Source: Candidatus Borrarchaeum weybense (GTDB lineage Archaea > Asgardarchaeota > Sifarchaeia > Borrarchaeales > Borrarchaeaceae). Taken from it: 64,000 bases of DNA. The notes beneath the pieces were generated by a model. It made no database searches and was not told the DNA's origin. It saw only the letters and a list, made by a program, of their open reading frames with translations. A program made the translations under genes and the position numbers. Numbering within the stretch: position 1 is the first letter of the stretch; each line of letters starts with the position of its first letter. The stretch lies in the NCBI GenBank assembly GCA_019057385.1, contig JAHQJS010000007.1, forward strand, positions 480,001-544,000, read 5' to 3'. Positions 1 through 64,000 of this stretch are shown one piece after another.

Positions 1-238
1 TTACTACTAATGCTCCTAAAGAACGAGCCACGTCAGCAGTTGAATCTATACTACCATCATCAATTACAATAACTTTTTTTGAGAATCTTAAACAGTTTTT
101 GACTATAGGCGAGATACGATTTTCCTCATTATAGGCTGCTATTACTGTGATTATATTTCCTTTTTGCCCTCTTTTGTTTAAAGAACCAAATTCTAATAAT
201 TCGCCACTAGAATTGCTTTTAACTCTTTTTGCTTCCAC
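1..238 (-). CDS. GT2 glycosyltransferase (DPM1-like), N-terminal part, runs off the window
   Basis: Manual translation of the minus strand gives ...VIAAYNEENRISPIVKNCLRFSKKVIVIDDGSIDSTADVARSLGALVV, the GT2 N-terminal motifs. GTG start at 238 (or 253). Absent from the ORF track. Confidence 0.8.
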   Translation of the reverse strand, partial: MEAKRVKSNSSGELLEFGSLNKRGQKGNIITVIAAYNEENRISPIVKNCLRFSKKVIVIDDGSIDSTADVARSLGALVV

Positions 239-390
239 GGTAGCAACCCACACTAAAAACGATTCTCATCAATATCTTTCTTTAATTTTTAATTCAAAAT
301 ACAAATTAAAATATGTTTTTATGAATTCTAACTGAGTATTTTTCTACGAAAAAATTATTTGACGAATCAAAATATTCATTCTTTGGAATT

Positions 391-1473
391 TCATTCCTTC
401 AATTGTAGTATTCTGCTTTCTAATTGATTTATCTTAATCTTTAGTTGTCTGGATGCAAATACTCCTCCGCCACCAATTGATATTAATATAATTAAATTCG
501 CTATAACATAGTAAAACAAAATTGTAAAACGACCATAAGAAAGTCCTAACCATTCAATAAATCTCAAAATTAGTGGTAGTGGCGCATATATTCCCCATAT
601 ATATGAAATCACAAAAATCATAAGCAATGCCACACTGAGATAAGTTAAGGAAGTGAAAAATAATAGCCTCGACTCAATTCTTTCTTTGTAACAATATATA
701 CAAAGATTTTGGTAGTTTAAGCTGCATAATTCACAGATAGATCTTGTACATCTTAAACAGGTCATTTGAGGTATTTGCGAAGGATGAATTTCGCAGGTTT
801 TTTTATCAAAAATTTCTTTAACTTTTTCTTTAATTATTTCATCGTCGTCATGCCTGCTTTCTGTCAATACTTCCATTTTTGCAATGTATTCAAAGAGGAA
901 TACGGTAAAAATGAAAAAAATTGAAATCTCAATTAGAATTGGAAAAACGTAAGAAATTATGTTGAATTCAATACCAATTGCAACAAGAATTAATAGAATT
1001 GAAAACAAAACAACAGGGAACTTTAAAAATAGCCTACTTAGCTTTCCTTGTTTTAACACAATTTTTAGTTCATTCGTGAAGAAAATCAAAAAGAAGATGA
1101 TAATTAATAATGAGATTGTTAGACTAGTCGTTAATAATAAAATTAGGGAGGCAATTATTAGTAGGGAAATATAAACACTCCTTCTATATGCTAATATTGA
1201 CTCAACGTTCCTTCTTTGGTTCAGCACATACTCAATCGTCTTTAGTCGCGGAATAATCGCTAGTAGTATACAACTAAACAACGTGATTTGAACAAACGTG
1301 TAATATAAATAATTAAACGATTTTTGAATTAAGAAATAGAATAGAAATAAGAATATCAAAGAAATGATTGAAATCAAGAGATATTGATTATTTCTTTGAA
1401 TTTGTGTATCAAATAGTGGATTTATATCCTTTAAAGCAGTTTGCATTAATTGATTATCTTTTTGATGGTCCAC
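391..1473 (-). CDS. Multi-pass membrane protein with internal B-box-like zinc finger
   Basis: Several hydrophobic helices flank CEIHP..TCLRCTRSICELC...LCIYC. Confidence 0.65.
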   Translation of the reverse strand: MDHQKDNQLMQTALKDINPLFDTQIQRNNQYLLISIISLIFLFLFYFLIQKSFNYLYYTFVQITLFSCILLAIIPRLKTIEYVLNQRRNVESILAYRRSVYISLLIIASLILLLTTSLTISLLIIIFFLIFFTNELKIVLKQGKLSRLFLKFPVVLFSILLILVAIGIEFNIISYVFPILIEISIFFIFTVFLFEYIAKMEVLTESRHDDDEIIKEKVKEIFDKKTCEIHPSQIPQMTCLRCTRSICELCSLNYQNLCIYCYKERIESRLLFFTSLTYLSVALLMIFVISYIWGIYAPLPLILRFIEWLGLSYGRFTILFYYVIANLIILISIGGGGVFASRQLKIKINQLESRILQLKE

Positions 1474-1496
1474 GAAAGCACCACAAGGTAGAAATT

Positions 1497-2087
1497 TTAT
1501 CTTTGAAATCTAATTAGATTAATCATGTTTTTAATGAAAAAACTTGTACCCACAAACATTATTATTATGCAAAGGTAGATTAGTTCTGGGACAGGATTTA
1601 AAGTCTTATAGTAAATTGAAACGATTCCACTTCCTGTAACAGGGACGATTATAAACTCAGCAAGTGGATAATCAGTAAATATTAGTTTATCAAGAGAAGG
1701 CGGATTGATTGATACTTCAACTGTAATATGTTCTATTGATGATTCAGAATTCATTGAAAGGGCATATAGTACGCTTGAAGATAGATTTTCCCTTACAAAA
1801 AGAAAAATATCTACGTCCAAATCCCCAGAAATTGGCTCAGTTGCAACTTCAACAATACTTCCATCCTTTACTCGCAATTCGACTGACATTTTTTGATCCA
1901 GGATTAATATTTCACTAACTGATCTTTCTCCCGTTAATTCCGTTCGCCTCGAATCAAGATAAATTTGTTGTTCGCTGGAATATTCTATATACTTAAAATC
2001 AACAGTTAATTCAGCGATGACAAAAGATGAGAGCAATATAAAGAAAAACGCGAATACTAGTTTGATTTGTCTTGATCTCAGTTTCAT
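1497..2087 (-). CDS. Hypothetical membrane-anchored protein
   Basis: 196-aa ORF with N- and C-terminal hydrophobic segments. Confidence 0.6.
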   Translation of the reverse strand: MKLRSRQIKLVFAFFFILLSSFVIAELTVDFKYIEYSSEQQIYLDSRRTELTGERSVSEILILDQKMSVELRVKDGSIVEVATEPISGDLDVDIFLFVRENLSSSVLYALSMNSESSIEHITVEVSINPPSLDKLIFTDYPLAEFIIVPVTGSGIVSIYYKTLNPVPELIYLCIIIMFVGTSFFIKNMINLIRFQR

Positions 2088-2225
2088 CTCTTCTCACATT
2101 TTTTGTACTGAACACATTCTTAGAATCTGTTATATTATTCAATGTTCTTTTTTATGATAGAACAAAGACTAATACTATTACGTTAAATATTTCACTATTT
2201 AACTCAAAATAGGCGGAGAACATTC

Positions 2226-3449
2226 TTGAGAATTTGTATAGTTATTCCGTATAATGTCGTAGAAAGTCATCATGGGAACGCCATCAGAGTAATGAATTTG
2301 ATACAATTTCTCTCAAGAAGACATAAATTAACAGTGCTCATGTATGACCTTTTCAATAAACGAAGGGGACTAAAATCACAAAAAATTGATTCTTATTTTC
2401 TATCTGTTGATTTATGGATTACATTCGCCTCTTTTTTTTCTAAAAATTTTTTAAAAGCATCATCTTTTGATTTATTGTCCTCTACTTTTCCACCTTCTTA
2501 TAAATTCAAATCTACTTTGAATAAAATATTAGAAAAGAATAATATTGATATTCTACAGTGCGAAAATGCTTGGACTGTCTCAAATTCAATTACACCTGCA
2601 AGAAATAAAGGCATTCCCGTGATAGCAACCCTTCACGATGTTTTAAGTGAAAGAGTGCCACAGCTATGTAAGAGTCTCAATACACCCCAAATCATAGCTA
2701 AGAAGCTAATTTCTAAAACAAAAGATTTCGAATTGAAAGCTATCAATCAAACCGATATGAATGCATGTGTTTCAGAAGAAGATATCAAAACATTTACCAG
2801 TCTTGGATGTGATCCACAAAAGTTTATTGTTATCCCAAATGGAGTTGATACCAAACTCTTTCGTCCCATGTATAAGAACCATGATTTATTAAGGAAGCTA
2901 AAGTTATTGGATGCAAATCCTATCATTTTATTTGCAGGAAGCGATATGTATCAAAACAGGATTGCTGTAAATGAAATAATTACCAAGATACTCCCAAATC
3001 TAATAAAGACAAGTAAAGATGCCAAAATTCTGATTATTGGGACAATTGGGAAATATCTCAACAAATTACTCCAAAAAGTTCCATCAATATCAAAATATCT
3101 TATAAGTATTGGCTATGTAAAAGAAATTCTGCCCTATTATAGCATTTCAGACGTTGTTATCTTGCCTCTTAACTTCGGAACTGGAACAAAATTAAAGATG
3201 TTAGAGGCAATGGCAGCTGGAAAAGCAATAATTTCTACAAATATAGGCGCAAAAGGTATCAAACAAATTGTGGAGAAAAGTGTAATAATTGAAGACAATC
3301 TGCAATATTATTATCGCCACATTAAAGGAATAACTGAAAATGAGGAATACAAGACTGAACTTGAAAAAAAATCAAGGACAACAGCGCTCCAATATGATTG
3401 GAGAAACATTGCTGTGATGTATGACAAATTATATAGAAAAATTACTTAA
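2226..3449 (+). CDS. GT4 glycosyltransferase
   Basis: IPNGVD; GTKLKMLEAMAAGKAIIST; YDW C-terminus. Confidence 0.9.
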   Translation: MRICIVIPYNVVESHHGNAIRVMNLIQFLSRRHKLTVLMYDLFNKRRGLKSQKIDSYFLSVDLWITFASFFSKNFLKASSFDLLSSTFPPSYKFKSTLNKILEKNNIDILQCENAWTVSNSITPARNKGIPVIATLHDVLSERVPQLCKSLNTPQIIAKKLISKTKDFELKAINQTDMNACVSEEDIKTFTSLGCDPQKFIVIPNGVDTKLFRPMYKNHDLLRKLKLLDANPIILFAGSDMYQNRIAVNEIITKILPNLIKTSKDAKILIIGTIGKYLNKLLQKVPSISKYLISIGYVKEILPYYSISDVVILPLNFGTGTKLKMLEAMAAGKAIISTNIGAKGIKQIVEKSVIIEDNLQYYYRHIKGITENEEYKTELEKKSRTTALQYDWRNIAVMYDKLYRKIT

Positions 3450-3628
3450 TTGATTTCATGGAATTACGAATTTTCACTATGCATCCTCAAAGACCGCATT
3501 TTAAATTAAGTTTTGCTTTTTCTTCTTTGTAGGTTCTTTAATTAAAGTTTTTATACCATCTGTTAATAATAAAGAGACTAATACCTTTAACTGCTTGTCT
3601 AGATATTTTTTAATGAACTGCTCAAAAT

Positions 3629-4930
3629 TCATTTGATTAATAATAATTTTGAGAGTTTTAATTTAGTAAGTAAGTTGTATGGCTTTTCAGCATATAGTAG
3701 ATAGATGAGAATAGGCGAAACAACTTGAATCATTAAATAGTATGTATAAGTCAAAATTGTTCTAAGTAAGGAGATTGGAAGCCCCCATGCTATTATCTCC
3801 AAAAACCATGCTAAATGTAATATAATAGTAGGTATTTTGAATTCTTTAGAATAACTAACAAAAAGTAGCGCCATAAACCACATACTATAGTGTAAATAAT
3901 ACAATCTATTGAAATAAGTAATTGAAAATAAAGATAAAGTTGTTAAACGCACTAATATTTCTTGAGAATTATATTTCTGAATTGCAAGAAACAAAACAAG
4001 CCCTAACTGAACTAAGAAAGGCATAAAAATTAATAATATTGAGGGCACACCTAATTTCAATAAGGCAACCCAAGGCGAAGCACCGCTTATGGGAAGTTTT
4101 GTTTCTACCAGTACTGCCCCACCTCTAGTTAATAAAACATAAGAATACAAAACTCCCTCAGGACTTAAAATAAAGTATGGCAAATAAGCAAAAAGACATA
4201 CCAGTAATGTGAAAATAGGATATTGGAGAATTTCATAACTCTTAGATTTATTATCGTATAGATACTTAATAAAAAGAGGAAGAAGAAAAACAGGAAAATA
4301 CTTGAGCATAATTCCACAACCTAAACAAATTGCAGAGAGATTAAGCTTTTTATTCAAGAAAAAATACAATGAAAGAACCGAGAACAACATAGCAATATGA
4401 TCGTGATGTTGTGCTTCAGCATAAACTACTATTGGCGAAATCGTATAAAGTAGCGATAGATAAAACGCGAGATTTTCGTTCTTCCACATCATTAAAACAG
4501 TTTTATATATTAAGACACATAATAACGTCCCAAAACCAAAATTAAAAAGAGGAACAAATACATAAACAAAATTGTAAAAGTTCCAATTTGATAAATAGCA
4601 TAAAAACAGAATATAGGTTACTCCTAACGGTGGAAATGAGCATTCATAATCCCTATAGGGTATTAAGCCGTATTGGGATAGACTATATCTAGAATACCAC
4701 TCAGGTACATCAACACTAAAAAGATTGCCTCCTTCTAAACCAGGATATATCGGAAAGTTCGGTCTAACAAAAAAATTTAGTATGATAAGATAAACTAGTC
4801 TCACGATCACTGAAAAAATTGTTAATTGTATGAGCCTATTTGCCTTCAGAATATTAGTCAATAGATTAACCACCCACTCCAAAAATAAATTATTGATTTC
4901 AGAATTCAATTGAATTGATATTTTCACCAA
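3629..4930 (-). CDS. GT-C fold integral membrane glycosyltransferase (GT87-like)
   Basis: PYRDYECSFPP loop; HHD; LK-FP motif; many TM helices. Confidence 0.75.
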   Translation of the reverse strand: MVKISIQLNSEINNLFLEWVVNLLTNILKANRLIQLTIFSVIVRLVYLIILNFFVRPNFPIYPGLEGGNLFSVDVPEWYSRYSLSQYGLIPYRDYECSFPPLGVTYILFLCYLSNWNFYNFVYVFVPLFNFGFGTLLCVLIYKTVLMMWKNENLAFYLSLLYTISPIVVYAEAQHHDHIAMLFSVLSLYFFLNKKLNLSAICLGCGIMLKYFPVFLLPLFIKYLYDNKSKSYEILQYPIFTLLVCLFAYLPYFILSPEGVLYSYVLLTRGGAVLVETKLPISGASPWVALLKLGVPSILLIFMPFLVQLGLVLFLAIQKYNSQEILVRLTTLSLFSITYFNRLYYLHYSMWFMALLFVSYSKEFKIPTIILHLAWFLEIIAWGLPISLLRTILTYTYYLMIQVVSPILIYLLYAEKPYNLLTKLKLSKLLLIK

Positions 4931-5010
4931 GATTGTTTTTAAAATATTGTGAATGAGAAAATTAAAAAGTTAAGTTGTCAATTGACTTTTTTTAATGAGT
5001 TTTTTGCTCA

Positions 5011-6504
5011 CTAAAAACTCGTCAACCTTGTTTTTTCTTTTAATGAAATATATGCACGAGTATACACAAAACATACCAAAATAATGGAAAAAATGGCTAT
5101 CACTAATATTCGATAGAATCCGTTTTCAAATAAAAATTCAATTGCTCTAAACAATGGAACAGCGTTTAGCCAAAATTTGGGATAAATACCTAATACCATA
5201 ACAAATGTACTCCAAAAGAATAGGATATTAAAGATTATCTTTGATATCCTGGTTTTATTGGTATCGATTACAATCGATATATGAATAACTAGCAACGGAA
5301 TCATCTCATTCAAGTATCTTGTCGACCATTCCCATTCTCCAATTGGCAATATATACGCATAAATTACCGCGACTAGAATAAAAGAAGTTAGAGAAAAAAA
5401 TGAGATGTCGAATCCTTTTTGTTTAATTGTTCGGTAAATACCCAATAATGAGAAAATAAGCACTGGAGAATAGAAGAAGAGCCCTCTAAAAGGACTAAAA
5501 AGTAAGATAAATAATCCTACGAAAATATGTAATCCAGAATAAGATTGCTTTAATTGCCACCATAAGTACACATACGAAGGATAAGTGGGTTCTCCCGTAG
5601 ACATAGCCACTGAAAATGTAGTGATCCATGGACCTGCGTAGGTATATATCGTAGTAAATGGATTTCCAAACAAAATAAAATTATACAACATATGAACAGG
5701 AATCATTGTACAAAATCCAGCCAAAAAAAGCGAGAATTTGCTGAGTTTTTTATTTAACAAGAATACAAGTAACATTGGAAAGAGGATGAAAGTGTTTGAA
5801 TATCTTACAATTGTAGAATAACCCAATAACAATCCGGGAAAGATAAATTGTCTGTTTGTATTTTTTCTTCCTTTAATAATCTTCAAAACTTCATAAAAAC
5901 TATAAAAAACTAACATTGTACCCAATGAATGGTCGAAAAACGATCTTGCATAAACTAAATTGACTGTTGCGAAGGCAAATACATAAGACGATAAAAAACT
6001 AGCTTTCTCACTTGCACCAAGAAATTTGCATAGTTTGTAAATTAATAAAACAGTATACGAAGCAGATAATACATTCACTTGGCATACAAAAAAGAATAAA
6101 ACCCGTTCGAGGAGGACACCTTCTAAATTTAATAATCGTGCAATTAATGTACCAAGAATATAAAATGGAATGCCAAAGAAGGCGAGACCTGGTAGGTAGC
6201 GAATATACACGTTTCCATTAAGTACTATAAGATCCAATGGCTCTACTAATAGTACATTTTCAGCATAGGGAGTAATAGCAAAGCTATAGTTTTCAACAAT
6301 TGTCTTTGTTAAAAAATAAGAGTCAATTTCATCCGATGCGGTATAATCTGCGAAAGGAGGTATAACTGACATGGCCATGAAGATTTCTAAAAATGCTAAA
6401 ACAGTATAGATAAACCAAGGCAAAAGAAAAAGCCAAATAACCTGCTGTTTTCGGAGAGTCGATAATTTTGCTACTAGCCTACTTAAGTTCTTTCGAAACA
6501 ACAT
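5011..6504 (-). CDS. GT-C fold glycosyltransferase (PMT/GT39-like)
   Basis: Many TM helices; YN..FGNP, RGLFFYSP and W..RYL motifs. Confidence 0.75.
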   Translation of the reverse strand: MLFRKNLSRLVAKLSTLRKQQVIWLFLLPWFIYTVLAFLEIFMAMSVIPPFADYTASDEIDSYFLTKTIVENYSFAITPYAENVLLVEPLDLIVLNGNVYIRYLPGLAFFGIPFYILGTLIARLLNLEGVLLERVLFFFVCQVNVLSASYTVLLIYKLCKFLGASEKASFLSSYVFAFATVNLVYARSFFDHSLGTMLVFYSFYEVLKIIKGRKNTNRQFIFPGLLLGYSTIVRYSNTFILFPMLLVFLLNKKLSKFSLFLAGFCTMIPVHMLYNFILFGNPFTTIYTYAGPWITTFSVAMSTGEPTYPSYVYLWWQLKQSYSGLHIFVGLFILLFSPFRGLFFYSPVLIFSLLGIYRTIKQKGFDISFFSLTSFILVAVIYAYILPIGEWEWSTRYLNEMIPLLVIHISIVIDTNKTRISKIIFNILFFWSTFVMVLGIYPKFWLNAVPLFRAIEFLFENGFYRILVIAIFSIILVCFVYTRAYISLKEKTRLTSF

Positions 6505-6788
6505 GATTAAACCTATCCTAAGTCATAGTGGAAAATAGACGGATTTTTTTTCTATTAATTTTCCGCCTTCAATGCTCGCAGGTGTTTTTAGGTATTTAAG
6601 AACTAAATATTTTAAAAAGTAATGATTTCTGCAATCTGTGTTCTTGTGTGCCTATTAAATTAGAATTTTCTTATTCAAAACCATTCATTAAAACAGTCCG
6701 AAAATTTAAGTTTCGCTAAAATTTGTGATTTTGCAAACGGTATTTGCTATGATGACAAAATAATTCAATGAGCCTTAGATGGTTAAAA

Positions 6789-7721
6789 TTAAGCGATATT
6801 TCCTTTTATAAAATATCTTAGCGTTTCAAACAAAAAACCAGACCAAAAGATCCATTTTGTAAGCAGTAAGTACGGAGCACACAACAAGAGATACTTTCTT
6901 GGAGTACTTTGTTGTTTTAGAATATGAAATAAGAAAAATAGATTAAGAAAAATGAAAGGAGATAAAAAAAAGACAATTCCTGTGAAAAAAAAGAAAATGA
7001 TAGTTACTATACTTGCAATAATAGCTAGCGGGATAACTAAGGATCGTTTAAAATTACCAAAATATCTTCTACTATTATGAACATAACTCTTGCCTCCAGC
7101 AAAGTATTTACGCAGAGTAACTGAGCTCAAATGAGTGACTCTAAACGATGGATCTAATAATGTTTCATATCCGAGTTCATTAATTTGCCGAATTAAGACA
7201 TTACCCTCAGACCATTTAAATTCACCAAACTTACATCCTTGATCAAATACTCTCTTCTTAAAGACGGCATTACCTTCTCTGAATCCCTCGTGAAATCCTA
7301 TTATTTTTTTATTACTAAATTCTTCATTTAGGACTTTTTGAATAAGGTCTTTCCCTCCCGAATAATAACCTAATATTCCAACAATCTCTGGATGCTCATT
7401 AAACGTATCGATAATTCTTTGAAACCAATTCTCAGGAATGATGCAATCGACGTCTAAAAATGCTATAATTTCACCCCTAGCTTGTTTGATGCCAAAATTT
7501 CTTGCTAAACCCGCTGAATTACATTGTTTACAATAAAAATATCTTACCCCATATTCCATGCAAATATTTTTTGTGTTATCAGTTCCACTATCTACGACTA
7601 CTATTTCATAGGAAATAGGTGATTTCTGTGCAATTAAAGCAGAGAGACAATCTCGGATGAATTTCTCTGAATTAAATGTTGGAATTATTACACTCATTAA
7701 TTGATAGGATGACAATTCCAT
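6789..7721 (-). CDS. GT2 glycosyltransferase with C-terminal TM helices
   Basis: SVIIPTFN, VVDSG, ARNFG, FLDVD. Confidence 0.9.
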   Translation of the reverse strand: MELSSYQLMSVIIPTFNSEKFIRDCLSALIAQKSPISYEIVVVDSGTDNTKNICMEYGVRYFYCKQCNSAGLARNFGIKQARGEIIAFLDVDCIIPENWFQRIIDTFNEHPEIVGILGYYSGGKDLIQKVLNEEFSNKKIIGFHEGFREGNAVFKKRVFDQGCKFGEFKWSEGNVLIRQINELGYETLLDPSFRVTHLSSVTLRKYFAGGKSYVHNSRRYFGNFKRSLVIPLAIIASIVTIIFFFFTGIVFFLSPFIFLNLFFLFHILKQQSTPRKYLLLCAPYLLLTKWIFWSGFLFETLRYFIKGNIA

Positions 7722-8010
7722 AACTCCAAATTTGGAAATCTACTACTTTTCAAAGAGCAATTTAAGTCTAGTTTCTTATTAAAAATGAAGTTCTTTAAAC
7801 CTCTTTTTATGTAGTTTATTCATAGAATGAAATTAAGAGTATCTTCATTATTTCGAATAACTACCTCGTTTTAGGCTTTTTTAAAATCTCAGAACGTCGC
7901 ACAAGAAACATCGTTGTTTTAATTAGCAGTATTAGAAATTTTTTATACCAATAATGAACACTTAAAAAAAAGAAAAACCTGATTAAATAAATGCTATAAT
8001 AGGGAGAATT

Positions 8011-9222
8011 ATGAGAGTTTGCTTTGTTTTTTTGTCAAAAAATCCTTGTTTGATTGATACGAAGTTTGGGGGAGGAAGTGAATATGGATTATATTTTCTT
8101 GCAAAAAACTTAGCAAAAAAGGGAATAAACGTTCATATAATCGCCAATCTACTAGAGAACGAAAATTACGTTAAAGATGGAATTTATTTTCATAATATTC
8201 CAATAGGAAAAAATGCTCTTTGGAGAAATCTTAAGATATTTAATTTTCTTTATGGACTAAATAAGAAATATAATTTTAATATTCTAAATCTTTTGAATGC
8301 AAATTTTGCTATGCCGATTCTCCTTTTCGCAAAAATGGAACATGTACCAATTATCTATTCAGAATGGAATCATTATCCTTGGCTGGAAGATAAGTGTAAG
8401 ATCAATCCTCGAATTTATTGGTTGTTGATTAAATTAACTTTAAAACGATCTAAAGTTGTAACAGCAGCAAGTAATGTCTTAAGAAAGAAGATTTTAGACG
8501 AAATTAAGATTTCCGAATCAAGAATTAAAACTATTCCAATGGGAATGGACTTAACAAGTTTTCAAATAAAGAAATCTAATTTCGCAAAGGAAAAGCACGG
8601 CTTTAATGAAGACGATCCTATTTTGTTATCGGTTGCACGCATTGTGCCCCATAAAGGACATAAAGATTTAATTGAAGCAGTTGCAATGGTTAGGGAAGAT
8701 ATTCCTAATATTAAAGCATTATTAATTGGTCCAAGAGAAGAAAAATCTGCTTTTAGCATTAATGATTCTCCCTCTAGTTATTATTTTCAATTAATTTCAT
8801 TAATTAAAGAATATGGTTTAGAGAAAAATGTTTTTTTCTTAGGCACTGTTCCTAGAGAGGATTTATCACTTTATTATTCCTCTTCCGATATTTTTGTTCT
8901 TCCCACAAGGAAAGAGGGTTTTGGAACAGTTTTTATAGAAGCAATGGCCTCAGGCCTACCCATAATTACATGTAAAATTGAACCGATGACCCAAGTTGTT
9001 GGCGAAAAGGTTGGCATTTTTATCGAGCCATCTAAAACAAAAAATCTAGCGGGAGCAATTAAAAAAATTCTCAACAATAAAGATTTAGCCACTAAAATGA
9101 GTTTGAATGCAATTGAAAGAGTAACACGCTACTATAGCATAAATGTGGTAGCGGAAGAAACTCATAAACTCTTCTTACAAGTTTTAGAGCACCTTAAGTC
9201 TATGAAAAAATCCCATATGTGA
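8011..9222 (+). CDS. GT4 glycosyltransferase
   Basis: VARIVPHKG; EGFGTVFIEAMASGLP. Confidence 0.92.
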   Translation: MRVCFVFLSKNPCLIDTKFGGGSEYGLYFLAKNLAKKGINVHIIANLLENENYVKDGIYFHNIPIGKNALWRNLKIFNFLYGLNKKYNFNILNLLNANFAMPILLFAKMEHVPIIYSEWNHYPWLEDKCKINPRIYWLLIKLTLKRSKVVTAASNVLRKKILDEIKISESRIKTIPMGMDLTSFQIKKSNFAKEKHGFNEDDPILLSVARIVPHKGHKDLIEAVAMVREDIPNIKALLIGPREEKSAFSINDSPSSYYFQLISLIKEYGLEKNVFFLGTVPREDLSLYYSSSDIFVLPTRKEGFGTVFIEAMASGLPIITCKIEPMTQVVGEKVGIFIEPSKTKNLAGAIKKILNNKDLATKMSLNAIERVTRYYSINVVAEETHKLFLQVLEHLKSMKKSHM

Positions 9223-9251
9223 TTCTTAAGATGTAGTATAAATGATAAAAA

Positions 9252-10400
9252 ATGAGATTGATAAAAATAGAGAGGAATTCTTTGAAAAAATTGAATGTGT
9301 CTTTTATTAGCTGTTGGTATCCTAATATTGGAGTTTCTGATTACACTTGCGAACTTATGAGCGCACTTCAGGAACTAAAAGAGATTGAAAAGATTAAAAT
9401 TGTTTCAGGTAGTTGTTGGTGTGAAGCTAGAGTGAATAAAGCTTCAAAGCAGGGATGCAATTCTTGGTATCCATCAGCATGGGAGAAAATATTCAAATTC
9501 TTCTTTAGAAAGTATTATAATCTGCCAAATAGTATTTTGCGGGCAATTTGGACGAATTTCAAAACTTTAAATAGTGATATTGTCCACTATCAACTATGTG
9601 CAGGTAGTTTTGGATTTATTAGTCTTTTATCTTTTCTTCTTCTTCCGAAAAAAGCAAAAAAAGTTGTTACTCTACATGAAATTGTATTTAGCAATAGATT
9701 TTCTAAAATACTAAAACCTATAATTGAGAAAATTGATGCAGTCATCGTACATACGGATTTTTCTAAGAAAAAATTAATTCAGATTTTCCCTTATTTAGAA
9801 AGTAAGATTAGAATAATCTATCATGGAGTTAAGATCCCCGAACTTAAACATTACCTAAGGGACAAAATAACCTTTTTTGGTCCGCCTGTTGAATCTAGAG
9901 GCATTTATATTCTTTTAAATGCTATGACAATTTTAAATGAAAAAAACACGCCTATTACTCTTCATATTTATGGCCCTGTGCTCAATTTTGAAAGGAAAGA
10001 AATAATGAATTATGCTGAAAAGAACAAGATTACTGAAAATATTGTATTTGGTGGAGAATTATCTGAGAATATATTTTTTCAAAAATTACAGAAAAGTAAA
10101 ATTTTGATCGTGCCCCGTCTTGAAGCACATGCTAGTAGTACTATAATAAAAGCAATGGCTTGTGAAACACCTATTATAGCCACCAACATTGGAGGTATTC
10201 CTGAATATCTTGGAAACGCAGGTATCTTGATTCCACCTAATAATGCGGAGGTTTTAGCTGATACAATACAAAAACTGAATGCTGATGAAAAAACTAGAAA
10301 AAAAATTGGTATTTCAGGCCGGAAACGAGCCAAGAGAATTTTTCAATGGAGTAAAATTGCTGAAAAAACTCTAAAATTATATAGATGTCTAATGTTGTGA
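9252..10400 (+). CDS. GT4 glycosyltransferase (divergent nucleotide-binding motif)
   Basis: IYHGV; IIKAMACETPIIATNIGGIPE, with the usual Ex7E replaced. Confidence 0.85.
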   Translation: MRLIKIERNSLKKLNVSFISCWYPNIGVSDYTCELMSALQELKEIEKIKIVSGSCWCEARVNKASKQGCNSWYPSAWEKIFKFFFRKYYNLPNSILRAIWTNFKTLNSDIVHYQLCAGSFGFISLLSFLLLPKKAKKVVTLHEIVFSNRFSKILKPIIEKIDAVIVHTDFSKKKLIQIFPYLESKIRIIYHGVKIPELKHYLRDKITFFGPPVESRGIYILLNAMTILNEKNTPITLHIYGPVLNFERKEIMNYAEKNKITENIVFGGELSENIFFQKLQKSKILIVPRLEAHASSTIIKAMACETPIIATNIGGIPEYLGNAGILIPPNNAEVLADTIQKLNADEKTRKKIGISGRKRAKRIFQWSKIAEKTLKLYRCLML

Positions 10401-10425
10401 AAATAAGGAGAGGAAATTTGTAAAA

Positions 10426-11625
10426 ATGTTGAGAATTTGCATGAATGGAATGATATCACTGCCGATTCCTCCAAAATTTGGTGGAGGAACTGAGCAAATG
10501 ATATACGATTTAGCAAAGTATCTTTCTCAAAAAGACCTTGAAATTCATATAGTTGTAAGTCAGAAAAATAAAAAGATCATACAAGATAAGCAAATTTTCT
10601 CATATCATGGAATTCCTTATAATAAAGATACTTTTCATTTTCCTAAGGCTTGTTTACAATATCCAATTACATTTCCAAGTTTTTTACTTTTGGATGCAAA
10701 ATATAATTTCGATTTATTTCATATTTTTCATGGATGGTCTCCTTTGTGTATGAAATTAACAGCCAAAATGAGATCAAAACCTTATGTTTTTTCAGAATTT
10801 AATCATTATCCATGGCTGCAATTAGGAGATGCCGCAAAACTACATATCAAAATAGCTTCAATGATTTCAAAATCTGCTGCAGCGGTCATAACGCCAAGCG
10901 AGATCATTCGGCAGAAAATCATCGAGAATGTAAAAGGGATTAATCCAAATACGGTCAAAATGATTCCCCATGCTATCGATACTATGAAGTTTAATCCGAC
11001 GATTAATGGAAATATTATAAGAGAACGATTTAAAATAAACGATAAACCTCTAATACTTTCTGTTGGAAGACTTGACCCACATAAAGGAGCGAAAAATATC
11101 ATTATGGCATTTAAATCTGTTAAGAAAGTTATTCCTGATGCGATTTTAATGTTTGTTGGACCAAAATTGGAGAGTTTTCATCATACTTTCGAATGCAAAC
11201 ATTCAAAGTTCTATATCTATTTATCCAAATTAATTTCCAAGAATAAACTATCGGATAGTATTATTTTTACTGGTGTTGTTCCGAGACAAGAACTTCCCTA
11301 TTATTTTGCAGCTTCAGACATTTTTGTGTTGCCTTCAAAAATGGAAGCATTCGGAGTTGTTTTTATTGAAGCAATGTCTTCAGGTAAACCCGTTGTTACA
11401 AGTAATCTTCCTCCGATGAACACTCTTATTGATGATGCGAGTGGCATATTGATTAATCCCGATGACTATGATCAATTATCAAAATCAATTATATATCTAC
11501 TAAATGAACCCAAATTAGCTAAAAAGAAGGGAATGGCGGGAAGGGCTAAAGTTGAGAAAATATATAATTGGGATTTTGTTTCTGAACAATATCTTGAAAT
11601 CTATAAAGAAATATCCAATAAATAA
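10426..11625 (+). CDS. GT4 glycosyltransferase
   Basis: VGRLDPHKG; EAFGVVFIEAMSSGKP; paralogue of 8011..9222 (shared SE.NHYPWL). Confidence 0.92.
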   Translation: MLRICMNGMISLPIPPKFGGGTEQMIYDLAKYLSQKDLEIHIVVSQKNKKIIQDKQIFSYHGIPYNKDTFHFPKACLQYPITFPSFLLLDAKYNFDLFHIFHGWSPLCMKLTAKMRSKPYVFSEFNHYPWLQLGDAAKLHIKIASMISKSAAAVITPSEIIRQKIIENVKGINPNTVKMIPHAIDTMKFNPTINGNIIRERFKINDKPLILSVGRLDPHKGAKNIIMAFKSVKKVIPDAILMFVGPKLESFHHTFECKHSKFYIYLSKLISKNKLSDSIIFTGVVPRQELPYYFAASDIFVLPSKMEAFGVVFIEAMSSGKPVVTSNLPPMNTLIDDASGILINPDDYDQLSKSIIYLLNEPKLAKKKGMAGRAKVEKIYNWDFVSEQYLEIYKEISNK

Positions 11626-11704
11626 GTTCAGAAGTTCACTTAAGCGGATTCTGATTATTTAAGGGACGCAGAAGATTATTAATTAAAAATAGACAACAAT
11701 TTTG

Positions 11705-12883
11705 TTATTTTAGAAGTGAAATAAAAAGTGCTTCATATTTTCGTGAAATATTTCTCCAATCATATTTTTGAACGAATTCCAAAGCATTCTGGGCAATTTT
11801 ATATTTTAAATTCTCATCCTTCCATAAATCTTCTACGATTTTTAAAATAGAAATAGGATTTAAGTCAGTTAAAAATCCATTTTCAGAATTTTTAATTAAT
11901 TCTTCGAAGGCAGGCAGTTCTGACGCAATTACCGGCTTTCCAGCAGCCATTGCCTCAAGGATTGGCAATCCAAATGTTTCTTTTCTTGAAGGAAATATGC
12001 AAATATCTCCACCTTTATATAAAGGAATAATATCATGCAAAGGCAGTTTTCCGTATAGAAATATGTCTAATTTTCTGAGTTTACTTACTTTTTGCCTACT
12101 AAGACAATGATGACCCACAAGATGTAATTCAGCTTCAGGAAATTTCATTTTGATTTTTTGAAATGCGATTAGTAATATATCTATGCCTTTTCTCTTTTCA
12201 AAATAGCCAACATTTACGATTGATGGTTTTCCATTCAATAATATAGTTTTAGATTCTTTAAAACTTCTAATATCAACACCATTTGGAATAGTAACCATTT
12301 TTTTCGATATAAACCCTTCTCTTTTTAAATTATCTAATAGGAATTTACTGGGAGCCACAACAGCATCTAAATATCTCCATGCAACACGAAAAGCGAATAA
12401 TCTCAATCTTTTTAAAATGGATGAGAATTTTTTTCTTTTTAAGGCAAAATTTGTGCTTAATACAGGCGTATCGTGGCAGGTATAGATTATGTATACTGAA
12501 CGAAAAATCTTAGCTAAGACAGGATATAAAAAAGATAGATCTGAAAAACCAAAAGCATGAAAATGAATAATTTCGTAATCTTTCGACAAAATAAGTTTAA
12601 GATTTTTCGGGATGTTTCTTAATGTTTTTAAAATTAAGTTTTTGATATCGGTAGGGCAGAGAGCATACATTGATTTTGTATAAATTGGTATTAGTTCAAC
12701 ATTTTTCAATTTTGTTTTTTCTAGAATTGGTTTCAACTTTTTTCTTGTGTTTGTAGGGATGTTCATTAGGACTGTTATTTTATGCCCTAATTCGCCCAAC
12801 TGCTTAACAAGATTATATGTAACAGTTGCAATACCTCCAATTGCGAAAGGAGCAACGGTTGTATTGCATACTAGAATTTTCAT
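11705..12883 (-). CDS. GT4 glycosyltransferase
   Basis: IPNGVD; ETFGLPILEAMAAGKP. Confidence 0.92.
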   Translation of the reverse strand: MKILVCNTTVAPFAIGGIATVTYNLVKQLGELGHKITVLMNIPTNTRKKLKPILEKTKLKNVELIPIYTKSMYALCPTDIKNLILKTLRNIPKNLKLILSKDYEIIHFHAFGFSDLSFLYPVLAKIFRSVYIIYTCHDTPVLSTNFALKRKKFSSILKRLRLFAFRVAWRYLDAVVAPSKFLLDNLKREGFISKKMVTIPNGVDIRSFKESKTILLNGKPSIVNVGYFEKRKGIDILLIAFQKIKMKFPEAELHLVGHHCLSRQKVSKLRKLDIFLYGKLPLHDIIPLYKGGDICIFPSRKETFGLPILEAMAAGKPVIASELPAFEELIKNSENGFLTDLNPISILKIVEDLWKDENLKYKIAQNALEFVQKYDWRNISRKYEALFISLLK

Positions 12884-13032
12884 GTTTATCCTCTTTAAAG
12901 AATTAACAAATATTCTTCATGGAACTTAGTTAAAAAATATCGACTAAAAATGGTTTGTTCTTTTTCTTAAAAGCAATATGATTTTAAATATGATGGCTTC
13001 TTCTGATTTTCAAAAAGGAAGTAAGATTTTTA

Positions 13033-14541
13033 ATGACAGAAGAATCAGCAGTTGATATTTTAGACGATTTAAATAAATTTGGGACTAAAATATCTCGCTT
13101 TTCTTCAATAATTTTAATAACCAGATTTTTTATATACGTTGAGTCTTTTATTGCACTTAAAATCTTTTCTAATGTACTATCAACAACTGAATATGGTTTT
13201 TATTCATTTAGTATAGTTTTTGCTAACACATTTGTTCTCATATTTACTTCTTTTTTTACTGATGGTATTTCTAGATATGTGATAAGTTATGAGGAAAGTA
13301 ACGAGTACAAGAAAACCCGTGACATTATATTTACTGGTTTAATTTTTCTTTTTTTTCTTGAATTAGCTGCTTGGTCGATAGTTATTGTTTTGAACTTTCT
13401 CAACATTAGAGTATTTAATCATCCTCAATATCTTGCTCTTTTAATTGCTATATCTCTCTTTGGACTAATAAGTTCATTAAACGCAATTTTTTCTAATGTT
13501 ATTAAAGCTCGTCAAATGTTAAGATGGTATATTGCCTTTGAACTTTTATCAGTATTTTTAGGTCTTATTGTGGGACTTGTTTTTGTGTTCATGTTTGCAA
13601 TGAGAGAGCTAGGAATTTTTATTGGGTTGATAATTGGTAATTTTTGTTCATTCCTTGCTTTTCTTATTTATTTTTTGTTAAAATCTGGGTCAGGCAGTAT
13701 TTCTATAGACCAATTAAGAAAAATTACAAAATTTGGAATTCCAAGCGTGAGCATGTTAATTGTTGGATCCATTCATGATTTTATAATGAATTATATAATT
13801 CTCTTGTTTGTTTCTGCAGAATCAGTTGCCTTTTTTGCAATTGGGAGTACAGTTGCTGGTCTTTTCAATCTTCCCTTTATTGGATTACAGGCTGCATTTC
13901 CAGTGATAGTTACTCAAATGTGGGAACAAAAGAAAGAAGAGCAGTTAAAAGTTTTTACTGCAAAATTGGTTCGATTGTTAATTGCATTGGGTTTCCTCGT
14001 TGTTATACTCCTTTATGCAGTATCACCTTTCTTAATTGTATTTGTAAGCAACGTAAACTACTTACCAGCTTTGATTATTATCCCATTTTATCTCCCTGCG
14101 CTTTTTTTTGGACTTATAACAACTATAATTAATACTTCCTGTTATGTTAGGGAAAGAATGGAAATCGTTGCTAAGTCATACATAATTGCACATCTTTCTT
14201 CGATGGTTTTTTTCGTATTAATTCCTTTCTTGGAATTAGTTGGCGCTGGTATCGCTGCTGTAGCATTTAGCATAATATACTTAGGATTGTCCTATAAGAA
14301 TACAAAAGAACTTTTTCAAATAAAATATGAAACAGCCAAGATTCTTTGGACAATCTTTTCCGGTCTTTTATGTGTAGGATGTTATTTAATATTAGAATAT
14401 CTTTTCATATTTAATTCTATATTAAATATTATCATTTCTTTGACTCTCTATGTCATTCTCATAATATTTTCAAAAGCTGTTGAAATTATTGAGATTAAAT
14501 TTATTACTAAGACATTATTTAGAATGATAAAATCTTCTTAG
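13033..14541 (+). CDS. Oligosaccharide flippase (Wzx/MOP family)
   Basis: Numerous TM helices; LSTTEYGFYS motif; located in a glycan locus. Confidence 0.85.
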   Translation: MTEESAVDILDDLNKFGTKISRFSSIILITRFFIYVESFIALKIFSNVLSTTEYGFYSFSIVFANTFVLIFTSFFTDGISRYVISYEESNEYKKTRDIIFTGLIFLFFLELAAWSIVIVLNFLNIRVFNHPQYLALLIAISLFGLISSLNAIFSNVIKARQMLRWYIAFELLSVFLGLIVGLVFVFMFAMRELGIFIGLIIGNFCSFLAFLIYFLLKSGSGSISIDQLRKITKFGIPSVSMLIVGSIHDFIMNYIILLFVSAESVAFFAIGSTVAGLFNLPFIGLQAAFPVIVTQMWEQKKEEQLKVFTAKLVRLLIALGFLVVILLYAVSPFLIVFVSNVNYLPALIIIPFYLPALFFGLITTIINTSCYVRERMEIVAKSYIIAHLSSMVFFVLIPFLELVGAGIAAVAFSIIYLGLSYKNTKELFQIKYETAKILWTIFSGLLCVGCYLILEYLFIFNSILNIIISLTLYVILIIFSKAVEIIEIKFITKTLFRMIKSS

Positions 14542-14582
14542 TTGCTTCAAGTTTGAACTCAATTGAGTAGTAATTCAAGCAA

Positions 14583-15938
14583 CTAGCAGCGAAATGATTG
14601 AATAATTTCTCTTACTCGGGCAATAATTTTTCTAGGAAAGATTTTAGGCCTTCCAAGGGAATATTTTGACTTCTTAGGAAATAAAAAATTCAGTTTAAAC
14701 TTGTTTTCCTTTTCTTGAATGACTGAAATGTTTTCTTGCGTTTCAATTAGAATAAAGTTATTCTTACACCTCGATATAAGAGTGGGAAATGATTTCTCAG
14801 TTATTTTTTCAAACTCAGGGATTTTTCTAGACAGCATAGAAAATAATCTGAAAACCATTGTATTCCAACCTGCGACATGAAGGTTATCTTTCCAGTTCGT
14901 TTCATATTCTGTAGTACTTTTTTCTTTATTCTTAAAGTTTATTCCGATAGATGTTCTAAATCCTCCATTGTAATCCAGACCACGTTTAATAAATTCAATG
15001 TGTTTTGAAACACTAAACTTTCCACCAAATTCGTTTAATAATAATAATGCTCTAACAACTTCTGCTGAGCCTGCAATCCAAATAGGATATTTTGACTTAA
15101 TCCATTTATTTTCTACAAATGAAAAATCGTGAGCAAAGCCGCCTTCTCGAAGTGCCATTTTTTCTAAGAACTTCCCTACCAACATTGCGGCATCTAAGTA
15201 ACGTTCATCGGTTATTGATCGGTAAAGCAATATCAAGGCAGGAATACATCTTGCATTATAGAAACTCATAACAAATGGCGTCTTGCTATTTGCACTTTGG
15301 TAGATCCCACCAAAAATCGGTTCATTTTCATTAAGAATTTGTTGAGTTAGTATAAAATCCCCTGCGGGGATGACAAATCTTCGAAGTAAATTTGCATTAC
15401 TGGAAAGCTCATAATGTTTAATCAATGCTTCAATCGTTGTTGCGATTTTATTAGGCACAAAGAAGTCTGTTCTTGTAGAATTTTTAAACGCCTTAACGCT
15501 TTTGTCAAATAATCGACTTAAGTGAAATGTTTTCAAATTTCTATCAGCAACAAAGAAATACTTCTTCCACTTTTTCCTCTCTGTTTTCAAGATTTTTGCC
15601 AACTCAAGTAAACCAATATCTACTGCAGCTTCGTGAGGTGTCCCTCCGCAGCCTGGATTTGCCTCAAATTTTGAATTTCGAAAAGATGAATTCCTAAGTT
15701 GACTTACAATGATGTCTTGAGCAACATTTTCAGCCTTTCTTAACCAGATCGTCGTATCTGATTTTTTAAAAAATGTAATGAGCCCTGTCAACAATCCTTC
15801 ATATCTCCAATCTATTCCAGGTCCAATGTATTCCAAACTATCTTTCCAATAATGGACTACTGGCCCACCATAACCGCCTTTTTGATACATTGTTTCAAGC
15901 CATGCTAAATTGCTGGTCAATATGTCAGAGTAATCCAT
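14583..15938 (-). CDS. Hypothetical protein, probable alpha/alpha-toroid (glycosidase/epimerase-like) fold
   Basis: Repeated helical units ending in Q...G.F/Y; ERYLDAA motif. Confidence 0.55.
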   Translation of the reverse strand: MDYSDILTSNLAWLETMYQKGGYGGPVVHYWKDSLEYIGPGIDWRYEGLLTGLITFFKKSDTTIWLRKAENVAQDIIVSQLRNSSFRNSKFEANPGCGGTPHEAAVDIGLLELAKILKTERKKWKKYFFVADRNLKTFHLSRLFDKSVKAFKNSTRTDFFVPNKIATTIEALIKHYELSSNANLLRRFVIPAGDFILTQQILNENEPIFGGIYQSANSKTPFVMSFYNARCIPALILLYRSITDERYLDAAMLVGKFLEKMALREGGFAHDFSFVENKWIKSKYPIWIAGSAEVVRALLLLNEFGGKFSVSKHIEFIKRGLDYNGGFRTSIGINFKNKEKSTTEYETNWKDNLHVAGWNTMVFRLFSMLSRKIPEFEKITEKSFPTLISRCKNNFILIETQENISVIQEKENKFKLNFLFPKKSKYSLGRPKIFPRKIIARVREIIQSFRC

Positions 15939-16056
15939 CTAGATTCCTCGAATTTTTTGATACTAGCATTTGACGATACCTTGAAGTTCTAGGATTGCCA
16001 TGAGATTAATAATTAAAGTATTGAAACTTTTCTGATTTATTATAAAACAAATCCGT

Positions 16057-17652
16057 CTAAATTATTGAGTTATTAGGAAAGATACGTTTAATCGTCCCTT
16101 TTACTTTCAACAAGCGTAATAATAAATTGAGATTACCCTTTTGAAGTATTGTACTTATAATATCCCCCATTTTTTCAAATGAAATAATACCGGCCTTTTT
16201 TATTCTGCTAATACCTTCAAGTCGTATTTGATTTAAAAATAAACTAACACGATCTGCTAATTGTTTGGACTTAAACTCTGTTGTCTTAATCATTGGCTTT
16301 GGATTATAGAAATTATCAGCAAGTAAATAGTTTTTTGGTGTTGGATCAAAGGCAAAGAGGTTATTTTCTTTACACTCTGTGAATAAACGGGTACCATGTA
16401 AGGGTATTGCATAGTTCATGTATATTGAAACGTTATATTTTCTTTTTAGATAAGAGGCAAAATCAAAGGTTCTTTTCATAGTTTTCTCTGTCTCCCCAGG
16501 CAACCCTGTGACATAAAAGGCAGAAAGTTTCATGTTTAATTCATTACAAATCTTTGCCACTTTAATTACTTGCTGCAGGTTCAGTTTCTTTCCAATTACA
16601 TTATTTAAAACATTTTGATCTCCAGATTCAACACCGATGATAAGTTCTTTGCATCCAGCTAGTTTCATCTTTCTCAAGATTTCTCTATCTAAAGTATCTG
16701 CCCTTACTCCGTTTGGAGTTGTCCAAATAATGTCCATTCTTTCAGAAATAATTCCATCAAGAATTCTGTGAATTCTTCTCTTATTGAACGTAAGATTGTC
16801 ATCTTCAAATTGAATTTCTTCAATTCCATAATTTTTTATTAGAATTCTTAATTCTTCTAGAACGTTTTCAGGACTTCTGGCCCTCCATTTTCTACCCCAG
16901 AATGACGGGATAGCACAAAAGAAACAATTAAATGGACATCCTCGACTAGTAACTACACTCATCCATTTGTATTTAATAGCTTTTCTTGAGGAGAGATTTA
17001 CTGGTTTTCCATTAATGTTACGAAGTTTAGTTTTTCCTTTACTTGTTGCATTAAAATAGTTTTCCAGATTTAAAAGATCAATCGCTGGAAAAGGTAGTGT
17101 ATCTAAATTCTCTATATATCCTTTTATTTCATTAACACGTATCTGTCCATTCACATCTTTGTAAACTAATCCATCAATATTGAGGAATCTATTATCTTTC
17201 TTTAAAGATTTAATTAAATCAAGAAATCGAAATTCCCCTTCACCCATTATAACGAAATCAACATTTGGATCAATTATTGATTCTTTAGGCATGCTAGCGG
17301 CAAAAGATCCTCCCAAGATCGTTTTTATATTGGGATCAACTGATTTGACTAATTGTGCTACTTTATGAGCATTTGGGGATTGAGTAACAAAAGGATCAGA
17401 GATTCCTACAATATCGGGTGAGTATTTCAAAATAATCTTTGTGATTTTTTCCCATGATTCGCCAAAATGAATTAAATTATCGCCTAAATAATTGGAATGT
17501 AAGAAATTCGAAGCCAGAGCATCATATATCTTAATATCGTAGCCATTTTTTTGTAAAACACCTCCGATGTATGCTAAACCTATCGGCCAACCGATTTGTG
17601 GCAGTTGAGGATAGACAAGTGTGTGTGGAGGATTAATTAGCATGACTTTCAA
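16057..17652 (-). CDS. B12-binding radical SAM enzyme
   Basis: N-terminal cobalamin-binding domain (PIGLAYIG, LGG, GEGE); TSRGCPFNCFFC; GVESG. Confidence 0.92.
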   Translation of the reverse strand: MKVMLINPPHTLVYPQLPQIGWPIGLAYIGGVLQKNGYDIKIYDALASNFLHSNYLGDNLIHFGESWEKITKIILKYSPDIVGISDPFVTQSPNAHKVAQLVKSVDPNIKTILGGSFAASMPKESIIDPNVDFVIMGEGEFRFLDLIKSLKKDNRFLNIDGLVYKDVNGQIRVNEIKGYIENLDTLPFPAIDLLNLENYFNATSKGKTKLRNINGKPVNLSSRKAIKYKWMSVVTSRGCPFNCFFCAIPSFWGRKWRARSPENVLEELRILIKNYGIEEIQFEDDNLTFNKRRIHRILDGIISERMDIIWTTPNGVRADTLDREILRKMKLAGCKELIIGVESGDQNVLNNVIGKKLNLQQVIKVAKICNELNMKLSAFYVTGLPGETEKTMKRTFDFASYLKRKYNVSIYMNYAIPLHGTRLFTECKENNLFAFDPTPKNYLLADNFYNPKPMIKTTEFKSKQLADRVSLFLNQIRLEGISRIKKAGIISFEKMGDIISTILQKGNLNLLLRLLKVKGTIKRIFPNNSII

Positions 17653-17740
17653 AGAAATTCATCCATTTCAAATTATAAACCCTTTAAACTCATTACTGAA
17701 TAAAAGAAATTATATTGAATAATAGACATTACCATTCAAA

Positions 17741-18742
17741 CTAGGACACTTTATTAACTGGCATATTCTTTTCGGAAGATAACATAATCATCTTAGCAAC
17801 TTCCAGGTTCTTCAGTCCCTCATTTCCATCAGTAAGCGGAGTTTTATTTGATATAATGCAATTTAGAAAATGCTCTAGTTCAAGTTTGAGCGGTTCATTT
17901 TTTGCAACGAACGGTCTTCCAATGATTGTGTTGCTATATTTAAGAATCTGATTCTTAGATGCCTTATGACCTTCTTTTTCAAGATTCCCATATATCGTGA
18001 TGTCTTGATTAATGAAGTCAATTTCTGCATATCCTTTTGTTCCTGTAATGTGCATTGTGCGTATTTGAGTTGGAGTAAATAAATTAGATTCAATGATGCC
18101 TGATACTCCATTCTCAAACTCTAATATAGCGGACACATAATCCTCAAGTTCTGAAAGTATTGATTTAGTCTTAGAGTAGACTGATTTGACTTCATGTTCT
18201 ACTAAGAATCTCATAACGTCTATATCATGAATAGAAAAGTCTACCACAACATCAAAAATAGCCCTCTGTCCAGGCTTATAGTAGCCAACTCTTTTTGAAG
18301 AAAGAGATACTATTTCACCTAAAAAATCCTCTGTTAATAACTCTTTTAGTTTAAGAACTGCTGGATTGAAACGTTCAATATGTCCTACCATCAAGAGTAT
18401 GCCATTTCTTTTACTTAACTCAATCATATTTTTTGCTTGTTCTAGATTTGATGAAATGGGTTTTTCTACAAGAACGTGTTTTTTCGAATTCAATATGTTC
18501 TTACAGATCTCATAATGAGTTGATGTCGGTGCTGAGACACTTATAGCATCAACCTCTTCTTCTTGTAGCAACTGTAGATAGTTTGAATACCAATTTATAT
18601 TGAACTTTTTGCCAATTTCTTTTGCCTTTTGAGAATCTATATCTGCTATTGCAACTAATTCTGAGTCTTTAAGTTCACTATATAGCCTAACATGATTCTT
18701 ACCCATGCTACCTACGCCTACTACTGCAGTCTTAACCTTCAG
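17741..18742 (-). CDS. Gfo/Idh/MocA oxidoreductase (UDP-GlcNAc 3-dehydrogenase-like)
   Basis: EKP; GHIERFNPA; HDID. The Rossmann motif GVGSMG needs the start extended to CTG at 18742, which follows a GGAGG RBS. Confidence 0.88.
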   Translation of the reverse strand: MKVKTAVVGVGSMGKNHVRLYSELKDSELVAIADIDSQKAKEIGKKFNINWYSNYLQLLQEEEVDAISVSAPTSTHYEICKNILNSKKHVLVEKPISSNLEQAKNMIELSKRNGILLMVGHIERFNPAVLKLKELLTEDFLGEIVSLSSKRVGYYKPGQRAIFDVVVDFSIHDIDVMRFLVEHEVKSVYSKTKSILSELEDYVSAILEFENGVSGIIESNLFTPTQIRTMHITGTKGYAEIDFINQDITIYGNLEKEGHKASKNQILKYSNTIIGRPFVAKNEPLKLELEHFLNCIISNKTPLTDGNEGLKNLEVAKMIMLSSEKNMPVNKVS

Positions 18743-18834
18743 AGCCCTTCCTCCAGTTTTACTTTCTTGATAAATTGTAGATCGTCTAGGTTATTTTAAT
18801 ACAATAAGGAGTTGGATCTAATAAAAAACCAAAA

Positions 18835-19770
18835 TTAGAATCTTTTAGATAGATAATTAACTTCATCCTTAATTCCATCTTTTATATGGACAGTGGGGTT
18901 ATATCCAAGCATTTCTCTAATCTTAGAAATATTTGCTATTCTCTGTTGCACAATATTTTGGGCTTTTCTATACTCTGGCTGAATGTCTATTCCAGTGATG
19001 TCCTTAAGAAGGTTCAATAGTTCTTTGATTGAAAGTGAAGTTTGACTTCCCACATTGAATACCTCATTATAGATATCACTTTCCATTCCCAAAATATTTG
19101 CCTGCACCACATCAAATACATGTACAAAATCAATTGATTGTGAACCATCTCCAAATAGAACAGGCTTTGTCCTTGTTAACAATTTCTTGAAAAACTCAAC
19201 GATTACTGGCTTATAGTACTCATCTGACGTTTGTCGGATTCCATACACGGTAAAATTTCGGAAAATGATATATTTCAGACCAGATTGAGAAAAAAATCTG
19301 AAATAATATTCACTAGCAAGTTTGCTTATGCTGTAAAGCGTAATTGGATTAAGAGGATGTTGTTCATCTATTGGTTGATAAATAGGGATACCATAAACTG
19401 TAGCCGAAGATGAAAACATCACTTTTTCAACGGTGGCTTCTAATGATGCTTTTATAACGTTTAGTGTACCTTGAAGATTGCATGAAACACTTGCATCTGG
19501 AAAAGCATTACAGTAGTTTGCACAAACCGCAACTTCGTGAAAGACATATTGACTATCTTTAATTACATCCTTTAGAAGATCAAATTCAAGAATATCTCCA
19601 TTGACAATTGTAATTTTATCCTCTACGTTTTTTAAATTTTCTCTTCGGCCACGTGAGAAATTATCATAAACAAATACATCATAACCTCTATTAACAAGTT
19701 CTTCAACTAAATGAGAGCCGATAAATCCTGCTCCACCTGTAACGACAACTTTCTTCGATGACGAACTCAT
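18835..19770 (-). CDS. NAD-dependent epimerase/dehydratase (GalE-like SDR)
   Basis: TGGAGFIG; YSISK. Confidence 0.9.
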   Translation of the reverse strand: MSSSSKKVVVTGGAGFIGSHLVEELVNRGYDVFVYDNFSRGRRENLKNVEDKITIVNGDILEFDLLKDVIKDSQYVFHEVAVCANYCNAFPDASVSCNLQGTLNVIKASLEATVEKVMFSSSATVYGIPIYQPIDEQHPLNPITLYSISKLASEYYFRFFSQSGLKYIIFRNFTVYGIRQTSDEYYKPVIVEFFKKLLTRTKPVLFGDGSQSIDFVHVFDVVQANILGMESDIYNEVFNVGSQTSLSIKELLNLLKDITGIDIQPEYRKAQNIVQQRIANISKIREMLGYNPTVHIKDGIKDEVNYLSKRF

Positions 19771-19792
19771 AGGTTTTTCATTCCCTTCAATA

Positions 19793-20983
19793 TTATTGAT
19801 TCTTTTGTATATTCTTTAAAGCATTTGCAACGAATTCAACTTGGTCTAATGTCATATGGTGAAAGAGAGGAAGAGTCAAACTGTTTCTGAAAGCTATAGA
19901 AGAGTTTATTAGGTTTTTCGGATTGAAATTTAAACGTTTGTAGCATGGTTGTAAGTGGAGAGAATATGTACCAATTTGTGATTCAATACCCCTTTGAGCC
20001 ATTAATTCAATCACTTTATCTCTATTAACTCCAAATTTTTCATCTAATAGTATAACATAGGATTGATATGTATGTGTTACATGAGGTTCAATATGGGGAG
20101 GAATTATCCCTTCTACATCTGAAAGCAATTCTGTATAGACTTTAGATATCTCTTTTCTCTTTTCAAGGATTTTATCAATTTTCTTAAGCTGTATACGACC
20201 GATTGCCGCAAGAACATCACTTAATCTGTAATTGAAGCCAGGATGAGTAAAATATACTTTGTTAGATACAATGCGGATACCAAAATCTTTCATTGAATGT
20301 GCGATCTTTACATATTCATCATTATCAGTAACGAGCATGCCACCTTCCCCGGTAGTCAGAAGTTTTCTGGCATGAAAACTGAAACAGCCAATATCACCGA
20401 AAGTTCCTGCTTTCTTTCCCTTGTAAAGCGTTCCAATTGCACATGCTGCATCTTCGATTATGGATAAGTCATATTTCTCTGCAATTTCCAAAATTGTTGA
20501 CATTTCAGCTGGATAACCAAATAAATGGACAACAATAATGGATTTTGTATTTTCAGTAATCGCATCTTCTAATTTAGCTGGATCTAGATTGAATGTCTTA
20601 AGATCAATATCAACTAAGATTGGTTTTGCTCCCACATGAAATACTACATGACCTGTTGCAGGATATGTGAAGTCAGGCACAATAACCTCATCGCCGGGGC
20701 CTATTCCAAGACAAACTAAGGCAAGATGTAAAGCTGTGGTACATGATGAAACAGCAGAAGCATGTTTAATTCCTAGATATTCTGTAAATTCACTCTCAAA
20801 TAATTTGGCTGTAGGTCCTTTTGCGAGATATCCACTCTGGAAAACTTTCCAAACTGCTTCAAGTTCTTCCTTATCAATGAATGGTCGAATTAATGGAATT
20901 TTTTTGGTCTTATTCTTTTCTGTGGCACTAATTTCCTTCAAAATTTCCTCTTCAAAATCTGTAGTCTTCATATAATCTACCAC
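19793..20983 (-). CDS. DegT/DnrJ/EryC1/StrS PLP aminotransferase
   Basis: EDAAC; SFHARKLLTTGEGG; GFNYRL. Confidence 0.92.
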   Translation of the reverse strand: MVDYMKTTDFEEEILKEISATEKNKTKKIPLIRPFIDKEELEAVWKVFQSGYLAKGPTAKLFESEFTEYLGIKHASAVSSCTTALHLALVCLGIGPGDEVIVPDFTYPATGHVVFHVGAKPILVDIDLKTFNLDPAKLEDAITENTKSIIVVHLFGYPAEMSTILEIAEKYDLSIIEDAACAIGTLYKGKKAGTFGDIGCFSFHARKLLTTGEGGMLVTDNDEYVKIAHSMKDFGIRIVSNKVYFTHPGFNYRLSDVLAAIGRIQLKKIDKILEKRKEISKVYTELLSDVEGIIPPHIEPHVTHTYQSYVILLDEKFGVNRDKVIELMAQRGIESQIGTYSLHLQPCYKRLNFNPKNLINSSIAFRNSLTLPLFHHMTLDQVEFVANALKNIQKNQ

Positions 20984-21143
20984 ATTCGTAAATTATGTTA
21001 TCAGTTCATTCCAGTCTGTATGAAATATATAAAATATTGATCATAGACTTGCTCTTTTACTTATTATTTAAGCACGAATTTCTCTTTTTAATATACTATG
21101 AAATCACTTAGTTTATGGAAATCAAAGATTAAATGGGGTACTT

Positions 21144-22508
21144 ATGAGAGGTCAAAAATTAACTGTGGGAATTGTCAGCACAAATAAATTTCTTACTAAT
21201 ATCGTAAAAGAAATTTTACACCACCTAGGTATATCCTTTGAGGAAATAGACAACAAGACTCCAGTTAATTTCCCTTGCGTCATTTTACCGGTTCAGAAAG
21301 AAGAAGATTTTTCGATTGCCTCCAAATTATGTCAAAACGAGGAAAATATTTTAGTATTTGACAACATATGTTCAATTAAGAGTTTTTGTTTGGCATTGGG
21401 GGGCTTTTTAGATCAAGGTCAAATTGCAAATAGATCTATTGAACCCAAATTAAGTGTTATTGAATTTAAATTGCTAGAGAATATTAAAGATTGCTTTTTT
21501 AGACTGGATCTTCCTTTAATCAGAAAATGGTATTGGCCAAGTTTTACAGACGCTTGCTTTGTGGTTACCCATGATATTGATTCTTTAGATCCAATTCTTC
21601 GATTTTCAGAATTAAAAGGGAAAATTGGTCTCAATTGGTTAAAATTTATTTTTAATTTCATACGAAAAAGAACAGGTCAGGAAATATTCAAACTTGTACG
21701 TGAAGAGAATAGAAGACAGATCAAATCAACTTTCCTTTTTTTTCCAGATTATGGAAAAGATCATAACAAATTTTTAGCTATTCTTGATCTCTTAAAACGG
21801 ATGAACTTTGAAATAGGCTTACATGCTTCTGAGTTCTCTTATTGCAACCAAAACATACTCGAGAACGAAAAGAAACAACTAGAAGAACTTGTTGATTCTG
21901 ATCTTAAAGGCATTAGACAACATCAATTAAACTTTCTTCCACCATTTACTTGGAGATATCAAGAAAAGATTGGTTTTAATTACGATTTATCATTTTCACA
22001 TAACATTGATTTTGGTTTTAGAAGTGACATATGCTTTCCTTACCATCCAATTGACATTATTGAGAAAAAAAGATTTAATCTAATAGAAATACCAACATCT
22101 TTTATGGATTGGACAGCCCTTTACAAAGATATAAACTACGATGAGATCTGGAGCATCCTAATGAAGTTAGATGATACTATTGAAAAACTTCATGGGTGTT
22201 TTGTGGTTAATTTTCACAATTCATATCAAAATCAGAATTTCCCCTTAATTGAAAGGCTTTATTCTCAATTATTGGATCATGTAACTAAGAAGAATTATTG
22301 GATCACTACTGCTGGAGAATGTACTTCATGGTGGCTAAAAAGAGAGAAGACAGAGTTAAGTGCCTTTTTTCTTAAAAACACAATAAAAGGGAATATTTCT
22401 TCTCCTTTACCAATTGTTATCGAAACAACTGACGAAATCATTAAGTTAGATCTAAAGAAAACTAGTTTTTCAATTAAGTTGAATGATAATGTTAATAATC
22501 CAAAATAA
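21144..22508 (+). CDS. Polysaccharide deacetylase (CE4-like)
   Basis: THDID; EIGLH; GIRQH; YD.S; NFHN. Confidence 0.85.
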   Translation: MRGQKLTVGIVSTNKFLTNIVKEILHHLGISFEEIDNKTPVNFPCVILPVQKEEDFSIASKLCQNEENILVFDNICSIKSFCLALGGFLDQGQIANRSIEPKLSVIEFKLLENIKDCFFRLDLPLIRKWYWPSFTDACFVVTHDIDSLDPILRFSELKGKIGLNWLKFIFNFIRKRTGQEIFKLVREENRRQIKSTFLFFPDYGKDHNKFLAILDLLKRMNFEIGLHASEFSYCNQNILENEKKQLEELVDSDLKGIRQHQLNFLPPFTWRYQEKIGFNYDLSFSHNIDFGFRSDICFPYHPIDIIEKKRFNLIEIPTSFMDWTALYKDINYDEIWSILMKLDDTIEKLHGCFVVNFHNSYQNQNFPLIERLYSQLLDHVTKKNYWITTAGECTSWWLKREKTELSAFFLKNTIKGNISSPLPIVIETTDEIIKLDLKKTSFSIKLNDNVNNPK

Positions 22509-22512
22509 TATT

Positions 22513-23772
22513 TCATTGAATCGAATTAGTTCGGGCTTCGTTTTTTAAATTCAAGATTTGGTAATAACAACGGATATATTCATCTGCGATCGCTGACCAT
22601 TCGTACTTCTTAATTACTTCTTTCGAATTTACTGCGATACGCGTTCGTAACTCTTCATTTTCCCAAAGTTCAACGATTCTTTTCCCAATTTCATCAGGAT
22701 TCAAAGACACTAAGACACCATTTATGTTGTCTTTTATTACTTCTTTAAAGTCACCTACATCTGGTGCTATAACGGGTTTTCCTGCTGCTAATGCCTCAAA
22801 TAAGGTAACTCCAAAAGATTTTGAACGGTATGGAAGTATGCAGAAATCTGCGCCTTTGATATATGACAATGTTTTTTCGTGACTTAGCTCACCAAAATCT
22901 TTTAAATTTTTGATCTTTAGTCTCTTTATTAGATTAGAAACGTCAACATCAGATTCTGACCCAATAAGGTACATTTTAGCTGTTGGAATTTTTTGTTCAA
23001 TTCTTTTAAATGCTTTTAATGCGATATCTGTCCCTTTTATCTTAGAATAAAGTCCTACAAATAATATAGAGGGATCTCCTTCTAAATTAATTTTTGGAAC
23101 GTCTTTGAACAAACTTAGATCTATACCAAAAGGAATAACTTTAACATTTTTTTCTGAAAGTTTTTCTTTCTTGATTATTTTTTGTAAAGTACTAGAATAT
23201 ATTGTCTTTAAATTGTAAAATTTCCAAGAAACTTTGAAAGCAATAATACTCAAATATATTAGAAATTTAAATAATTTGTTGCGTTCAGCATCCGTAGCAT
23301 TATAAAAAGGACCTCCTTTTAGAAAATTTTTGCACCCTATCAAATTATAATCGTAGCAAGAAAGTACCGTCTTCCTTCCTCGAAGTTTTGCAAGAAGTGG
23401 ATATAAAAAAAAGAATTCACTTAATCCCGTTGTTTTAAAATGAAGAATGTCATAATTTCTAGATAAAATAGGCTTAATTTGTTTAAAAAAGAGCTTTATA
23501 GTCCTAAATATTGCCAATCTAATTGGATTTCTCCATTTATCTAATGACGTGTCTATTATGGGATTTATTTTAAGTTTCTTGATCTTATTTTCTTCTATAT
23601 GTTTCTGAACTTTTTTTAAAGAAATAGATGGGTCAATCTTAAAAATAATTTCAACATGATGACCTTTCTTTGCTAAAAACCTTGGAAGAAAATATGTGAG
23701 ATGGGAGATTCCGCCAACATTAAACGGAAATGAAGAATCCGAGTACATAAGGATATTTAGCCGCTTTTTCAT
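22513..23772 (-). CDS. GT4 glycosyltransferase
   Basis: IPFGID; SFGVTLFEALAAGKP; paralogue of 11705..12883. Confidence 0.9.
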   Translation of the reverse strand: MKKRLNILMYSDSSFPFNVGGISHLTYFLPRFLAKKGHHVEIIFKIDPSISLKKVQKHIEENKIKKLKINPIIDTSLDKWRNPIRLAIFRTIKLFFKQIKPILSRNYDILHFKTTGLSEFFFLYPLLAKLRGRKTVLSCYDYNLIGCKNFLKGGPFYNATDAERNKLFKFLIYLSIIAFKVSWKFYNLKTIYSSTLQKIIKKEKLSEKNVKVIPFGIDLSLFKDVPKINLEGDPSILFVGLYSKIKGTDIALKAFKRIEQKIPTAKMYLIGSESDVDVSNLIKRLKIKNLKDFGELSHEKTLSYIKGADFCILPYRSKSFGVTLFEALAAGKPVIAPDVGDFKEVIKDNINGVLVSLNPDEIGKRIVELWENEELRTRIAVNSKEVIKKYEWSAIADEYIRCYYQILNLKNEARTNSIQ

Positions 23773-23925
23773 TCAATAAAACCTCAATATAACAATCTAA
23801 ATCCACTTGATTTATCTTAAAAGATTTGAATTTTCTTTAAAAAAAAGAGTATCCTCAGTTATTAAAACTTTAATGATTCCTGAGAAATTATAAGAATTAT
23901 CTTGAATTAAGATCATAATGTAATA

Positions 23926-25152
23926 ATGAGATTTAAATCCTTAGAGACTTCAATTGGTGGTTTCATTTTGAAAATACTGATTTACGCAGATACGTATTTC
24001 CCTACTTATGTAGGGGGAGGAGAAATTTTTTTGGATAAATTGACTAAAGAATTAGTAAAAAGAGGTTTTGATTTTCTTTTAATTACTAACAAACTAGAAC
24101 AGAATGTAAAACGTAGTGAACGAGATAATGGTCTAACGATTTTACGTGTACCTCCTGAATCATTCTATATTCCCAAATCACTTCTAAAGAAGGCCTTTTT
24201 TCAAATTAAAAAATTAATCCGTGAAATACTCAAATTTTTCGTTTTCTTTATTCAATTTCTTAATTATAAACCACATATTTTCTTCATTAACGGACCTACT
24301 ATAACGGTTCTTCCCTCTATTTTGCCGATCTCTTCTAAAATAAAAGCATGGAAACTTATTAAAAGAATCTTTTCACCTTTTACCGTTGTAATCTGCCATG
24401 CTCTCACAAGGCCCTATGGAAGTTTTCTAGAACAAGATTTGAGTGATTTTCGTGAAGCGGATATTTTAGTTTACGTCGATAAGTGGATGGAACCCTATTT
24501 GAAAAATATTCCAAAAATTTGGATACCTAATGGTGTAGACACTAATCTTTTTTCTCCAAGTCCCCTTCAATATTCTCATAAGATATTATCAGTAGGCAGA
24601 CTTTGTCATGATAGAGGAACCGATCTTCTGTTGAATGCGATTCCTAATTTAGTTAAGAGGTTTCCTGATATTAAGGTTCAACTTATTGGGTGGGGAGATC
24701 TGCAAATATATAAAAAAATTGTTAAAAATCTAAAAATTAGCGATAATGTGGAATTTATGGGGAAAATTCCGAATGAGGAACTTATAGACTATTATAGAGA
24801 TGCATACATTGTCGTAAACGCTGCAAGAGTAAGAGGGATACACATAGCCACATTAGAAGCAATGGCTTGTGGCAGAGCATGCATAAAATCCTATTATAAA
24901 CCAGATCATAAAATCATTGAAGATCTTAAGAATGGTTTTTTATTTAATGGCGAAGATGTTGCAGAATTAGTCAATAAAATTGAATTTAGTTTTGATAACT
25001 ATAATTTGGTCAAAAAAATATCTGCAAAAGCACGAGAAAAAGCTGAAAAGTTTAGTTTCACCACAAATGCACTAAAGTATGAAAACTTGTTTAATAAAAT
25101 TGCTAAATACATTCTAAGAAATGAAAAAGTTTCACATTTTAGCGAAAATTGA
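23926..25152 (+). CDS. GT4 glycosyltransferase
   Basis: VGGGE; IPNGVD; LEAMACG. Confidence 0.88.
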   Translation: MRFKSLETSIGGFILKILIYADTYFPTYVGGGEIFLDKLTKELVKRGFDFLLITNKLEQNVKRSERDNGLTILRVPPESFYIPKSLLKKAFFQIKKLIREILKFFVFFIQFLNYKPHIFFINGPTITVLPSILPISSKIKAWKLIKRIFSPFTVVICHALTRPYGSFLEQDLSDFREADILVYVDKWMEPYLKNIPKIWIPNGVDTNLFSPSPLQYSHKILSVGRLCHDRGTDLLLNAIPNLVKRFPDIKVQLIGWGDLQIYKKIVKNLKISDNVEFMGKIPNEELIDYYRDAYIVVNAARVRGIHIATLEAMACGRACIKSYYKPDHKIIEDLKNGFLFNGEDVAELVNKIEFSFDNYNLVKKISAKAREKAEKFSFTTNALKYENLFNKIAKYILRNEKVSHFSEN

Positions 25153-25337
25153 AAGAAATGTGCCTTAGATGCAAAACGCCAATCTAGAGATAGCATTACA
25201 TTTAAAAATCTCTTTATTGAGTTTAATTCTTATGTTTTCAATCGTGTAAATATTGAACTTTGAAATAGTCGTAATAAAGAGAAAAACTCATCACGATCTA
25301 AAAATATTTAAGTCTATGATTTTATTTCGCTGATATC

Positions 25338-26894
25338 ATGGATTCAAAAACCCAAAAATCAGACCGCATTGTAAAACATATTTTTAAGGGAACCGCATCT
25401 TCACAAATCCTTCAAATATCGACGATCCTTATCAATATAATATATTCAGTTATTTTATTGCGTTTACTTCCACCTAGAGAAGTAGGTCTTCTAGAGCTAG
25501 CTGGTGCTCCATTTGGGATATTGTTTGTTAGTACAAATCTTGGGCTAGATAGTAGTGTAATTTTTTTCCTTTCAAAATCCAAAAAAAATACAGATTCTTC
25601 GACTACTAAAAATACTATGATTTCAGCTTTTTCTCTGCGGTTCATCATCGTCACTATTAGTGCTTTAGCTATTCTTCTTTTTTCAGAGAGTTTGGCAATT
25701 TTCTACGGAGATCCGCTTATTGAAACTTTATTGAGAATAAAAGCAATTCATTTTTTTATTGTCTCTTTAGAAATCATTCCATGTGCAACTTTCAATGCGT
25801 ATCACAAATACGAATATCCTGTCTATATTTCAGTGTCGACTCTGCTTTTATCTCTGGTTATAGTACCCTCATTAATCACTCTTGGCTTTGGTGTTATAGG
25901 TGCTGCGATTGGTGAATTAATAGCAGGGACTATTTTAACAATTGCTACTTTATTCGTGTGGAGAAAGTTTTTTCCGAAAGATAGTTCAAGTTCTAATTTT
26001 AAAGGTACATCTAAAAAACTATTAGCCTATGGATTGCCATTAGCTGTAGACAATGTTTTTTCTTCGATATCAACAAACTCGGGAAAGCTCATTTTAGGAT
26101 CATTTGGCCCACCTGAATGGATTGCTTATTATTCAGTTGCATACAACATATTTCAGCTTCCTATGAGAGCAGCAGCTACCGCCAGAGTTGCTTTGTTTCC
26201 GACCATGTCTGAACTAGAGAGTGAAAAAGAAATTAATTACTTGGCAAAGACTTTTCGAATGATTATCAACTATTTAGCAATTTTAATTGCCTTTCTCGTC
26301 GGAAGCATCTTAATTCTTGCCGATCCATTCATAATTTTACTCTATACCCAACGTTATTCGACTGCGATATTATTAACACAAATAATGGTAATTGGTAATT
26401 TATTTCGATTTATCGGCATGCCTATCGAAACTTTTCTATTAGCAAAAGGTAAACCAAAAATTATTACAATACGTAGCATGATTACACTGGGAACAACAAT
26501 TTTTCTTGAAATATTGTTAATATCAACTTTTGGCTTGATAGGTGCAAGTATAGCAAAAGTACTTAGTCCATTACCAGCAGTGATATTTTTACTTTTATTT
26601 CTAAAAAGTAGGACAAAACAGGTTAGTATTGACTATAGGTATTTGATAAAGATATATTCAATTTTTACTTCTTCATTTTTAGTTAGTTACTTATTAACAA
26701 GTTCAATTACATATTTTGGAGCATTTGCTCTTTTCCTATTTCTCTTTATATTTTTATCAATAATTCTTCGTGGATTTACAAAACAGGATCTAATCATGCT
26801 AGCCCCCGTATTAGATTTCTTTCCCTATAGGCTTTCTTTATTTATGAGAAAAATTGGTTCGCGTTTTTATTCTATTTTACGCGATGAAAAATAA
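25338..26894 (+). CDS. Oligosaccharide flippase (Wzx/MOP family)
   Basis: Numerous TM helices; RLLPPREVG; AYYSVA. Confidence 0.88.
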   Translation: MDSKTQKSDRIVKHIFKGTASSQILQISTILINIIYSVILLRLLPPREVGLLELAGAPFGILFVSTNLGLDSSVIFFLSKSKKNTDSSTTKNTMISAFSLRFIIVTISALAILLFSESLAIFYGDPLIETLLRIKAIHFFIVSLEIIPCATFNAYHKYEYPVYISVSTLLLSLVIVPSLITLGFGVIGAAIGELIAGTILTIATLFVWRKFFPKDSSSSNFKGTSKKLLAYGLPLAVDNVFSSISTNSGKLILGSFGPPEWIAYYSVAYNIFQLPMRAAATARVALFPTMSELESEKEINYLAKTFRMIINYLAILIAFLVGSILILADPFIILLYTQRYSTAILLTQIMVIGNLFRFIGMPIETFLLAKGKPKIITIRSMITLGTTIFLEILLISTFGLIGASIAKVLSPLPAVIFLLLFLKSRTKQVSIDYRYLIKIYSIFTSSFLVSYLLTSSITYFGAFALFLFLFIFLSIILRGFTKQDLIMLAPVLDFFPYRLSLFMRKIGSRFYSILRDEK

Positions 26895-27159
26895 ATCACG
26901 AGCGCCTAGTAGAATATTTATATTTTACCAATCTTTTTCAACATTCTTATTATTTCTTTGATTCTATTTTTTTCCTCAACTTTCTGATGAAACACAGGAA
27001 AAGAGCTTCGATCTTTTAAATGATCTTTTGCAATACCATCAATATATATCTAATCCATGACTTTTAGTAATCAGATTTATTAAAATCTATAAGATAACTT
27101 ATTTTTAAATAAACTAAATTTTAAATCGAAGTTAACGAGAAATTCATGCGGTGCAATAA

Positions 27160-28491
27160 GTGTTTCAAAAACATATTAATATCCTTATTACCGGAATTAT
27201 GTTACCTCCCCCTTATGGAGGCTTAGCTAAAAGAACTCTAAATCTTGCTAATGTGTGGATTTCAAAAGGGAACCAGGTCCACCTAATAGACATAAATCCC
27301 TCTAGAAATGACTTTATCCTCTCAGGAGTAAATATAAAAGTCCATACATTCGATTACAAAAACAAATATTTCAAAATGATTTTTGCCCTTCTATTTTTAA
27401 TTGTAAAAAATCCAGTTTTCACAGTAAAATTCATCATTGAAGTTCTTGAATATCATCTCAAAAAAAGTTTTGGAATGTCAGGCTGGCAGCCATTTATAAA
27501 CTGTAGTTTTCGTGGCTCTTTATTTTATTCATTAATTTGGGTCAAAGAGATTTATCAGATAGTTAAGAAATATAAGATCAATATAATCACTTCAAATTAT
27601 GCTTTTGAGTACTCAATGCTTTCACTTAAAGTTTCTCAATTAGCAAAAACTCCTATTATAATAACAACATACTCTGAAGGTTTGTTTTGGAAGCTCAATA
27701 AAGATGGAAAGAATATTTCGCCTTACTACTCCCCGCTTTTTAAGAAAGTCTTTAACAAAGCAGATTGGATTATTGCTCCAAGTAAACATTGTATGAAAGC
27801 AGTAAACAGATTTTTAAAGGAAAAGAAACCGACTAGTGTAATTTACTCGCCTATTGATCTTACTCACATACCTGAAACAATTTCAAACAAAAATCAATTG
27901 CGAAATAATATTGGATTTTCTAATAAAAAGATTGTTCTTTTTGTCGGACAATTAAATTGGCGAAAAGGGCCAGATTATGTGATCAAAATCGCCCCTTTAA
28001 TAATTGAAAAGATCCCTAATGTCCTTTTTGTATTTATAGGTCCCGATACAGGAATGCTTAAAAAACTAAAAGGGCTTGCAATATCTCTTGATGTAATTAA
28101 ATACGTAAAATTTATTGGAACAGTTTCTGAAGAAGTATTACAGGACTATATGAGAGTAGCCAATGTTTTAGTTTTTCCATCACTTACTGATAGAGAATGC
28201 ATGGGAATGTCTCTAAAAGAAGCGCAAGCAAATGGAACCCCTGTGATTACATTTGATTCGGGAGGTGCTGCAGAAGCAGTTTTAGATAGAGAGTCAGGAT
28301 TTATAGTTCCTAGGAGAGATTTAAATAAATTATATGAATCAGTAATTTATATTCTTACAGATGAGGTACGTGCTAATAAAATGGGAAGAAAAGCAAGAGA
28401 ATGGGCTTTTAATCAATTCTCTGCTGAAAAAGAGGCTGTCAAGATGCTAAATATTCTTAAGAAGGTATTTCTAAGCAACTTAAATCGCTAA
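27160..28491 (+). CDS. GT4 glycosyltransferase
   Basis: VGQLNWRKG; ECMGMSLKEAQANGTP. Confidence 0.9.
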   Translation: MFQKHINILITGIMLPPPYGGLAKRTLNLANVWISKGNQVHLIDINPSRNDFILSGVNIKVHTFDYKNKYFKMIFALLFLIVKNPVFTVKFIIEVLEYHLKKSFGMSGWQPFINCSFRGSLFYSLIWVKEIYQIVKKYKINIITSNYAFEYSMLSLKVSQLAKTPIIITTYSEGLFWKLNKDGKNISPYYSPLFKKVFNKADWIIAPSKHCMKAVNRFLKEKKPTSVIYSPIDLTHIPETISNKNQLRNNIGFSNKKIVLFVGQLNWRKGPDYVIKIAPLIIEKIPNVLFVFIGPDTGMLKKLKGLAISLDVIKYVKFIGTVSEEVLQDYMRVANVLVFPSLTDRECMGMSLKEAQANGTPVITFDSGGAAEAVLDRESGFIVPRRDLNKLYESVIYILTDEVRANKMGRKAREWAFNQFSAEKEAVKMLNILKKVFLSNLNR

Positions 28492-28527
28492 AAGAACATA
28501 TAAAAAGATACAATGACCTTAACATAA

Positions 28528-29010
28528 GTGAATCTCCTTTTAGAAGGGCAAAGTATGAGAGTACTTGACTTAAGCAAAGAACTGGACAAACTTAAAGCAT
28601 TTTATGATTCCTTAGATGAGGAAAAAAAAACATTTACACTTCCTTGGACTCTCCTTGAGAAGGCTATTATTGTTGTAGTTGAAGAAGATAAGGGAAGGAT
28701 TATTGGGATTTCTGGAATTCGCGACAACTATTTTGCCTTTACATGTATAGAAAAGCAATTTCAAGGAAAAGGAATTGGAACCAAACTGATAAAGGAAAGG
28801 AATAAAATTGTAAAGAAAAATAGAATTGGAATTCTATATGCAACTACACACAAAAATAACATAATCGCTCAGAGATTATTGGAAAAATCAGGATATAATC
28901 TCGTAAAAATTGAAGAAGATATATATCATTATAAACTCTATATTACCATGAAAGCCAAATTACTAAAATTTTTAAGTAAATGGGCCAATAAGATTGGTTT
29001 AAAAACTTGA
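28528..29010 (+). CDS. GNAT N-acetyltransferase
   Basis: FQGKGIG acetyl-CoA motif; N..A..LLEKSGY. Confidence 0.85.
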   Translation: MNLLLEGQSMRVLDLSKELDKLKAFYDSLDEEKKTFTLPWTLLEKAIIVVVEEDKGRIIGISGIRDNYFAFTCIEKQFQGKGIGTKLIKERNKIVKKNRIGILYATTHKNNIIAQRLLEKSGYNLVKIEEDIYHYKLYITMKAKLLKFLSKWANKIGLKT

Positions 29011-29195
29011 TTTTGTTATATAGTAAATCAATTTCAATTCCTTTCACAAGAACTCTTTTGAAAAGCCTACTTGATTGATTTAATCACGTCAACATCTTTA
29101 CGTCTGTATTATCAATATTGTTAACTAAACTTTGCCCCTAGTATATTTGCATAAAAGGACTTCATAACTGCACAAACTTCATTGGAATAAAATGA

Positions 29196-30221
29196 TTATT
29201 TAATTATTTGCGAAGTTCTACTAAAATCATATGCCTTCTCAATTACTTTTAATACATTCAAACCGTCGTTATACGAGATCAATGGAGGTGTATCATCTAA
29301 AATACATCTAACAAAATGTTTTATCTCAAAATAATAAGGATCTAAAGATATTGGTTTTTTTCTAATACAACGTCTAGATAGATTTCTTAAAGAGTGCTTT
29401 AGGTAATGACTCGTCTTTCTAGGATACTCAAGATCCTCTGATGATACACTATTAACGTCACTATATATTTCAACACGATCTGAGTACACAAAAGGATAAA
29501 ATGCAACTTGTAGTATAGCCATACATTTGTTGTATTTTAACACTAATAAAGCATAATCTTCTATGGAATCTGAGTACTGGAAGTCGAGATGAGTGAATTC
29601 TAGTGATTTCATTTCACCAAAAAACCAATTTAACAGGTCAATCATATGACACCCACTGTCGATCAGGACTCCCCCTCCCGCTAATTTTCTATCGAATTTC
29701 CACTCTGCAGGTGCTGCCGTAGGCGATGAAAACGGGCCACCATAAAAATATTGGGCATTACAACTTCTGATTTCTCCTAGTTCCCTCCTATCTAATAATT
29801 CTTTAACAGCATTGTATTTTTTTGAAAATCTGAAATGATACCCTACCATAAACTTTATTCCAGCTTTCTTCGCACTATTCATAATATTTACGGCTTCTTT
29901 AGTATTGCGACCCATTGGTTTTTCGATTAAAGTGTGAAGATTTTGCTCTGATGCTAGTATAGCTGCTTTTTCATGCAAAAAATTAGGTAAACAAATTGAT
30001 AAAGCATCAATGCTTGATTTTTGAATCAAATCCAAAAAATCTTCATAAACTTCCTTAATCCCAAATATTCTTTCAATACGTTTTCTAATGGGTTGTGATT
30101 TATCAGCAAAGGATATTATGTCAACTTCTTCAGATTTTTGATAGTTTATTAAGTGTTGAGTTCCAATCCAGCCCCCACCAATGACACCTACTCTTAACTT
30201 TCTCATAAAACATACACTCAT
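29196..30221 (-). CDS. Gfo/Idh/MocA oxidoreductase
   Basis: GGGWIG; EKP; GGGVLIDSGCH. Confidence 0.92.
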   Translation of the reverse strand: MSVCFMRKLRVGVIGGGWIGTQHLINYQKSEEVDIISFADKSQPIRKRIERIFGIKEVYEDFLDLIQKSSIDALSICLPNFLHEKAAILASEQNLHTLIEKPMGRNTKEAVNIMNSAKKAGIKFMVGYHFRFSKKYNAVKELLDRRELGEIRSCNAQYFYGGPFSSPTAAPAEWKFDRKLAGGGVLIDSGCHMIDLLNWFFGEMKSLEFTHLDFQYSDSIEDYALLVLKYNKCMAILQVAFYPFVYSDRVEIYSDVNSVSSEDLEYPRKTSHYLKHSLRNLSRRCIRKKPISLDPYYFEIKHFVRCILDDTPPLISYNDGLNVLKVIEKAYDFSRTSQIIK

Positions 30222-30361
30222 ATTGATGATTAGTCAAATAAGCAAAAACACTCCTATCGCAATTTATTTTTGCATATACACATAAGAATTTAATTCAAGA
30301 TATCTTTTTGTAGATCTAAGTTTATAAAACTCAATAAAATTGTTCTTTTTTAGGGATAAAA

Positions 30362-31249
30362 TTGACAAAGAGAGATCTAGTTAGCCTGGTTGAAATAAAA
30401 AATGATAACTTGCGTGACGCACTAAATCAGGCGCTCGGTTTAATAGACATAAAAATCAATAAAGCAAATAAGATAGTCATAAAGCCTAATTTATGTTATT
30501 ATTGGCATTCTTCAACTGGAGAAACTACTGATCCTCAGATTGTATCCACATTGATTGATTTTATTAGAGACAATATTGGACATGATTCAGATATTTCAAT
30601 TGTTGAATCAGATGCTACTGCAATGAGGACAAAATATAGTTTCAAATTTTTGGGTTATGAAGATCTAGCAAGAGAAAAAGATGTTAAATTAGTAAATTTA
30701 AGTCAAGATGAGTATAAAATAAAAAAGATAGACGGCTATCATCTCCAAGAAGTGAAAATTCCTGAGACTTTATTAAATGCTGACTATTTCATTTCAGTCC
30801 CAAAATTAAAATTACAGGATCCTTCTCTAACCCCACTAACTTGTGCTCTTAAGAATCAGTTTGGGTGTATCCCTATTCAGAAAAAATCGCAATATCATCC
30901 AGTTTTATCCGAAGTTATTTCAGATGTGAATAGTGTTATATCTCCTAATCTTTGTGTCGTTGATGGCCGAGTTGTTAAGTATAATTCAAAGATTATTCCA
31001 CTAAATTTGATCATAGCGGGAACAAATTCGCTTGCTACTGACATAATAGCGGCAAAAGTGTTAAGACTTAATCCTAAAAAGATCAAATGCATTCATTTGT
31101 ATTCCAAACTTGCTGGAAATACCCAAGTCGAACCTATTGGAACTCCAATCACTTATTTTTCAAATAAGATTCCGAAAAATCAAAGTGGAAGAATATCCAG
31201 AAAATTAAAGAAATTTGCATATCGGATTTATAGATCAATAAACTATTAA
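30362..31249 (+). CDS. DUF362 domain protein
   Basis: IKPNL; TTDP; PKLK; LKNQFG; ATD. Confidence 0.85.
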   Translation: MTKRDLVSLVEIKNDNLRDALNQALGLIDIKINKANKIVIKPNLCYYWHSSTGETTDPQIVSTLIDFIRDNIGHDSDISIVESDATAMRTKYSFKFLGYEDLAREKDVKLVNLSQDEYKIKKIDGYHLQEVKIPETLLNADYFISVPKLKLQDPSLTPLTCALKNQFGCIPIQKKSQYHPVLSEVISDVNSVISPNLCVVDGRVVKYNSKIIPLNLIIAGTNSLATDIIAAKVLRLNPKKIKCIHLYSKLAGNTQVEPIGTPITYFSNKIPKNQSGRISRKLKKFAYRIYRSINY

Positions 31250-31342
31250 TTTTCTTTTGTTTCATCTTTATTCAAGCTCAAAAAGATTAAAAATAGTCAG
31301 ATCAATTATAATTTTTGAATATTTTTTTTGGAGGAGTGATTA

Positions 31343-32236
31343 CTGAATAGTAAATCATTAGAAACAAAGTTTGATATTTCTGTGATAATTCCGACTAAGA
31401 ATTGTAAACGATGGATCGCCCCAAATATAAAAAGTATCCAAGAACAAAAGATAGACAAGAAATTCGAAATTATTGTTGTTGACGATAATTCCACAGATAG
31501 CATGCGTAGATTTTTAAAATTCTTGAATAAAAAATATCCAAATCTTACTCTATGCTTATTAAATAAAAGCAGAGGTTCGTATTACGCTCGAAATATTGGA
31601 GCTAAACAATCATCCGCAGATATTCTTGTTTTTACCGATTGTGATTGTGTAGCAGATGAAAATTGGATGAACAATATAACGTGCCCAATATTTTCAAAAA
31701 AGTACAGTGCAGTTCAAGGAGCTAGCAATATTCCCCTATATAATGGCTTCTGGATTACATTAGAAACTACAAGAGGTGCCCCAAAAGGACCTTTTGTTGA
31801 TACAAAGAATTTTGCCATACGTAAAGAACTTTTTCTGAATTTAGGAGGATTTGATGAGAGATATCTTTTTAGTGGAGATGCCGATTTATGCCTTCGATTT
31901 TTAAAAAAGGGATTCAAAATTGGATTTAGATCAAATGCAATTGTATTCCACTTTTGGACTAATAATCCCTTTAGGTTAATAAAAAAAACTAAATTTTACG
32001 GATTAGGCGACCTACAAATATTCTTTGGACATGAAAAAGAAACTCAGATAAGTCCAATTTTTCTATTTAAGAAGTCAATTCTAATGTTAATCCGTGGTGC
32101 AAAAGAAGCGCTGCGCGCTAGACTGCCAATTCATTCTAGAATAATATATTTCTTTTATTATTATTTCTTTTACATGATAAGAGGCATATATTTCTTTTTA
32201 TATTTTTATAAAGGTTTTTCTCACTTAAAATATTAG
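31343..32236 (+). CDS. GT2 glycosyltransferase
   Basis: DISVIIPTKN, VDDNSTD, ARNIG, FTDCD. Start extended to CTG at 31343 after a GGAGG RBS; in-frame TGA at 31337. Confidence 0.88.
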   Translation: MNSKSLETKFDISVIIPTKNCKRWIAPNIKSIQEQKIDKKFEIIVVDDNSTDSMRRFLKFLNKKYPNLTLCLLNKSRGSYYARNIGAKQSSADILVFTDCDCVADENWMNNITCPIFSKKYSAVQGASNIPLYNGFWITLETTRGAPKGPFVDTKNFAIRKELFLNLGGFDERYLFSGDADLCLRFLKKGFKIGFRSNAIVFHFWTNNPFRLIKKTKFYGLGDLQIFFGHEKETQISPIFLFKKSILMLIRGAKEALRARLPIHSRIIYFFYYYFFYMIRGIYFFLYFYKGFSHLKY

Positions 32237-32483
32237 TAATTCTTACATATTTTGTTCTTAGGTTTCACAAAAGGTGAATCTTCTTTTTCGCTTCAATTTT
32301 GAAGTAATTTCACAAATATATTCTGCAAAAATATACTTAATATATTTGTTTTTTTTATTGCTTTAATTTCTTGATCTTCTGAGGCATTTATTGAATAACA
32401 TTTCTTAAATTTATTAACTTAGAATGCATCATTCTTAAATAAATCAGTGATTATAGAATATCTATACTCTAAGGTGAGTTTCC

Positions 32484-33644
32484 TTGACAATTATTGTAAC
32501 TGGTGCAGATGGGTACGTAGGTTGGCCTGCAATGTTAAGGCTTGCCGTTAAGTACCCTGACGAAAAAATTATTGGCATTGACAATGAAGCAAAAAAGCTA
32601 TGGTCGCAAGAAATAGGAATATGGAGCGCAATACCAACATATTCAATGGAAAAGCGAATAGACACGTTTGAGAGAGTTTTTGGTCAAAATAATATTATAT
32701 ATAGAAAATTTGATCTCAGAAATCGAAGAAAATTATTAGATTTATTTATACAAACGGAACCTCACTCTATAGTTCATTTAGCTGCACAGCCAAGTGGGCC
32801 TTATAGCATGTTAGACGCCGAACATTCAATTTCTACACAAATGAATAATATTGGTTCAACGCTATCATTGCTTCATAGTATCAAAGATGTTATACCAGAT
32901 GCACATCTGATTGAGTTAACGGGGATGGCCTTATATGGACTTGAGATCCCTGAGTTCTATATGGAACTCACTACAGCAGGGTTTTACGGGTTTCCAGAAA
33001 TTGATGCAATTGATTGGTATCATTTATCAAAAGTATTTGATTCGAATAATTTACGCTTCGGTCAACTTGTTTACAATCTAAGCATAACAGATTTTAGAAT
33101 AGGAATTGTCCATGGTACACATACTGAGGAAATAAGCAAAAACGAGAAACTTGCAACTTCTTTCTATTTCGATTTTTGGTTTGGAACGCTTTTAAACCGA
33201 TTTTGCGCTCAAGCTAGTGTAGATTATCCCTTAACTGTTTATGGAAAAGGAGGACAAACAAGAGCATACATCTCCCTAGATGATGCGGTTGAAATGTTAA
33301 GTTATGCAATTGAAAGAAAAGCAGAATGTCAATATAACGTCATTAATGCATATGTAGACTGTGCGAGTGTTAGAGAGATTGCAGAAATGATACAACAGGC
33401 TGGTAAGAATCTTGGTATGGATATCGCTATAATGACGGTTCCTAATCCAAGAATGGAAATTGAAGAATGTTATACTCCAGAAGATACAGGACTGACTTCG
33501 ATAGGATTTCAACCTAAAGATACAATAGATTCAAATCTTGAAACCATTCTTATAGATTTGGCAAGAGTAAAGGAAAGAATCAAAGCTAAGAAAGACAAAT
33601 TTCTCCCTAGGATTCTACGAGATAAGGCGAAAATTACAAAATAG
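32484..33644 (+). CDS. sqdB: UDP-sulfoquinovose synthase homologue (SqdB/Agl3)
   Basis: GADGYVGWP; HLAAQPSGPYSM; YHLSK; FGTLLNRF; PLTVYGKGGQTR. Confidence 0.8.
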   Translation: MTIIVTGADGYVGWPAMLRLAVKYPDEKIIGIDNEAKKLWSQEIGIWSAIPTYSMEKRIDTFERVFGQNNIIYRKFDLRNRRKLLDLFIQTEPHSIVHLAAQPSGPYSMLDAEHSISTQMNNIGSTLSLLHSIKDVIPDAHLIELTGMALYGLEIPEFYMELTTAGFYGFPEIDAIDWYHLSKVFDSNNLRFGQLVYNLSITDFRIGIVHGTHTEEISKNEKLATSFYFDFWFGTLLNRFCAQASVDYPLTVYGKGGQTRAYISLDDAVEMLSYAIERKAECQYNVINAYVDCASVREIAEMIQQAGKNLGMDIAIMTVPNPRMEIEECYTPEDTGLTSIGFQPKDTIDSNLETILIDLARVKERIKAKKDKFLPRILRDKAKITK

Positions 33645-33652
33645 GTGCTTAG

Positions 33653-33952
33653 ATGCCAGTCATTGAATTTGTTTTTTACTCAACATTTAAGAGAATAGCG
33701 GGTGAAAAAAAAATCTCAAGAGAAGTTGGACCGACTGTAAAAGATGCGATTGAAGCTTTAGTGGAAGAATTTGGAAGTGAAATGGAAGATCTTTTGATTG
33801 ATTCAACTGGAATACTAAAACGCAATCTAATTTTTTCTTTAAATGGCACAGATATAAGAAAACTCAAGAGATTAAAAACATCCTTAAAACCAGGAGATAC
33901 CATTTCCTTAGTTCAAGCCGTAGCGGGAGGAAGCGATTATCCAAGCATTTAA
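33653..33952 (+). CDS. Ubiquitin-like beta-grasp protein (MoaD/ThiS/SAMP family) with 6-aa extension after GG
   Basis: TV.D.IE.L; LNG.DI; LKPGDTISL..AVAGG followed by SDYPSI. Confidence 0.85.
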   Translation: MPVIEFVFYSTFKRIAGEKKISREVGPTVKDAIEALVEEFGSEMEDLLIDSTGILKRNLIFSLNGTDIRKLKRLKTSLKPGDTISLVQAVAGGSDYPSI

Positions 33953-34027
33953 GAATCGGAATATTCCCTAAAAGTGATTTCTTAATTCAGAACAATTGAA
34001 TTCACAAATTTTCTAGGTGAAGAAACA

Positions 34028-35242
34028 TTGAAAAAAAAATCTTCAACTCAAGGAAGAAACCCTATTCGAAAAAACAAAAAAATACCCTTAGCAAACCCAT
34101 TTGTGGGTCAAGAAGAGATTGATGCGGCTTCAAGTGTCTTACGTTCTGGGATCTTGACAAGTGCAACAGGAAGAGGGCCGAAAGTCATAGAGTTAGAGCA
34201 AAAATATGCTCAATATAATGGTGTAAGACATGCGATCGCCTGTTGTAACGGCACGGCAGCATTACATGTTGCATTAACTTCACTTGGGATTAAACCAGGT
34301 GATGAAATCATTACTACTCCATTTAGTTTTATTGCATCAGCAAATGCTGCCCTACTAGTAGGTGCAATTCCTATCTTTGCAGATATAGATCCTCTCACAT
34401 ATACAATAGATCCGGATAAAATAAAAAACGTAATCACTTCAAAAACCAAGGCAATTATTCCTGTGCATTTATTCGGATGTCCTGCAGAGATGGACTCAAT
34501 AGAAAAAATTGCTGACCAACATGGATTGTATATCATTGAAGATATTGCCCAAGCACATGGAGCACGTTATAAAGGTAAAATGGTTGGTTCATTTGGTGAT
34601 ATTGGCTGCTATTCTTTTTATGCAACCAAAAATATTCATTCAGGTGGAGAGGGAGGGTTAATTATCACTAATAATAAAGAAATTGCAGTGAGATGTAAAA
34701 TGATGGTTGCACATGGACAAGGTGCAAGATATGAACATAGTTTATTAGGGTTCAATTATCGAATGCCTGAAATTTCAGCAGCTATAGCATTGGCACAATT
34801 TGATCGATTGGAGTATTTTAACAAGAAAAGAAAAGAACATGCAAAAATATTGGATGAAACATTGAAGCTGGTGAAAGGAATAAGTATGCCGCATAAACCT
34901 GATTATGTGGATCATGTTTATCATTTGTATGTTGCAAAAATTCTTGAAGACTCGGATTGGACAAAGGATGATCTTATTAAAGCTTTAGATACTGAAGGAA
35001 TCGGAGCTGCAGAGGTATATCCAATTCCCATTTATAAACAACCTGTGTACAAGAAAATCAATGATCCAAAAGTAAACTGGGCCGCTAACATTTGTGAATA
35101 TCCAGATTATTCCAAAACTAGATGCCCCATTACGGAAAAACTATGTCAGCAATTAATTCAGTTACCAGTACACCCAGGTTTAACAGAGTTAGATATGCAA
35201 AATATAGTAAACACATTAAGAAAATTGTTGCCAACAAACTGA
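34028..35242 (+). CDS. DegT/DnrJ/EryC1/StrS PLP aminotransferase
   Basis: EDIAQAHG; SFYATKN..GEGG; GFNYRM. Confidence 0.93.
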   Translation: MKKKSSTQGRNPIRKNKKIPLANPFVGQEEIDAASSVLRSGILTSATGRGPKVIELEQKYAQYNGVRHAIACCNGTAALHVALTSLGIKPGDEIITTPFSFIASANAALLVGAIPIFADIDPLTYTIDPDKIKNVITSKTKAIIPVHLFGCPAEMDSIEKIADQHGLYIIEDIAQAHGARYKGKMVGSFGDIGCYSFYATKNIHSGGEGGLIITNNKEIAVRCKMMVAHGQGARYEHSLLGFNYRMPEISAAIALAQFDRLEYFNKKRKEHAKILDETLKLVKGISMPHKPDYVDHVYHLYVAKILEDSDWTKDDLIKALDTEGIGAAEVYPIPIYKQPVYKKINDPKVNWAANICEYPDYSKTRCPITEKLCQQLIQLPVHPGLTELDMQNIVNTLRKLLPTN

Positions 35243-35272
35243 CGAATTTCTCTATTATTTTTTGTCATTTCA

Positions 35273-36304
35273 TCAGGATATGATATGTTGGTTTTGTTCT
35301 TTCTTATAGTGACGACTTTCACTCGTCAAATTAGGAACAAGCATCTTAGAATTGTTAAATAATACTTTAAAATTTTCAGCAAGTTCTCTGATTCCATCAA
35401 CAACTGAAAATCTAGTATGAAAACCAAGTTTCTGTTTGATTTTCGAAAAGTCAACGTTATATGAAAAATGAAGCCCGTCTTTTTTGATATGAACTATTTC
35501 TACGTCGTTTTCTACATTCTCCTTCACAAGTTGTGCAACTTGGTTTACTTTGTAATTCTCCTCAGTTGATCCAACATTAAACACTTCCCCGATTGCGACA
35601 TCTTCCGGTGCTCTGATTGCTGTAGTTATTGCCCTTACAGTATCTTGGACATGAATATAAGGTCTCCAGTCTTCTCCAGTATCAAAGATTGTTATTTTCT
35701 CGCCTATTACTGCTTTAAATGTAAAAAGGTTAATTGCAAGATTGAATCGTATTCCAGGAGACCAACCATAGTTTGTAGCAAATCGTAAGCAAGTTACAGG
35801 TAGTTTATAATCTTTGTGATACTTAAGACATTCCAATTCTCCTTTGTATTTTGCATCTGCATATGGATTTGGGGGTGTTATTGAAGATTTTTCATTTAAT
35901 AATTTGTTTTCTCGCTTTCCTCCATACACATTACAAGTAGATGCATATATTAATCGATTGATACCTTGTTCTAAGCAAGTTTCAACAACGTTTTTGGTTC
36001 CCTCGTAATTTACTTTCATAAAAAGATCTGGCATATTAAATGAATCACAGGCTCCAGTTATCGCAGCTAAATGAATAACGATATCTTTATTCTCCATTGC
36101 TTTTAGAAGATCTTGTTTTTTTAGAACATCGCCTCTAAAAAATCGATATTTAGCCTTTGAGGGCAAATTTGCGAGCATGTATTCTCTTCCAGAAGAAAGA
36201 TTATCGAAAACAGTAATATTGATTTTATCAGTAAATGCAAATGGAAGTTTTCTGATTAAAAGAGAACCAATATATCCACAACCACCGGTAATCAAGAGAT
36301 TCAA
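35273..36304 (-). CDS. NAD-dependent epimerase/dehydratase
   Basis: TGGCGYIGS; YADAK; RFATNYG. Confidence 0.9.
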   Translation of the reverse strand: MNLLITGGCGYIGSLLIRKLPFAFTDKINITVFDNLSSGREYMLANLPSKAKYRFFRGDVLKKQDLLKAMENKDIVIHLAAITGACDSFNMPDLFMKVNYEGTKNVVETCLEQGINRLIYASTCNVYGGKRENKLLNEKSSITPPNPYADAKYKGELECLKYHKDYKLPVTCLRFATNYGWSPGIRFNLAINLFTFKAVIGEKITIFDTGEDWRPYIHVQDTVRAITTAIRAPEDVAIGEVFNVGSTEENYKVNQVAQLVKENVENDVEIVHIKKDGLHFSYNVDFSKIKQKLGFHTRFSVVDGIRELAENFKVLFNNSKMLVPNLTSESRHYKKEQNQHIIS

Positions 36305-36475
36305 TAATTCTGCCTTCCTTTTATTCTAATTTATTCTATTTAGGTATTCGCGTAATATGAGTTCTAATTCCTTGTTTGTCTTTATATACTTTCGACAATT
36401 TTTCGTATAAATAGAATTTTGGAAAAAAGTTTTTCTGTCAAATATTCTTGATCAAAATTGTTGGGAGACTAACTC

Positions 36476-37471
36476 TTAAATGGGTAAATTGTATTTGCCA
36501 ACACGCTTTTCCCATGGCCATTTTCGACCATTATTTTCAAACCAAGTTATTGTATGCCTTAATCCTTCTTCAAGGCTAACCTGAGGTGACCATTTTAAAA
36601 TTTTCTTTGCCTTTTCATTACTGCAGCACAGGCGATCTACATCAAGTGGACGTAATCTCATAGGATCTGTATTGATTTCAATGTCCGTCTTACCTTTTAA
36701 ACGTGCAATAAGATAGGTCAAATCTTTGATCTTAATATCATTATTACTACCTAGGTTTATTGTTTCTCCCCTCGCAGTTAAAGTTTGCCCAGCAAGTAGC
36801 AAACCTCTAACTGTATCTGAAACATAAGTAAAATCGCGGCTACTTTCGATATTACCTAAATTGAGTATATCTGATCTTGACAACTGACTAATCAGTATAG
36901 GGATAATATATGGATGTGTCTCGCGCGGCCCATAAGCATTAAAAGGACGGATTATCACGATTGGAAGGTCCTGTTCATGATATAGTGTAAAACATAATCT
37001 ATCTGCGGCCAATTTTGAGGCTGCATAAGTTGAATGAGGATTTAGAGGATGTTTCTCGTCCATTGGAATGTATTGGGCAGTTCCATAAACTTCTGAGGTT
37101 GAAACGTGGCAAATCATCTTGATATCTGCTATTTCGGAAGTAGCAGCTAAGAGCACATTTAAAGTACCTGTCACATTGACTTCAAAGGTCATTCTAGGGT
37201 AAGCATAAGAAGCAGGAATAAAGGGAAAAGCGGCTAAATTAAAAATCACCTCTTGATCCTTAACTAATTCCTTAACTAATTCTTGGTCACGTATATCGCC
37301 TCGGACAACATTTACTCTTTGTAATTCGGCAAGATTAGCGTCCGCACCTGAGGAAAAATTATCCAAAACCGTAACCACAGCTCCAAGTTCATGTAACTGC
37401 CTCACTAATTCTGAGCCAATAAAACCAGCTCCCCCAGTTACTAGAATAGGTGTGTCTTCGTAGCGATGCAA
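36476..37471 (-). CDS. NDP-sugar 4,6-dehydratase (SDR)
   Basis: TGGAGFIG; STSEVYG; YAASK; RPFNAYGPR. Confidence 0.9.
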   Translation of the reverse strand: MHRYEDTPILVTGGAGFIGSELVRQLHELGAVVTVLDNFSSGADANLAELQRVNVVRGDIRDQELVKELVKDQEVIFNLAAFPFIPASYAYPRMTFEVNVTGTLNVLLAATSEIADIKMICHVSTSEVYGTAQYIPMDEKHPLNPHSTYAASKLAADRLCFTLYHEQDLPIVIIRPFNAYGPRETHPYIIPILISQLSRSDILNLGNIESSRDFTYVSDTVRGLLLAGQTLTARGETINLGSNNDIKIKDLTYLIARLKGKTDIEINTDPMRLRPLDVDRLCCSNEKAKKILKWSPQVSLEEGLRHTITWFENNGRKWPWEKRVGKYNLPI

Positions 37472-37749
37472 ACTTAAATCACCTTCATCTTAGGCATGTA
37501 AAGTAAATTTTTTGAAAAAATGATGATAGAAATTAACTAGAATAGCAAACTAGTTGATTTATTTTATAAACTTGGACCGTATTTTGAAATATAAAACACC
37601 TGAAAAATCGAATTTCCCAGGCTTTTTATCCGTTTTAAAAAACATTGAGGGAAAATAAGTGTACTCGATATCTCTAGATTGTCAAACTTATGTTAGATTC
37701 GAAATTTAGATACATGCAAAATAAAAATTGTTATGTTTGAGGAACTTTA

Positions 37750-38883
37750 ATGAAATTTCAGCGAATTGAAGACATGCTTCTGTTCCAGACTATCATGGAT
37801 GATAGTAAATTATTCGTTAAAGAACTGGAAACGATGAGGAAGAAAAAAAATTCAATTGACTGGCTTTACATCATAGAGTGTGCTAAAAGGAATTCTATTA
37901 TTCCTCAAGTTTACATTTTTTTTGATATTGCTAAAGATATTCAAGTACCAAAGGAGATTCTTGAACAATTAAGGCGTTTATATTATAAATACTTATCTTA
38001 TTATCTTACAGCAAATTATACGATAAAAGAAATCATAAAGTTGTTTAATAAAAACAATATTCGATTTCTATTAATAAAAGGACATTCCATTGACCAATTC
38101 TATCCTCATTCTCATTACAGACAGTTTTTAGAGATTGATGTTTTAGTCTCCTCAGTGAAAAAATTCAAAATGGCTTGCAAAAAATTAAGAGATTTTGGAT
38201 ACAGGGTTTTCCCAAAAAGACAACTTAAAGAAAAACATCTGTTCGCCTTAAATTTTGCTAAAAAGGATAGAATAAGTATTGATCTCCACAAAGAATTAAT
38301 TTGGGGAAATCATAAAAACTGCAAAGAAGAACTTTTTCGAAACAAAAATATAATGAAAATTGATGGATCAAATCTCTTTACAGTTTCTCCAGAAGCCAAC
38401 ATTTTGTTTATTTGCTCAAGATTATTTGAATCAGGGTATTTTCTGATTAGAGATATCTTCGACGTTATAAGAATAATTTCTTATTCCAAAGACCAACTAA
38501 AATGGGATCACATTTTATATAGTGCGCAGAAGAATAATCTGTTATTTCCACTTCTATGTCTCCTTTATCTTGTTCACTTCTTTTATCATCCAGATTTAAT
38601 TCCCAGAAGCGTTTTTAAACAATTGTCAAGAAATTTCTTTTTAAAACTGATTTGGGCGTTATTGAAAAAAACTAAAATAGAATTTCCATTATTCTGGAAC
38701 TCTTCAGTAAGTAAGATAGGTCTATTATACGGAAATCTCCTTAAATCTAAAAGAAATTTGAAACAATTTATTTTAGATGTCCAAAGATCTGGACTGAGTC
38801 ATGAATTACGATTTCTTTTGGCTCAACGCATTAAACAGCCAATTGCTTTCCATTATATTAAAGAAATGCTTATACGAAAATGA
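37750..38883 (+). CDS. Nucleotidyltransferase family protein (NTP_transf_5-like)
   Basis: LLIKG..YP...R...EIDVLV; IDLH; RDIFD. Confidence 0.8.
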   Translation: MKFQRIEDMLLFQTIMDDSKLFVKELETMRKKKNSIDWLYIIECAKRNSIIPQVYIFFDIAKDIQVPKEILEQLRRLYYKYLSYYLTANYTIKEIIKLFNKNNIRFLLIKGHSIDQFYPHSHYRQFLEIDVLVSSVKKFKMACKKLRDFGYRVFPKRQLKEKHLFALNFAKKDRISIDLHKELIWGNHKNCKEELFRNKNIMKIDGSNLFTVSPEANILFICSRLFESGYFLIRDIFDVIRIISYSKDQLKWDHILYSAQKNNLLFPLLCLLYLVHFFYHPDLIPRSVFKQLSRNFFLKLIWALLKKTKIEFPLFWNSSVSKIGLLYGNLLKSKRNLKQFILDVQRSGLSHELRFLLAQRIKQPIAFHYIKEMLIRK

Positions 38884-39092
38884 AGACTTATCTCATTTAC
38901 TAAAGTGAATTCAGATTATGATGAATAATAATTAAAGGTGACGTTTTTCGAAAGTTATTCCTTATAAGTCAATGAATTTCGGGTTAGATTATATATATTA
39001 AAAGCATAGACTTTTGATAATTTGGTAACTGGAAAAGGGTTTTCGTCGAAATAAAGGTATCAGCGAAATATCGACAAGAGGAATATACAGAA

Positions 39093-39803
39093 ATGACACG
39101 TGGAATTATTTTTGCACATTCAGATATGACTGAAATATCAGAACCTCTTTATTTTCACCCCGCAACTTTAGATGAGACATTAGTTCACCAAATTGCAATC
39201 AAAGCAGCCACCCTCGTTATGACCACCATAGATCTCTCCATAGATTTTGAAGGCGCTTCATTATTTCAATTTCCCGACAAAGGGATTACTATTTTAGTCT
39301 ACTATTTTCTTTTTTCACTTGAAGAGAATGAAACAGAAAAACAAACCCCTGCAACTATATCTTTGTTAATAGAATCAAAATACGATTGGTTTTTCTTTAA
39401 AGAGATTAAACCTTTAGTACGCCGCATTGCTCTAATAGTAAGAAGAATCAGAGATTCTGGAGAAATTCTAATAGAAGAATTCAAAGAATTGTACAAATTT
39501 CTTAACACGGTGTATCGTCGAGATGAAGACCTTAAAAATTCACGAATTTTTTCGTCCCAAGCGATTAAGAAACCAATTTACATTTCAGATCCTCAAGGAT
39601 TTTTAGATTACTACCCTTATGTCAATCTGGATTTGGGAGATGCGATTATCTCACATCTAATAGATGGCGATGCTACTATAGCAGAACTATCAACGATCTT
39701 GAGTGCCTCATCCTTTGAGCTACTTCCCATATTTCAACGGCTTTTTCGTTATAAACTGATTTCTCTTAAGAATAATGCGTCAGTTTTAGAATTAAAGAAA
39801 TAG
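39093..39803 (+). CDS. Longin-like N-terminal domain plus C-terminal winged helix
   Basis: Beta-alpha-beta-beta-beta-alpha pattern (GIIFAH, LFQFPD, ILVYYF, ATISLL); C-terminal IDGDATIAELS...L...KLI wHTH. Confidence 0.5.
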   Translation: MTRGIIFAHSDMTEISEPLYFHPATLDETLVHQIAIKAATLVMTTIDLSIDFEGASLFQFPDKGITILVYYFLFSLEENETEKQTPATISLLIESKYDWFFFKEIKPLVRRIALIVRRIRDSGEILIEEFKELYKFLNTVYRRDEDLKNSRIFSSQAIKKPIYISDPQGFLDYYPYVNLDLGDAIISHLIDGDATIAELSTILSASSFELLPIFQRLFRYKLISLKNNASVLELKK

Positions 39804-40204
39804 TAAATTAATGTATAAAATCTCATTTTAAAGAGTTTTTCCCTAAATAATAAATTAAGAACTCTCTAGGATACCAAAGGATTATTTACATTAAGAAGAA
39901 CATCTTTCAGAAGTAAATAGAAACCCCCAATAATTTATTGTATTGTATTTGAGTGATTCACAATGAAAAAAAATAGAAACGTCTAGAAATTAAAGTTCTG
40001 GCTTTAAGTCAAAATGCGCTTCTTGGAGAAAAAAAACATTGGGTGACTTTATGGTTCCTGGAAAAAAACGAAAGGATACATCTCAGACTTTGCAGCAGAT
40101 TTACAGGAATTATATGTACAAAAGACTTTCATTAAGAGAAAAGAATTCTAAAAATGGCTAAGAATATCTCAAAAATACGAAATCCAATTGAGGAAACCGT
40201 TAAT

Positions 40205-40256
40205 TTTAAATATAAGGAGTAAAGATATTAGAAAAAGATTAACGTATCAATTGGTG
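40205..40256 (+). promoter_or_regulatory. Putative archaeal TATA box (TTTAAATA, 40205-40212) and GGTG RBS (40253-40256) for the small peptide gene
   Basis: Motif positions relative to ATG 40263; AT-rich background lowers specificity. Confidence 0.4.
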
Positions 40257-40262
40257 TTATAC

Positions 40263-40337
40263 ATGAAATGGGAAAAACCAGAAATTAAGGAACTTGATGT
40301 CGAAATTGGAGTCGTCAAGGGATCTTGGGGATTCTAA
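40263..40337 (+). CDS. Putative RiPP-like precursor peptide MKWEKPEIKELDVEIGVVKGSWGF
   Basis: Manual translation. WxxPxIxxL matches the RRE-binding leader motif of lasso-type precursors. RBS upstream, T-run downstream, next to kinase, peptidase and RRE genes. Confidence 0.75.
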   Translation: MKWEKPEIKELDVEIGVVKGSWGF

Positions 40338-40468
40338 AATATTTTTTTATTTAATTCCTGCTATTTTTTAGTATATTTTGGGCTTAGTCAACTCATATTA
40401 AGCTAGTTTTCAATATAATCTTTTTTAAGATTGAATAAAAAAATCTAAAATACTGGCTAGTTTTAGTA

Positions 40469-41485
40469 CTAATCGTTATTATCGAAAATATCATCTACAG
40501 TTTTTAAAACTTGAGAGTGATTCTTTCCTAAAAATAAATCATAACATTTTATGTTGCGAACTAAACTGTATGCTATTTCAAATATACTTTTGCGAATTGA
40601 TGTGTCCTTTTGTACAGATGGAAATGGATCAAAAACGCAAGGTAGTAATCTTTGAAGTGCTTCCTCTGATGACAATTGTTTATAATTAGACTTTCCAGAA
40701 GTTAAAATCGGAAATGCAATAAATTTAAGCTTAGCTTTTCTTGTTAAACAATTTGCATATATCTCAGTAATGTCAATGTAAGGACGCTTAACTCGTGTTC
40801 CTTTTCTCCTCGTATAAATTTGAAATTCTGAAAATTGTTCAATTATATCTGGCCGGACTTTCAATCTAAGAGGAAAAGCAAAGATCTCAAAAGTAGAATT
40901 TTTACTTAAAATTAGTGGATAATCATCAGACAGAAAATTATAGCCCAATCTTGTCAATATAATTGAGAGTGTGGTTTTTCCGCTACCTGCTTTACCTGGA
41001 AATAGAATTCCCGCGTTATTCTTTGAAGCTGCTGCAGCATGAACACTAAATATCTTTTTTTTAATTAGTTTCTTTGTTAAGATATTCATAATCATGTCTG
41101 TGAGCATATGGTACACTGAAAGATTTTCAACTGTTGAGTATCCGTGATAAATTTCCTGATCTGGATTAGCTAGAAAGATAACATTGCCAGACATACCGTT
41201 TATAATTATCCAACTATCATCTAACACACTAATACTAAATTCCGCTAAATCGTCGGTAAGAATTTCCTTTATCAGTTTGGCTTCTTTTAAACCATAAAAA
41301 TTAATAGGAAACGACTTTAAATCATTCATAATTTGGAAAAATACGTTTGCATCTAAATTTGAATCCTTTATTGAGTTTAACTCGAAATGTTTATAGTCTT
41401 CCAATATTTCATCGTGATAGAAATCTGAATTAGATATGAAATTCAGTCTTACACCATGTACTGATATCTTTGTAATCCTGAACAT
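40469..41485 (-). CDS. HPr kinase/PEPCK-like P-loop kinase
   Basis: VHAAA; GKAGSGKTT Walker A; FLSDD. Confidence 0.88.
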   Translation of the reverse strand: MFRITKISVHGVRLNFISNSDFYHDEILEDYKHFELNSIKDSNLDANVFFQIMNDLKSFPINFYGLKEAKLIKEILTDDLAEFSISVLDDSWIIINGMSGNVIFLANPDQEIYHGYSTVENLSVYHMLTDMIMNILTKKLIKKKIFSVHAAAASKNNAGILFPGKAGSGKTTLSIILTRLGYNFLSDDYPLILSKNSTFEIFAFPLRLKVRPDIIEQFSEFQIYTRRKGTRVKRPYIDITEIYANCLTRKAKLKFIAFPILTSGKSNYKQLSSEEALQRLLPCVFDPFPSVQKDTSIRKSIFEIAYSLVRNIKCYDLFLGKNHSQVLKTVDDIFDNND

Positions 41486-41512
41486 GAAATCGAACTCATG
41501 TTTTTGTTATCT

Positions 41513-42061
41513 TCAATTAAAAATATGAAAAAAATTTCCTCTGAGTTTTCGTGATATATTACTTCTAAATATCTTATACTTCTTTAGCTGTTTTGGCCTC
41601 AATTTTGAAACAAATATTTCAAGTAGAAAGCCAATCTTAGTCTTGAAATTAACATTGCTGTACTTATTTTTACTATTTAATTCGATTACTTTAGCAAAAA
41701 CAGATCTAGCTTGAATTGGACGATCAGCAAAATAAGAATTATCTCCTTTGGTTAAGAAATAAGTTGTCTTTAATTTGACTTTCCATAAAACTCTGTGTCC
41801 AATCAATGTTCCTGCTTTTTTAAACAGAATGATATCTCCAATTTTAATTTGTTCAACAGTCACTTTTTGAAAAAAAACTTCTTCTCCATCTTTAATTGAA
41901 GGTTCCATACTTTGTCCACGAAAGGGTAGTTTTACCTTCTTTTGATTTTTCAATGCCCTCAATATTAACTCTAAGCTAATCTTTTCTTCACTTTGTTCTT
42001 CTGTATTTTGTTCACTACTTTTTTTCACAAAAACACCCAACTCAGGACATATAAATCTCAA
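41513..42061 (-). CDS. S24/S26 family peptidase, soluble
   Basis: GQSMEP (catalytic Ser); GDIILF; GHRV (His); TKGDN; no TM segment. Confidence 0.88.
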   Translation of the reverse strand: MRFICPELGVFVKKSSEQNTEEQSEEKISLELILRALKNQKKVKLPFRGQSMEPSIKDGEEVFFQKVTVEQIKIGDIILFKKAGTLIGHRVLWKVKLKTTYFLTKGDNSYFADRPIQARSVFAKVIELNSKNKYSNVNFKTKIGFLLEIFVSKLRPKQLKKYKIFRSNISRKLRGNFFHIFN

Positions 42062-42262
42062 AACAGTGATAATTGCATTTTTTTTATATTAATCGCTTGA
42101 ATTAAATAACTTATATGTTTAAGACTTCAATCACTCTAAACAGATCATTATTACCTATTTGTATGACCTATATTGCTTTTTTTAGTAATTCTTAAATACC
42201 CTTTCGGACACGATAACCAGTTCTTATAAAAATTTAGAATCTTTCTTAGGAGCGGTTTTTCA

Positions 42263-45200
42263 TTGGGAATAACTTGCATAATTAATAAGAAGCCTTATTA
42301 TTATATTTCAAAATTTAAAAATCCAAAAAAAGTTTTTTGCTTCGCTTTTATACTTATCTTCACTTTAAGCATAATATCTTATACTTTTCTTTTTGATAGT
42401 CGTTCACCTCAATTGGAGATTATTTCTCCACTGGACAATTCTACTGTTTTTGGAAACGTTAAGATTGAGGTAAATGCAGAGGCTTATCACGAGATTTATA
42501 GAGTAACATTAAGCATAAATGAGGGTACATCTTCACAGATGGATAAAATTAATGGAAATAGCCAGCAAGGCAAGTATGTTTATGTTTGGAATACGCAGGA
42601 GATTCCCGATGGAACATATGAACTTAATGTTCAATTGATTGACACTTTCGGACATACAACACAAAAACAAATTACAGTATATGTAAAGAACGTTTTTATT
42701 AGTACTTTCAGTAGTTCAGCAAAGGATTCTTCTAATGAATTGGTAACGGATTCAAACCAATACCACTATTTGTCTTTTGATCAGATATCGGAAACTGGTT
42801 TCATAGTGGAAACTGAAGAAATAGAAGAAACATTCAATGTAATTGTTGAAAAAACAGAAAGAGAGGAAGATAGGGTCCTAATATCAGGAGTTTTGTCATT
42901 TAACGGGCCACTTCCAGATGCTTTTTGGTTTAATGTAACAGGAGATACAGGACAGTTATTAAACTATAAATTTAACCCAGAAATTCCAGAAGATGCTATA
43001 TTGCAAATAACTGAGAATGAAGAACCGCCACTCATTATTAAAATAGACGGAAACGCGATAAACGAACAAGAAACCTATCTTTTCGAACTTTATTTTGAGA
43101 ATGACAATGAATTTAACGGTAAAATCAAAGTTGGAACTGGTACAACTGTTGTCTTAGTCTATGAAGCACAAAACGATCCTACTATAGACGGAACATTAAC
43201 TTCTGGAGAGTGGGATGGCGCTTATGTTATGGCATCAGATTGGAAAGCTGAAAATGGAGGAGCATCTCCAACATTTGATATCGCTGCATATATAATGCAG
43301 AACTCCACACATGTTCTTGTTGCTTTTAATATTTCAGATGCCATTATCGTGAGCGATCCCTATGGAGATTATGCAGTAGTTTATTTTGATGTAAATAATG
43401 ATGCTCCACCTCCACAAATTGTTGGTGATCCAGCGATAGATGACCATGGTTATGGTATAGTGAGAACTCCAACTGGAGGACTTCGTGAAGAACGTCAGGG
43501 AATAGGTACCAGCACAGGAAGGGAAGGTTGGGATGATTCAGGCAAATGGCGATATTGGGATATTATTGATCCTCCTTCTGCAGCTTGGAAATCTGGCTTC
43601 TTTGATGACGATACTTATTGGTCAATTGAATTAGCAATTCCTTTTTCTGAACTTGGAGTAACTTCTCAAGATGTAATCGGTATTAAATGTCTATACGGTG
43701 AGAGTGCAACTGAAACGGAATTCGCATGGCCACCTGGTGGCGGAGATCCAGGTGAACCTGTAGGTGATTTGGATGCAGAAGATGACACTGCCAGTTATGG
43801 TGATGCCTATTTGGATATTGATGGTCCAATAGTGTGGAACGTTACAGTAAGTCCTCAACAAGCGATAGAAGGAACTCTTTTCACGTTTACAGCAACTGTT
43901 AATACGACAGCGTCTGAAACGATTACCAGTGTAACAATAGATATTACAGAGCCTGATAAAACACCAGTAGCGTCTATTACTTTATATGATGACGGAACTA
44001 GTAGCGGTGATCTTGTTGCTGGAGATGATATCTGGACAGGCCAGTGGGATTCTACGGGGAATTCAGTTGGAGATTATTATTTATCAGTTGACGCAGAAGA
44101 CATTCAACTTGATTTAACAACAGTAAATAATATGACTTTAGTTGAGATAATAACGTCAGATATTCTACCGCCTGAAATCTCTAATGTTCAAATAACTCCT
44201 TCTGTAGGTCAATCCGGCGATAGTTTCACTATAAATGCTGATGTTACGGATCCTTCTGGTGTTAGTAGCGTGATTGCACATATTCAAACTCCTGATGAAA
44301 CTGATATTGCTACAGTAACTCTATATGACGATGGTTTGCACAATGATGGTGCTGATGATGATGGCACCTATGGAAATACTTGGGACTCCACAGGACAAGC
44401 AGAAGGTACTTATTACGTTGATATCGTTGCAACGGACACTGCTACAAACTCAGGAGAGTTAGAGAACGGAGACACGTTTATTATTGATAACACTGCTCCT
44501 AGTGTATCTAATGTCCAAGTGACACCTTCTGAAGGCCAGTCTGGCACTATTTTCACCATAACCACCGATGTCACTGATACACTTTCAGGTGTTAATAGTG
44601 TGATCGCTTATATCCAAATGCCTGATGAAACTACCATTGCTACTGTAACGCTGTATGATGATGGCTTGCATAATGATGGAGCTACTGGAGATGACACTTA
44701 CGGAAATACTTGGGACTCCACAGGGCAACCTGAAGGTACCTATTATATTGACGTTGTCGCAACAGATAATGCCAGTAATTTAGAAGAGGCTGAAGATGGG
44801 GACACGTTTATAATTGATAACACGCCGCCTGTAGTCTCAAATATTCAAGTATCTCCTTCTGCGGGTCAATCTGGTACAACTTTCATCATCACAGCGGATG
44901 TCTCGGATGCCTTGTCTTTAGTCAGCAGTGTGACGGCCTATATCCAAATGCCTGATGAAACTACCATTGCTACTGTAACGCTGTATGATGATGGCTTGCA
45001 TAATGATGGCACTGCCGGAGATGGCACCTACGGAAACACCTGGGACTCCACAGGACACGCTGAAGGCACCTATTATATTGACATTGTTGCAAGTGATGGT
45101 GTTGGCAATTCAGTAGAGGAGGAAAATGGGGACACGTTTATAATTGATGATAGTCCTCCAAATGTTTCCAATATACAGGTAACTCCTTCTGCCGGTCAAT

Positions 45201-47938
45201 CAGGGACTGTTTTCGTCATAACGGCTGACGTGTCAGACCTGCTCTCAGGAGTCAACAGTGTGACTGCCTATATCCAAATGCCTGACGAAACTACCATTGC
45301 TACCTTACAATTATTTGATGATGGCTTGCATAATGATGGCACTGCCGGAGATGGCACCTACGGAAACACCTGGGACTCCACAGGACAATCATCCGAGATA
45401 TATTTCATTGATATCGTTGCTGATGATAACCTAGGCAATTCAGGAGAAACTGAGAACGTTGACACATTTATTGTTGACGATGACCCACCTACACTTCCCG
45501 ATCCTTTTGTACCACAACAATCAGTTGAATATCCTAATGACCAAGATGATGTCACTATAACAATTCCAGATCCAATTGACCTTTCACCCATTGCTGTCTA
45601 CCTTAATTATACAATAAATGGAAACCCGCAATCTTCAATACTTATGCAATATGGTAGTTCATATAGCGGTACAATACCTGCCCAGCCTGCAGGTACAACA
45701 GTAACATACTTCTTTCATATTTTTGATAGTGCTGGAAATGATCTGGTTAATTCTAGTTCGGCTTATGCATATATTGTCGACGGTGCCCCACCTGAGATCT
45801 CAAATGTTCAAGTTACACCCTCTAGTGGTCAATCGGGGACTGTTTTCGTCATAACGGCTGATGTGTCAGACCTGCTCTCAGGAGTCAGCAGTGTGACTGC
45901 CTATATCCAAATACCTGATGAAACAACCATTGCTACAGTAACGCTGTATGACGATGGTTTGCACAATGATGGTGCTGCTGAAGATGGCACCTACGGAAAC
46001 ACCTGGGACTCCACAGGACAATCATCCGAGATATATTTCATTGATATCGTTGCTGATGATAATGCCAGCAACTCAGGCGAACTGGAGAATGGAAACACTT
46101 TTATCATTGATGACGATCCTCCTCAGGTTTCGAACGTTCAAGTTACGCCCTCTACAGGTCAACCTGGCACTATTTTCACCATAACCGCCGATGTCACTGA
46201 TACACTTTCTGATGTCATTAGTGTAACTGCTTATATCCAAATGCCTGATGAAACTACCATTGCTACAGTAACGCTGTATGATGATGGCTTGCATAATGAT
46301 GGAACTACTGGAGATGACACTTACGGAAATACCTGGGACTCCACAGGACAATCTATCGGTACCTTCTATATAGATATTGAAGCGGTAGATACTCTCGGTA
46401 ATTCTGGTGAGACTGAGAATGGAGCTATTTTTGCGACTGATGATACGCCGCCTGCAGTCTCAAACATTCAAGTATCTCCCTCTGCAGGTCAATCTGGTAC
46501 AATTTATACCATCACGGCGGATGTTTCGGATGCCCTGTCTGGAGTCAGCAGTGTGACTGCCTATATCCAAATACCCGATGAGACAACCATTGCTACAGTA
46601 ACGCTGTATGATGATGGCTTGCATAATGATGGTATTGCCGGAGATGGCACCTACGGAAACACCTGGGACTCCACAGGACAAGTTGATGGTACTTATTATA
46701 TTGATATCGTTGCAAGTGATGGTATTGGCAATTCAGTAGAGGAGGAAAATGGAGACACGTTTATAATTGATGATAATCCTCCAAATGTTTCCAATATTCA
46801 GGTAACTCCCTCTGCCGGTCAATCTGGTACAATTTATACCATCACAGCGGATGTTTCGGATGCCCTGTCTGGAGTCAGCAGCGTGACTGCCTATATCCAA
46901 ATGCCTGATGAAACAAACATAGCAACATTACAATTATTTGATGATGGAGCACATAGTGATGGATTAGCTGGAGATGGTACCTATGGAAACACATGGGACT
47001 CCACAGGTCAATCATCAGAGATATATTACATTGACATTGTTGCTGATGATAGCCTAGGCAATTCAGGAGAGACAGAGAACGGTGAAACATTGATTGTTGA
47101 CGATGACCCACCTACACTTCCTCCTGATTTTGAGCCACAACAATCAGTTATTGATCCAGATGATCAGGAAGCTGTCACCATTATAATACAAGATCCTCTC
47201 GATCTTTCGATTAGTGAGGTATATCTTAACTACACAACGAATGGAAACCCACAACCTTCAATACTTATGCAATATGGTAGTTCATATAGCGGTACAATAC
47301 CTGCCCAGCCTGCAGGTACAACAGTAGCATACTTCTTTCATATTTTTGATAGCGCTGGTAATGATTTAATTGAAAATAATGGTGGTTTGAACTATACATA
47401 CACAGTAAGCAGTTCTGGCGGTGGAGGAGGTGGCGGAGACGGTAGCAGTAGCAATGGTGACGGCGACAGTAGCAGTGGTAATGGAGGAAGCAAGACAACT
47501 GCAAAAACAATGATATTAACATTACTAACTGAAATTCCTTCTGCTGTTACTCAAGGTACAAGAGTCACTGTGAAATTTAGTTTAACAGATGAATCTGAGA
47601 ATGGCATAGAAGGTGCAATTGTTTCCTTAACGATAGCCAATGAATCAATAGTTTGCACTGATTTAGGAGATGGAATATATACCACTATGATTGACACTTC
47701 TGGTCTATCTCCAAGCGACTATACTGTATCAATCTCAGCAAGCAGTGAAGGCTATGAGTCAAAAACTACTACTTTCACTCTTACAGTAACTCAACAAGTT
47801 CCGTTGATTTTAGTAGGAGCAGGAGGCGTAATTGCAGCATGTGCAGTTCTTGGTATAATTCTGGTCTTAAAAAACGCTGGTATAATTTTTTCAAAAAAAT
47901 TAGCTTCATATTACCAGAAAATTCATCAAATGACCTAG
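42263..47938 (+). CDS. Giant cell-surface protein: Ig-like domain, CBM9/DOMON-like domain, nine LYDDG Ig-like repeats, Gly/Ser linker, C-terminal TM anchor
   Basis: N-terminal hydrophobic segment; PTIDGTLTSGEW and WSIELAIPFSEL (CBM9-like); repeated LYDDGLHNDG..GDGTYGNTW; C-terminal helix plus basic tail. Confidence 0.85.
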   Translation: MGITCIINKKPYYYISKFKNPKKVFCFAFILIFTLSIISYTFLFDSRSPQLEIISPLDNSTVFGNVKIEVNAEAYHEIYRVTLSINEGTSSQMDKINGNSQQGKYVYVWNTQEIPDGTYELNVQLIDTFGHTTQKQITVYVKNVFISTFSSSAKDSSNELVTDSNQYHYLSFDQISETGFIVETEEIEETFNVIVEKTEREEDRVLISGVLSFNGPLPDAFWFNVTGDTGQLLNYKFNPEIPEDAILQITENEEPPLIIKIDGNAINEQETYLFELYFENDNEFNGKIKVGTGTTVVLVYEAQNDPTIDGTLTSGEWDGAYVMASDWKAENGGASPTFDIAAYIMQNSTHVLVAFNISDAIIVSDPYGDYAVVYFDVNNDAPPPQIVGDPAIDDHGYGIVRTPTGGLREERQGIGTSTGREGWDDSGKWRYWDIIDPPSAAWKSGFFDDDTYWSIELAIPFSELGVTSQDVIGIKCLYGESATETEFAWPPGGGDPGEPVGDLDAEDDTASYGDAYLDIDGPIVWNVTVSPQQAIEGTLFTFTATVNTTASETITSVTIDITEPDKTPVASITLYDDGTSSGDLVAGDDIWTGQWDSTGNSVGDYYLSVDAEDIQLDLTTVNNMTLVEIITSDILPPEISNVQITPSVGQSGDSFTINADVTDPSGVSSVIAHIQTPDETDIATVTLYDDGLHNDGADDDGTYGNTWDSTGQAEGTYYVDIVATDTATNSGELENGDTFIIDNTAPSVSNVQVTPSEGQSGTIFTITTDVTDTLSGVNSVIAYIQMPDETTIATVTLYDDGLHNDGATGDDTYGNTWDSTGQPEGTYYIDVVATDNASNLEEAEDGDTFIIDNTPPVVSNIQVSPSAGQSGTTFIITADVSDALSLVSSVTAYIQMPDETTIATVTLYDDGLHNDGTAGDGTYGNTWDSTGHAEGTYYIDIVASDGVGNSVEEENGDTFIIDDSPPNVSNIQVTPSAGQSGTVFVITADVSDLLSGVNSVTAYIQMPDETTIATLQLFDDGLHNDGTAGDGTYGNTWDSTGQSSEIYFIDIVADDNLGNSGETENVDTFIVDDDPPTLPDPFVPQQSVEYPNDQDDVTITIPDPIDLSPIAVYLNYTINGNPQSSILMQYGSSYSGTIPAQPAGTTVTYFFHIFDSAGNDLVNSSSAYAYIVDGAPPEISNVQVTPSSGQSGTVFVITADVSDLLSGVSSVTAYIQIPDETTIATVTLYDDGLHNDGAAEDGTYGNTWDSTGQSSEIYFIDIVADDNASNSGELENGNTFIIDDDPPQVSNVQVTPSTGQPGTIFTITADVTDTLSDVISVTAYIQMPDETTIATVTLYDDGLHNDGTTGDDTYGNTWDSTGQSIGTFYIDIEAVDTLGNSGETENGAIFATDDTPPAVSNIQVSPSAGQSGTIYTITADVSDALSGVSSVTAYIQIPDETTIATVTLYDDGLHNDGIAGDGTYGNTWDSTGQVDGTYYIDIVASDGIGNSVEEENGDTFIIDDNPPNVSNIQVTPSAGQSGTIYTITADVSDALSGVSSVTAYIQMPDETNIATLQLFDDGAHSDGLAGDGTYGNTWDSTGQSSEIYYIDIVADDSLGNSGETENGETLIVDDDPPTLPPDFEPQQSVIDPDDQEAVTIIIQDPLDLSISEVYLNYTTNGNPQPSILMQYGSSYSGTIPAQPAGTTVAYFFHIFDSAGNDLIENNGGLNYTYTVSSSGGGGGGGDGSSSNGDGDSSSGNGGSKTTAKTMILTLLTEIPSAVTQGTRVTVKFSLTDESENGIEGAIVSLTIANESIVCTDLGDGIYTTMIDTSGLSPSDYTVSISASSEGYESKTTTFTLTVTQQVPLILVGAGGVIAACAVLGIILVLKNAGIIFSKKLASYYQKIHQMT
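44168..47410 (+). repeat. Coding tandem repeats: about 330-nt units arranged as [4 units + spacer domain] x2
   Basis: Near-identical DNA such as gatggcttgcataatgatgg and tgggactccacagg recurs; the spacer (ggtacaatacctgcccagcctgcaggtacaac) occurs twice about 1.62 kb apart. Confidence 0.9.
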
Positions 47939-47963
47939 AAAAAGCAAAATTGGGGTATAAAAA

Positions 47964-48227
47964 ATTCTCCCGAAAACTAGTGAAGATATAGTATGGAAAA
48001 AGAATAATGACAAAATCGTTATATTTGATGCTAAAAGTGGAAAATTGTTTGAACTCAGTGAAACAGCCGCATACATATGGGAATTATGTGATGGACAAAA
48101 AACAGAAGACGACATAATTTCAATTTTAGCCAAAGAATTTAACAAAGATGAAGCAGATATCAGAGGAGACGTCATGGAATTTATGGAAGAGATGTATCAG
48201 AAAGGATTTCTTGATAAGAATACCTAA
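47964..48227 (+). CDS. PqqD-family RiPP recognition element (RRE)
   Basis: Frame open from 47961: ILPKTSEDIVWKKNNDKIVIFDAKSGKLFELSETAAYIWELCDGQKT...DVMEFMEEMYQKGFL. Likely ATT start at 47964 after GGGGT. Confidence 0.88.
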   Translation: MLPKTSEDIVWKKNNDKIVIFDAKSGKLFELSETAAYIWELCDGQKTEDDIISILAKEFNKDEADIRGDVMEFMEEMYQKGFLDKNT

Positions 48228-48485
48228 CATCATCTTTTTATCCTTTTTTGAGAATAGAAGAAGCAATCACAAATATTTCCTAAGACTGATAATGCAATGA
48301 AGACTAGGAGTTGGGATTAAGCAATTATGAAAATGAATATGCAGAATAATAATTAGAAAAGTAACTGTAATGATAGTAATAATTAAAAGAGAAAATTTAG
48401 AACTCTAAAAAAACAAAATCAAATCTCTTATGCTTAAACAAACAAGAAATCAATCCATTAGAAAAAACAACTGGTAGGGATTAAT

Positions 48486-48953
48486 ATATATCCATTTGGT
48501 CATATCTTCTTTGCTTTAATATTACTTGATATTTTTAGTCGAAGAGAAAGGATTGATATTTCTAATATGAATAAGCTCCTTGTTGCATTTCTTTCAATTT
48601 TTCCAGATATAGATTATGGGATTGACTTGATATATGGGACTCATTTTCATGGATTCCAGTTCTTTCCTCTTACAATATCATTTGTTATCGTTTCAATTCT
48701 ATATTTTAAAACAGAAAAATTTCACAGGAAAGGAATCTTTTTATTATTTATAGCTCTTGGAAGTCAGTTTTTCGGTGATTTACTAGTCGGATCACAAACT
48801 TACTTAATATTAGCATTCACGCTGCATGTAATTCCTGGCAATTTCTTTTTGTTTATGGCTTCATTTGAGATTATAATGCCTATAATTTTCCTTATTTACA
48901 AATTATTAACAAGGAATGCAGATATGACTACAGATACGGAAATGATGAATTAA
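48486..48953 (+). CDS. YdjM-like membrane-bound metal-dependent hydrolase
   Basis: The upstream in-frame extension adds PFGH; also PDID and H.HG; hydrophobic. Start uncertain (ATA 48486 or CTG 48471). Confidence 0.55.
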   Translation: MYPFGHIFFALILLDIFSRRERIDISNMNKLLVAFLSIFPDIDYGIDLIYGTHFHGFQFFPLTISFVIVSILYFKTEKFHRKGIFLLFIALGSQFFGDLLVGSQTYLILAFTLHVIPGNFFLFMASFEIIMPIIFLIYKLLTRNADMTTDTEMMN

Positions 48954-49144
48954 TAAAAGCGAATAAAACCTGTGTCCTGTCAAATTTTCGTCTCTAATGG
49001 TGTTTTACTTTATTGAATAATTATTTATTTCTTTCAAAATTCTAAAAAGTCACAATACAAAATCTACAGTCTCAATTTAACAAAACATTACAAAAAAGCT
49101 TTTAAAAATGTCTTATAGTCTAATAATGAACCTCTATATTGAAA

Positions 49145-52100
49145 TCATCTTCGATGGCGTAGCCTAAGAACTTGATCCCGGATGATCACAAATATAGCCC
49201 CAAGAATTATTGACATCATACCAATCCGAATTGGCAGAAATAGACTAGAGATGTAATTATTAATAGCTGTCGGAATGATCATCTCTTTAATTTCTATGAC
49301 TTTTATTTCTTCATAGGTTGAATAGCCGTCTTTTTTTACTGTTATAGTAATTTCATGCATTCCCAGATTTAGATCAGTTGTATCTATTACACATGTATAT
49401 GTATCGACATCATCGAAAATTGCATAAAATATTTTTTCAAGAATTTCTAATTCTACTGAAGCATCGGAAATTATTTTGTTCTCATCATCAAATACCTTTA
49501 TTTTAACAAAGATTTTATCACCTTGGAAAACAGTTGTTTCGCTAAAGTTTATTATGGCAATTAAATCCAAATTATCCTGATCTCCACTGCCTCTTCCTCC
49601 ACCCCCAGTGTCCTCTTCTTGTGATGATTCAACTGTTACGATCAAAAAGTCGCTTGCAAAATTTCCAAAGGTGTCATTTGCATTTATTATATAAGTGTAC
49701 TCTCCAATGCTTAATCCGTCTATATTGATGATAATTTGAGCGCCACTTGAGTAAGATCCACTCTGAACCAAAATACCATTTCTTGTAACATTGTAGTAGT
49801 CTGGATGTGGTTCATTTATTATCCAACTAATGATATTCCCTGTAGTTCCTATCTCGTATGATATATCACCTGGAGAATTGAAAGTAGGAGGAGTAACATC
49901 AGGAGTAACCGTTATATTGATAATATCACTTGCCGAATTACCAGAGCTGTCATTTGCATATAGTATAAACGTATAAATTCCAACACCTAATCCATCTACA
50001 TTAACTAAAACACTTCCGTAGTATGCTCCGCTTTGTACCACAGTACCATTTCTTGTGACATTATATTTATCCGAATAGGGTTCATAAATCGTCCATGAAA
50101 TGGAATTTCCAGATTGTCCAGCCTCATATGAGAAATCTGCGGGTGAAGAAATTGAGGGGGCGGTGGTGTCCGGTCCAGTTTCAATTTCAATATTAGCACT
50201 GCTCGCAAAAGTATGATTGAAAGATAAGATCTTTGTTAAAAAATCGTGATTAAATAATACTGGTGCTCCATTGATTGTAATGGAAGCAACTGGGAGATTA
50301 CAATAAACTAAAAATTCAGCATCTGTGCCTGAATGAGCAGTAGCGTTTATTATATAGATATTTCCAATAGCACCTTCATTTGTAACTGACACTATATTAT
50401 CACTTGCTTTTGCATAGACCAATGAGATATATTCATATTTGGCTTCTTTAATAATAAACCAATGAGCAATTTCTCGTTCAAATGTAAACTCAAATCGTTC
50501 ACCTTTCTGGAAAAGTACATCTCCATTATCATCGGTTACTAAAGTCTTATTAGTTTCGCTTAGTTCAACGGAATCTAAAATATGTGAATTATATCCCAAA
50601 TTCGAGGTCGGACGGTCAAAGACATAGATCAAATAGTCTTTGTTTGCTTCCATAAAATCGGAAAAGTCCACCTGCGTTGTATGGTAAGGGATAGTCCGAA
50701 CTTCAAAATCAGTGCTTGAGAAAGAATCATAATAAATCGAAACAAGTGTTGCGTAAGAGTTGTTATAGACTGTATAGTACATATACTTGTCTCTTGTGAA
50801 ACCATTGACCCATCCTGCATCTAAGGTAACGTTTACATGACAAACTTTATCGGTATTATCTGTAAGATAATAAAATGTTCTCATAAATGTTTCAAAAAGT
50901 CTACCACCCATCGGGTAATCTAATGGGTAAGTACCTGAAGATTCATATGGCGTATAAGCAATATATCCGCTCCCAATATCATCTCTTATGTAAAGATAAG
51001 GCATTTTCCACGAATTGTCTCCATACCAAATGATAACATATTCAGCATTTGCCTCATTAGTTACATTATACATGCCATCTGCAAAATTGTTAACTCTTAA
51101 TCCTTCCCATTCGGGTTCTCCAAGCATATTAGGCAAATCAGGCTGATAACCTTCAGAATTATCTACTAATCCACGATACTCTTCGTCATTTATGATCCAA
51201 TGACTCTCATCAACAAAGAAATTATCATTTATTTCATCCCAACTAGCGTTAACGCATTGCAAACCCAATAATTGCTCCCAATATCCTGTTCCTAAACTAG
51301 TTCCATTTGTGCTATATCGTCCAACATCACCCATAAACCATACAGCCCCTCCATCCATCACATAGCTTGTAACACTCGAATTTAACTTGTCTGAATATAA
51401 TGAATGATAAGTTGTATCTGGGCTTCCAGTATTTTGCCCTGCAATTACTAGTAAATCACAATCATCTGGAATGCCATTTTCTTCAATATAATAAGTTGAG
51501 ATAAAATCAAGCTGAGCAGGCAATCGGAAAAATAAGGATTTATGATAAAGTCGTGGTGTCATTCTCGTCCCATCTGCTGCACCATAAAAATCTGAAATTT
51601 GTCGCGCGGATACACCGACCATAAAATAAACCTTTGCTATTTTGCGATCGGAAAATTGCTTGTATGTTTTCCATACTTCTCTGAAATCTTCATGTGCTTG
51701 CCTGTAATCATCATACCTATCTTCAGGAATATTATATCCATACGGGCTTTGGTGATTATACATAATTGCTGGTAAGGTACCTTGAGCACTTGTCCTTTGT
51801 AAAGTGGCTCTTAATCCTTCATGATCAAGATCATCTTGCCATGTTTCTTCCCAATCATTCATAAAAGGCACTCTAGTACTCCAATAGTCCACATAGTTGA
51901 TGAAATACTCATCATCAATATTAGTTCCTTTCTGATGTTCAAAAATATCTGCACCAAGCCGAATTGCCAAGTCTGAAGATTGTAGTCGATTATCATCACC
52001 ATCGTACAAAATTACGCTAACATTATGATTTTTTGCTTGATTAATTAAGAGTTTATACCATTCATTATGGATAAGCTTTTGTCTAAAGTATAACCAATCG

Positions 52101-53887
52101 TTCATAAAAGGAAGTGAATCATTCCTACCACGTGGGAATGCACTGTTTTCTTCAAAAGTAACCCATGAGAGTTTAAAATCATCTTTATATTGTGTATAAT
52201 TTCCTAAAAACCAGTCAATAACTTTCTTTGTTACCATACCGCTCCAACCCTGATTCCACGCATTCCATACGCCGAGAGCTCTAGTATCACCATAATTAGG
52301 ATGAATACCGTCAATCGCACACTCTCCATTTGGCAAAGTGCAATTTTCATAATACCAGTTCATCAATTCGAGTAATTTATCTCTTACAAAATAGGGATCA
52401 TCATCATAATTGCCGATTGGAGCGCCTATTCTGTGATAACCTTCCATATAATAGATTTCATACAAATGATTATGTGTAGCATCGTGTATAGTAAGAATAC
52501 AAGTTTCGTTATCAAAACTCCATTGTTCATGGCCATTTCCATAGGTCAAATATTGGGCATCGTTAACATCGTAAACGTCCCAATAGTCTTTTTGTTTAAG
52601 GCAAATAGAAACATCTCCAAGAAATACTGAAATATCTCCAGTAGGCCCTTCATTCTCTAAGGATTTCATACGTGCTTCGAATTGCATAAAGGCATTATGA
52701 GCCCTGAAGTCAGCCCGTCCACTATCTTCGTTATAATAATCTCCATCAGCGTATCCGGAATCAGTGTAATTATCTAACTGTGTCCAAAAAGAATAGCCCA
52801 TAGTTGATCCACAATAAATTAATCGAGGTTCTATCCAAATTCTATATCCTTCTTTCTTTAACGAGATAATTAAATCCCTAAAATTATCTTTACCCCACTT
52901 ACTGTTAATTGGACTTAAGGGATACTTCCAAGCAACATTGATTTGAATTATATCACCTTCTTGTGCTCCACAGCCTTCCATTCGATCCAAAATATACTGT
53001 GTCATATTTGTTTCATCGTATTTTAGATCCCATGCCATAGCGATAGTGCCGCGATAATCATAGACTTCTATTCCCAATGACAAATCTCCAGAAATAGTTA
53101 TGTTTTTACAGTACATTCTCATCCCATAAACCTCACTTGGCGTGGGAGGATAAATTTCAACGTAATAATTACCAGCGGCTATTTCGGTAAAGGTTATTTC
53201 ACCATTTATATCGGCTTGACCATAAGCAGTTTTGTTCCAATGTTCATTCGCCAATTTTACCCAACAATAGCTATAATCTTCTTTCGTTACATCTTCAATT
53301 ATATGAAGTCGTAACTCATAGGATCCTCCTCCAAAGATAGGATCAAAAATAACAGAATCAAATACACTCAAATTTCCACTATATCCAGTAATTTTGAGTG
53401 TATGCCAACCCTCTGGTATCTCCAAATAGTAAAAGGTATCAGTAGTATTCCCTTTAGTGACATTATCCAGTTCTATTTCAAAATAATCGAAATCTCCTGT
53501 AGCATTCCAAGTTGCGTTGACATATTTTGTTGCTAAAATCGTACCATTTAAAGGATGTGTGATTGTTATGTTCAACTCTTCGTTGTTAGTTGTGTTTGAA
53601 TCTAATGCCAGATGGTTAATTCCAGATCCATTATAGGAAATTATATGTGGAGGAATGTCAAAAGGTGCCCATTCTTCAACCGTTTCGGAAGATTGCTCAT
53701 AAATCTCTTCGAAATCATCTAAAGTTAAAACATATTGGGGGGTCTCTATTTCATCAACAGTATTTTCACTTTTTAATAGTTCTTCATCTATTTGTGTTGC
53801 ATTATCGTTTGAAAATGCATGCTGAACTGGAAAGATAAACGTTGAGAACATTAACAAGACTATAATTAACAAAATTCTTTTATTCAT
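49145..53887 (-). CDS. Secreted, C-terminally anchored surface protein with GH112 (lacto-N-biose phosphorylase)-like domain and Ig-like domains
   Basis: Signal peptide; WSFDNETCILTIHDA..HLYEIYY, DWLYFRQK...AKNHN..VILYDGD and LPAQLDFIS...GIPDDCDLLVIAG resemble GH112 segments; two Ig repeats; Gly linker; TM helix plus RRHRR-like basic tail. Confidence 0.65.
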   Translation of the reverse strand: MNKRILLIIVLLMFSTFIFPVQHAFSNDNATQIDEELLKSENTVDEIETPQYVLTLDDFEEIYEQSSETVEEWAPFDIPPHIISYNGSGINHLALDSNTTNNEELNITITHPLNGTILATKYVNATWNATGDFDYFEIELDNVTKGNTTDTFYYLEIPEGWHTLKITGYSGNLSVFDSVIFDPIFGGGSYELRLHIIEDVTKEDYSYCWVKLANEHWNKTAYGQADINGEITFTEIAAGNYYVEIYPPTPSEVYGMRMYCKNITISGDLSLGIEVYDYRGTIAMAWDLKYDETNMTQYILDRMEGCGAQEGDIIQINVAWKYPLSPINSKWGKDNFRDLIISLKKEGYRIWIEPRLIYCGSTMGYSFWTQLDNYTDSGYADGDYYNEDSGRADFRAHNAFMQFEARMKSLENEGPTGDISVFLGDVSICLKQKDYWDVYDVNDAQYLTYGNGHEQWSFDNETCILTIHDATHNHLYEIYYMEGYHRIGAPIGNYDDDPYFVRDKLLELMNWYYENCTLPNGECAIDGIHPNYGDTRALGVWNAWNQGWSGMVTKKVIDWFLGNYTQYKDDFKLSWVTFEENSAFPRGRNDSLPFMNDWLYFRQKLIHNEWYKLLINQAKNHNVSVILYDGDDNRLQSSDLAIRLGADIFEHQKGTNIDDEYFINYVDYWSTRVPFMNDWEETWQDDLDHEGLRATLQRTSAQGTLPAIMYNHQSPYGYNIPEDRYDDYRQAHEDFREVWKTYKQFSDRKIAKVYFMVGVSARQISDFYGAADGTRMTPRLYHKSLFFRLPAQLDFISTYYIEENGIPDDCDLLVIAGQNTGSPDTTYHSLYSDKLNSSVTSYVMDGGAVWFMGDVGRYSTNGTSLGTGYWEQLLGLQCVNASWDEINDNFFVDESHWIINDEEYRGLVDNSEGYQPDLPNMLGEPEWEGLRVNNFADGMYNVTNEANAEYVIIWYGDNSWKMPYLYIRDDIGSGYIAYTPYESSGTYPLDYPMGGRLFETFMRTFYYLTDNTDKVCHVNVTLDAGWVNGFTRDKYMYYTVYNNSYATLVSIYYDSFSSTDFEVRTIPYHTTQVDFSDFMEANKDYLIYVFDRPTSNLGYNSHILDSVELSETNKTLVTDDNGDVLFQKGERFEFTFEREIAHWFIIKEAKYEYISLVYAKASDNIVSVTNEGAIGNIYIINATAHSGTDAEFLVYCNLPVASITINGAPVLFNHDFLTKILSFNHTFASSANIEIETGPDTTAPSISSPADFSYEAGQSGNSISWTIYEPYSDKYNVTRNGTVVQSGAYYGSVLVNVDGLGVGIYTFILYANDSSGNSASDIINITVTPDVTPPTFNSPGDISYEIGTTGNIISWIINEPHPDYYNVTRNGILVQSGSYSSGAQIIINIDGLSIGEYTYIINANDTFGNFASDFLIVTVESSQEEDTGGGGRGSGDQDNLDLIAIINFSETTVFQGDKIFVKIKVFDDENKIISDASVELEILEKIFYAIFDDVDTYTCVIDTTDLNLGMHEITITVKKDGYSTYEEIKVIEIKEMIIPTAINNYISSLFLPIRIGMMSIILGAIFVIIRDQVLRLRHRR

Positions 53888-54412
53888 TCTTTTTAAACCT
53901 ACAAAGCTATTCTGGACTCAGAAATATAATATTCAACCTGCAATAAAAATAGTTGGAAAAATTCAAAATACTGACTCTCCGCTAAGAATTGGATCCTACC
54001 CATCAGAATCATTTAGAGAATTTTTTTTAGCCAGATATTTGCTTGTTTTAAAAAGTTTACGAACAAAAGGGTAAATTCTACGCATTTTTTTAAATGTTGT
54101 AGTAAAACTCTCCGCAAGTCTAGTAAAATCTTCCGCAATATCTTACTTAAAACAGTCAAATCAGTCAACAAACTGTTGAATTTTCGATCCTGAAACCGCA
54201 TGTGTTAATTTATCGAAAATCAAAAATCATATCAAGTTATATGATTCTTAAAAGAAGTAGGAACGTTAGTATTTTCTTTAAATAAAAAACATATATCTAC
54301 GAAAGCACTATGGTCAAGGTAATTGGGTTCAAATGAAGCGATAAACATCTTTAGTAAATTATCAATAAATCTTTTAATTCAAAGTTACTTAAATCATAAG
54401 ATTGGTCTTATT

Positions 54413-54816
54413 ATGGAAAAACTAAACGTGAAGAAGACAAGGAAATTAGATTTATGTGTTTCTTGCGAGATTTGTTCTGCTGTATGTCCTGAAAATTCAA
54501 TTATAATGGAGTATGATTTTGGTCAATTTCTTCCAAAAGTTGATGATGAAAATGTACAAAGTGTGGGCTTTGCTTAGAACTTTGTCCAGGTATTGATATT
54601 GACCCCTTAAATTTCAGATACAACAAAATTACAACTAAGATGCTAGTGGGAGATCCTTTAGAAATTTATACAGCTTTTAGTAAAAATTTAAAAATTAGAA
54701 ATAAGTCCACAAGTGGTGGGTTAATCACTAACTTCATTACTGCACTAATCGAAAATAAATATTTTGTAGTAAATTATCTTAGTATTCCAAGAATCAAGAT
54801 AGTGAAAGTTCAATAG
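54413..54816 (+). pseudogene. Truncated, frameshifted FrhB/FdhB-like (F420 hydrogenase beta) gene
   Basis: CVSCEICSAVCP, then a frameshift near 54550 into CTKCGLCLELCP...IRNKSTSGGLIT, then an early stop. Confidence 0.8.
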
Positions 54817-54993
54817 ATGTGGTGACAAATTAACGGGATTTTTGGCTAATTGCGAATAAAGATGTGTTTGTAAGTCAAATGGATTTCTTAAAATAGTTTT
54901 GGAAGGCCTAAATCGTGGTTTTACATTTTGTACGTGAAGGTTTTTACCAAAAATCATAAGAACTACGAATTTCGATGTCAATGATAGATAACC

Positions 54994-55266
54994 ATGAAAT
55001 CATATATTGTAACCCCGTTCAGTAAACTTGAAAAAAACTCAAATACTTCCACAGAAAACTTTGATGAGATTAATGCGGCGATTAAGTCTTTCCTGAAAAA
55101 ACCATCTATTTTAGCAGAATTAGAAAAACCATTTGAAAAAGTAATAGGGTACAATTTTTTTAACAAAGAGCTAGATAACAGTTTTGATGAGAAAGTCAAA
55201 GAGTTAATCGCTAGCGGTATAATGTTCAAAATTGATGAATACGGAAAAATGATTGTACTTGATTAG
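54994..55266 (+). CDS. Hypothetical protein
   Basis: 90-aa ATG-started ORF with plausible composition. Confidence 0.45.
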   Translation: MKSYIVTPFSKLEKNSNTSTENFDEINAAIKSFLKKPSILAELEKPFEKVIGYNFFNKELDNSFDEKVKELIASGIMFKIDEYGKMIVLD

Positions 55267-55622
55267 AGATTAATGATTGTGAGTAACGAATACTGATTTT
55301 TGACATGCCAAAACAAATCTTCAATACATTGAAAAAGACTACAGCATATCCCTATTTTGCTATAAGATATTGTGATAGTATCAAAAATGTATACGCTTTT
55401 TCAACATATCATTTGAAAAGATTATAATTAAGATATATATTATGACTAGGTATTTGCGAATATTACAATTATTAACAGAAAAACTGCGAACCTGTCCACA
55501 ATCTTTTTTAGACCGTGTATGGTATAAACACACAAGGATATTGTATTTGCCTATTATATGACTTCATCCAAATTTGTAGACTATATGTGCTTTGAAGCGC
55601 TTTATGAAGGAGGAAGTTAATT

Positions 55623-56237
55623 ATGGGGCTTTTTAACCGAGTTAAGAGAAATAACGAAGAAGAAAACCCAGAAATGCAAAAGGAAGAAGTTATAGACACC
55701 AATTCTCCAGAAATTCCTCCTGAAATGGAACAAGAGCATGAAATAGAAGAAATTGTGGAAGAAAAAGACGTTGAAACAACCATCTCTGACGCTAATGCAG
55801 AACATCTAGAAGAAGAGAAAGAAGGTGAGACTGTACCGATTGAGACCACTGAGATAGTTGAGCAACAGGAAGAAGAATTAAAAGAAGAAAATGTAGAAGT
55901 AACAGTAGCGAAGGAAGTTAAGAAAGAAGTACATATGTCAGTACCTGAAGAACAAGACGTTGTTGACGTAGGTATTATTGAAATGGAAGATATTCCAGAA
56001 ACTGAAACCGAGCGTGTTGATCCCTTAGTTGATTCATCAAAGAAGTACTACTCTGATGTTAAATTAAGCGTATTAGAGAAGCGGCTAGATACGCTTCTTC
56101 ATACGAAAAAACAACTGCTCAGCAATCCAAAACCAGACAACAAGAAACTAGAGGAAATTATGCTATGTATTCAAGTCATTAAAAGTGAAATAGACGATGT
56201 AAAATATGAAGCGTGCCGTTTTTCTTCAGAAGTATAA
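55623..56237 (+). CDS. Acidic low-complexity protein with C-terminal helical hairpin
   Basis: GGAGG RBS; MGLF start; Glu-rich body. Confidence 0.7.
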   Translation: MGLFNRVKRNNEEENPEMQKEEVIDTNSPEIPPEMEQEHEIEEIVEEKDVETTISDANAEHLEEEKEGETVPIETTEIVEQQEEELKEENVEVTVAKEVKKEVHMSVPEEQDVVDVGIIEMEDIPETETERVDPLVDSSKKYYSDVKLSVLEKRLDTLLHTKKQLLSNPKPDNKKLEEIMLCIQVIKSEIDDVKYEACRFSSEV

Positions 56238-56476
56238 TAGCTATTTTAGACAAAGTATATTGCAGTTAACTCTTTTTAAGTTGAACTTTTATCAGGATAT
56301 TACACATCGTCTTTTAATAGGTTAGTTTATTTCCTTCTTAGATTTACTTTTTACTTTTACGTTTATAAACAATATTTTTCTTAGAAGTGCTCACACAAAA
56401 GCGTGTAGCTCTTTAAGATAAAGATTAACAATATCCGCTAATCTAGTTAAGTGCTTTCTATTTCGAGCTAAATTAA

Positions 56477-56725
56477 TTAACGGGAGTATCCTTTTTCAAG
56501 AACGACTCCTGAAAGGGCAAATATATAGACTACCCCATTTATGAATACACTTTGCGTGAGGTTATTTGCAGTCCATATAAATCCTGCACTATAAAGGAAT
56601 GGATCAAAAACACTGGCAACAATTAAAATAGCAGAAAAAGTCATTAGAGCGGACTTCCATCCGCTATATTTTGCAAGGTGGTAGGCAAGTAATAAGAAAC
56701 CCAATCCTTCGACTAGATACAACAT
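56477..56725 (-). CDS. Small membrane protein
   Basis: 82 aa with three hydrophobic segments. Confidence 0.55.
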   Translation of the reverse strand: MLYLVEGLGFLLLAYHLAKYSGWKSALMTFSAILIVASVFDPFLYSAGFIWTANNLTQSVFINGVVYIFALSGVVLEKGYSR

Positions 56726-56881
56726 ATGCTTTTAAGACGCCAATATAATAAATAATTTCTGGGAAAAACTTTCGTACATCTAGTAAAAGTCTTCGCATTA
56801 TTTTTTTAAAAACTAGAGAGTTTTTCGCTCCTTTAAACAAGGTTTCTAAGGGATTTCTTGGTATAATACAAATGAGACTAC

Positions 56882-58232
56882 GTGAACTACCACCCTACAA
56901 GTAGGGTGGCTTCCTGAATCATCCATTCCCCAGCGGGACATGTCAAACAGGCTCTACGGGCAGTTCCTGCCCTGATGGTGATGATGATGATGAGAGTGAT
57001 GTGTCATAGTGAGTGGATCGCTGTAACACCGTGATGGCAGAATTTTGATCTTTGACTAACACCAACCCACAGTACGGACAGCTGTGGATACGGGTTGCCA
57101 GTGTTTTCGGCACCAGTTTGCCACACCTACTGCACAATTGTGTGGTGTGATAAGCACTCACATACTCTACCAGCGTACCAGCTTCCTCCGCTTTGTACTC
57201 GGTAAAACGCATGAGTTGCCCCCAACTGGCGTCACTAATCGACTTTGCTAAATGATGGTTCTTCACCATGTTGGTGATCCTAAGCTGCTCATACACAATC
57301 AGGTCATACGTATCGACCAGTTTCCGACTGAGTTTATGATGAAAGTCCTTCCGCTGATTACGTATCTTTCTGTGTACCTGTGCTACCTTCCTGTTCTGCT
57401 TGTGGCGGTTACGTGAGCCCTTCAGCTTCCTGTCTTTTCTTCGCTGCACTTTAGCAAGTTGATTCTCCGAGTGTCTCAACCAACGGGGGTTGTCTATGGT
57501 GTCGCCATTATTGAATGTCAGTAAATTCGTCAACCCCACATCCACACCTATTGCCTTCTGTATGGCTCTCTGAGAAGAGTCAGGAGGCGCAGGATCAGGC
57601 AGTTCGACTGAAAAACAGGCATATCAGTGGTCAACATCGCGTTTGATAGTACAGGTCTTGATCTCGCCTTCAGATGGGATAGCTCGGTGGAGTTTAATGG
57701 AAATATTCCCGATTTTCGAGAGGCGAAGTTTCTTGTTGTTCTCTTCAAGAACAAAACCGCTTTGAGGATAGGTGAAGGAGTCATACCTGTAGTTCCCTTT
57801 AAAGCGTGGGTAACCTGCTTTTTCACCGTTGTTAAGGCGTCGAAAAAAGTGCTGGAAGGTTTTATCCAGGCGTCTCAGCACGTCTTGCAGTACCTGTGAG
57901 TGCAGCGCTTGCAAAAACGGAGTGGTCTGTTTGGTGTCTGTGAGTTGGTTGGCTTGCTCGGTATAGGTAACCGACCGTTGTTCGGTTGTCCATGCATTTC
58001 TGCGCTCAGCAAGTGAGGTATTATACAACATACGGCAGGTAGTCAGCCATTGCCTTAGGATAGCCTGCTGTGATTTGGTGGGATACAGGCGAAATTTATA
58101 AGTGCGGTTCATAGTAGGTAGTATCCGCACACTACTATTTAAACTGAGAGACACTATGCTGAAAGTGAAACCCGTAAAACACAGGCGATTCATCCACCCA
58201 ACAAGTTGGGTGGTCTTCTCGCCAGCTAAGCT
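56882..58232 (-). mobile_element. IS200/IS605-family element carrying tnpB only (no tnpA)
   Basis: Higher GC than flanks; subterminal hairpins ccaccctac-aa-gtagggtgg and ccacccaac-aa-gttgggtgg; right end TTCAC; TTTAT motif at the left junction. Confidence 0.88.
56943..58112 (-). pseudogene. tnpB: TnpB RNA-guided nuclease with one in-frame TGA at 57624-57626
   Basis: MNRTYKFRLYPT; GYPRFK; DH*YACFSV; GVDVG; VYEQL; CSRC/CPYC. The two track ORFs are in the same frame. Confidence 0.92.
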
Positions 58233-58272
58233 ATAAAATAGTTGTTGATCTTTCTAATCATGAAGGGATACA

Positions 58273-58416
58273 ATGAAATGCCAAATGTTAAAATCATATT
58301 TTTCTGTTAAAGATACAGGAGTGAAGAATATTCGACTTGGAAATATAGGAGTTTTTGCTAAAACCCAAGATGATTGGAATGCACTATTAGCTCTCGCAGG
58401 TGAAGATGCAATTTAA
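58273..58416 (+). pseudogene. Probable C-terminal gene remnant (radical SAM activase-like tail) beside the IS
   Basis: KDTGVKNIRLGNIGVFAKTQDDW recalls radical SAM C-termini; recognised from memory only. Confidence 0.3.
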
Positions 58417-58446
58417 GGTGTGTAATTTCTCAGGAAAGGTGCTGTA

Positions 58447-59547
58447 ATGAGTAATAGAAATGATGAAGATATTGTTGATCGTATTGTTTTACGGCAAGCC
58501 TTGATGACAGTTATTTCAAACTTTGAAGACGTTCTGAGAGAAAATGTCTATGAAACAACTGCTCAAACACCTCAGGTAATTGATGTGCGCGATGTAGATG
58601 AAGTCACTAGATTTGGAGCAACTGGACAGGTTCATCTGGTAACTATCGATTTTAGTAGTGAATTTGGCGCACATCAAACAATGTGGGCTATAAAATTCTC
58701 TTCTAGTGGAGAAAAAGTCTTCTCAGAAGCATCTAACTCGCGCTGGTTATTTAAACAATTAGAATATTTAAATTATGGTAACCTACGTACTCCAAAACTA
58801 CTTTTTGCCTTTCCGGAAGAGAAAATTTTGATATACGAAGGAATTCATGGTGATACATATTTTCAAGCTGATGTAGCACCAAGAAAGAAGGCAGTGCTTG
58901 CAGGGCGACTATTAGCTGCAATTCATGGGTCACCTACGCGTTCAGTTGATGCTGAAAGTTATGAAAACCTCATGGCCTTAATGTTGTTAGACTTGCCGAT
59001 CTCTGCTTTGCGAAGAGAAGTTATTGGTAAGGCAAGTTCGATATATTTTGAGGAAATGAAAGACTCAATAGGTGGAGGCAATATTTTTGGTGATTACCAC
59101 CAAAGAAATGTAATACTTAGTAGAGAAAAACAAAATACTCATTTGCAAAAAATCTATGTTATCGACCCTGAATACATGATGTTTGCAGATAATTGCCGAT
59201 GTGAAGATATTGCTAACTTTTTTGTTTTTCAACTCATTGAAGAGTATAAAAATACACATTCAATAGATGAGACACGATCTGCGCTGCATTTTTTTCTTTT
59301 AGGATATAACCAAGTTCTCAGGGACTTTAATCTATCACTTAATGAATTATATCCACACATGCCATTAGAATTTCATTTAGCATATCATATTTTCATAAAT
59401 ATTCGAATGAGGATAAAACGCTCTAGACAGAAATTGAAAGGATCTAAGCAGGTAAATAAACGTTCCGTACAAGACTTCATTGCAGAGGTTAAAGAATTAA
59501 TTTCTCTTGCAGAGTTTTTGTTAAAAGAACGTCCTCTGACAAGTTAA
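58447..59547 (+). CDS. Aminoglycoside phosphotransferase / protein kinase-like fold protein
   Basis: WAIK; GDYHQRNVIL; IDPE; EDIA. Confidence 0.75.
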   Translation: MSNRNDEDIVDRIVLRQALMTVISNFEDVLRENVYETTAQTPQVIDVRDVDEVTRFGATGQVHLVTIDFSSEFGAHQTMWAIKFSSSGEKVFSEASNSRWLFKQLEYLNYGNLRTPKLLFAFPEEKILIYEGIHGDTYFQADVAPRKKAVLAGRLLAAIHGSPTRSVDAESYENLMALMLLDLPISALRREVIGKASSIYFEEMKDSIGGGNIFGDYHQRNVILSREKQNTHLQKIYVIDPEYMMFADNCRCEDIANFFVFQLIEEYKNTHSIDETRSALHFFLLGYNQVLRDFNLSLNELYPHMPLEFHLAYHIFINIRMRIKRSRQKLKGSKQVNKRSVQDFIAEVKELISLAEFLLKERPLTS

Positions 59548-59640
59548 CTCTAGAATTGATCAAATGATATTTAATGACCTGAGTGTTGACTTTTCTTTTC
59601 CGTTAATAACTTGTGCAATGTTAAGCAAGACATAATTTAT

Positions 59641-59692
59641 GTGAACTACCTCACGCTGAAGCTGTGGTGCTTTCTTGCTTAGTTGTCTGTAA
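59641..59692. mobile_element. Short IS605-end-derived palindromic remnant (MITE-like)
   Basis: Begins gtgaactacc like the tnpB element end; imperfect hairpin; ends at GTAA. Confidence 0.55.
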
Positions 59693-59766
59693 CTTTGATC
59701 TTGTCTAATATCATTTCAAATTCACACCTTTCATACTAATTCATTTATAAAACATATAATTAGAAC

Positions 59767-60639
59767 TTGGCTATACAGTCTTTCACATTCAGAGGATATT
59801 TCTTTTCAAATTTCAATGAAAATGGCGAACCGAAAATGAAACAGTCGAAACAATCTGAAATAGAAACTGAATCTAGAAGCAAAAGAATCGAAAATTCCAC
59901 TCCTAAATCGTTAAGTGTTTCGATTGTCATCCCTGCAAGAAATGAAGAAACAAACATAGCTCAGCTGATTTCGAGGATTGAAAAGATATTTTCTTCTAGT
60001 CGTCCCAAAGGCAGTTTTGAAATAGTTTTAGTTAACGATAATAGCAATGACAGGACAGGAGAAATCGCAGAACAGTTAAGCAATGTTTATGGGAATATCC
60101 AAGTTATTCATAGGACAAAAGATCCAGGATTTGGACGTGCAATAAAGACAGGGCTCAGAAGTGCACGAAAAGATGTTATAATTCCGATGATGGGTGATAA
60201 TTGTGATGATCCAGCAGATGCACTGAAGATGCTTGAAGAAATAGAAAAGGGCTTTGACTTTATAGTAGGTACACGATATAACAGAGGAAATATTAGTGGT
60301 ATGTCAATATTAAAAAGAATTTCTAGTCAAGGTTTTACTGTGTTTAGTAACTTCTTAGGAGTTTCAATGAGTGACATTTGTAATGCCTTTAAAGCTTATA
60401 GGAGATATGTAATTAAGCGAGTTAATCCAAAATCAGATGGCTTTCAGATTTTAGTAGAACTACCTTTGACAGCATATCTACTAGGCTATCGCTTCAAAGA
60501 AATATCAGTGTCGTGGCAAGCAAAAAAACGTACTAGTAAACGGAGTGTAATAAGACGAGGGCCTAAGTATTTAAAAAAGGCATTAGAACTACTAGCAAAA
60601 TTTAAATTTAGGAAATGTGAACTACCACCCTACAAGTAG
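59767..60639 (+). CDS. GT2 glycosyltransferase (dolichol-phosphate mannose synthase-like)
   Basis: SIVIPARNEE; VNDNSNDRT; GFGRAIKTG; MGDNCDDP; FKAYRR. True start may be ATG 59836. Confidence 0.9.
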   Translation: MAIQSFTFRGYFFSNFNENGEPKMKQSKQSEIETESRSKRIENSTPKSLSVSIVIPARNEETNIAQLISRIEKIFSSSRPKGSFEIVLVNDNSNDRTGEIAEQLSNVYGNIQVIHRTKDPGFGRAIKTGLRSARKDVIIPMMGDNCDDPADALKMLEEIEKGFDFIVGTRYNRGNISGMSILKRISSQGFTVFSNFLGVSMSDICNAFKAYRRYVIKRVNPKSDGFQILVELPLTAYLLGYRFKEISVSWQAKKRTSKRSVIRRGPKYLKKALELLAKFKFRKCELPPYK

Positions 60640-60665
60640 AATGGCTTCCAGAGCAGGAGTTGTGA
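60617..60665. mobile_element. IS605 right-end remnant
   Basis: gtgaactaccaccctacaagtag is identical over 23 nt to 56882-56904, followed by tggcttcc. Confidence 0.75.
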
Positions 60666-60930
60666 GTCAATTACCCCCACTCTGAAGGGTAGGGGCTTGT
60701 TCCTTGAGGGACGAGAGTAATTAGTTGATTAGCCTAAGAGAGGTCATGGTGAAACACACATGGCGACATTTACGTTATCAGGGGAGTTAAAGAACACACC
60801 AAGGGATGCTTCTCTAGTCCCTTGCTCTGTAAACGGTGGTTTAAACAGAGAGGAAACTCTCAGTGATCATCGTAGAGTACTGACTGATAACCTTGGCGAA
60901 GAGAACCAACCGACTTTAAAGCAATTTAAA
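60666..60930 (+). ncRNA. omega-RNA (HEARO-like) scaffold upstream of iscB
   Basis: GTCAATTA...TTAGTTGATT pairing, cccc/gggg hairpin, typical tacgtt...acacc..gggatgc...agtcc..gctct blocks; 3' boundary approximate. Confidence 0.8.
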
Positions 60931-60944
60931 GGAGGAGATAGGAC

Positions 60945-62147
60945 TTGAGAGTACCTATCTATGTGTTGAACTTGAGAGGGCAACCGCTCATGCCTACCAC
61001 ACAACATACCGGAAAGAAATTATTAAAGGAAGGCAAGGCACACGCTGTTCAGCGATGCCCTTTTACCATTCAGTTGAACTATGCCACTGGAGAAAGTAAG
61101 CAACCGATTAAACTTGGAATGGACCCGGGATATATGAAAATCGGGTTTAGCGCCAAGACCGACACATTAGAAGTCATCAGTGGCACATTGACGCTGCGCA
61201 AAGATGTGTCTACCAAACTACAAGCACGACGCAGCTATCGTAGAACGCGTCGAGCTAGCTTAGGGTATAGGCCACCTCGATTTAATAACCGAACACAACC
61301 TGAAGGCTGGTTAGCCCCCAGTATTCAGCATAAACAAGAGTCACATATTCGATTAGTTGAAACACTGGCAACCCTGCTACCGTTCAGCTACAAAAGGATA
61401 GAGGTGGACAATTTTGATACACACAAAATGCAGAATCCTGAAATTACAGGCGTAGAGTATCAGCAGGGCGAACTTCAGGGTTACGAAGTCAAAGAATATC
61501 TGTTAGATAAGTGGGGGCGTACATGCGCCTATTATGGCAAAACAAACGTTCCCTTAGAAGTCGAGCATATTATCCCGAAAAGCAGAGGTGGAACTGACCG
61601 AGTGTCGAATTTGACGATCTCATGCAGGAAATGCAATCTAAAGAAAGGAGATAAAACCGCCGAGGAGTTCGGCTCCCCCCACCTCCAGCAACAGGCTACA
61701 CAACCGCTTAAAGCACCAGCCTGTCTAAATAATATTCGTTGGAAGTTAGTAGAGCAGTTAGACGCAGAGTATACCTACGGATACGTCACCAAATACCACC
61801 GCAATAAGTTAGGTTTAGAAAAGTCTCATGTGAATGACGCGTTCGTCATTGCCGGCGGAACCAACCAAGAACGCTGTAGACCGTATGAGATCATCCAAGT
61901 GAGGCGTAATAATCGTTCGCTACAGACGAACCGAAAGGGATTCAAACCATCTATTAGGAGACAAAAATACCCGCTGCAACCGTACGACCTTGTCATGTAT
62001 AATAATAGAATATATAGAGTAAAAGGCGTCCATTGTTACGGAAAATGAGTTGTATTGGACAATCCTAAAGGAAAAAATCCCAGTGTCGCAATTAACAACG
62101 TGAAGTTGATAACATATGGCAAAGGGTTATTATTCAGTTTATGCTAG
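60945..62147 (+). pseudogene. iscB: IscB RNA-guided nuclease with premature TGA at 62046-62048
   Basis: PLMP; GMDPG (RuvC-I); Arg-rich bridge helix; EHIIPKSRGG..N..C..CN (HNH); SHVNDA. The frame continues 32 codons beyond the TGA to TAG at 62147. Confidence 0.9.
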
Positions 62148-62204
62148 TCTACACGCCTCTTTCCTCTCCATCTTAAAAGATAGGAGTCTCCAGAGGAGAT
62201 TTCA

Positions 62205-63890
62205 ATGAAAGGCAAGAACCTTTATACAATTTACATTGCTTTCTTAGTGTGCTTTTTCGGAGTTTATTTCATATTATCTGGTTTTCAGATAGTAAATAGC
62301 CCGATAAGTGTCGTAACGAAACTGTACAACAGCATTCTGCTAATATTCGAGTTTGCATTTGTTATTATTTTGTTTTTCAGCAATTTAGGAACACGATCAT
62401 CGTTTAGTGAAAAACTATTGGATACTGAAACGCCATTCCTAAAAAAATACCCAGTTGTTTCTGTAATCGTCTCAATATTCAATGAACCGATCAGGGTTGT
62501 AAAAAATACTTTAGTTGCACTTAGCCAACTGACTTACCCGAAAGAAAAACTCGAAATATTCATTGCCGATGATTCAACAAGAGATTACTTTGTACACTGG
62601 TGTCAAAAAAACTGCGAAAAACTCGGCATAAACTATATCCATCGTAAAGATCGTACCAATCGTCGAGTGGGGGCTCTAAATGACGTTATTTACAATCACA
62701 CAAGAGGCGAGTATATCGTAATGTTTGATGCTGATAACTTACCAAAAGAAGATGCTATTCAAAAACTACTTTATGAATTTGATAACACAAATAACGATAA
62801 ATTAGCCTTTGTACAGGGAATTTTTGATATAACAAACAACAATACTATCGCCGCACGACTTAGTTATCTGGTAGAATATGCCTATTTCACAACAGTCATC
62901 GCAAGACTAAATGAAAAGGGATTATGCGTCCTATCAGGACATTCATGCTGCATTAAGAAGTCTGCTTTACTTGAGATTGGAGGTATACAGGGTAAAACCT
63001 TTCAAGATGACTATGAGACGTCTACCGTTTTCTTTGCAAATGGCTTCGAAGGAAAGCGTGCTAATTTTCATTGTTCATCAGTTGTAGCACCTACTACAAT
63101 TAGGGCCTTTCTGAATATGTATTTTAAGTGGCTTCTTGGTGGTCTGTCAGTTTTACGCACAAATTTTTGGACTATTCTAAGATCAAAGAAAATGCAATTT
63201 CGTCAGAAAATTAACTTATTTATTGGTTTTTCTGCGATGTTCATGAATTTATTCGTTGTTTTATGGGCAATAGGATTACTTCTGTTAGTTTTGTTTAATA
63301 TCCCATTAATTCGTGGTAATCTCTCTTTTTGGATCTTTAGTTTCTCCTCTTTTACACTATTTATGGCAGTTTTTATTGTAAATGGTTTTATGAATTCATT
63401 TGGAGTTTATGTAATGTATCTCAGACGAGGAATAATGCTGCCTAGACTCTTTAAACGCTTTTTTCCAGCACATCCTACCACAATGATCCCTGGTAACACA
63501 AGTTCCCTAGACTGCATTCGAATAGATGCTTTTGCTCCTTTCCTTCTTATCTTAATACCTTTTCTTGTATTTTTACAGTTTCTTCTCGTGTTGTTTGGTG
63601 GAAAACCACCATCTTTCCTTTCAGAAAAAAGAGAAAATGTGAAACTCAATCGCAGTTTTAGTTCTGAAATATCGCGTGTTTTACTTGTTCTTCTCGGCTT
63701 CGTTTTCCTTTATGCAGCATACATCATATACTTCACAAATCAGATTTTGGCATTTACTCTCTTTGGTTTTTCTCTTGCTTTACTGTTAACGCTCCCATTA
63801 ATTGTGTTCGAATTCTTTGAAAACAAAGATAAAATTACAAGTGAAGAATACGACCGTCTAGAAGAACGAGAATTCGATTTGGAATATTAG
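62205..63890 (+). CDS. Membrane GT2, cellulose synthase-like
   Basis: FNEP; ADDS; HRKDR..GALN; FDAD; QDD; degenerate QxxRW (MYFKW); several TM helices. Confidence 0.88.
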   Translation: MKGKNLYTIYIAFLVCFFGVYFILSGFQIVNSPISVVTKLYNSILLIFEFAFVIILFFSNLGTRSSFSEKLLDTETPFLKKYPVVSVIVSIFNEPIRVVKNTLVALSQLTYPKEKLEIFIADDSTRDYFVHWCQKNCEKLGINYIHRKDRTNRRVGALNDVIYNHTRGEYIVMFDADNLPKEDAIQKLLYEFDNTNNDKLAFVQGIFDITNNNTIAARLSYLVEYAYFTTVIARLNEKGLCVLSGHSCCIKKSALLEIGGIQGKTFQDDYETSTVFFANGFEGKRANFHCSSVVAPTTIRAFLNMYFKWLLGGLSVLRTNFWTILRSKKMQFRQKINLFIGFSAMFMNLFVVLWAIGLLLLVLFNIPLIRGNLSFWIFSFSSFTLFMAVFIVNGFMNSFGVYVMYLRRGIMLPRLFKRFFPAHPTTMIPGNTSSLDCIRIDAFAPFLLILIPFLVFLQFLLVLFGGKPPSFLSEKRENVKLNRSFSSEISRVLLVLLGFVFLYAAYIIYFTNQILAFTLFGFSLALLLTLPLIVFEFFENKDKITSEEYDRLEEREFDLEY

Positions 63891-64000
63891 CTCTTTTTGT
63901 TCTAATATAATAAGAAAAAGAGAAGCGGAACAAAAAAATGAAAAATATAAGAGCATGAATAACACGTTAGATATATCTAGCTTCATTAGTGAAAACAAAG

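Follow-up and report, generated by a model that had tools for sequence, protein, structure and literature searches.

Which pathway is encoded by a compact set of peptide-modifying genes that lies beside a glycosylation island in an Asgard archaeon, and what would it make? The window, a stretch of 64,000 nucleotides from Candidatus Borrarchaeum weybense, had been read from its letters as holding five components of a RiPP-like system. All five (nucleotidyltransferase, micro-ORF, kinase, peptidase and PqqD/RRE) were confirmed at the positions claimed for them, and Pfam and NCBIfam profile searches returned domain matches for all four enzymes. One copy each of the kinase, PqqD, NTP_transf_5 and precursor motif was found in the 4.18-Mb genome, all within 10.5 kb; because single-copy genes and motif co-locate in this way, the grouping goes beyond chance. 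The features of the locus are as follows.

37750..38883, forward strand: LppN-like PF14907 nucleotidyltransferase, 377 aa (PF14907 NTP_transf_5, E 1.2e-34)
39093..39803, forward strand: longin-domain (NPRL2/3-like) protein with a C-terminal helical/winged-helix-like part, 236 aa (AF2 and Foldseek)
39963..40135, forward strand: probable decayed second precursor gene (SD-like GAGTGATT, ATG, A-run, then in-frame stop)
40204..40256, forward strand: promoter and ribosome-binding region of the precursor (TATA-like TTTTAAATATAA at 40204-40215, GGTG at 40253-40256)
40263..40337, forward strand: LppA-like precursor, 24 aa, MKWEKPEIKELDVEIGVVKGSWGF
40469..41485, reverse strand: HprK-like peptide kinase (LppK-like), 338 aa (TIGR04352, P-loop, PF27840)
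41513..42061, reverse strand: LppS-like leader peptidase of the signal-peptidase-I type, 182 aa (TIGR02228)
42263..47938, forward strand: giant repeat surface protein, 1891 aa (signal anchor, Big_7 with E 3.9e-13, C-terminal TM)
47964..48227, forward strand: discrete PqqD-type RRE (LppB-like role), 87 aa if translated from ATT (PF05402)

These genes are not a new kind of system: they match a type published in May 2026, and what we describe is its archaeal variant. Linear polyphosphorylated peptide (LPP) clusters were defined and tested by Popov et al. (Nat Commun 2026, PMC13381572), with lppA-K-B-S-D-N of Paenibacillus alginolyticus DSM5050 as the reference cluster. Their core set comprises the SpI-like LppS, the RRE LppB, the HprK-like LppK, the NTP transferase LppN and the precursor LppA; polyphosphorylation falls on S3 of the LppA core, LppS needs the RRE for cleavage, and the clusters are without a cyclase, sit within capsule or polysaccharide loci and were reported as restricted to Bacillota (PMC13381572). 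We put the probability that the archaeal gene set is a version of this RiPP pathway at about 0.75.

The case rests first on reciprocal homology. Scanning for the LppA consensus gave 66 loci, every one of them from Bacillales or Bacillota, and ORFs of these loci were matched by the archaeal S26 peptidase (46 matches), kinase (19), PqqD protein (14) and nucleotidyltransferase (8). When profiles from the 66 Bacillales LPP loci were run on all ORFs of the archaeal genome, the top matches were exactly the four cluster genes, which are reciprocal best matches to the LPP enzymes; the profiles were seeded by ORFs similar to the archaeal queries, which brings in some circularity, while the loci had been chosen independently via the precursor motif. 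The logic proposed earlier for the locus, with an RRE-bound leader, an S26 enzyme in place of B2, a phosphorylated Ser and a linear product, is the one experimentally shown for the Bacillota system (PMC13381572), and these reciprocal matches, together with the distance from motif to Ser, give it further backing.

The micro-ORF at 40263-40337 is a real gene, as had been supposed. It has its own TATA box and ribosome-binding site and was found at homologous loci, being conserved in four related metagenomic loci, L007, L010 (three tandem copies), L024 and L034. The TATA-like element and GGTG precede each of the precursor copies, those of L007, L010 and L024 as well as the one in the window, and a T-run follows the stop codon of the latter. 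Orthologous precursors differ by 3-5 synonymous and 0 non-synonymous codons per 19 codons, and every leader substitution among them is synonymous; the peptide is under purifying selection. In the relatives the cores vary (SWGF, SWGW, SFGPGF and two long G/P-rich ones), with leader and Ser constant. Comparison of the precursor with the PDB gave chance matches only, and the archaeal leader pattern was found in two contigs in metagenomes and in none of the genome contig database.

The architecture of the peptide provides a second link to LPP precursors. Its leader is MKWEKPEIKELDVEIGVV and its predicted core KGSWGF; the motif runs W3-x-x-P6 ... S21-W22, which places Trp 18 residues before Ser21, the sole Ser of the precursor and the equivalent of S3 in the LppA core. 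Among Bacillales LppA sequences, position 19 after Y is S in 60 of 65 and position 20 is W in 44 of 65, and the register Y/W ... S(19)-W(20) is thus common to both groups. The archaeal leaders do not match the consensus YxxPxVLxHQxIxFETxxS in full, Y being replaced by W, H-Q by L-D and F-E-T by G-V-V. HQ and FET matter for cleavage of LppA (PMC13381572), and their absence from the archaeal leader makes the cleavage site uncertain. By the LppA register, cleavage of the archaeal peptide at V18|K19, leaving KGSWGF, is more likely than at G20|S21.

The nucleotidyltransferase is the sole PF14907 copy in the genome and the top and only match of the Bacillales LppN profile (1.1e-15). Two others among 400 genomes of the phylum had strong, near-full-length PF14907 matches, both on 3-kb contigs that offer no gene context of use; one of these contigs resembles GC-rich contamination. 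The kinase was the top genome match of the Bacillales LppK profile (8e-14). It carries the P-loop GKAGSGKTT, is placed in the precomputed family PF27840 ScmC, and matched Pfam Hpr_kinase_C weakly (E 0.008) and TIGR04352 HprK_rel_A at 1.2e-11, far under the model cut-off. Word-index protein searches with the kinase and the S26 peptidase returned close relatives only, three proteins each. In 40 related genomes, kinase matches were weak only, and the one in G006 (20 kb inspected) lay amid housekeeping genes (ProRS, proteasome), without RiPP genes.

The RRE is the only PqqD protein in the genome. It matched PF05402 at 3e-18 when 60 residues from TTG 48045 were used and at 7e-20 in the genome-wide scan, and it was the top genome match of the Bacillales RRE profile (1e-11). 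Its best solved relative is the lasso RRE TbiB1 (7e-6), with LppB (9x8z_B) at E 1.1, and the nearest RRE found (46.5 bits) comes from a PqqD-B2-rSAM cluster; on these scores it probably falls outside the LppB clade. Similarly, kinases of the RRE-linked loci L020, L149 and L146 score 89-105 bits with the archaeal kinase, LppK 33 bits at most. Peptidase and nucleotidyltransferase are nearest Bacillota LPP proteins, kinase and RRE nearest other RRE-linked clusters, and the distance of the RRE from LppB together with the kinase's closeness to RRE clusters outside the LPP type indicates that the archaeal cluster is not a simple orthologue of the Bacillota system.

Is the cluster still working in this genome? 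One alternative holds that it is an LPP-type cluster that is decaying or silent here, with the RRE start lost, a precursor gene turned into a pseudogene and Glu at the first catalytic Asp of the nucleotidyltransferase. The RRE frame opens with ATT at 47964, where L007 and L033 have ATG at the equivalent place, and this codon was read alike in contigs of two sequencing runs, both possibly source samples, on which the reading depends, as run X3 of an independent study had no coverage at the RRE start; the first canonical start, TTG 48045, would drop 27 residues. With ATT for ATG, the cell may make little RRE or a shortened one. AUU can initiate translation, at low efficiency, and a G-rich GGGG is retained upstream of the ATT, in the same place as GGAG in L007. 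The second sign of decay, the relic at 39963-40135, is probably a former precursor gene, judging by its retained GTT CTG GCT TTA AGT (VLALS), as in the third L010 precursor. The same region is degenerate in L024 too, where the start is ATA, which speaks for an old loss and not an ongoing collapse. As for the nucleotidyltransferase, its carboxylate motif is E-I-D, and D-I-D in L024 and Bacillota, but L007 shares E-I-D. Finally, four other genomes of the same genus are without the kinase and the nucleotidyltransferase, and the cluster is therefore dispensable. Against this, all five reading frames are intact and the surviving precursor is free of non-synonymous changes relative to its orthologues. 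We consider decay or silence unlikely here, and retain an LPP-type pathway as the preferred reading.

The peptidase is 182 aa long from TTG (171 aa under another annotation) and matched the archaeal signal peptidase I model TIGR02228 at 3e-16, exceeding the cut-off; in an alignment with SEC11A its Ser (GQSMEP), His (GHRV) and Asp (KGDN) correspond, and four relatives have all three unchanged. It had been described as soluble, and indeed we detected no hydrophobic or TM segment (maximum KD19 1.05, versus 2.99 in the genome's housekeeping signal peptidase, which has two TM segments). We judged its relationship from reciprocal profile scores. It matched LppS-like ORFs in 46 of the 66 Bacillales LPP loci (best 2.8e-17), and in reverse the LppS profile gave 75.5 bits for the cluster peptidase versus 23.6 bits for the housekeeping peptidase. 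An N-terminal TM segment is absent from LppS-like proteins and from the archaeal S26 enzyme alike, and their N-terminal amphipathic helices align.

These properties bear on a second alternative, in which the S26 enzyme works as signal peptidase solely for the giant surface protein (cf. SipW/TasA), the PqqD protein serves that surface protein, and micro-ORF, kinase and nucleotidyltransferase are unrelated neighbours. The arrangement of the genes lends this some appeal: peptidase and giant genes are divergent, and the RRE gene begins 24-25 nt past the stop of the giant gene in three loci; the two are apparently co-transcribed. A giant gene also lies between the peptidase and RRE genes in L007, L033 and L025; in the window it puts 5.9 kb between them. 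However, an S26 enzyme without a TM segment cannot reach an exported cleavage site, the cluster peptidase reaches 61 bits with LppS-like proteins and 17 bits with the genome's own signal peptidase, and micro-ORF, kinase and nucleotidyltransferase co-vary with it across loci. We also considered the giant proteins as hidden substrates and dropped the idea, as none contains an LppA-like [WY]xxP...S motif. A dedicated signal peptidase is therefore very improbable, and the giant protein is linked to the peptide pathway by position only.

The weakest alternative, that a distant macrocyclase or radical-SAM enzyme acts on the peptide and that kinase, nucleotidyltransferase and peptidase only tailor a cryptic lasso, PQQ-like or cross-linked product, can draw on the nearest kinase and RRE relatives, whose clusters contain a radical SAM/SPASM enzyme and B2 protease, on a B12-radical SAM gene 20 kb off in the island, on Asn_synthase-family matches in the genome and on a leader that we take to resemble PqqA-type W-x-K-P leaders, but it is scarcely credible given a predicted core of 4-6 residues without Asp, Glu or Cys, which allows no lasso ring or thioether, a genome without Transglut_core3, Asn_synthase matches that are on different contigs or separated from the cluster by over 300 kb, and a conserved synteny block in which no SPASM/radical SAM enzyme was found. 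The cyclase and B2 protease had been reported missing from the window, which was borne out: it holds no Asn_synthase match, and the whole genome has no Transglut_core3 (B2). Likewise, no MsbA-like exporter (LppD) was found nearby, the genome's only ABC_membrane genes being on another contig; in L033 an ABC ATPase gene adjoins the PqqD gene.

The LPP-type reading gains further support from the persistence of the set. Co-occurrence of kinase, S26 peptidase, PqqD and nucleotidyltransferase had been proposed as a check, and the cluster stays together in L007, L024/25, L033 and L034, even with enzymes only 37-42% identical and despite an inverted nucleotidyltransferase gene in relatives. The embedded 236-aa protein behaves differently, being 85-94% identical between loci where the enzymes are 37-84% identical. 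It had no Pfam or NCBIfam match; its AF2 model (pLDDT 67, from a deeper alignment including paralogues) led by Foldseek to the GATOR1 NPRL subunits and a Lokiarchaeota Roadblock-Longin protein (8yqg, TMt 0.61). Paralogues occur elsewhere in the genome, and it is probably not a biosynthetic enzyme. The glycosylation island beside the cluster, also part of the earlier description, is real, with at least seven GT4/GT1 and one GT2 glycosyltransferases, two Wzx-type flippases, DegT aminotransferases and epimerases.

By homology to the Bacillota LPP system, we propose the following order of binding, phosphorylation and cleavage. The stand-alone PqqD-type RRE would bind the 24-aa precursor via its W-E-K-P-E-I motif, and the HprK-like kinase would phosphorylate Ser21, perhaps repeatedly. 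The RRE would then present the leader to the soluble LppS-like Ser/His/Asp peptidase, which would cut it off, most likely after Val18 by the LppA register, freeing K-G-pS-W-G-F. Finally, the PF14907 enzyme may extend the phosphate with a nucleotide or a sugar from the neighbouring nucleotide-sugar genes; in the published system, deletion of lppN had no visible effect (PMC13381572). No macrocycle would be formed. The most likely product would be a tiny phosphorylated linear peptide, KG(pS)WGF, possibly decorated further. A more specific version, in which the PF14907 enzyme links the peptide through its phosphate to a sugar or nucleotide of the 37-kb island and the peptide serves glycan assembly at the cell surface, or the giant surface protein, as primer, carrier or signal, is a long shot; if true, the LPP family would have a role in building the envelope of an Asgard archaeon.

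The presence of LPP-type enzyme logic in an archaeon would mean that the module is much more ancient than published, or moves more readily, and that it settles repeatedly within cell-surface glycan loci. With a single Ser in a predicted core of six residues, the peptide would be a convenient substrate for finding what PF14907 enzymes add to the phosphate. To our knowledge, archaeal RiPP products are almost unstudied.

How does the cluster compare with other systems in which an HprK-related kinase-like protein accompanies a PqqD-family chaperone? The HPr-rel-A (TIGR04352/TIGR04353) and SynChlorMet (ScmC/ScmD) systems of NCBIfam share this pair. Their equivalog cut-offs were not reached, with 44.2 versus 200 bits for the kinase and 22 versus 35 for the PqqD protein in HPr-rel-A, and 17.6 versus 125 bits for ScmC and 39.6 versus 100 for ScmD in SynChlorMet; unlike SynChlorMet with its ScmE/F, the archaeal synteny block also has no radical SAM/SPASM partner.

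The lasso clusters of paeninodin (PadeK) and pseudomycoidin (PsmK/PsmN) resemble the archaeal cluster in three respects: their HprK-like kinase targets a Ser in a precursor bound by an RRE, a PF14907-type nucleotidyltransferase provides additional tailoring, and the leader motif is WxxP. In contrast to them, the archaeal cluster has no asparagine-synthetase-like cyclase in its neighbourhood and no B2 transglutaminase-like protease genome-wide, and its predicted core is too short for a ring and without Asp or Glu. A further comparison is with the metagenomic cluster type represented by L146, of which we found no published description: it is cyclase-less and combines PqqD, B2, kinase and NTP_transf_5 with three short precursors, whose leaders carry Y-E-K-P and whose cores, if cut as in lasso-type Thr(-2) cleavage, would have about 5-7 residues. 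Its kinase is among the closer relatives of the archaeal one (88.6 bits). L146 has a bacterial host and a B2 cysteine protease where the archaeal cluster has the S26-type peptidase.

In comparison with the Bacillota LPP clusters themselves, the differences are the archaeal host, a leader with W in place of Y and without HQ and FET, the lack of an MsbA-like exporter, an RRE and a kinase that are not close to LppB and LppK, a giant surface-protein gene that separates the RRE gene from the others, and an embedded longin-domain gene. The sizes also differ, with archaeal cores of 6-26 residues by register and Bacillota LPP precursors of 35-200 aa. Common to both are a soluble SPase-I-like peptidase of archaeal type, a discrete PqqD RRE, an HprK-like kinase and a PF14907 nucleotidyltransferase, the absence of cyclase and B2 protease, the [Y/W]xxP motif 18 residues before Ser-Trp, one to three tandem precursor genes with conserved leader and variable core, and the setting within a polysaccharide locus.

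The source genome of the window (4.18 Mb in 8 contigs, roughly 30% GC, marker-gene completeness 100%) encodes, downstream of a glycosylation island, all five components that the sequence-only reading had placed within about 10 kb, namely a nucleotidyltransferase, a 24-aa peptide, a kinase, a peptidase and an RRE, each at its expected position:

37750-38883, + strand: PF14907 nucleotidyltransferase (E 1.2e-34)
39093-39803: 236-aa protein, between the nucleotidyltransferase and peptide genes
40263-40337, + strand: 24-codon ORF, the candidate precursor peptide
40469-41485, - strand: HprK-like kinase (P-loop GKAGSGKTT; TIGR04352 at 1.2e-11; precomputed family PF27840, ScmC)
41513-42061, - strand: S26-type peptidase (TIGR02228, archaeal signal peptidase I, at 3e-16, exceeding the model cut-off)
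42263-47938: 1891-aa repeat surface protein, between the peptidase and RRE genes
47964-48227, + strand: PqqD-type RRE (PF05402, 3e-18 to 7e-20)

The island, also part of that reading, is genuine, with GT4/GT1 and GT2 transferases, two Wzx-type flippases, DegT aminotransferases, epimerases, GFO oxidoreductases, a GNAT and a B12-radical SAM enzyme. The rRNA operon of the genome fits the archaeal SSU and LSU models, and for one protein the closest Atlas clusters carry the labels Promethearchaeota and Thorarchaeota; the host is an archaeon, probably of the Asgard group.

Judged from its sequence, the micro-ORF at 40263-40337 is a real gene. Related loci were collected from metagenomes and MAGs (L007, L010, L024/L025, L033 and L034), with kinases 65% (L007) and 42% (L024/L025) identical to that of the window, L034 being near-identical to the window. 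The peptide gene, whose conservation had been proposed as a check, is present and convergent with the kinase in every locus reaching downstream of the latter. Over the 19 codons from Trp to Ser, orthologues show 3-5 synonymous and no non-synonymous differences, and the window and L024 precursors differ by 5 synonymous and 2 conservative changes. A TATA-like box and a GGTG(A) ribosome-binding site upstream are both kept across loci, and a T-run follows the stop. The L007 precursor reads MKKEWEKPEIKELDVEIGVVKGSWGW, that of L024 ends in ...GAVKGSFGPGF, and L010 carries three tandem copies ending in ...GVVKGSWGF, ...GVLAKSPAATKPPGLPPLEDEIK and ...GVLALSPALEGPPGEGGNGSSGEQPFG. Tandem paralogues that share a constant leader and differ in a hypervariable core are the hallmark of a RiPP precursor.

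Could the cluster be decaying? This is possible, as the RRE gene starts with ATT in the window and with ATG in L007 and L033, and the segment 39963-40135 resembles a decayed second precursor copy that retains VLALS coding; against this, no reading frame is broken and purifying selection acts on the peptide. The ATT reads the same in contigs of two sequencing runs, both possibly the source samples, and is preceded by a GGGG stretch where L007 has GGAG. The RRE may be poorly translated, or shortened if its start is the TTG at 48045. The distance from the stop of a giant surface-protein gene to the RRE start is 24-25 nt in three loci, suggesting that the two genes are co-transcribed. A search of the giant proteins for a precursor-like motif found none, and we treat their link with the RRE as positional only. 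In the window the RRE gene is flanked by two such membrane-anchored proteins (42263-47938 and 49145-53887). In L033 (137-1147) the immediate neighbour of the PqqD gene is an ABC ATPase gene, and at that place the window encodes a membrane protein of 128 aa without a family assignment (48567-48953).

PqqD, NTP_transf_5, kinase and precursor motif were each found once in the genome and together span at most 10.5 kb; the chance of three independent single-copy genes landing that near a fourth is about (10.5/4179)^3, roughly 1e-8. In L024/L025 the set is intact despite identities of 42% (kinase), 41% (peptidase) and 37% (nucleotidyltransferase) and an inverted nucleotidyltransferase gene. Four further genomes of this genus, including one complete by marker genes, yielded neither kinase nor nucleotidyltransferase, which makes the cluster accessory.

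L024 (436-4696) and the window (37750-42061) have diverged very unevenly: identity is near complete for the leader peptide and the 236-aa protein (94%), similarity is also visible in the intergenic DNA and a neighbouring epimerase is 72% identical, whereas the kinase, peptidase and nucleotidyltransferase reach just 37-42%. This pattern points either to recombination or to rapid evolution of the enzymes around a frozen leader. Across loci the 236-aa protein is 85-94% identical, while the enzymes there have diverged to about 40%. It had no match in a family search of Pfam and NCBIfam, and has paralogues in the same genome (contig C4 at 840858, 59%; contig C5 at 105045, 29%) and in other genomes of the genus. 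In its model (pLDDT 67), a longin domain of NPRL2/3 type precedes a helical segment that may be a winged helix; the best structural matches are GATOR1 subunits and a Lokiarchaeota Roadblock-Longin protein. Regulation or signalling is its probable function, not maturation, and it looks like a protein of the Asgard 'eukaryotic signature' type inside a RiPP cluster.

Elsewhere in this genome, the SSU rRNA gene (C5:332567-335232; L029:1501-4166) spans 2666 nt against the 1478 positions of the archaeal model, so that an insert of about 1.2 kb is present, probably comprising one or more rRNA introns. Upstream, a tRNA match of 133 nt (L029:46-178) suggests an intron-containing tRNA.

Linear Polyphosphorylated Peptides (LPPs) were defined in Bacillota, to which their authors state they are restricted (Popov et al., Nat Commun 2026; PMC13381572). 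According to that study, precursors (LppA) carry the motif YxxPxVLxHQxIxFETxxS and measure 35-200 aa; the clusters, without a cyclase of their own, often lie inside capsular polysaccharide loci, and about a third adjoin a lasso-peptide cluster. The kinase LppK places several phosphates on core Ser3, and the peptidase LppS cleaves after Thr(-1) only when the leader is presented by the RRE, LppB, which LppS touches through an N-terminal amphipathic helix; deletion of the nucleotidyltransferase gene lppN had no visible effect (PMC13381572).

When a back-translated LppA consensus was used to scan the genome collection, 66 loci were obtained, all Bacillales or Bacillota. Among these loci, many of them truncated at 8 kb, ORF matches numbered 46 for the archaeal S26 peptidase (best 2.8e-17), 19 for the kinase, 14 for the RRE and 8 for the nucleotidyltransferase. 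When all ORFs in the archaeal genome were searched with profiles built from these bacterial ORFs, the top matches were the four cluster genes (kinase 8e-14, RRE 1e-11, nucleotidyltransferase 1.1e-15), the S26 profile giving 75.5 bits for the cluster peptidase versus 23.6 bits for the housekeeping signal peptidase. The cluster peptidase scores 61 bits against LppS-like proteins and 17 bits against its own genome's signal peptidase; it shares with the former an amphipathic helix in place of the N-terminal membrane anchor of the housekeeping enzyme.

Of 65 Bacillales precursors, 60 have Ser 18 positions past the Tyr and 44 have Trp at the position after that. Trp3 followed by Ser21-Trp22 in the archaeal peptide gives the same register, and Ser21 is its sole hydroxyl residue. 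From the register shared with LppA, the leader would be removed after Val18 and Ser21 phosphorylated, giving the predicted product KG(pS)WGF. By the same register the paralogous L010 cores would start AKS and ALS, where LppA has AQS. The mechanism proposed earlier, a linear phospho-Ser product made with RRE and S26 peptidase and no cyclase, is supported by homology to a system already characterised by experiment. It is unlikely that a cyclase or radical-SAM partner is hidden: the transglutaminase-like protease B2, noted as missing from the window, is absent genome-wide, Asn_synthase matches are far off, and the core has no Asp, Glu or Cys. A SipW/TasA-like role does not fit a peptidase with affinity to LppS and no membrane segment.

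Among the sequences compared, the nearest relatives of the peptidase and nucleotidyltransferase are those of Bacillota LPP clusters. The kinase, however, gives 33 bits against LppK and 89-105 bits against kinases of other RRE-linked clusters, and the RRE matches LppB (9x8z) at E 1.1 and the lasso RRE TbiB1 at 7e-6. The clusters to which those nearer kinases belong are the following:

L020: PqqD-B2-radical SAM-kinase
L149: GT2-PqqD fusions with kinase and nucleotidyltransferase
L146: PqqD-B2-three short YxKP precursors-kinase-nucleotidyltransferase, no cyclase

The bacterial metagenomic L146 cluster (8652-12159; B2 as Transglut_core3, NTP_transf_5) resembles a sibling of the LPP idea that relies on B2. 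Its precursors, of 31-34 aa, have leaders with Y-x-K-P and predicted cores that are very short. On its flanks are DUF362 and B12-radical SAM genes, two families also represented in the window island (30362-31249 and 16057-17652). Metagenomic L149 (764-11260) encodes three such glycosyltransferase fusions, a UDP-galactopyranose mutase, a GT4, an HprK-like kinase and a 612-aa NTP_transf_5 protein, and appears to link RRE-guided peptide glycosylation to the same pair of kinase and nucleotidyltransferase.

The archaeal cluster and Bacillota LPP have their architecture in common. They differ in the archaeal leader, with W in place of Y and without the HQ and FET residues, in archaeal cores of 6-26 residues by register against precursors of 35-200 aa, and in the lack of an MsbA-type pump near the archaeal cluster, the only two ABC_membrane genes lying on another contig. 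Combining LPP architecture with a kinase and RRE nearer to those of other clusters, the archaeal cluster is a mosaic relative rather than a transplanted one from Bacillota. On these comparisons we classify the cluster as an archaeal variant of the published LPP type, not a previously unseen type.

Follow-up and report, generated by a model that had tools for sequence, protein, structure and literature searches.

A 24-codon ORF in the archaeon Candidatus Borrarchaeum weybense is, as judged by its conservation, a genuine, strongly conserved, and previously unannotated precursor gene. It is located in a stretch of 64,000 nucleotides, which was analyzed as a whole and is referred to as the window. 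By analogy with characterized bacterial clusters, the ORF would encode the precursor (A) for an archaeal RiPP pathway of the linear polyphosphorylated peptide (LPP) type, that is, of a cyclase-less relative of the phosphorylated lasso pathways. The probability of this assignment is estimated at roughly 0.7. Compared with the LPP clusters described so far, the archaeal host, the W-type leader, the minimal core, and the lack of a nearby exporter are new.

The precursor gene and its signals

The ORF at 40263-40337 (plus strand) runs from ATG to TAA, comprises 24 codons in addition to the stop codon, and encodes MKWEKPEIKELDVEIGVVKGSWGF. Dividing it by the spacing of its motifs according to the LPP ruler yields a predicted leader of residues 1-18 (40263-40316) and a predicted core of residues K19-F24 (40317-40334), the latter containing the codon of the invariant Ser21 (40323-40325). 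A promoter-like block with the archaeal TATA-like element TTAATTTTAAATATA is located on the same strand (40186-40219), ∼45 nt 5' of the ATG. This block is near-invariant in an alignment of the window with the related contigs L007 and L010 and, given its position and conservation, presumably acts as the promoter of the precursor gene. The ATG is preceded by a GGTG SD-like site (40253-40256, plus strand) at a distance of 7 nt, which is kept in all aligned loci and reads GGTGAT in L007 and L010. Downstream of the stop codon, a run of seven T (40342-40348, plus strand) is conserved in the alignment and is probably an archaeal oligo-T terminator. A scan for sigma-70 promoters and hairpin terminators was set aside as unsuited to an archaeon. 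The precursor gene is convergent with the gene of a 338-aa HprK-like kinase (40469-41485, minus strand). The ORF, its TATA-like box, the GGTG site, the T-run, and the convergence with the kinase gene had all been pointed out in an earlier, sequence-only reading of the window, and each of them was found again in the sequence.

Taken alone, the ORF is unremarkable because ORFs of such size are expected by chance in its AT-rich spacer. The surrounding 1.7 kb contain 19 ORFs with 20 aa or more, and ORFs of 20-40 codons are abundant herein. It is counted as a gene because its conservation exceeds chance.

Conservation and selection

Among 5.8 billion proteins, close relatives of the kinase number only two, encoded on contigs L007 and L010. 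Both contigs carry the same small ORF at the same place and in the same orientation beside the orthologous kinase gene. In L007, where synteny with the window extends over 18 kb, the kinase is 65% identical to that of the window and the precursor reads MKKEWEKPEIKELDVEIGVVKGSWGW. In L010, the kinase is 77% identical and the orthologous precursor (L010a) reads MMQKEWEKPEIKELDVEIGVVKGSWGF; in addition, two tandem paralogues (L010b and L010c) share the leader, and their Pro/Gly-rich cores of ∼20-24 residues are unrelated. A degenerate DNA pattern of the leader further retrieved the metagenomic loci L012/L013, with the precursor MKKEWEKPEIKDLDVEIGAVKGSFGPGF convergent with a kinase of 40% identity. 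The promoter-like block, the SD-like site, and the T-run are kept together with the ORF beside the orthologous kinases in L007, L010, and L012/L013.

Searches over wider sets returned no further copies. Within 400 genomes of the phylum, the leader DNA pattern had no match outside the genome of the window itself, and a search of four same-genus genomes did not detect the system. The sole match of the pattern across all species (L014, Zixibacteria) falls within a large opposite-strand ORF and was rejected as a chance match. A protein search with the 44-aa paralogue returned only the query itself, and a profile of the six precursor peptides gave one chance match only among PDB chains.

Eleven positions are invariant in the six aligned precursor peptides (M1, W3, K5, P6, E7, K9, L11, V13, E14, G16, and S21). 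A conserved leader joined to varying cores follows the logic of a precursor. The orthologues exhibit pS values of 0.25-0.67, as opposed to pN values of 0-0.044, and from W3 to S21 every difference between the window, L007, and L010a is synonymous. The codon of Ser21 is TCT or TCC in some copies and AGT in others; hence, it switches between the TCN and AGY families while serine is retained. Between the window and L012, the leader is ∼90% identical and the core differs; identity is as low as 36-40% in the kinase, peptidase, and NTP-transferase, which marks the enzymes as fast-evolving and the leader as held. Of the neighboring genes in the same comparison, an epimerase is 70% and a 236-aa protein 94% identical. 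The earlier claim of a genuine, unannotated precursor is thus backed by conservation and purifying selection. The reading had also placed conservation of the leader and of the Gly-Ser pair beside orthologous kinases as the point to look for. The leader and Ser21 are indeed conserved there, and the residue preceding the serine varies in the paralogues.

Leader, core, and cleavage site

The leader contains the motif W3-x-x-P6-x-I8 (WEKPEI) and belongs to the [Y/W]xxPx[L/V/I] type that is bound by RREs. Among leader models, the PqqA model (PF08042) is the best match for five of the six peptides, with a best E-value of 0.016. This match is sub-threshold (15.7 bits, as opposed to the cut-off of 21.1) and covers only positions 1-12 of 19. 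The leader also yields a sub-threshold match to a paeninodin-family precursor model, and the leader part matches NF033524 with E-values of 0.07-0.12, below the cut-off. The assignment of an RRE-binding motif made in the sequence-only reading agrees with these PqqA and paeninodin-family similarities and with the genome's single PqqD being located in the cluster.

By LPP spacing, the predicted cores are KGSWGF in the window and KGSWGW or KGSFGPGF in relatives, and the precursors comprise 24-28 aa. The core of the window, with five to six residues, contains no acidic residue. For this peptide, it was thus correctly stated that the C-terminal part has neither Asp nor Glu and lacks the length to form a lasso ring. 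Ser21 is positioned 18 residues after W3, and the two residues before it vary among the precursors (KG, AK, and AL). Since the cores of the paralogues are unrelated except for this serine, it is the residue expected to be modified.

Three boundaries between leader and core come into question. LPP spacing places the cleavage most likely between V18 and K19; the core would therefore be KGSWGF, with the serine at position 3. The ruler of lasso and Bsf precursors (Y at -17) places the boundary between K19 and G20. The cleavage V-K-G↓S that had been proposed from the signal-peptidase -3/-1 rule finds no support, since the paralogues carry L-A-K↓S and L-A-L↓S at the same position and break this rule, from which LppS also deviates with F at -3 and T at -1. 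The rule itself was discarded for placing the site, as no aligned position satisfies it across the six precursors. A free N-terminal serine (SWGF) was suggested in that proposal, but the precedent of LppS leaves the serine as core residue 3. The boundary between G20 and S21 is hence the least likely of the three by this analogy.

Enzymes and RRE of the cluster

The gene at 40469-41485 (minus strand) encodes a predicted HprK-like peptide kinase of the LppK/PsmK/BsfK type (TIGR04352, 1.2e-11; also Hpr_kinase_C and PF27840 ScmC). Its Walker A motif GKAGSGKTT and its metal-binding motif LSDD are present. The kinase family comprises 2880 representatives, one of which exceeds 33% identity; outside its own small clade, identities do not go beyond 33%.

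Only 27 nt upstream of the kinase gene and on the same strand lies the gene of a soluble, archaeal-type signal peptidase I homologue (41513-42061, minus strand), the LppS-like candidate leader peptidase. It matches TIGR02228 with 59.7 bits, above the cut-off of 51.85. Its Ser51 (GQSMEP), His89 (GHRV), and Asp107 (GDN) are invariant and identically spaced in four loci; the Ser/His/Asp spacing is 38/18, compared with 39/25 in LppS. The protein contains no hydrophobic segment or membrane anchor (maximum KD19 of 1.05). The AlphaFold2 models of the peptidase (pLDDT 40.9) and of the 236-aa protein (pLDDT 37.6) were too poor to use because both alignments consisted of only four rows. The role of the S26 enzyme as leader peptidase and that of the serine as kinase target, both suggested earlier, have experimental precedent in the LPP clusters and would apply here by analogy.

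A nucleotidyltransferase of the NTP_transf_5 family and of the PsmN/LppN/BsfN type is encoded at 37750-38883 (plus strand; PF14907, 1.2e-34). It contains the NTase motif KGHS...EID, and the enzyme is also kept in L007 and L012.

The discrete PqqD-family RRE (47964-48227, plus strand; PF05402, 1.5e-20) is the only PqqD in the 100%-complete genome. Among solved structures, the lasso RRE TbiB1 is the best relative, matched with 7e-6 over the full length. It scores just above the cut-off of TIGR03859, and lasso_PqqD models match with 1e-8 to 1e-11, below their respective cut-offs. The gene is located 7.6 kb from the precursor gene and ∼5.9 kb from the peptidase gene, a place that is kept in L007 and in a further locus, L031. 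It starts with ATT where the orthologues of L007 and L031 have ATG, and the next in-frame canonical start (TTG at 48045) would remove RRE β-strands. Hence, the gene may use a non-canonical start, or the RRE may be poorly expressed in this genome; the latter is considered because of the ATT start together with the distance of 7.6 kb from the precursor gene and the position behind a surface-protein gene.

Proposed pathway

In the proposed LPP-type pathway, the W-x-x-P-x-I leader would be bound by the discrete PqqD-family RRE as an added β-strand. The complex of RRE and leader would then present the junction to the HprK-like kinase, which would transfer one or more phosphates onto Ser21, that is, core position 3. 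The phosphoserine may be decorated further by the PF14907 NTP-transferase, for example, with sugars from the surrounding nucleotide-sugar island. The leader would be removed by the soluble SpI-like Ser/His/Asp peptidase in an RRE-dependent manner, most likely after V18. The predicted product is a linear, modified hexapeptide, KGSWGF in the window. Several features speak against the LPP assignment: the junction G-V-V does not resemble F-E-T, the anchor is W and not Y, the precursor is shorter than 35-200 aa, no exporter is near, one of the two precursor genes is dead, the PqqD gene starts with ATT and lies 7.6 kb away from the precursor gene, and kinase identities outside its small clade do not go beyond 33%.

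Genomic surroundings and alternative readings

The cluster is embedded in a glycan island with a flippase, glycosyltransferases GT1, GT2, and GT4, GNAT, sugar epimerases/dehydratases, and a DegT aminotransferase. No ABC transporter was found among the ORFs scanned at 25-64 kb, a set that excludes the gene of a 1580-aa secreted protein at 49145-53887, and no exporter was found within ∼12 kb of the cluster. In L031, a gene of an ABC ATPase adjoins the PqqD gene. Divergent from the peptidase gene, a 5.7-kb gene encodes a giant surface protein with nine choice-of-anchor-X repeats (42263-47938, plus strand), and the PqqD gene follows ∼25 nt downstream on the same strand. This arrangement suggests that the RRE is cotranscribed with the giant surface protein. 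The order of peptidase and giant surface protein (divergent), followed by PqqD, is the same in the window, L007, and L031, and the divergent pair of peptidase and giant surface protein is also present in L013. Across loci, these surface proteins comprise 1432-1891 aa.

Two further genes of the surroundings are noted for themselves. A DUF362 gene is found in the archaeal glycan island (30362-31249), and another immediately precedes the PqqD gene of the unrelated bacterial locus on contig L028 (L028:4775-5614), which may be coincidence. At 60945-62048, the window encodes a 367-aa protein with RRXRR (PF14239, 1e-56) and HNH domains, a domain pair that is typical of IscB-like RNA-guided nucleases.

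Between the NTP-transferase gene and the precursor genes, a conserved 236-aa protein without Pfam or NCBIfam match is encoded (39093-39803, plus strand). It is 85-94% identical in the four loci carrying the system. Two paralogues are present in the genome of the window (C4:840858-841538, 59% identical, and C5:105045-105743, 29% identical), and same-genus genomes without the kinase carry homologues of ∼58% identity. By these sequence relationships, the protein is a cluster-linked paralogue of a genus-wide family. Its secondary-structure pattern suggests a β/α N-terminal domain and a winged-helix-like C-terminal domain. In a profile comparison of the C terminus with the PqqD of the cluster, the expected helix was aligned, with a nonsignificant E-value of 0.3, and an RRE-like domain in this protein is a guess. 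Atlas leads (longin/NPR2-like and wHTH) all remained below 0.9, and its Atlas neighbors are Promethearchaeota, which is to be taken as a lead only.

The placement of the RRE gene directly after the giant surface-protein gene, with the peptidase gene divergent from the latter, raises the question of whether a free peptide is the end product at all. In one form of this idea, the hexapeptide is a mere handle, on whose Ser21 the kinase and the NTP-transferase, supplied by the neighboring nucleotide-sugar island, would build a phospho-sugar or a longer glycan, functionally coupled to the giant surface protein. Such a role is doubtful; if true, the cluster would encode a peptide-primed pathway of cell-surface modification, as opposed to a secreted antimicrobial or signaling RiPP. 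In a related form, considered unlikely, the peptide is not released, and the phosphoserine peptide serves as primer, carrier, or regulator for the machinery of the surface glycan or the giant surface protein. The position inside a glycan-biosynthesis island without a detected exporter fits this role, and LPP and paeninodin clusters likewise lie in capsule loci, with final products that are unknown. However, gene order is its sole basis, and variable surface-gene islands often gather unrelated cargo. The N terminus of the giant protein contains no leader-like motif, and the bacterial precedent releases a free core (PMC13381572).

Upstream of the intact precursor gene, the window contains a second precursor gene in decay (39963-40045, plus strand), which is of the long-core type known from L010. 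It aligns with L010c from the SD and the ATG through the 3' end and has accumulated a 1-nt deletion, a change of TGG to TAG, and deletions in leader and core; stops are found in all three frames. The decayed second copy described in the sequence-only reading is thus real, with frameshift and stops established by alignment to L010c. The verdict of that reading that the system is not a lasso one was borne out as well. No match to the lasso B2 protease (PF13471) exists in the whole 100%-complete genome. An Asn-synthase homologue (PF00733) is absent within 300 kb, the nearest one on the contig being more than 300 kb away, and none is present in L007 and L012.

Such losses could mean that the cluster is the relic of a lasso cluster of the paeninodin or Bsf type, in which the cyclase and the B2 protease were lost and the small ORF remains as a decaying, functionless remnant. 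The resemblance of the leader to paeninodin-family leaders, the pseudogene, the ATT start of PqqD, the absence of a nearby exporter, and the failure to find the system in the four same-genus genomes would all agree with decay. A relic is nevertheless very unlikely, for strong purifying selection on the ORF is seen in four lineages, and the kinase, peptidase, and NTP-transferase are still intact with their catalytic motifs at 36-40% identity. Furthermore, all loci with enough context share this layout without a cyclase, and in Bacillota, a family that has the same gene set and likewise lacks a cyclase was shown by experiment to function (PMC13381572).

The similarity of the leader to PqqA, its best model match, and of the RRE to PqqD, just above the TIGR03859 cut-off, would be expected of a precursor for a cross-linked or cofactor product (PQQ-, mycofactocin-, or radical-SAM RiPP-like) whose main maturase gene would lie elsewhere in the genome. 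Like many radical-SAM substrates, the core is rich in aromatic residues (W and F), and the nearest outgroup kinases stand beside radical-SAM/SPASM genes. Against this, no radical-SAM gene was found among the neighbors scanned at 25-64 kb or in the syntenic 18 kb of L007, and the PqqA match is confined to the leader and below threshold, with the E-x-x-x-Y pair absent. The paralogue cores, unrelated except for the serine, point to Ser as the modified residue, and a cross-linked or cofactor-type product is highly improbable.

That the conserved element is an antisense ORF (MTTPISTSSSLISGFSH...) or a non-coding element and not a peptide gene is hardly tenable. Each of the six copies does contain an open antisense frame, with a conservation of 0.88 among orthologues, and since this frame shares its third codon positions with the sense frame, the synonymous pattern alone cannot separate the two. 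Yet of all six frames, the sense frame reaches the highest conservation (0.95 among orthologues and, toward paralogues, 0.68 as opposed to 0.58 for antisense). TTG is the only start of the antisense ORF, its ends vary, and the leaders of L010b and L010c are not covered by a start-bounded ORF on that strand. The sense ORF combines the conserved ATG, SD, promoter-like block, and T-run with the leader-model similarity, the LPP spacing of the serine, and the codon-family switch that keeps it.

Significance

An archaeal cluster with the LPP gene set would extend a family that was described only in 2026 to a second domain and to a lineage in which natural products are still essentially uncharted. 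With its 24-residue precursor and a core of ∼6 residues, the system would offer a simpler substrate for the chemistry of the kinase and the NTP-transferase than the 72-residue LppA. The comparison between loci is a natural data set in which constraint between leader and RRE can be set against coevolution with the core. Moreover, the combination of a W-type leader with an SpI-like peptidase bears on the published split of LPP from lasso pathways by Y versus W.

Comparison with known systems

LPP clusters are known only from Bacillota and have been called restricted to them (Popov et al., Nat Commun 2026, PMC13381572). Their set consists of the SpI-like LppS, the RRE LppB, the HprK-like LppK, the NTP-transferase LppN, and an exporter, and contains no cyclase (PMC13381572). 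The characterized cluster, LppA/K/B/S/D/N, is that of Paenibacillus alginolyticus; the clusters lie in polysaccharide or capsule loci, with an MsbA-like pump among the core genes (PMC13381572). LPP precursors comprise 35-200 aa and combine a conserved N terminus, YxxPxVLxHQxIxFET↓xxS, with a variable C terminus (PMC13381572). LppS (S29/H68/D93) cleaves after T at -1, with F at -3, needs LppB, and prefers the phosphorylated precursor, in which S3 of the core carries one to four phosphates (PMC13381572). NTP-transferase activity was not seen for LppN, and within Bacillota a W leader marks paeninodin-type leaders, which are rejected by LppB (PMC13381572).

The window shares with these clusters an anchorless SpI-like Ser/His/Asp peptidase, a discrete PqqD-type RRE, an HprK-like kinase, and PF14907, without a macrolactam cyclase. 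Both are situated in a locus of polysaccharide biosynthesis and encode one to three precursors, in which a conserved [Y/W]xxP leader is followed by a variable C terminus. Herein, an invariant serine is positioned 18 residues after the aromatic anchor (Y+18 in LPP and W3+18 in the window) and is preceded by two variable residues. The failure to find the system in the four same-genus genomes searched fits the patchy distribution that is reported for LPP. In contrast to the Bacillota hosts, the host of the window is archaeal. The anchor is W instead of Y, the junction G-V-V instead of F-E-T, and the leader lacks HQ. The precursors comprise 24-28 aa (core of ∼6 aa) as opposed to 35-200 aa, no counterpart of the MsbA-like exporter lies within ∼12 kb, and the RRE gene is parted from the rest by the giant surface-protein gene.

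In the phosphorylated lasso systems paeninodin and pseudomycoidin, an HprK homologue phosphorylates a serine of the precursor, and PsmN is needed for hexoses on the phosphoserine. BsfK of Bradymonas phosphorylates Ser3 of the core with the help of the RRE, and the leader carries Ile or Val at -2. Like the window, these clusters (paeninodin PadeK, pseudomycoidin PsmK/PsmN, and Bradymonas BsfK/BsfB1/BsfN) combine a W/YxxPx[LIV] leader with an HprK-like kinase and PF14907. Their RRE-assisted kinase acts on the precursor, which is proposed for the window by homology. The Ile/Val at -2 and a basic residue at -1 of Bsf can be compared with V18-K19 of the window. Unlike the lasso clusters, the genome of the window contains no B2 cysteine protease, and no lasso cyclase was found within 300 kb. 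Its core is too short and without the Asp/Glu for a ring of 7-9 residues, and the candidate peptidase is a serine, SpI-like enzyme.

The PqqA/PqqD pair resembles the window in the leader W-x-K-P-x-[IF]-x-[DE]-L and in a chaperone of the PqqD family, which in the window passes the TIGR03859 cut-off only just. Compared with PQQ clusters, the window lacks the E-x-x-x-Y pair, the radical-SAM enzyme PqqE, PqqB, and PqqC.

Outgroup kinases lie in PqqD-containing RiPP operons. The nearest of them (L023:511-3359, L025, and L026) adjoin PqqD and radical-SAM/SPASM genes, and L023 also contains a B2 protease. They represent a different kinase-containing RiPP architecture, the SynChlorMet type.

An operon on the bacterial metagenome contig L028 (L028:5652-9159) consists of PqqD, a lasso-type B2 protease, three tandem precursors of 31-34 aa, an HprK-like kinase, and PF14907. 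The precursors have YxKPx[LV]...T-x leaders, and the -17 ruler gives the cores GTISST, QKTGA, and NGTPV. As in the window, lasso-type leaders are joined to cores of five to six residues with Ser/Thr beside a kinase and PF14907, and no cyclase was found within 7 kb. The differences are the B2 cysteine protease in place of an SpI-like peptidase, the Y-type leader with Thr at -2, and the bacterial origin. In another locus (L030:112-294), a pair of kinase and PF14907 genes is preceded by a 60-aa ORF containing ...YHQPLLIKHGKLVDLTGTS..., with a serine at Y+18. This suggests that the Y+18 spacing of the serine extends to further systems with kinase and NTP-transferase.
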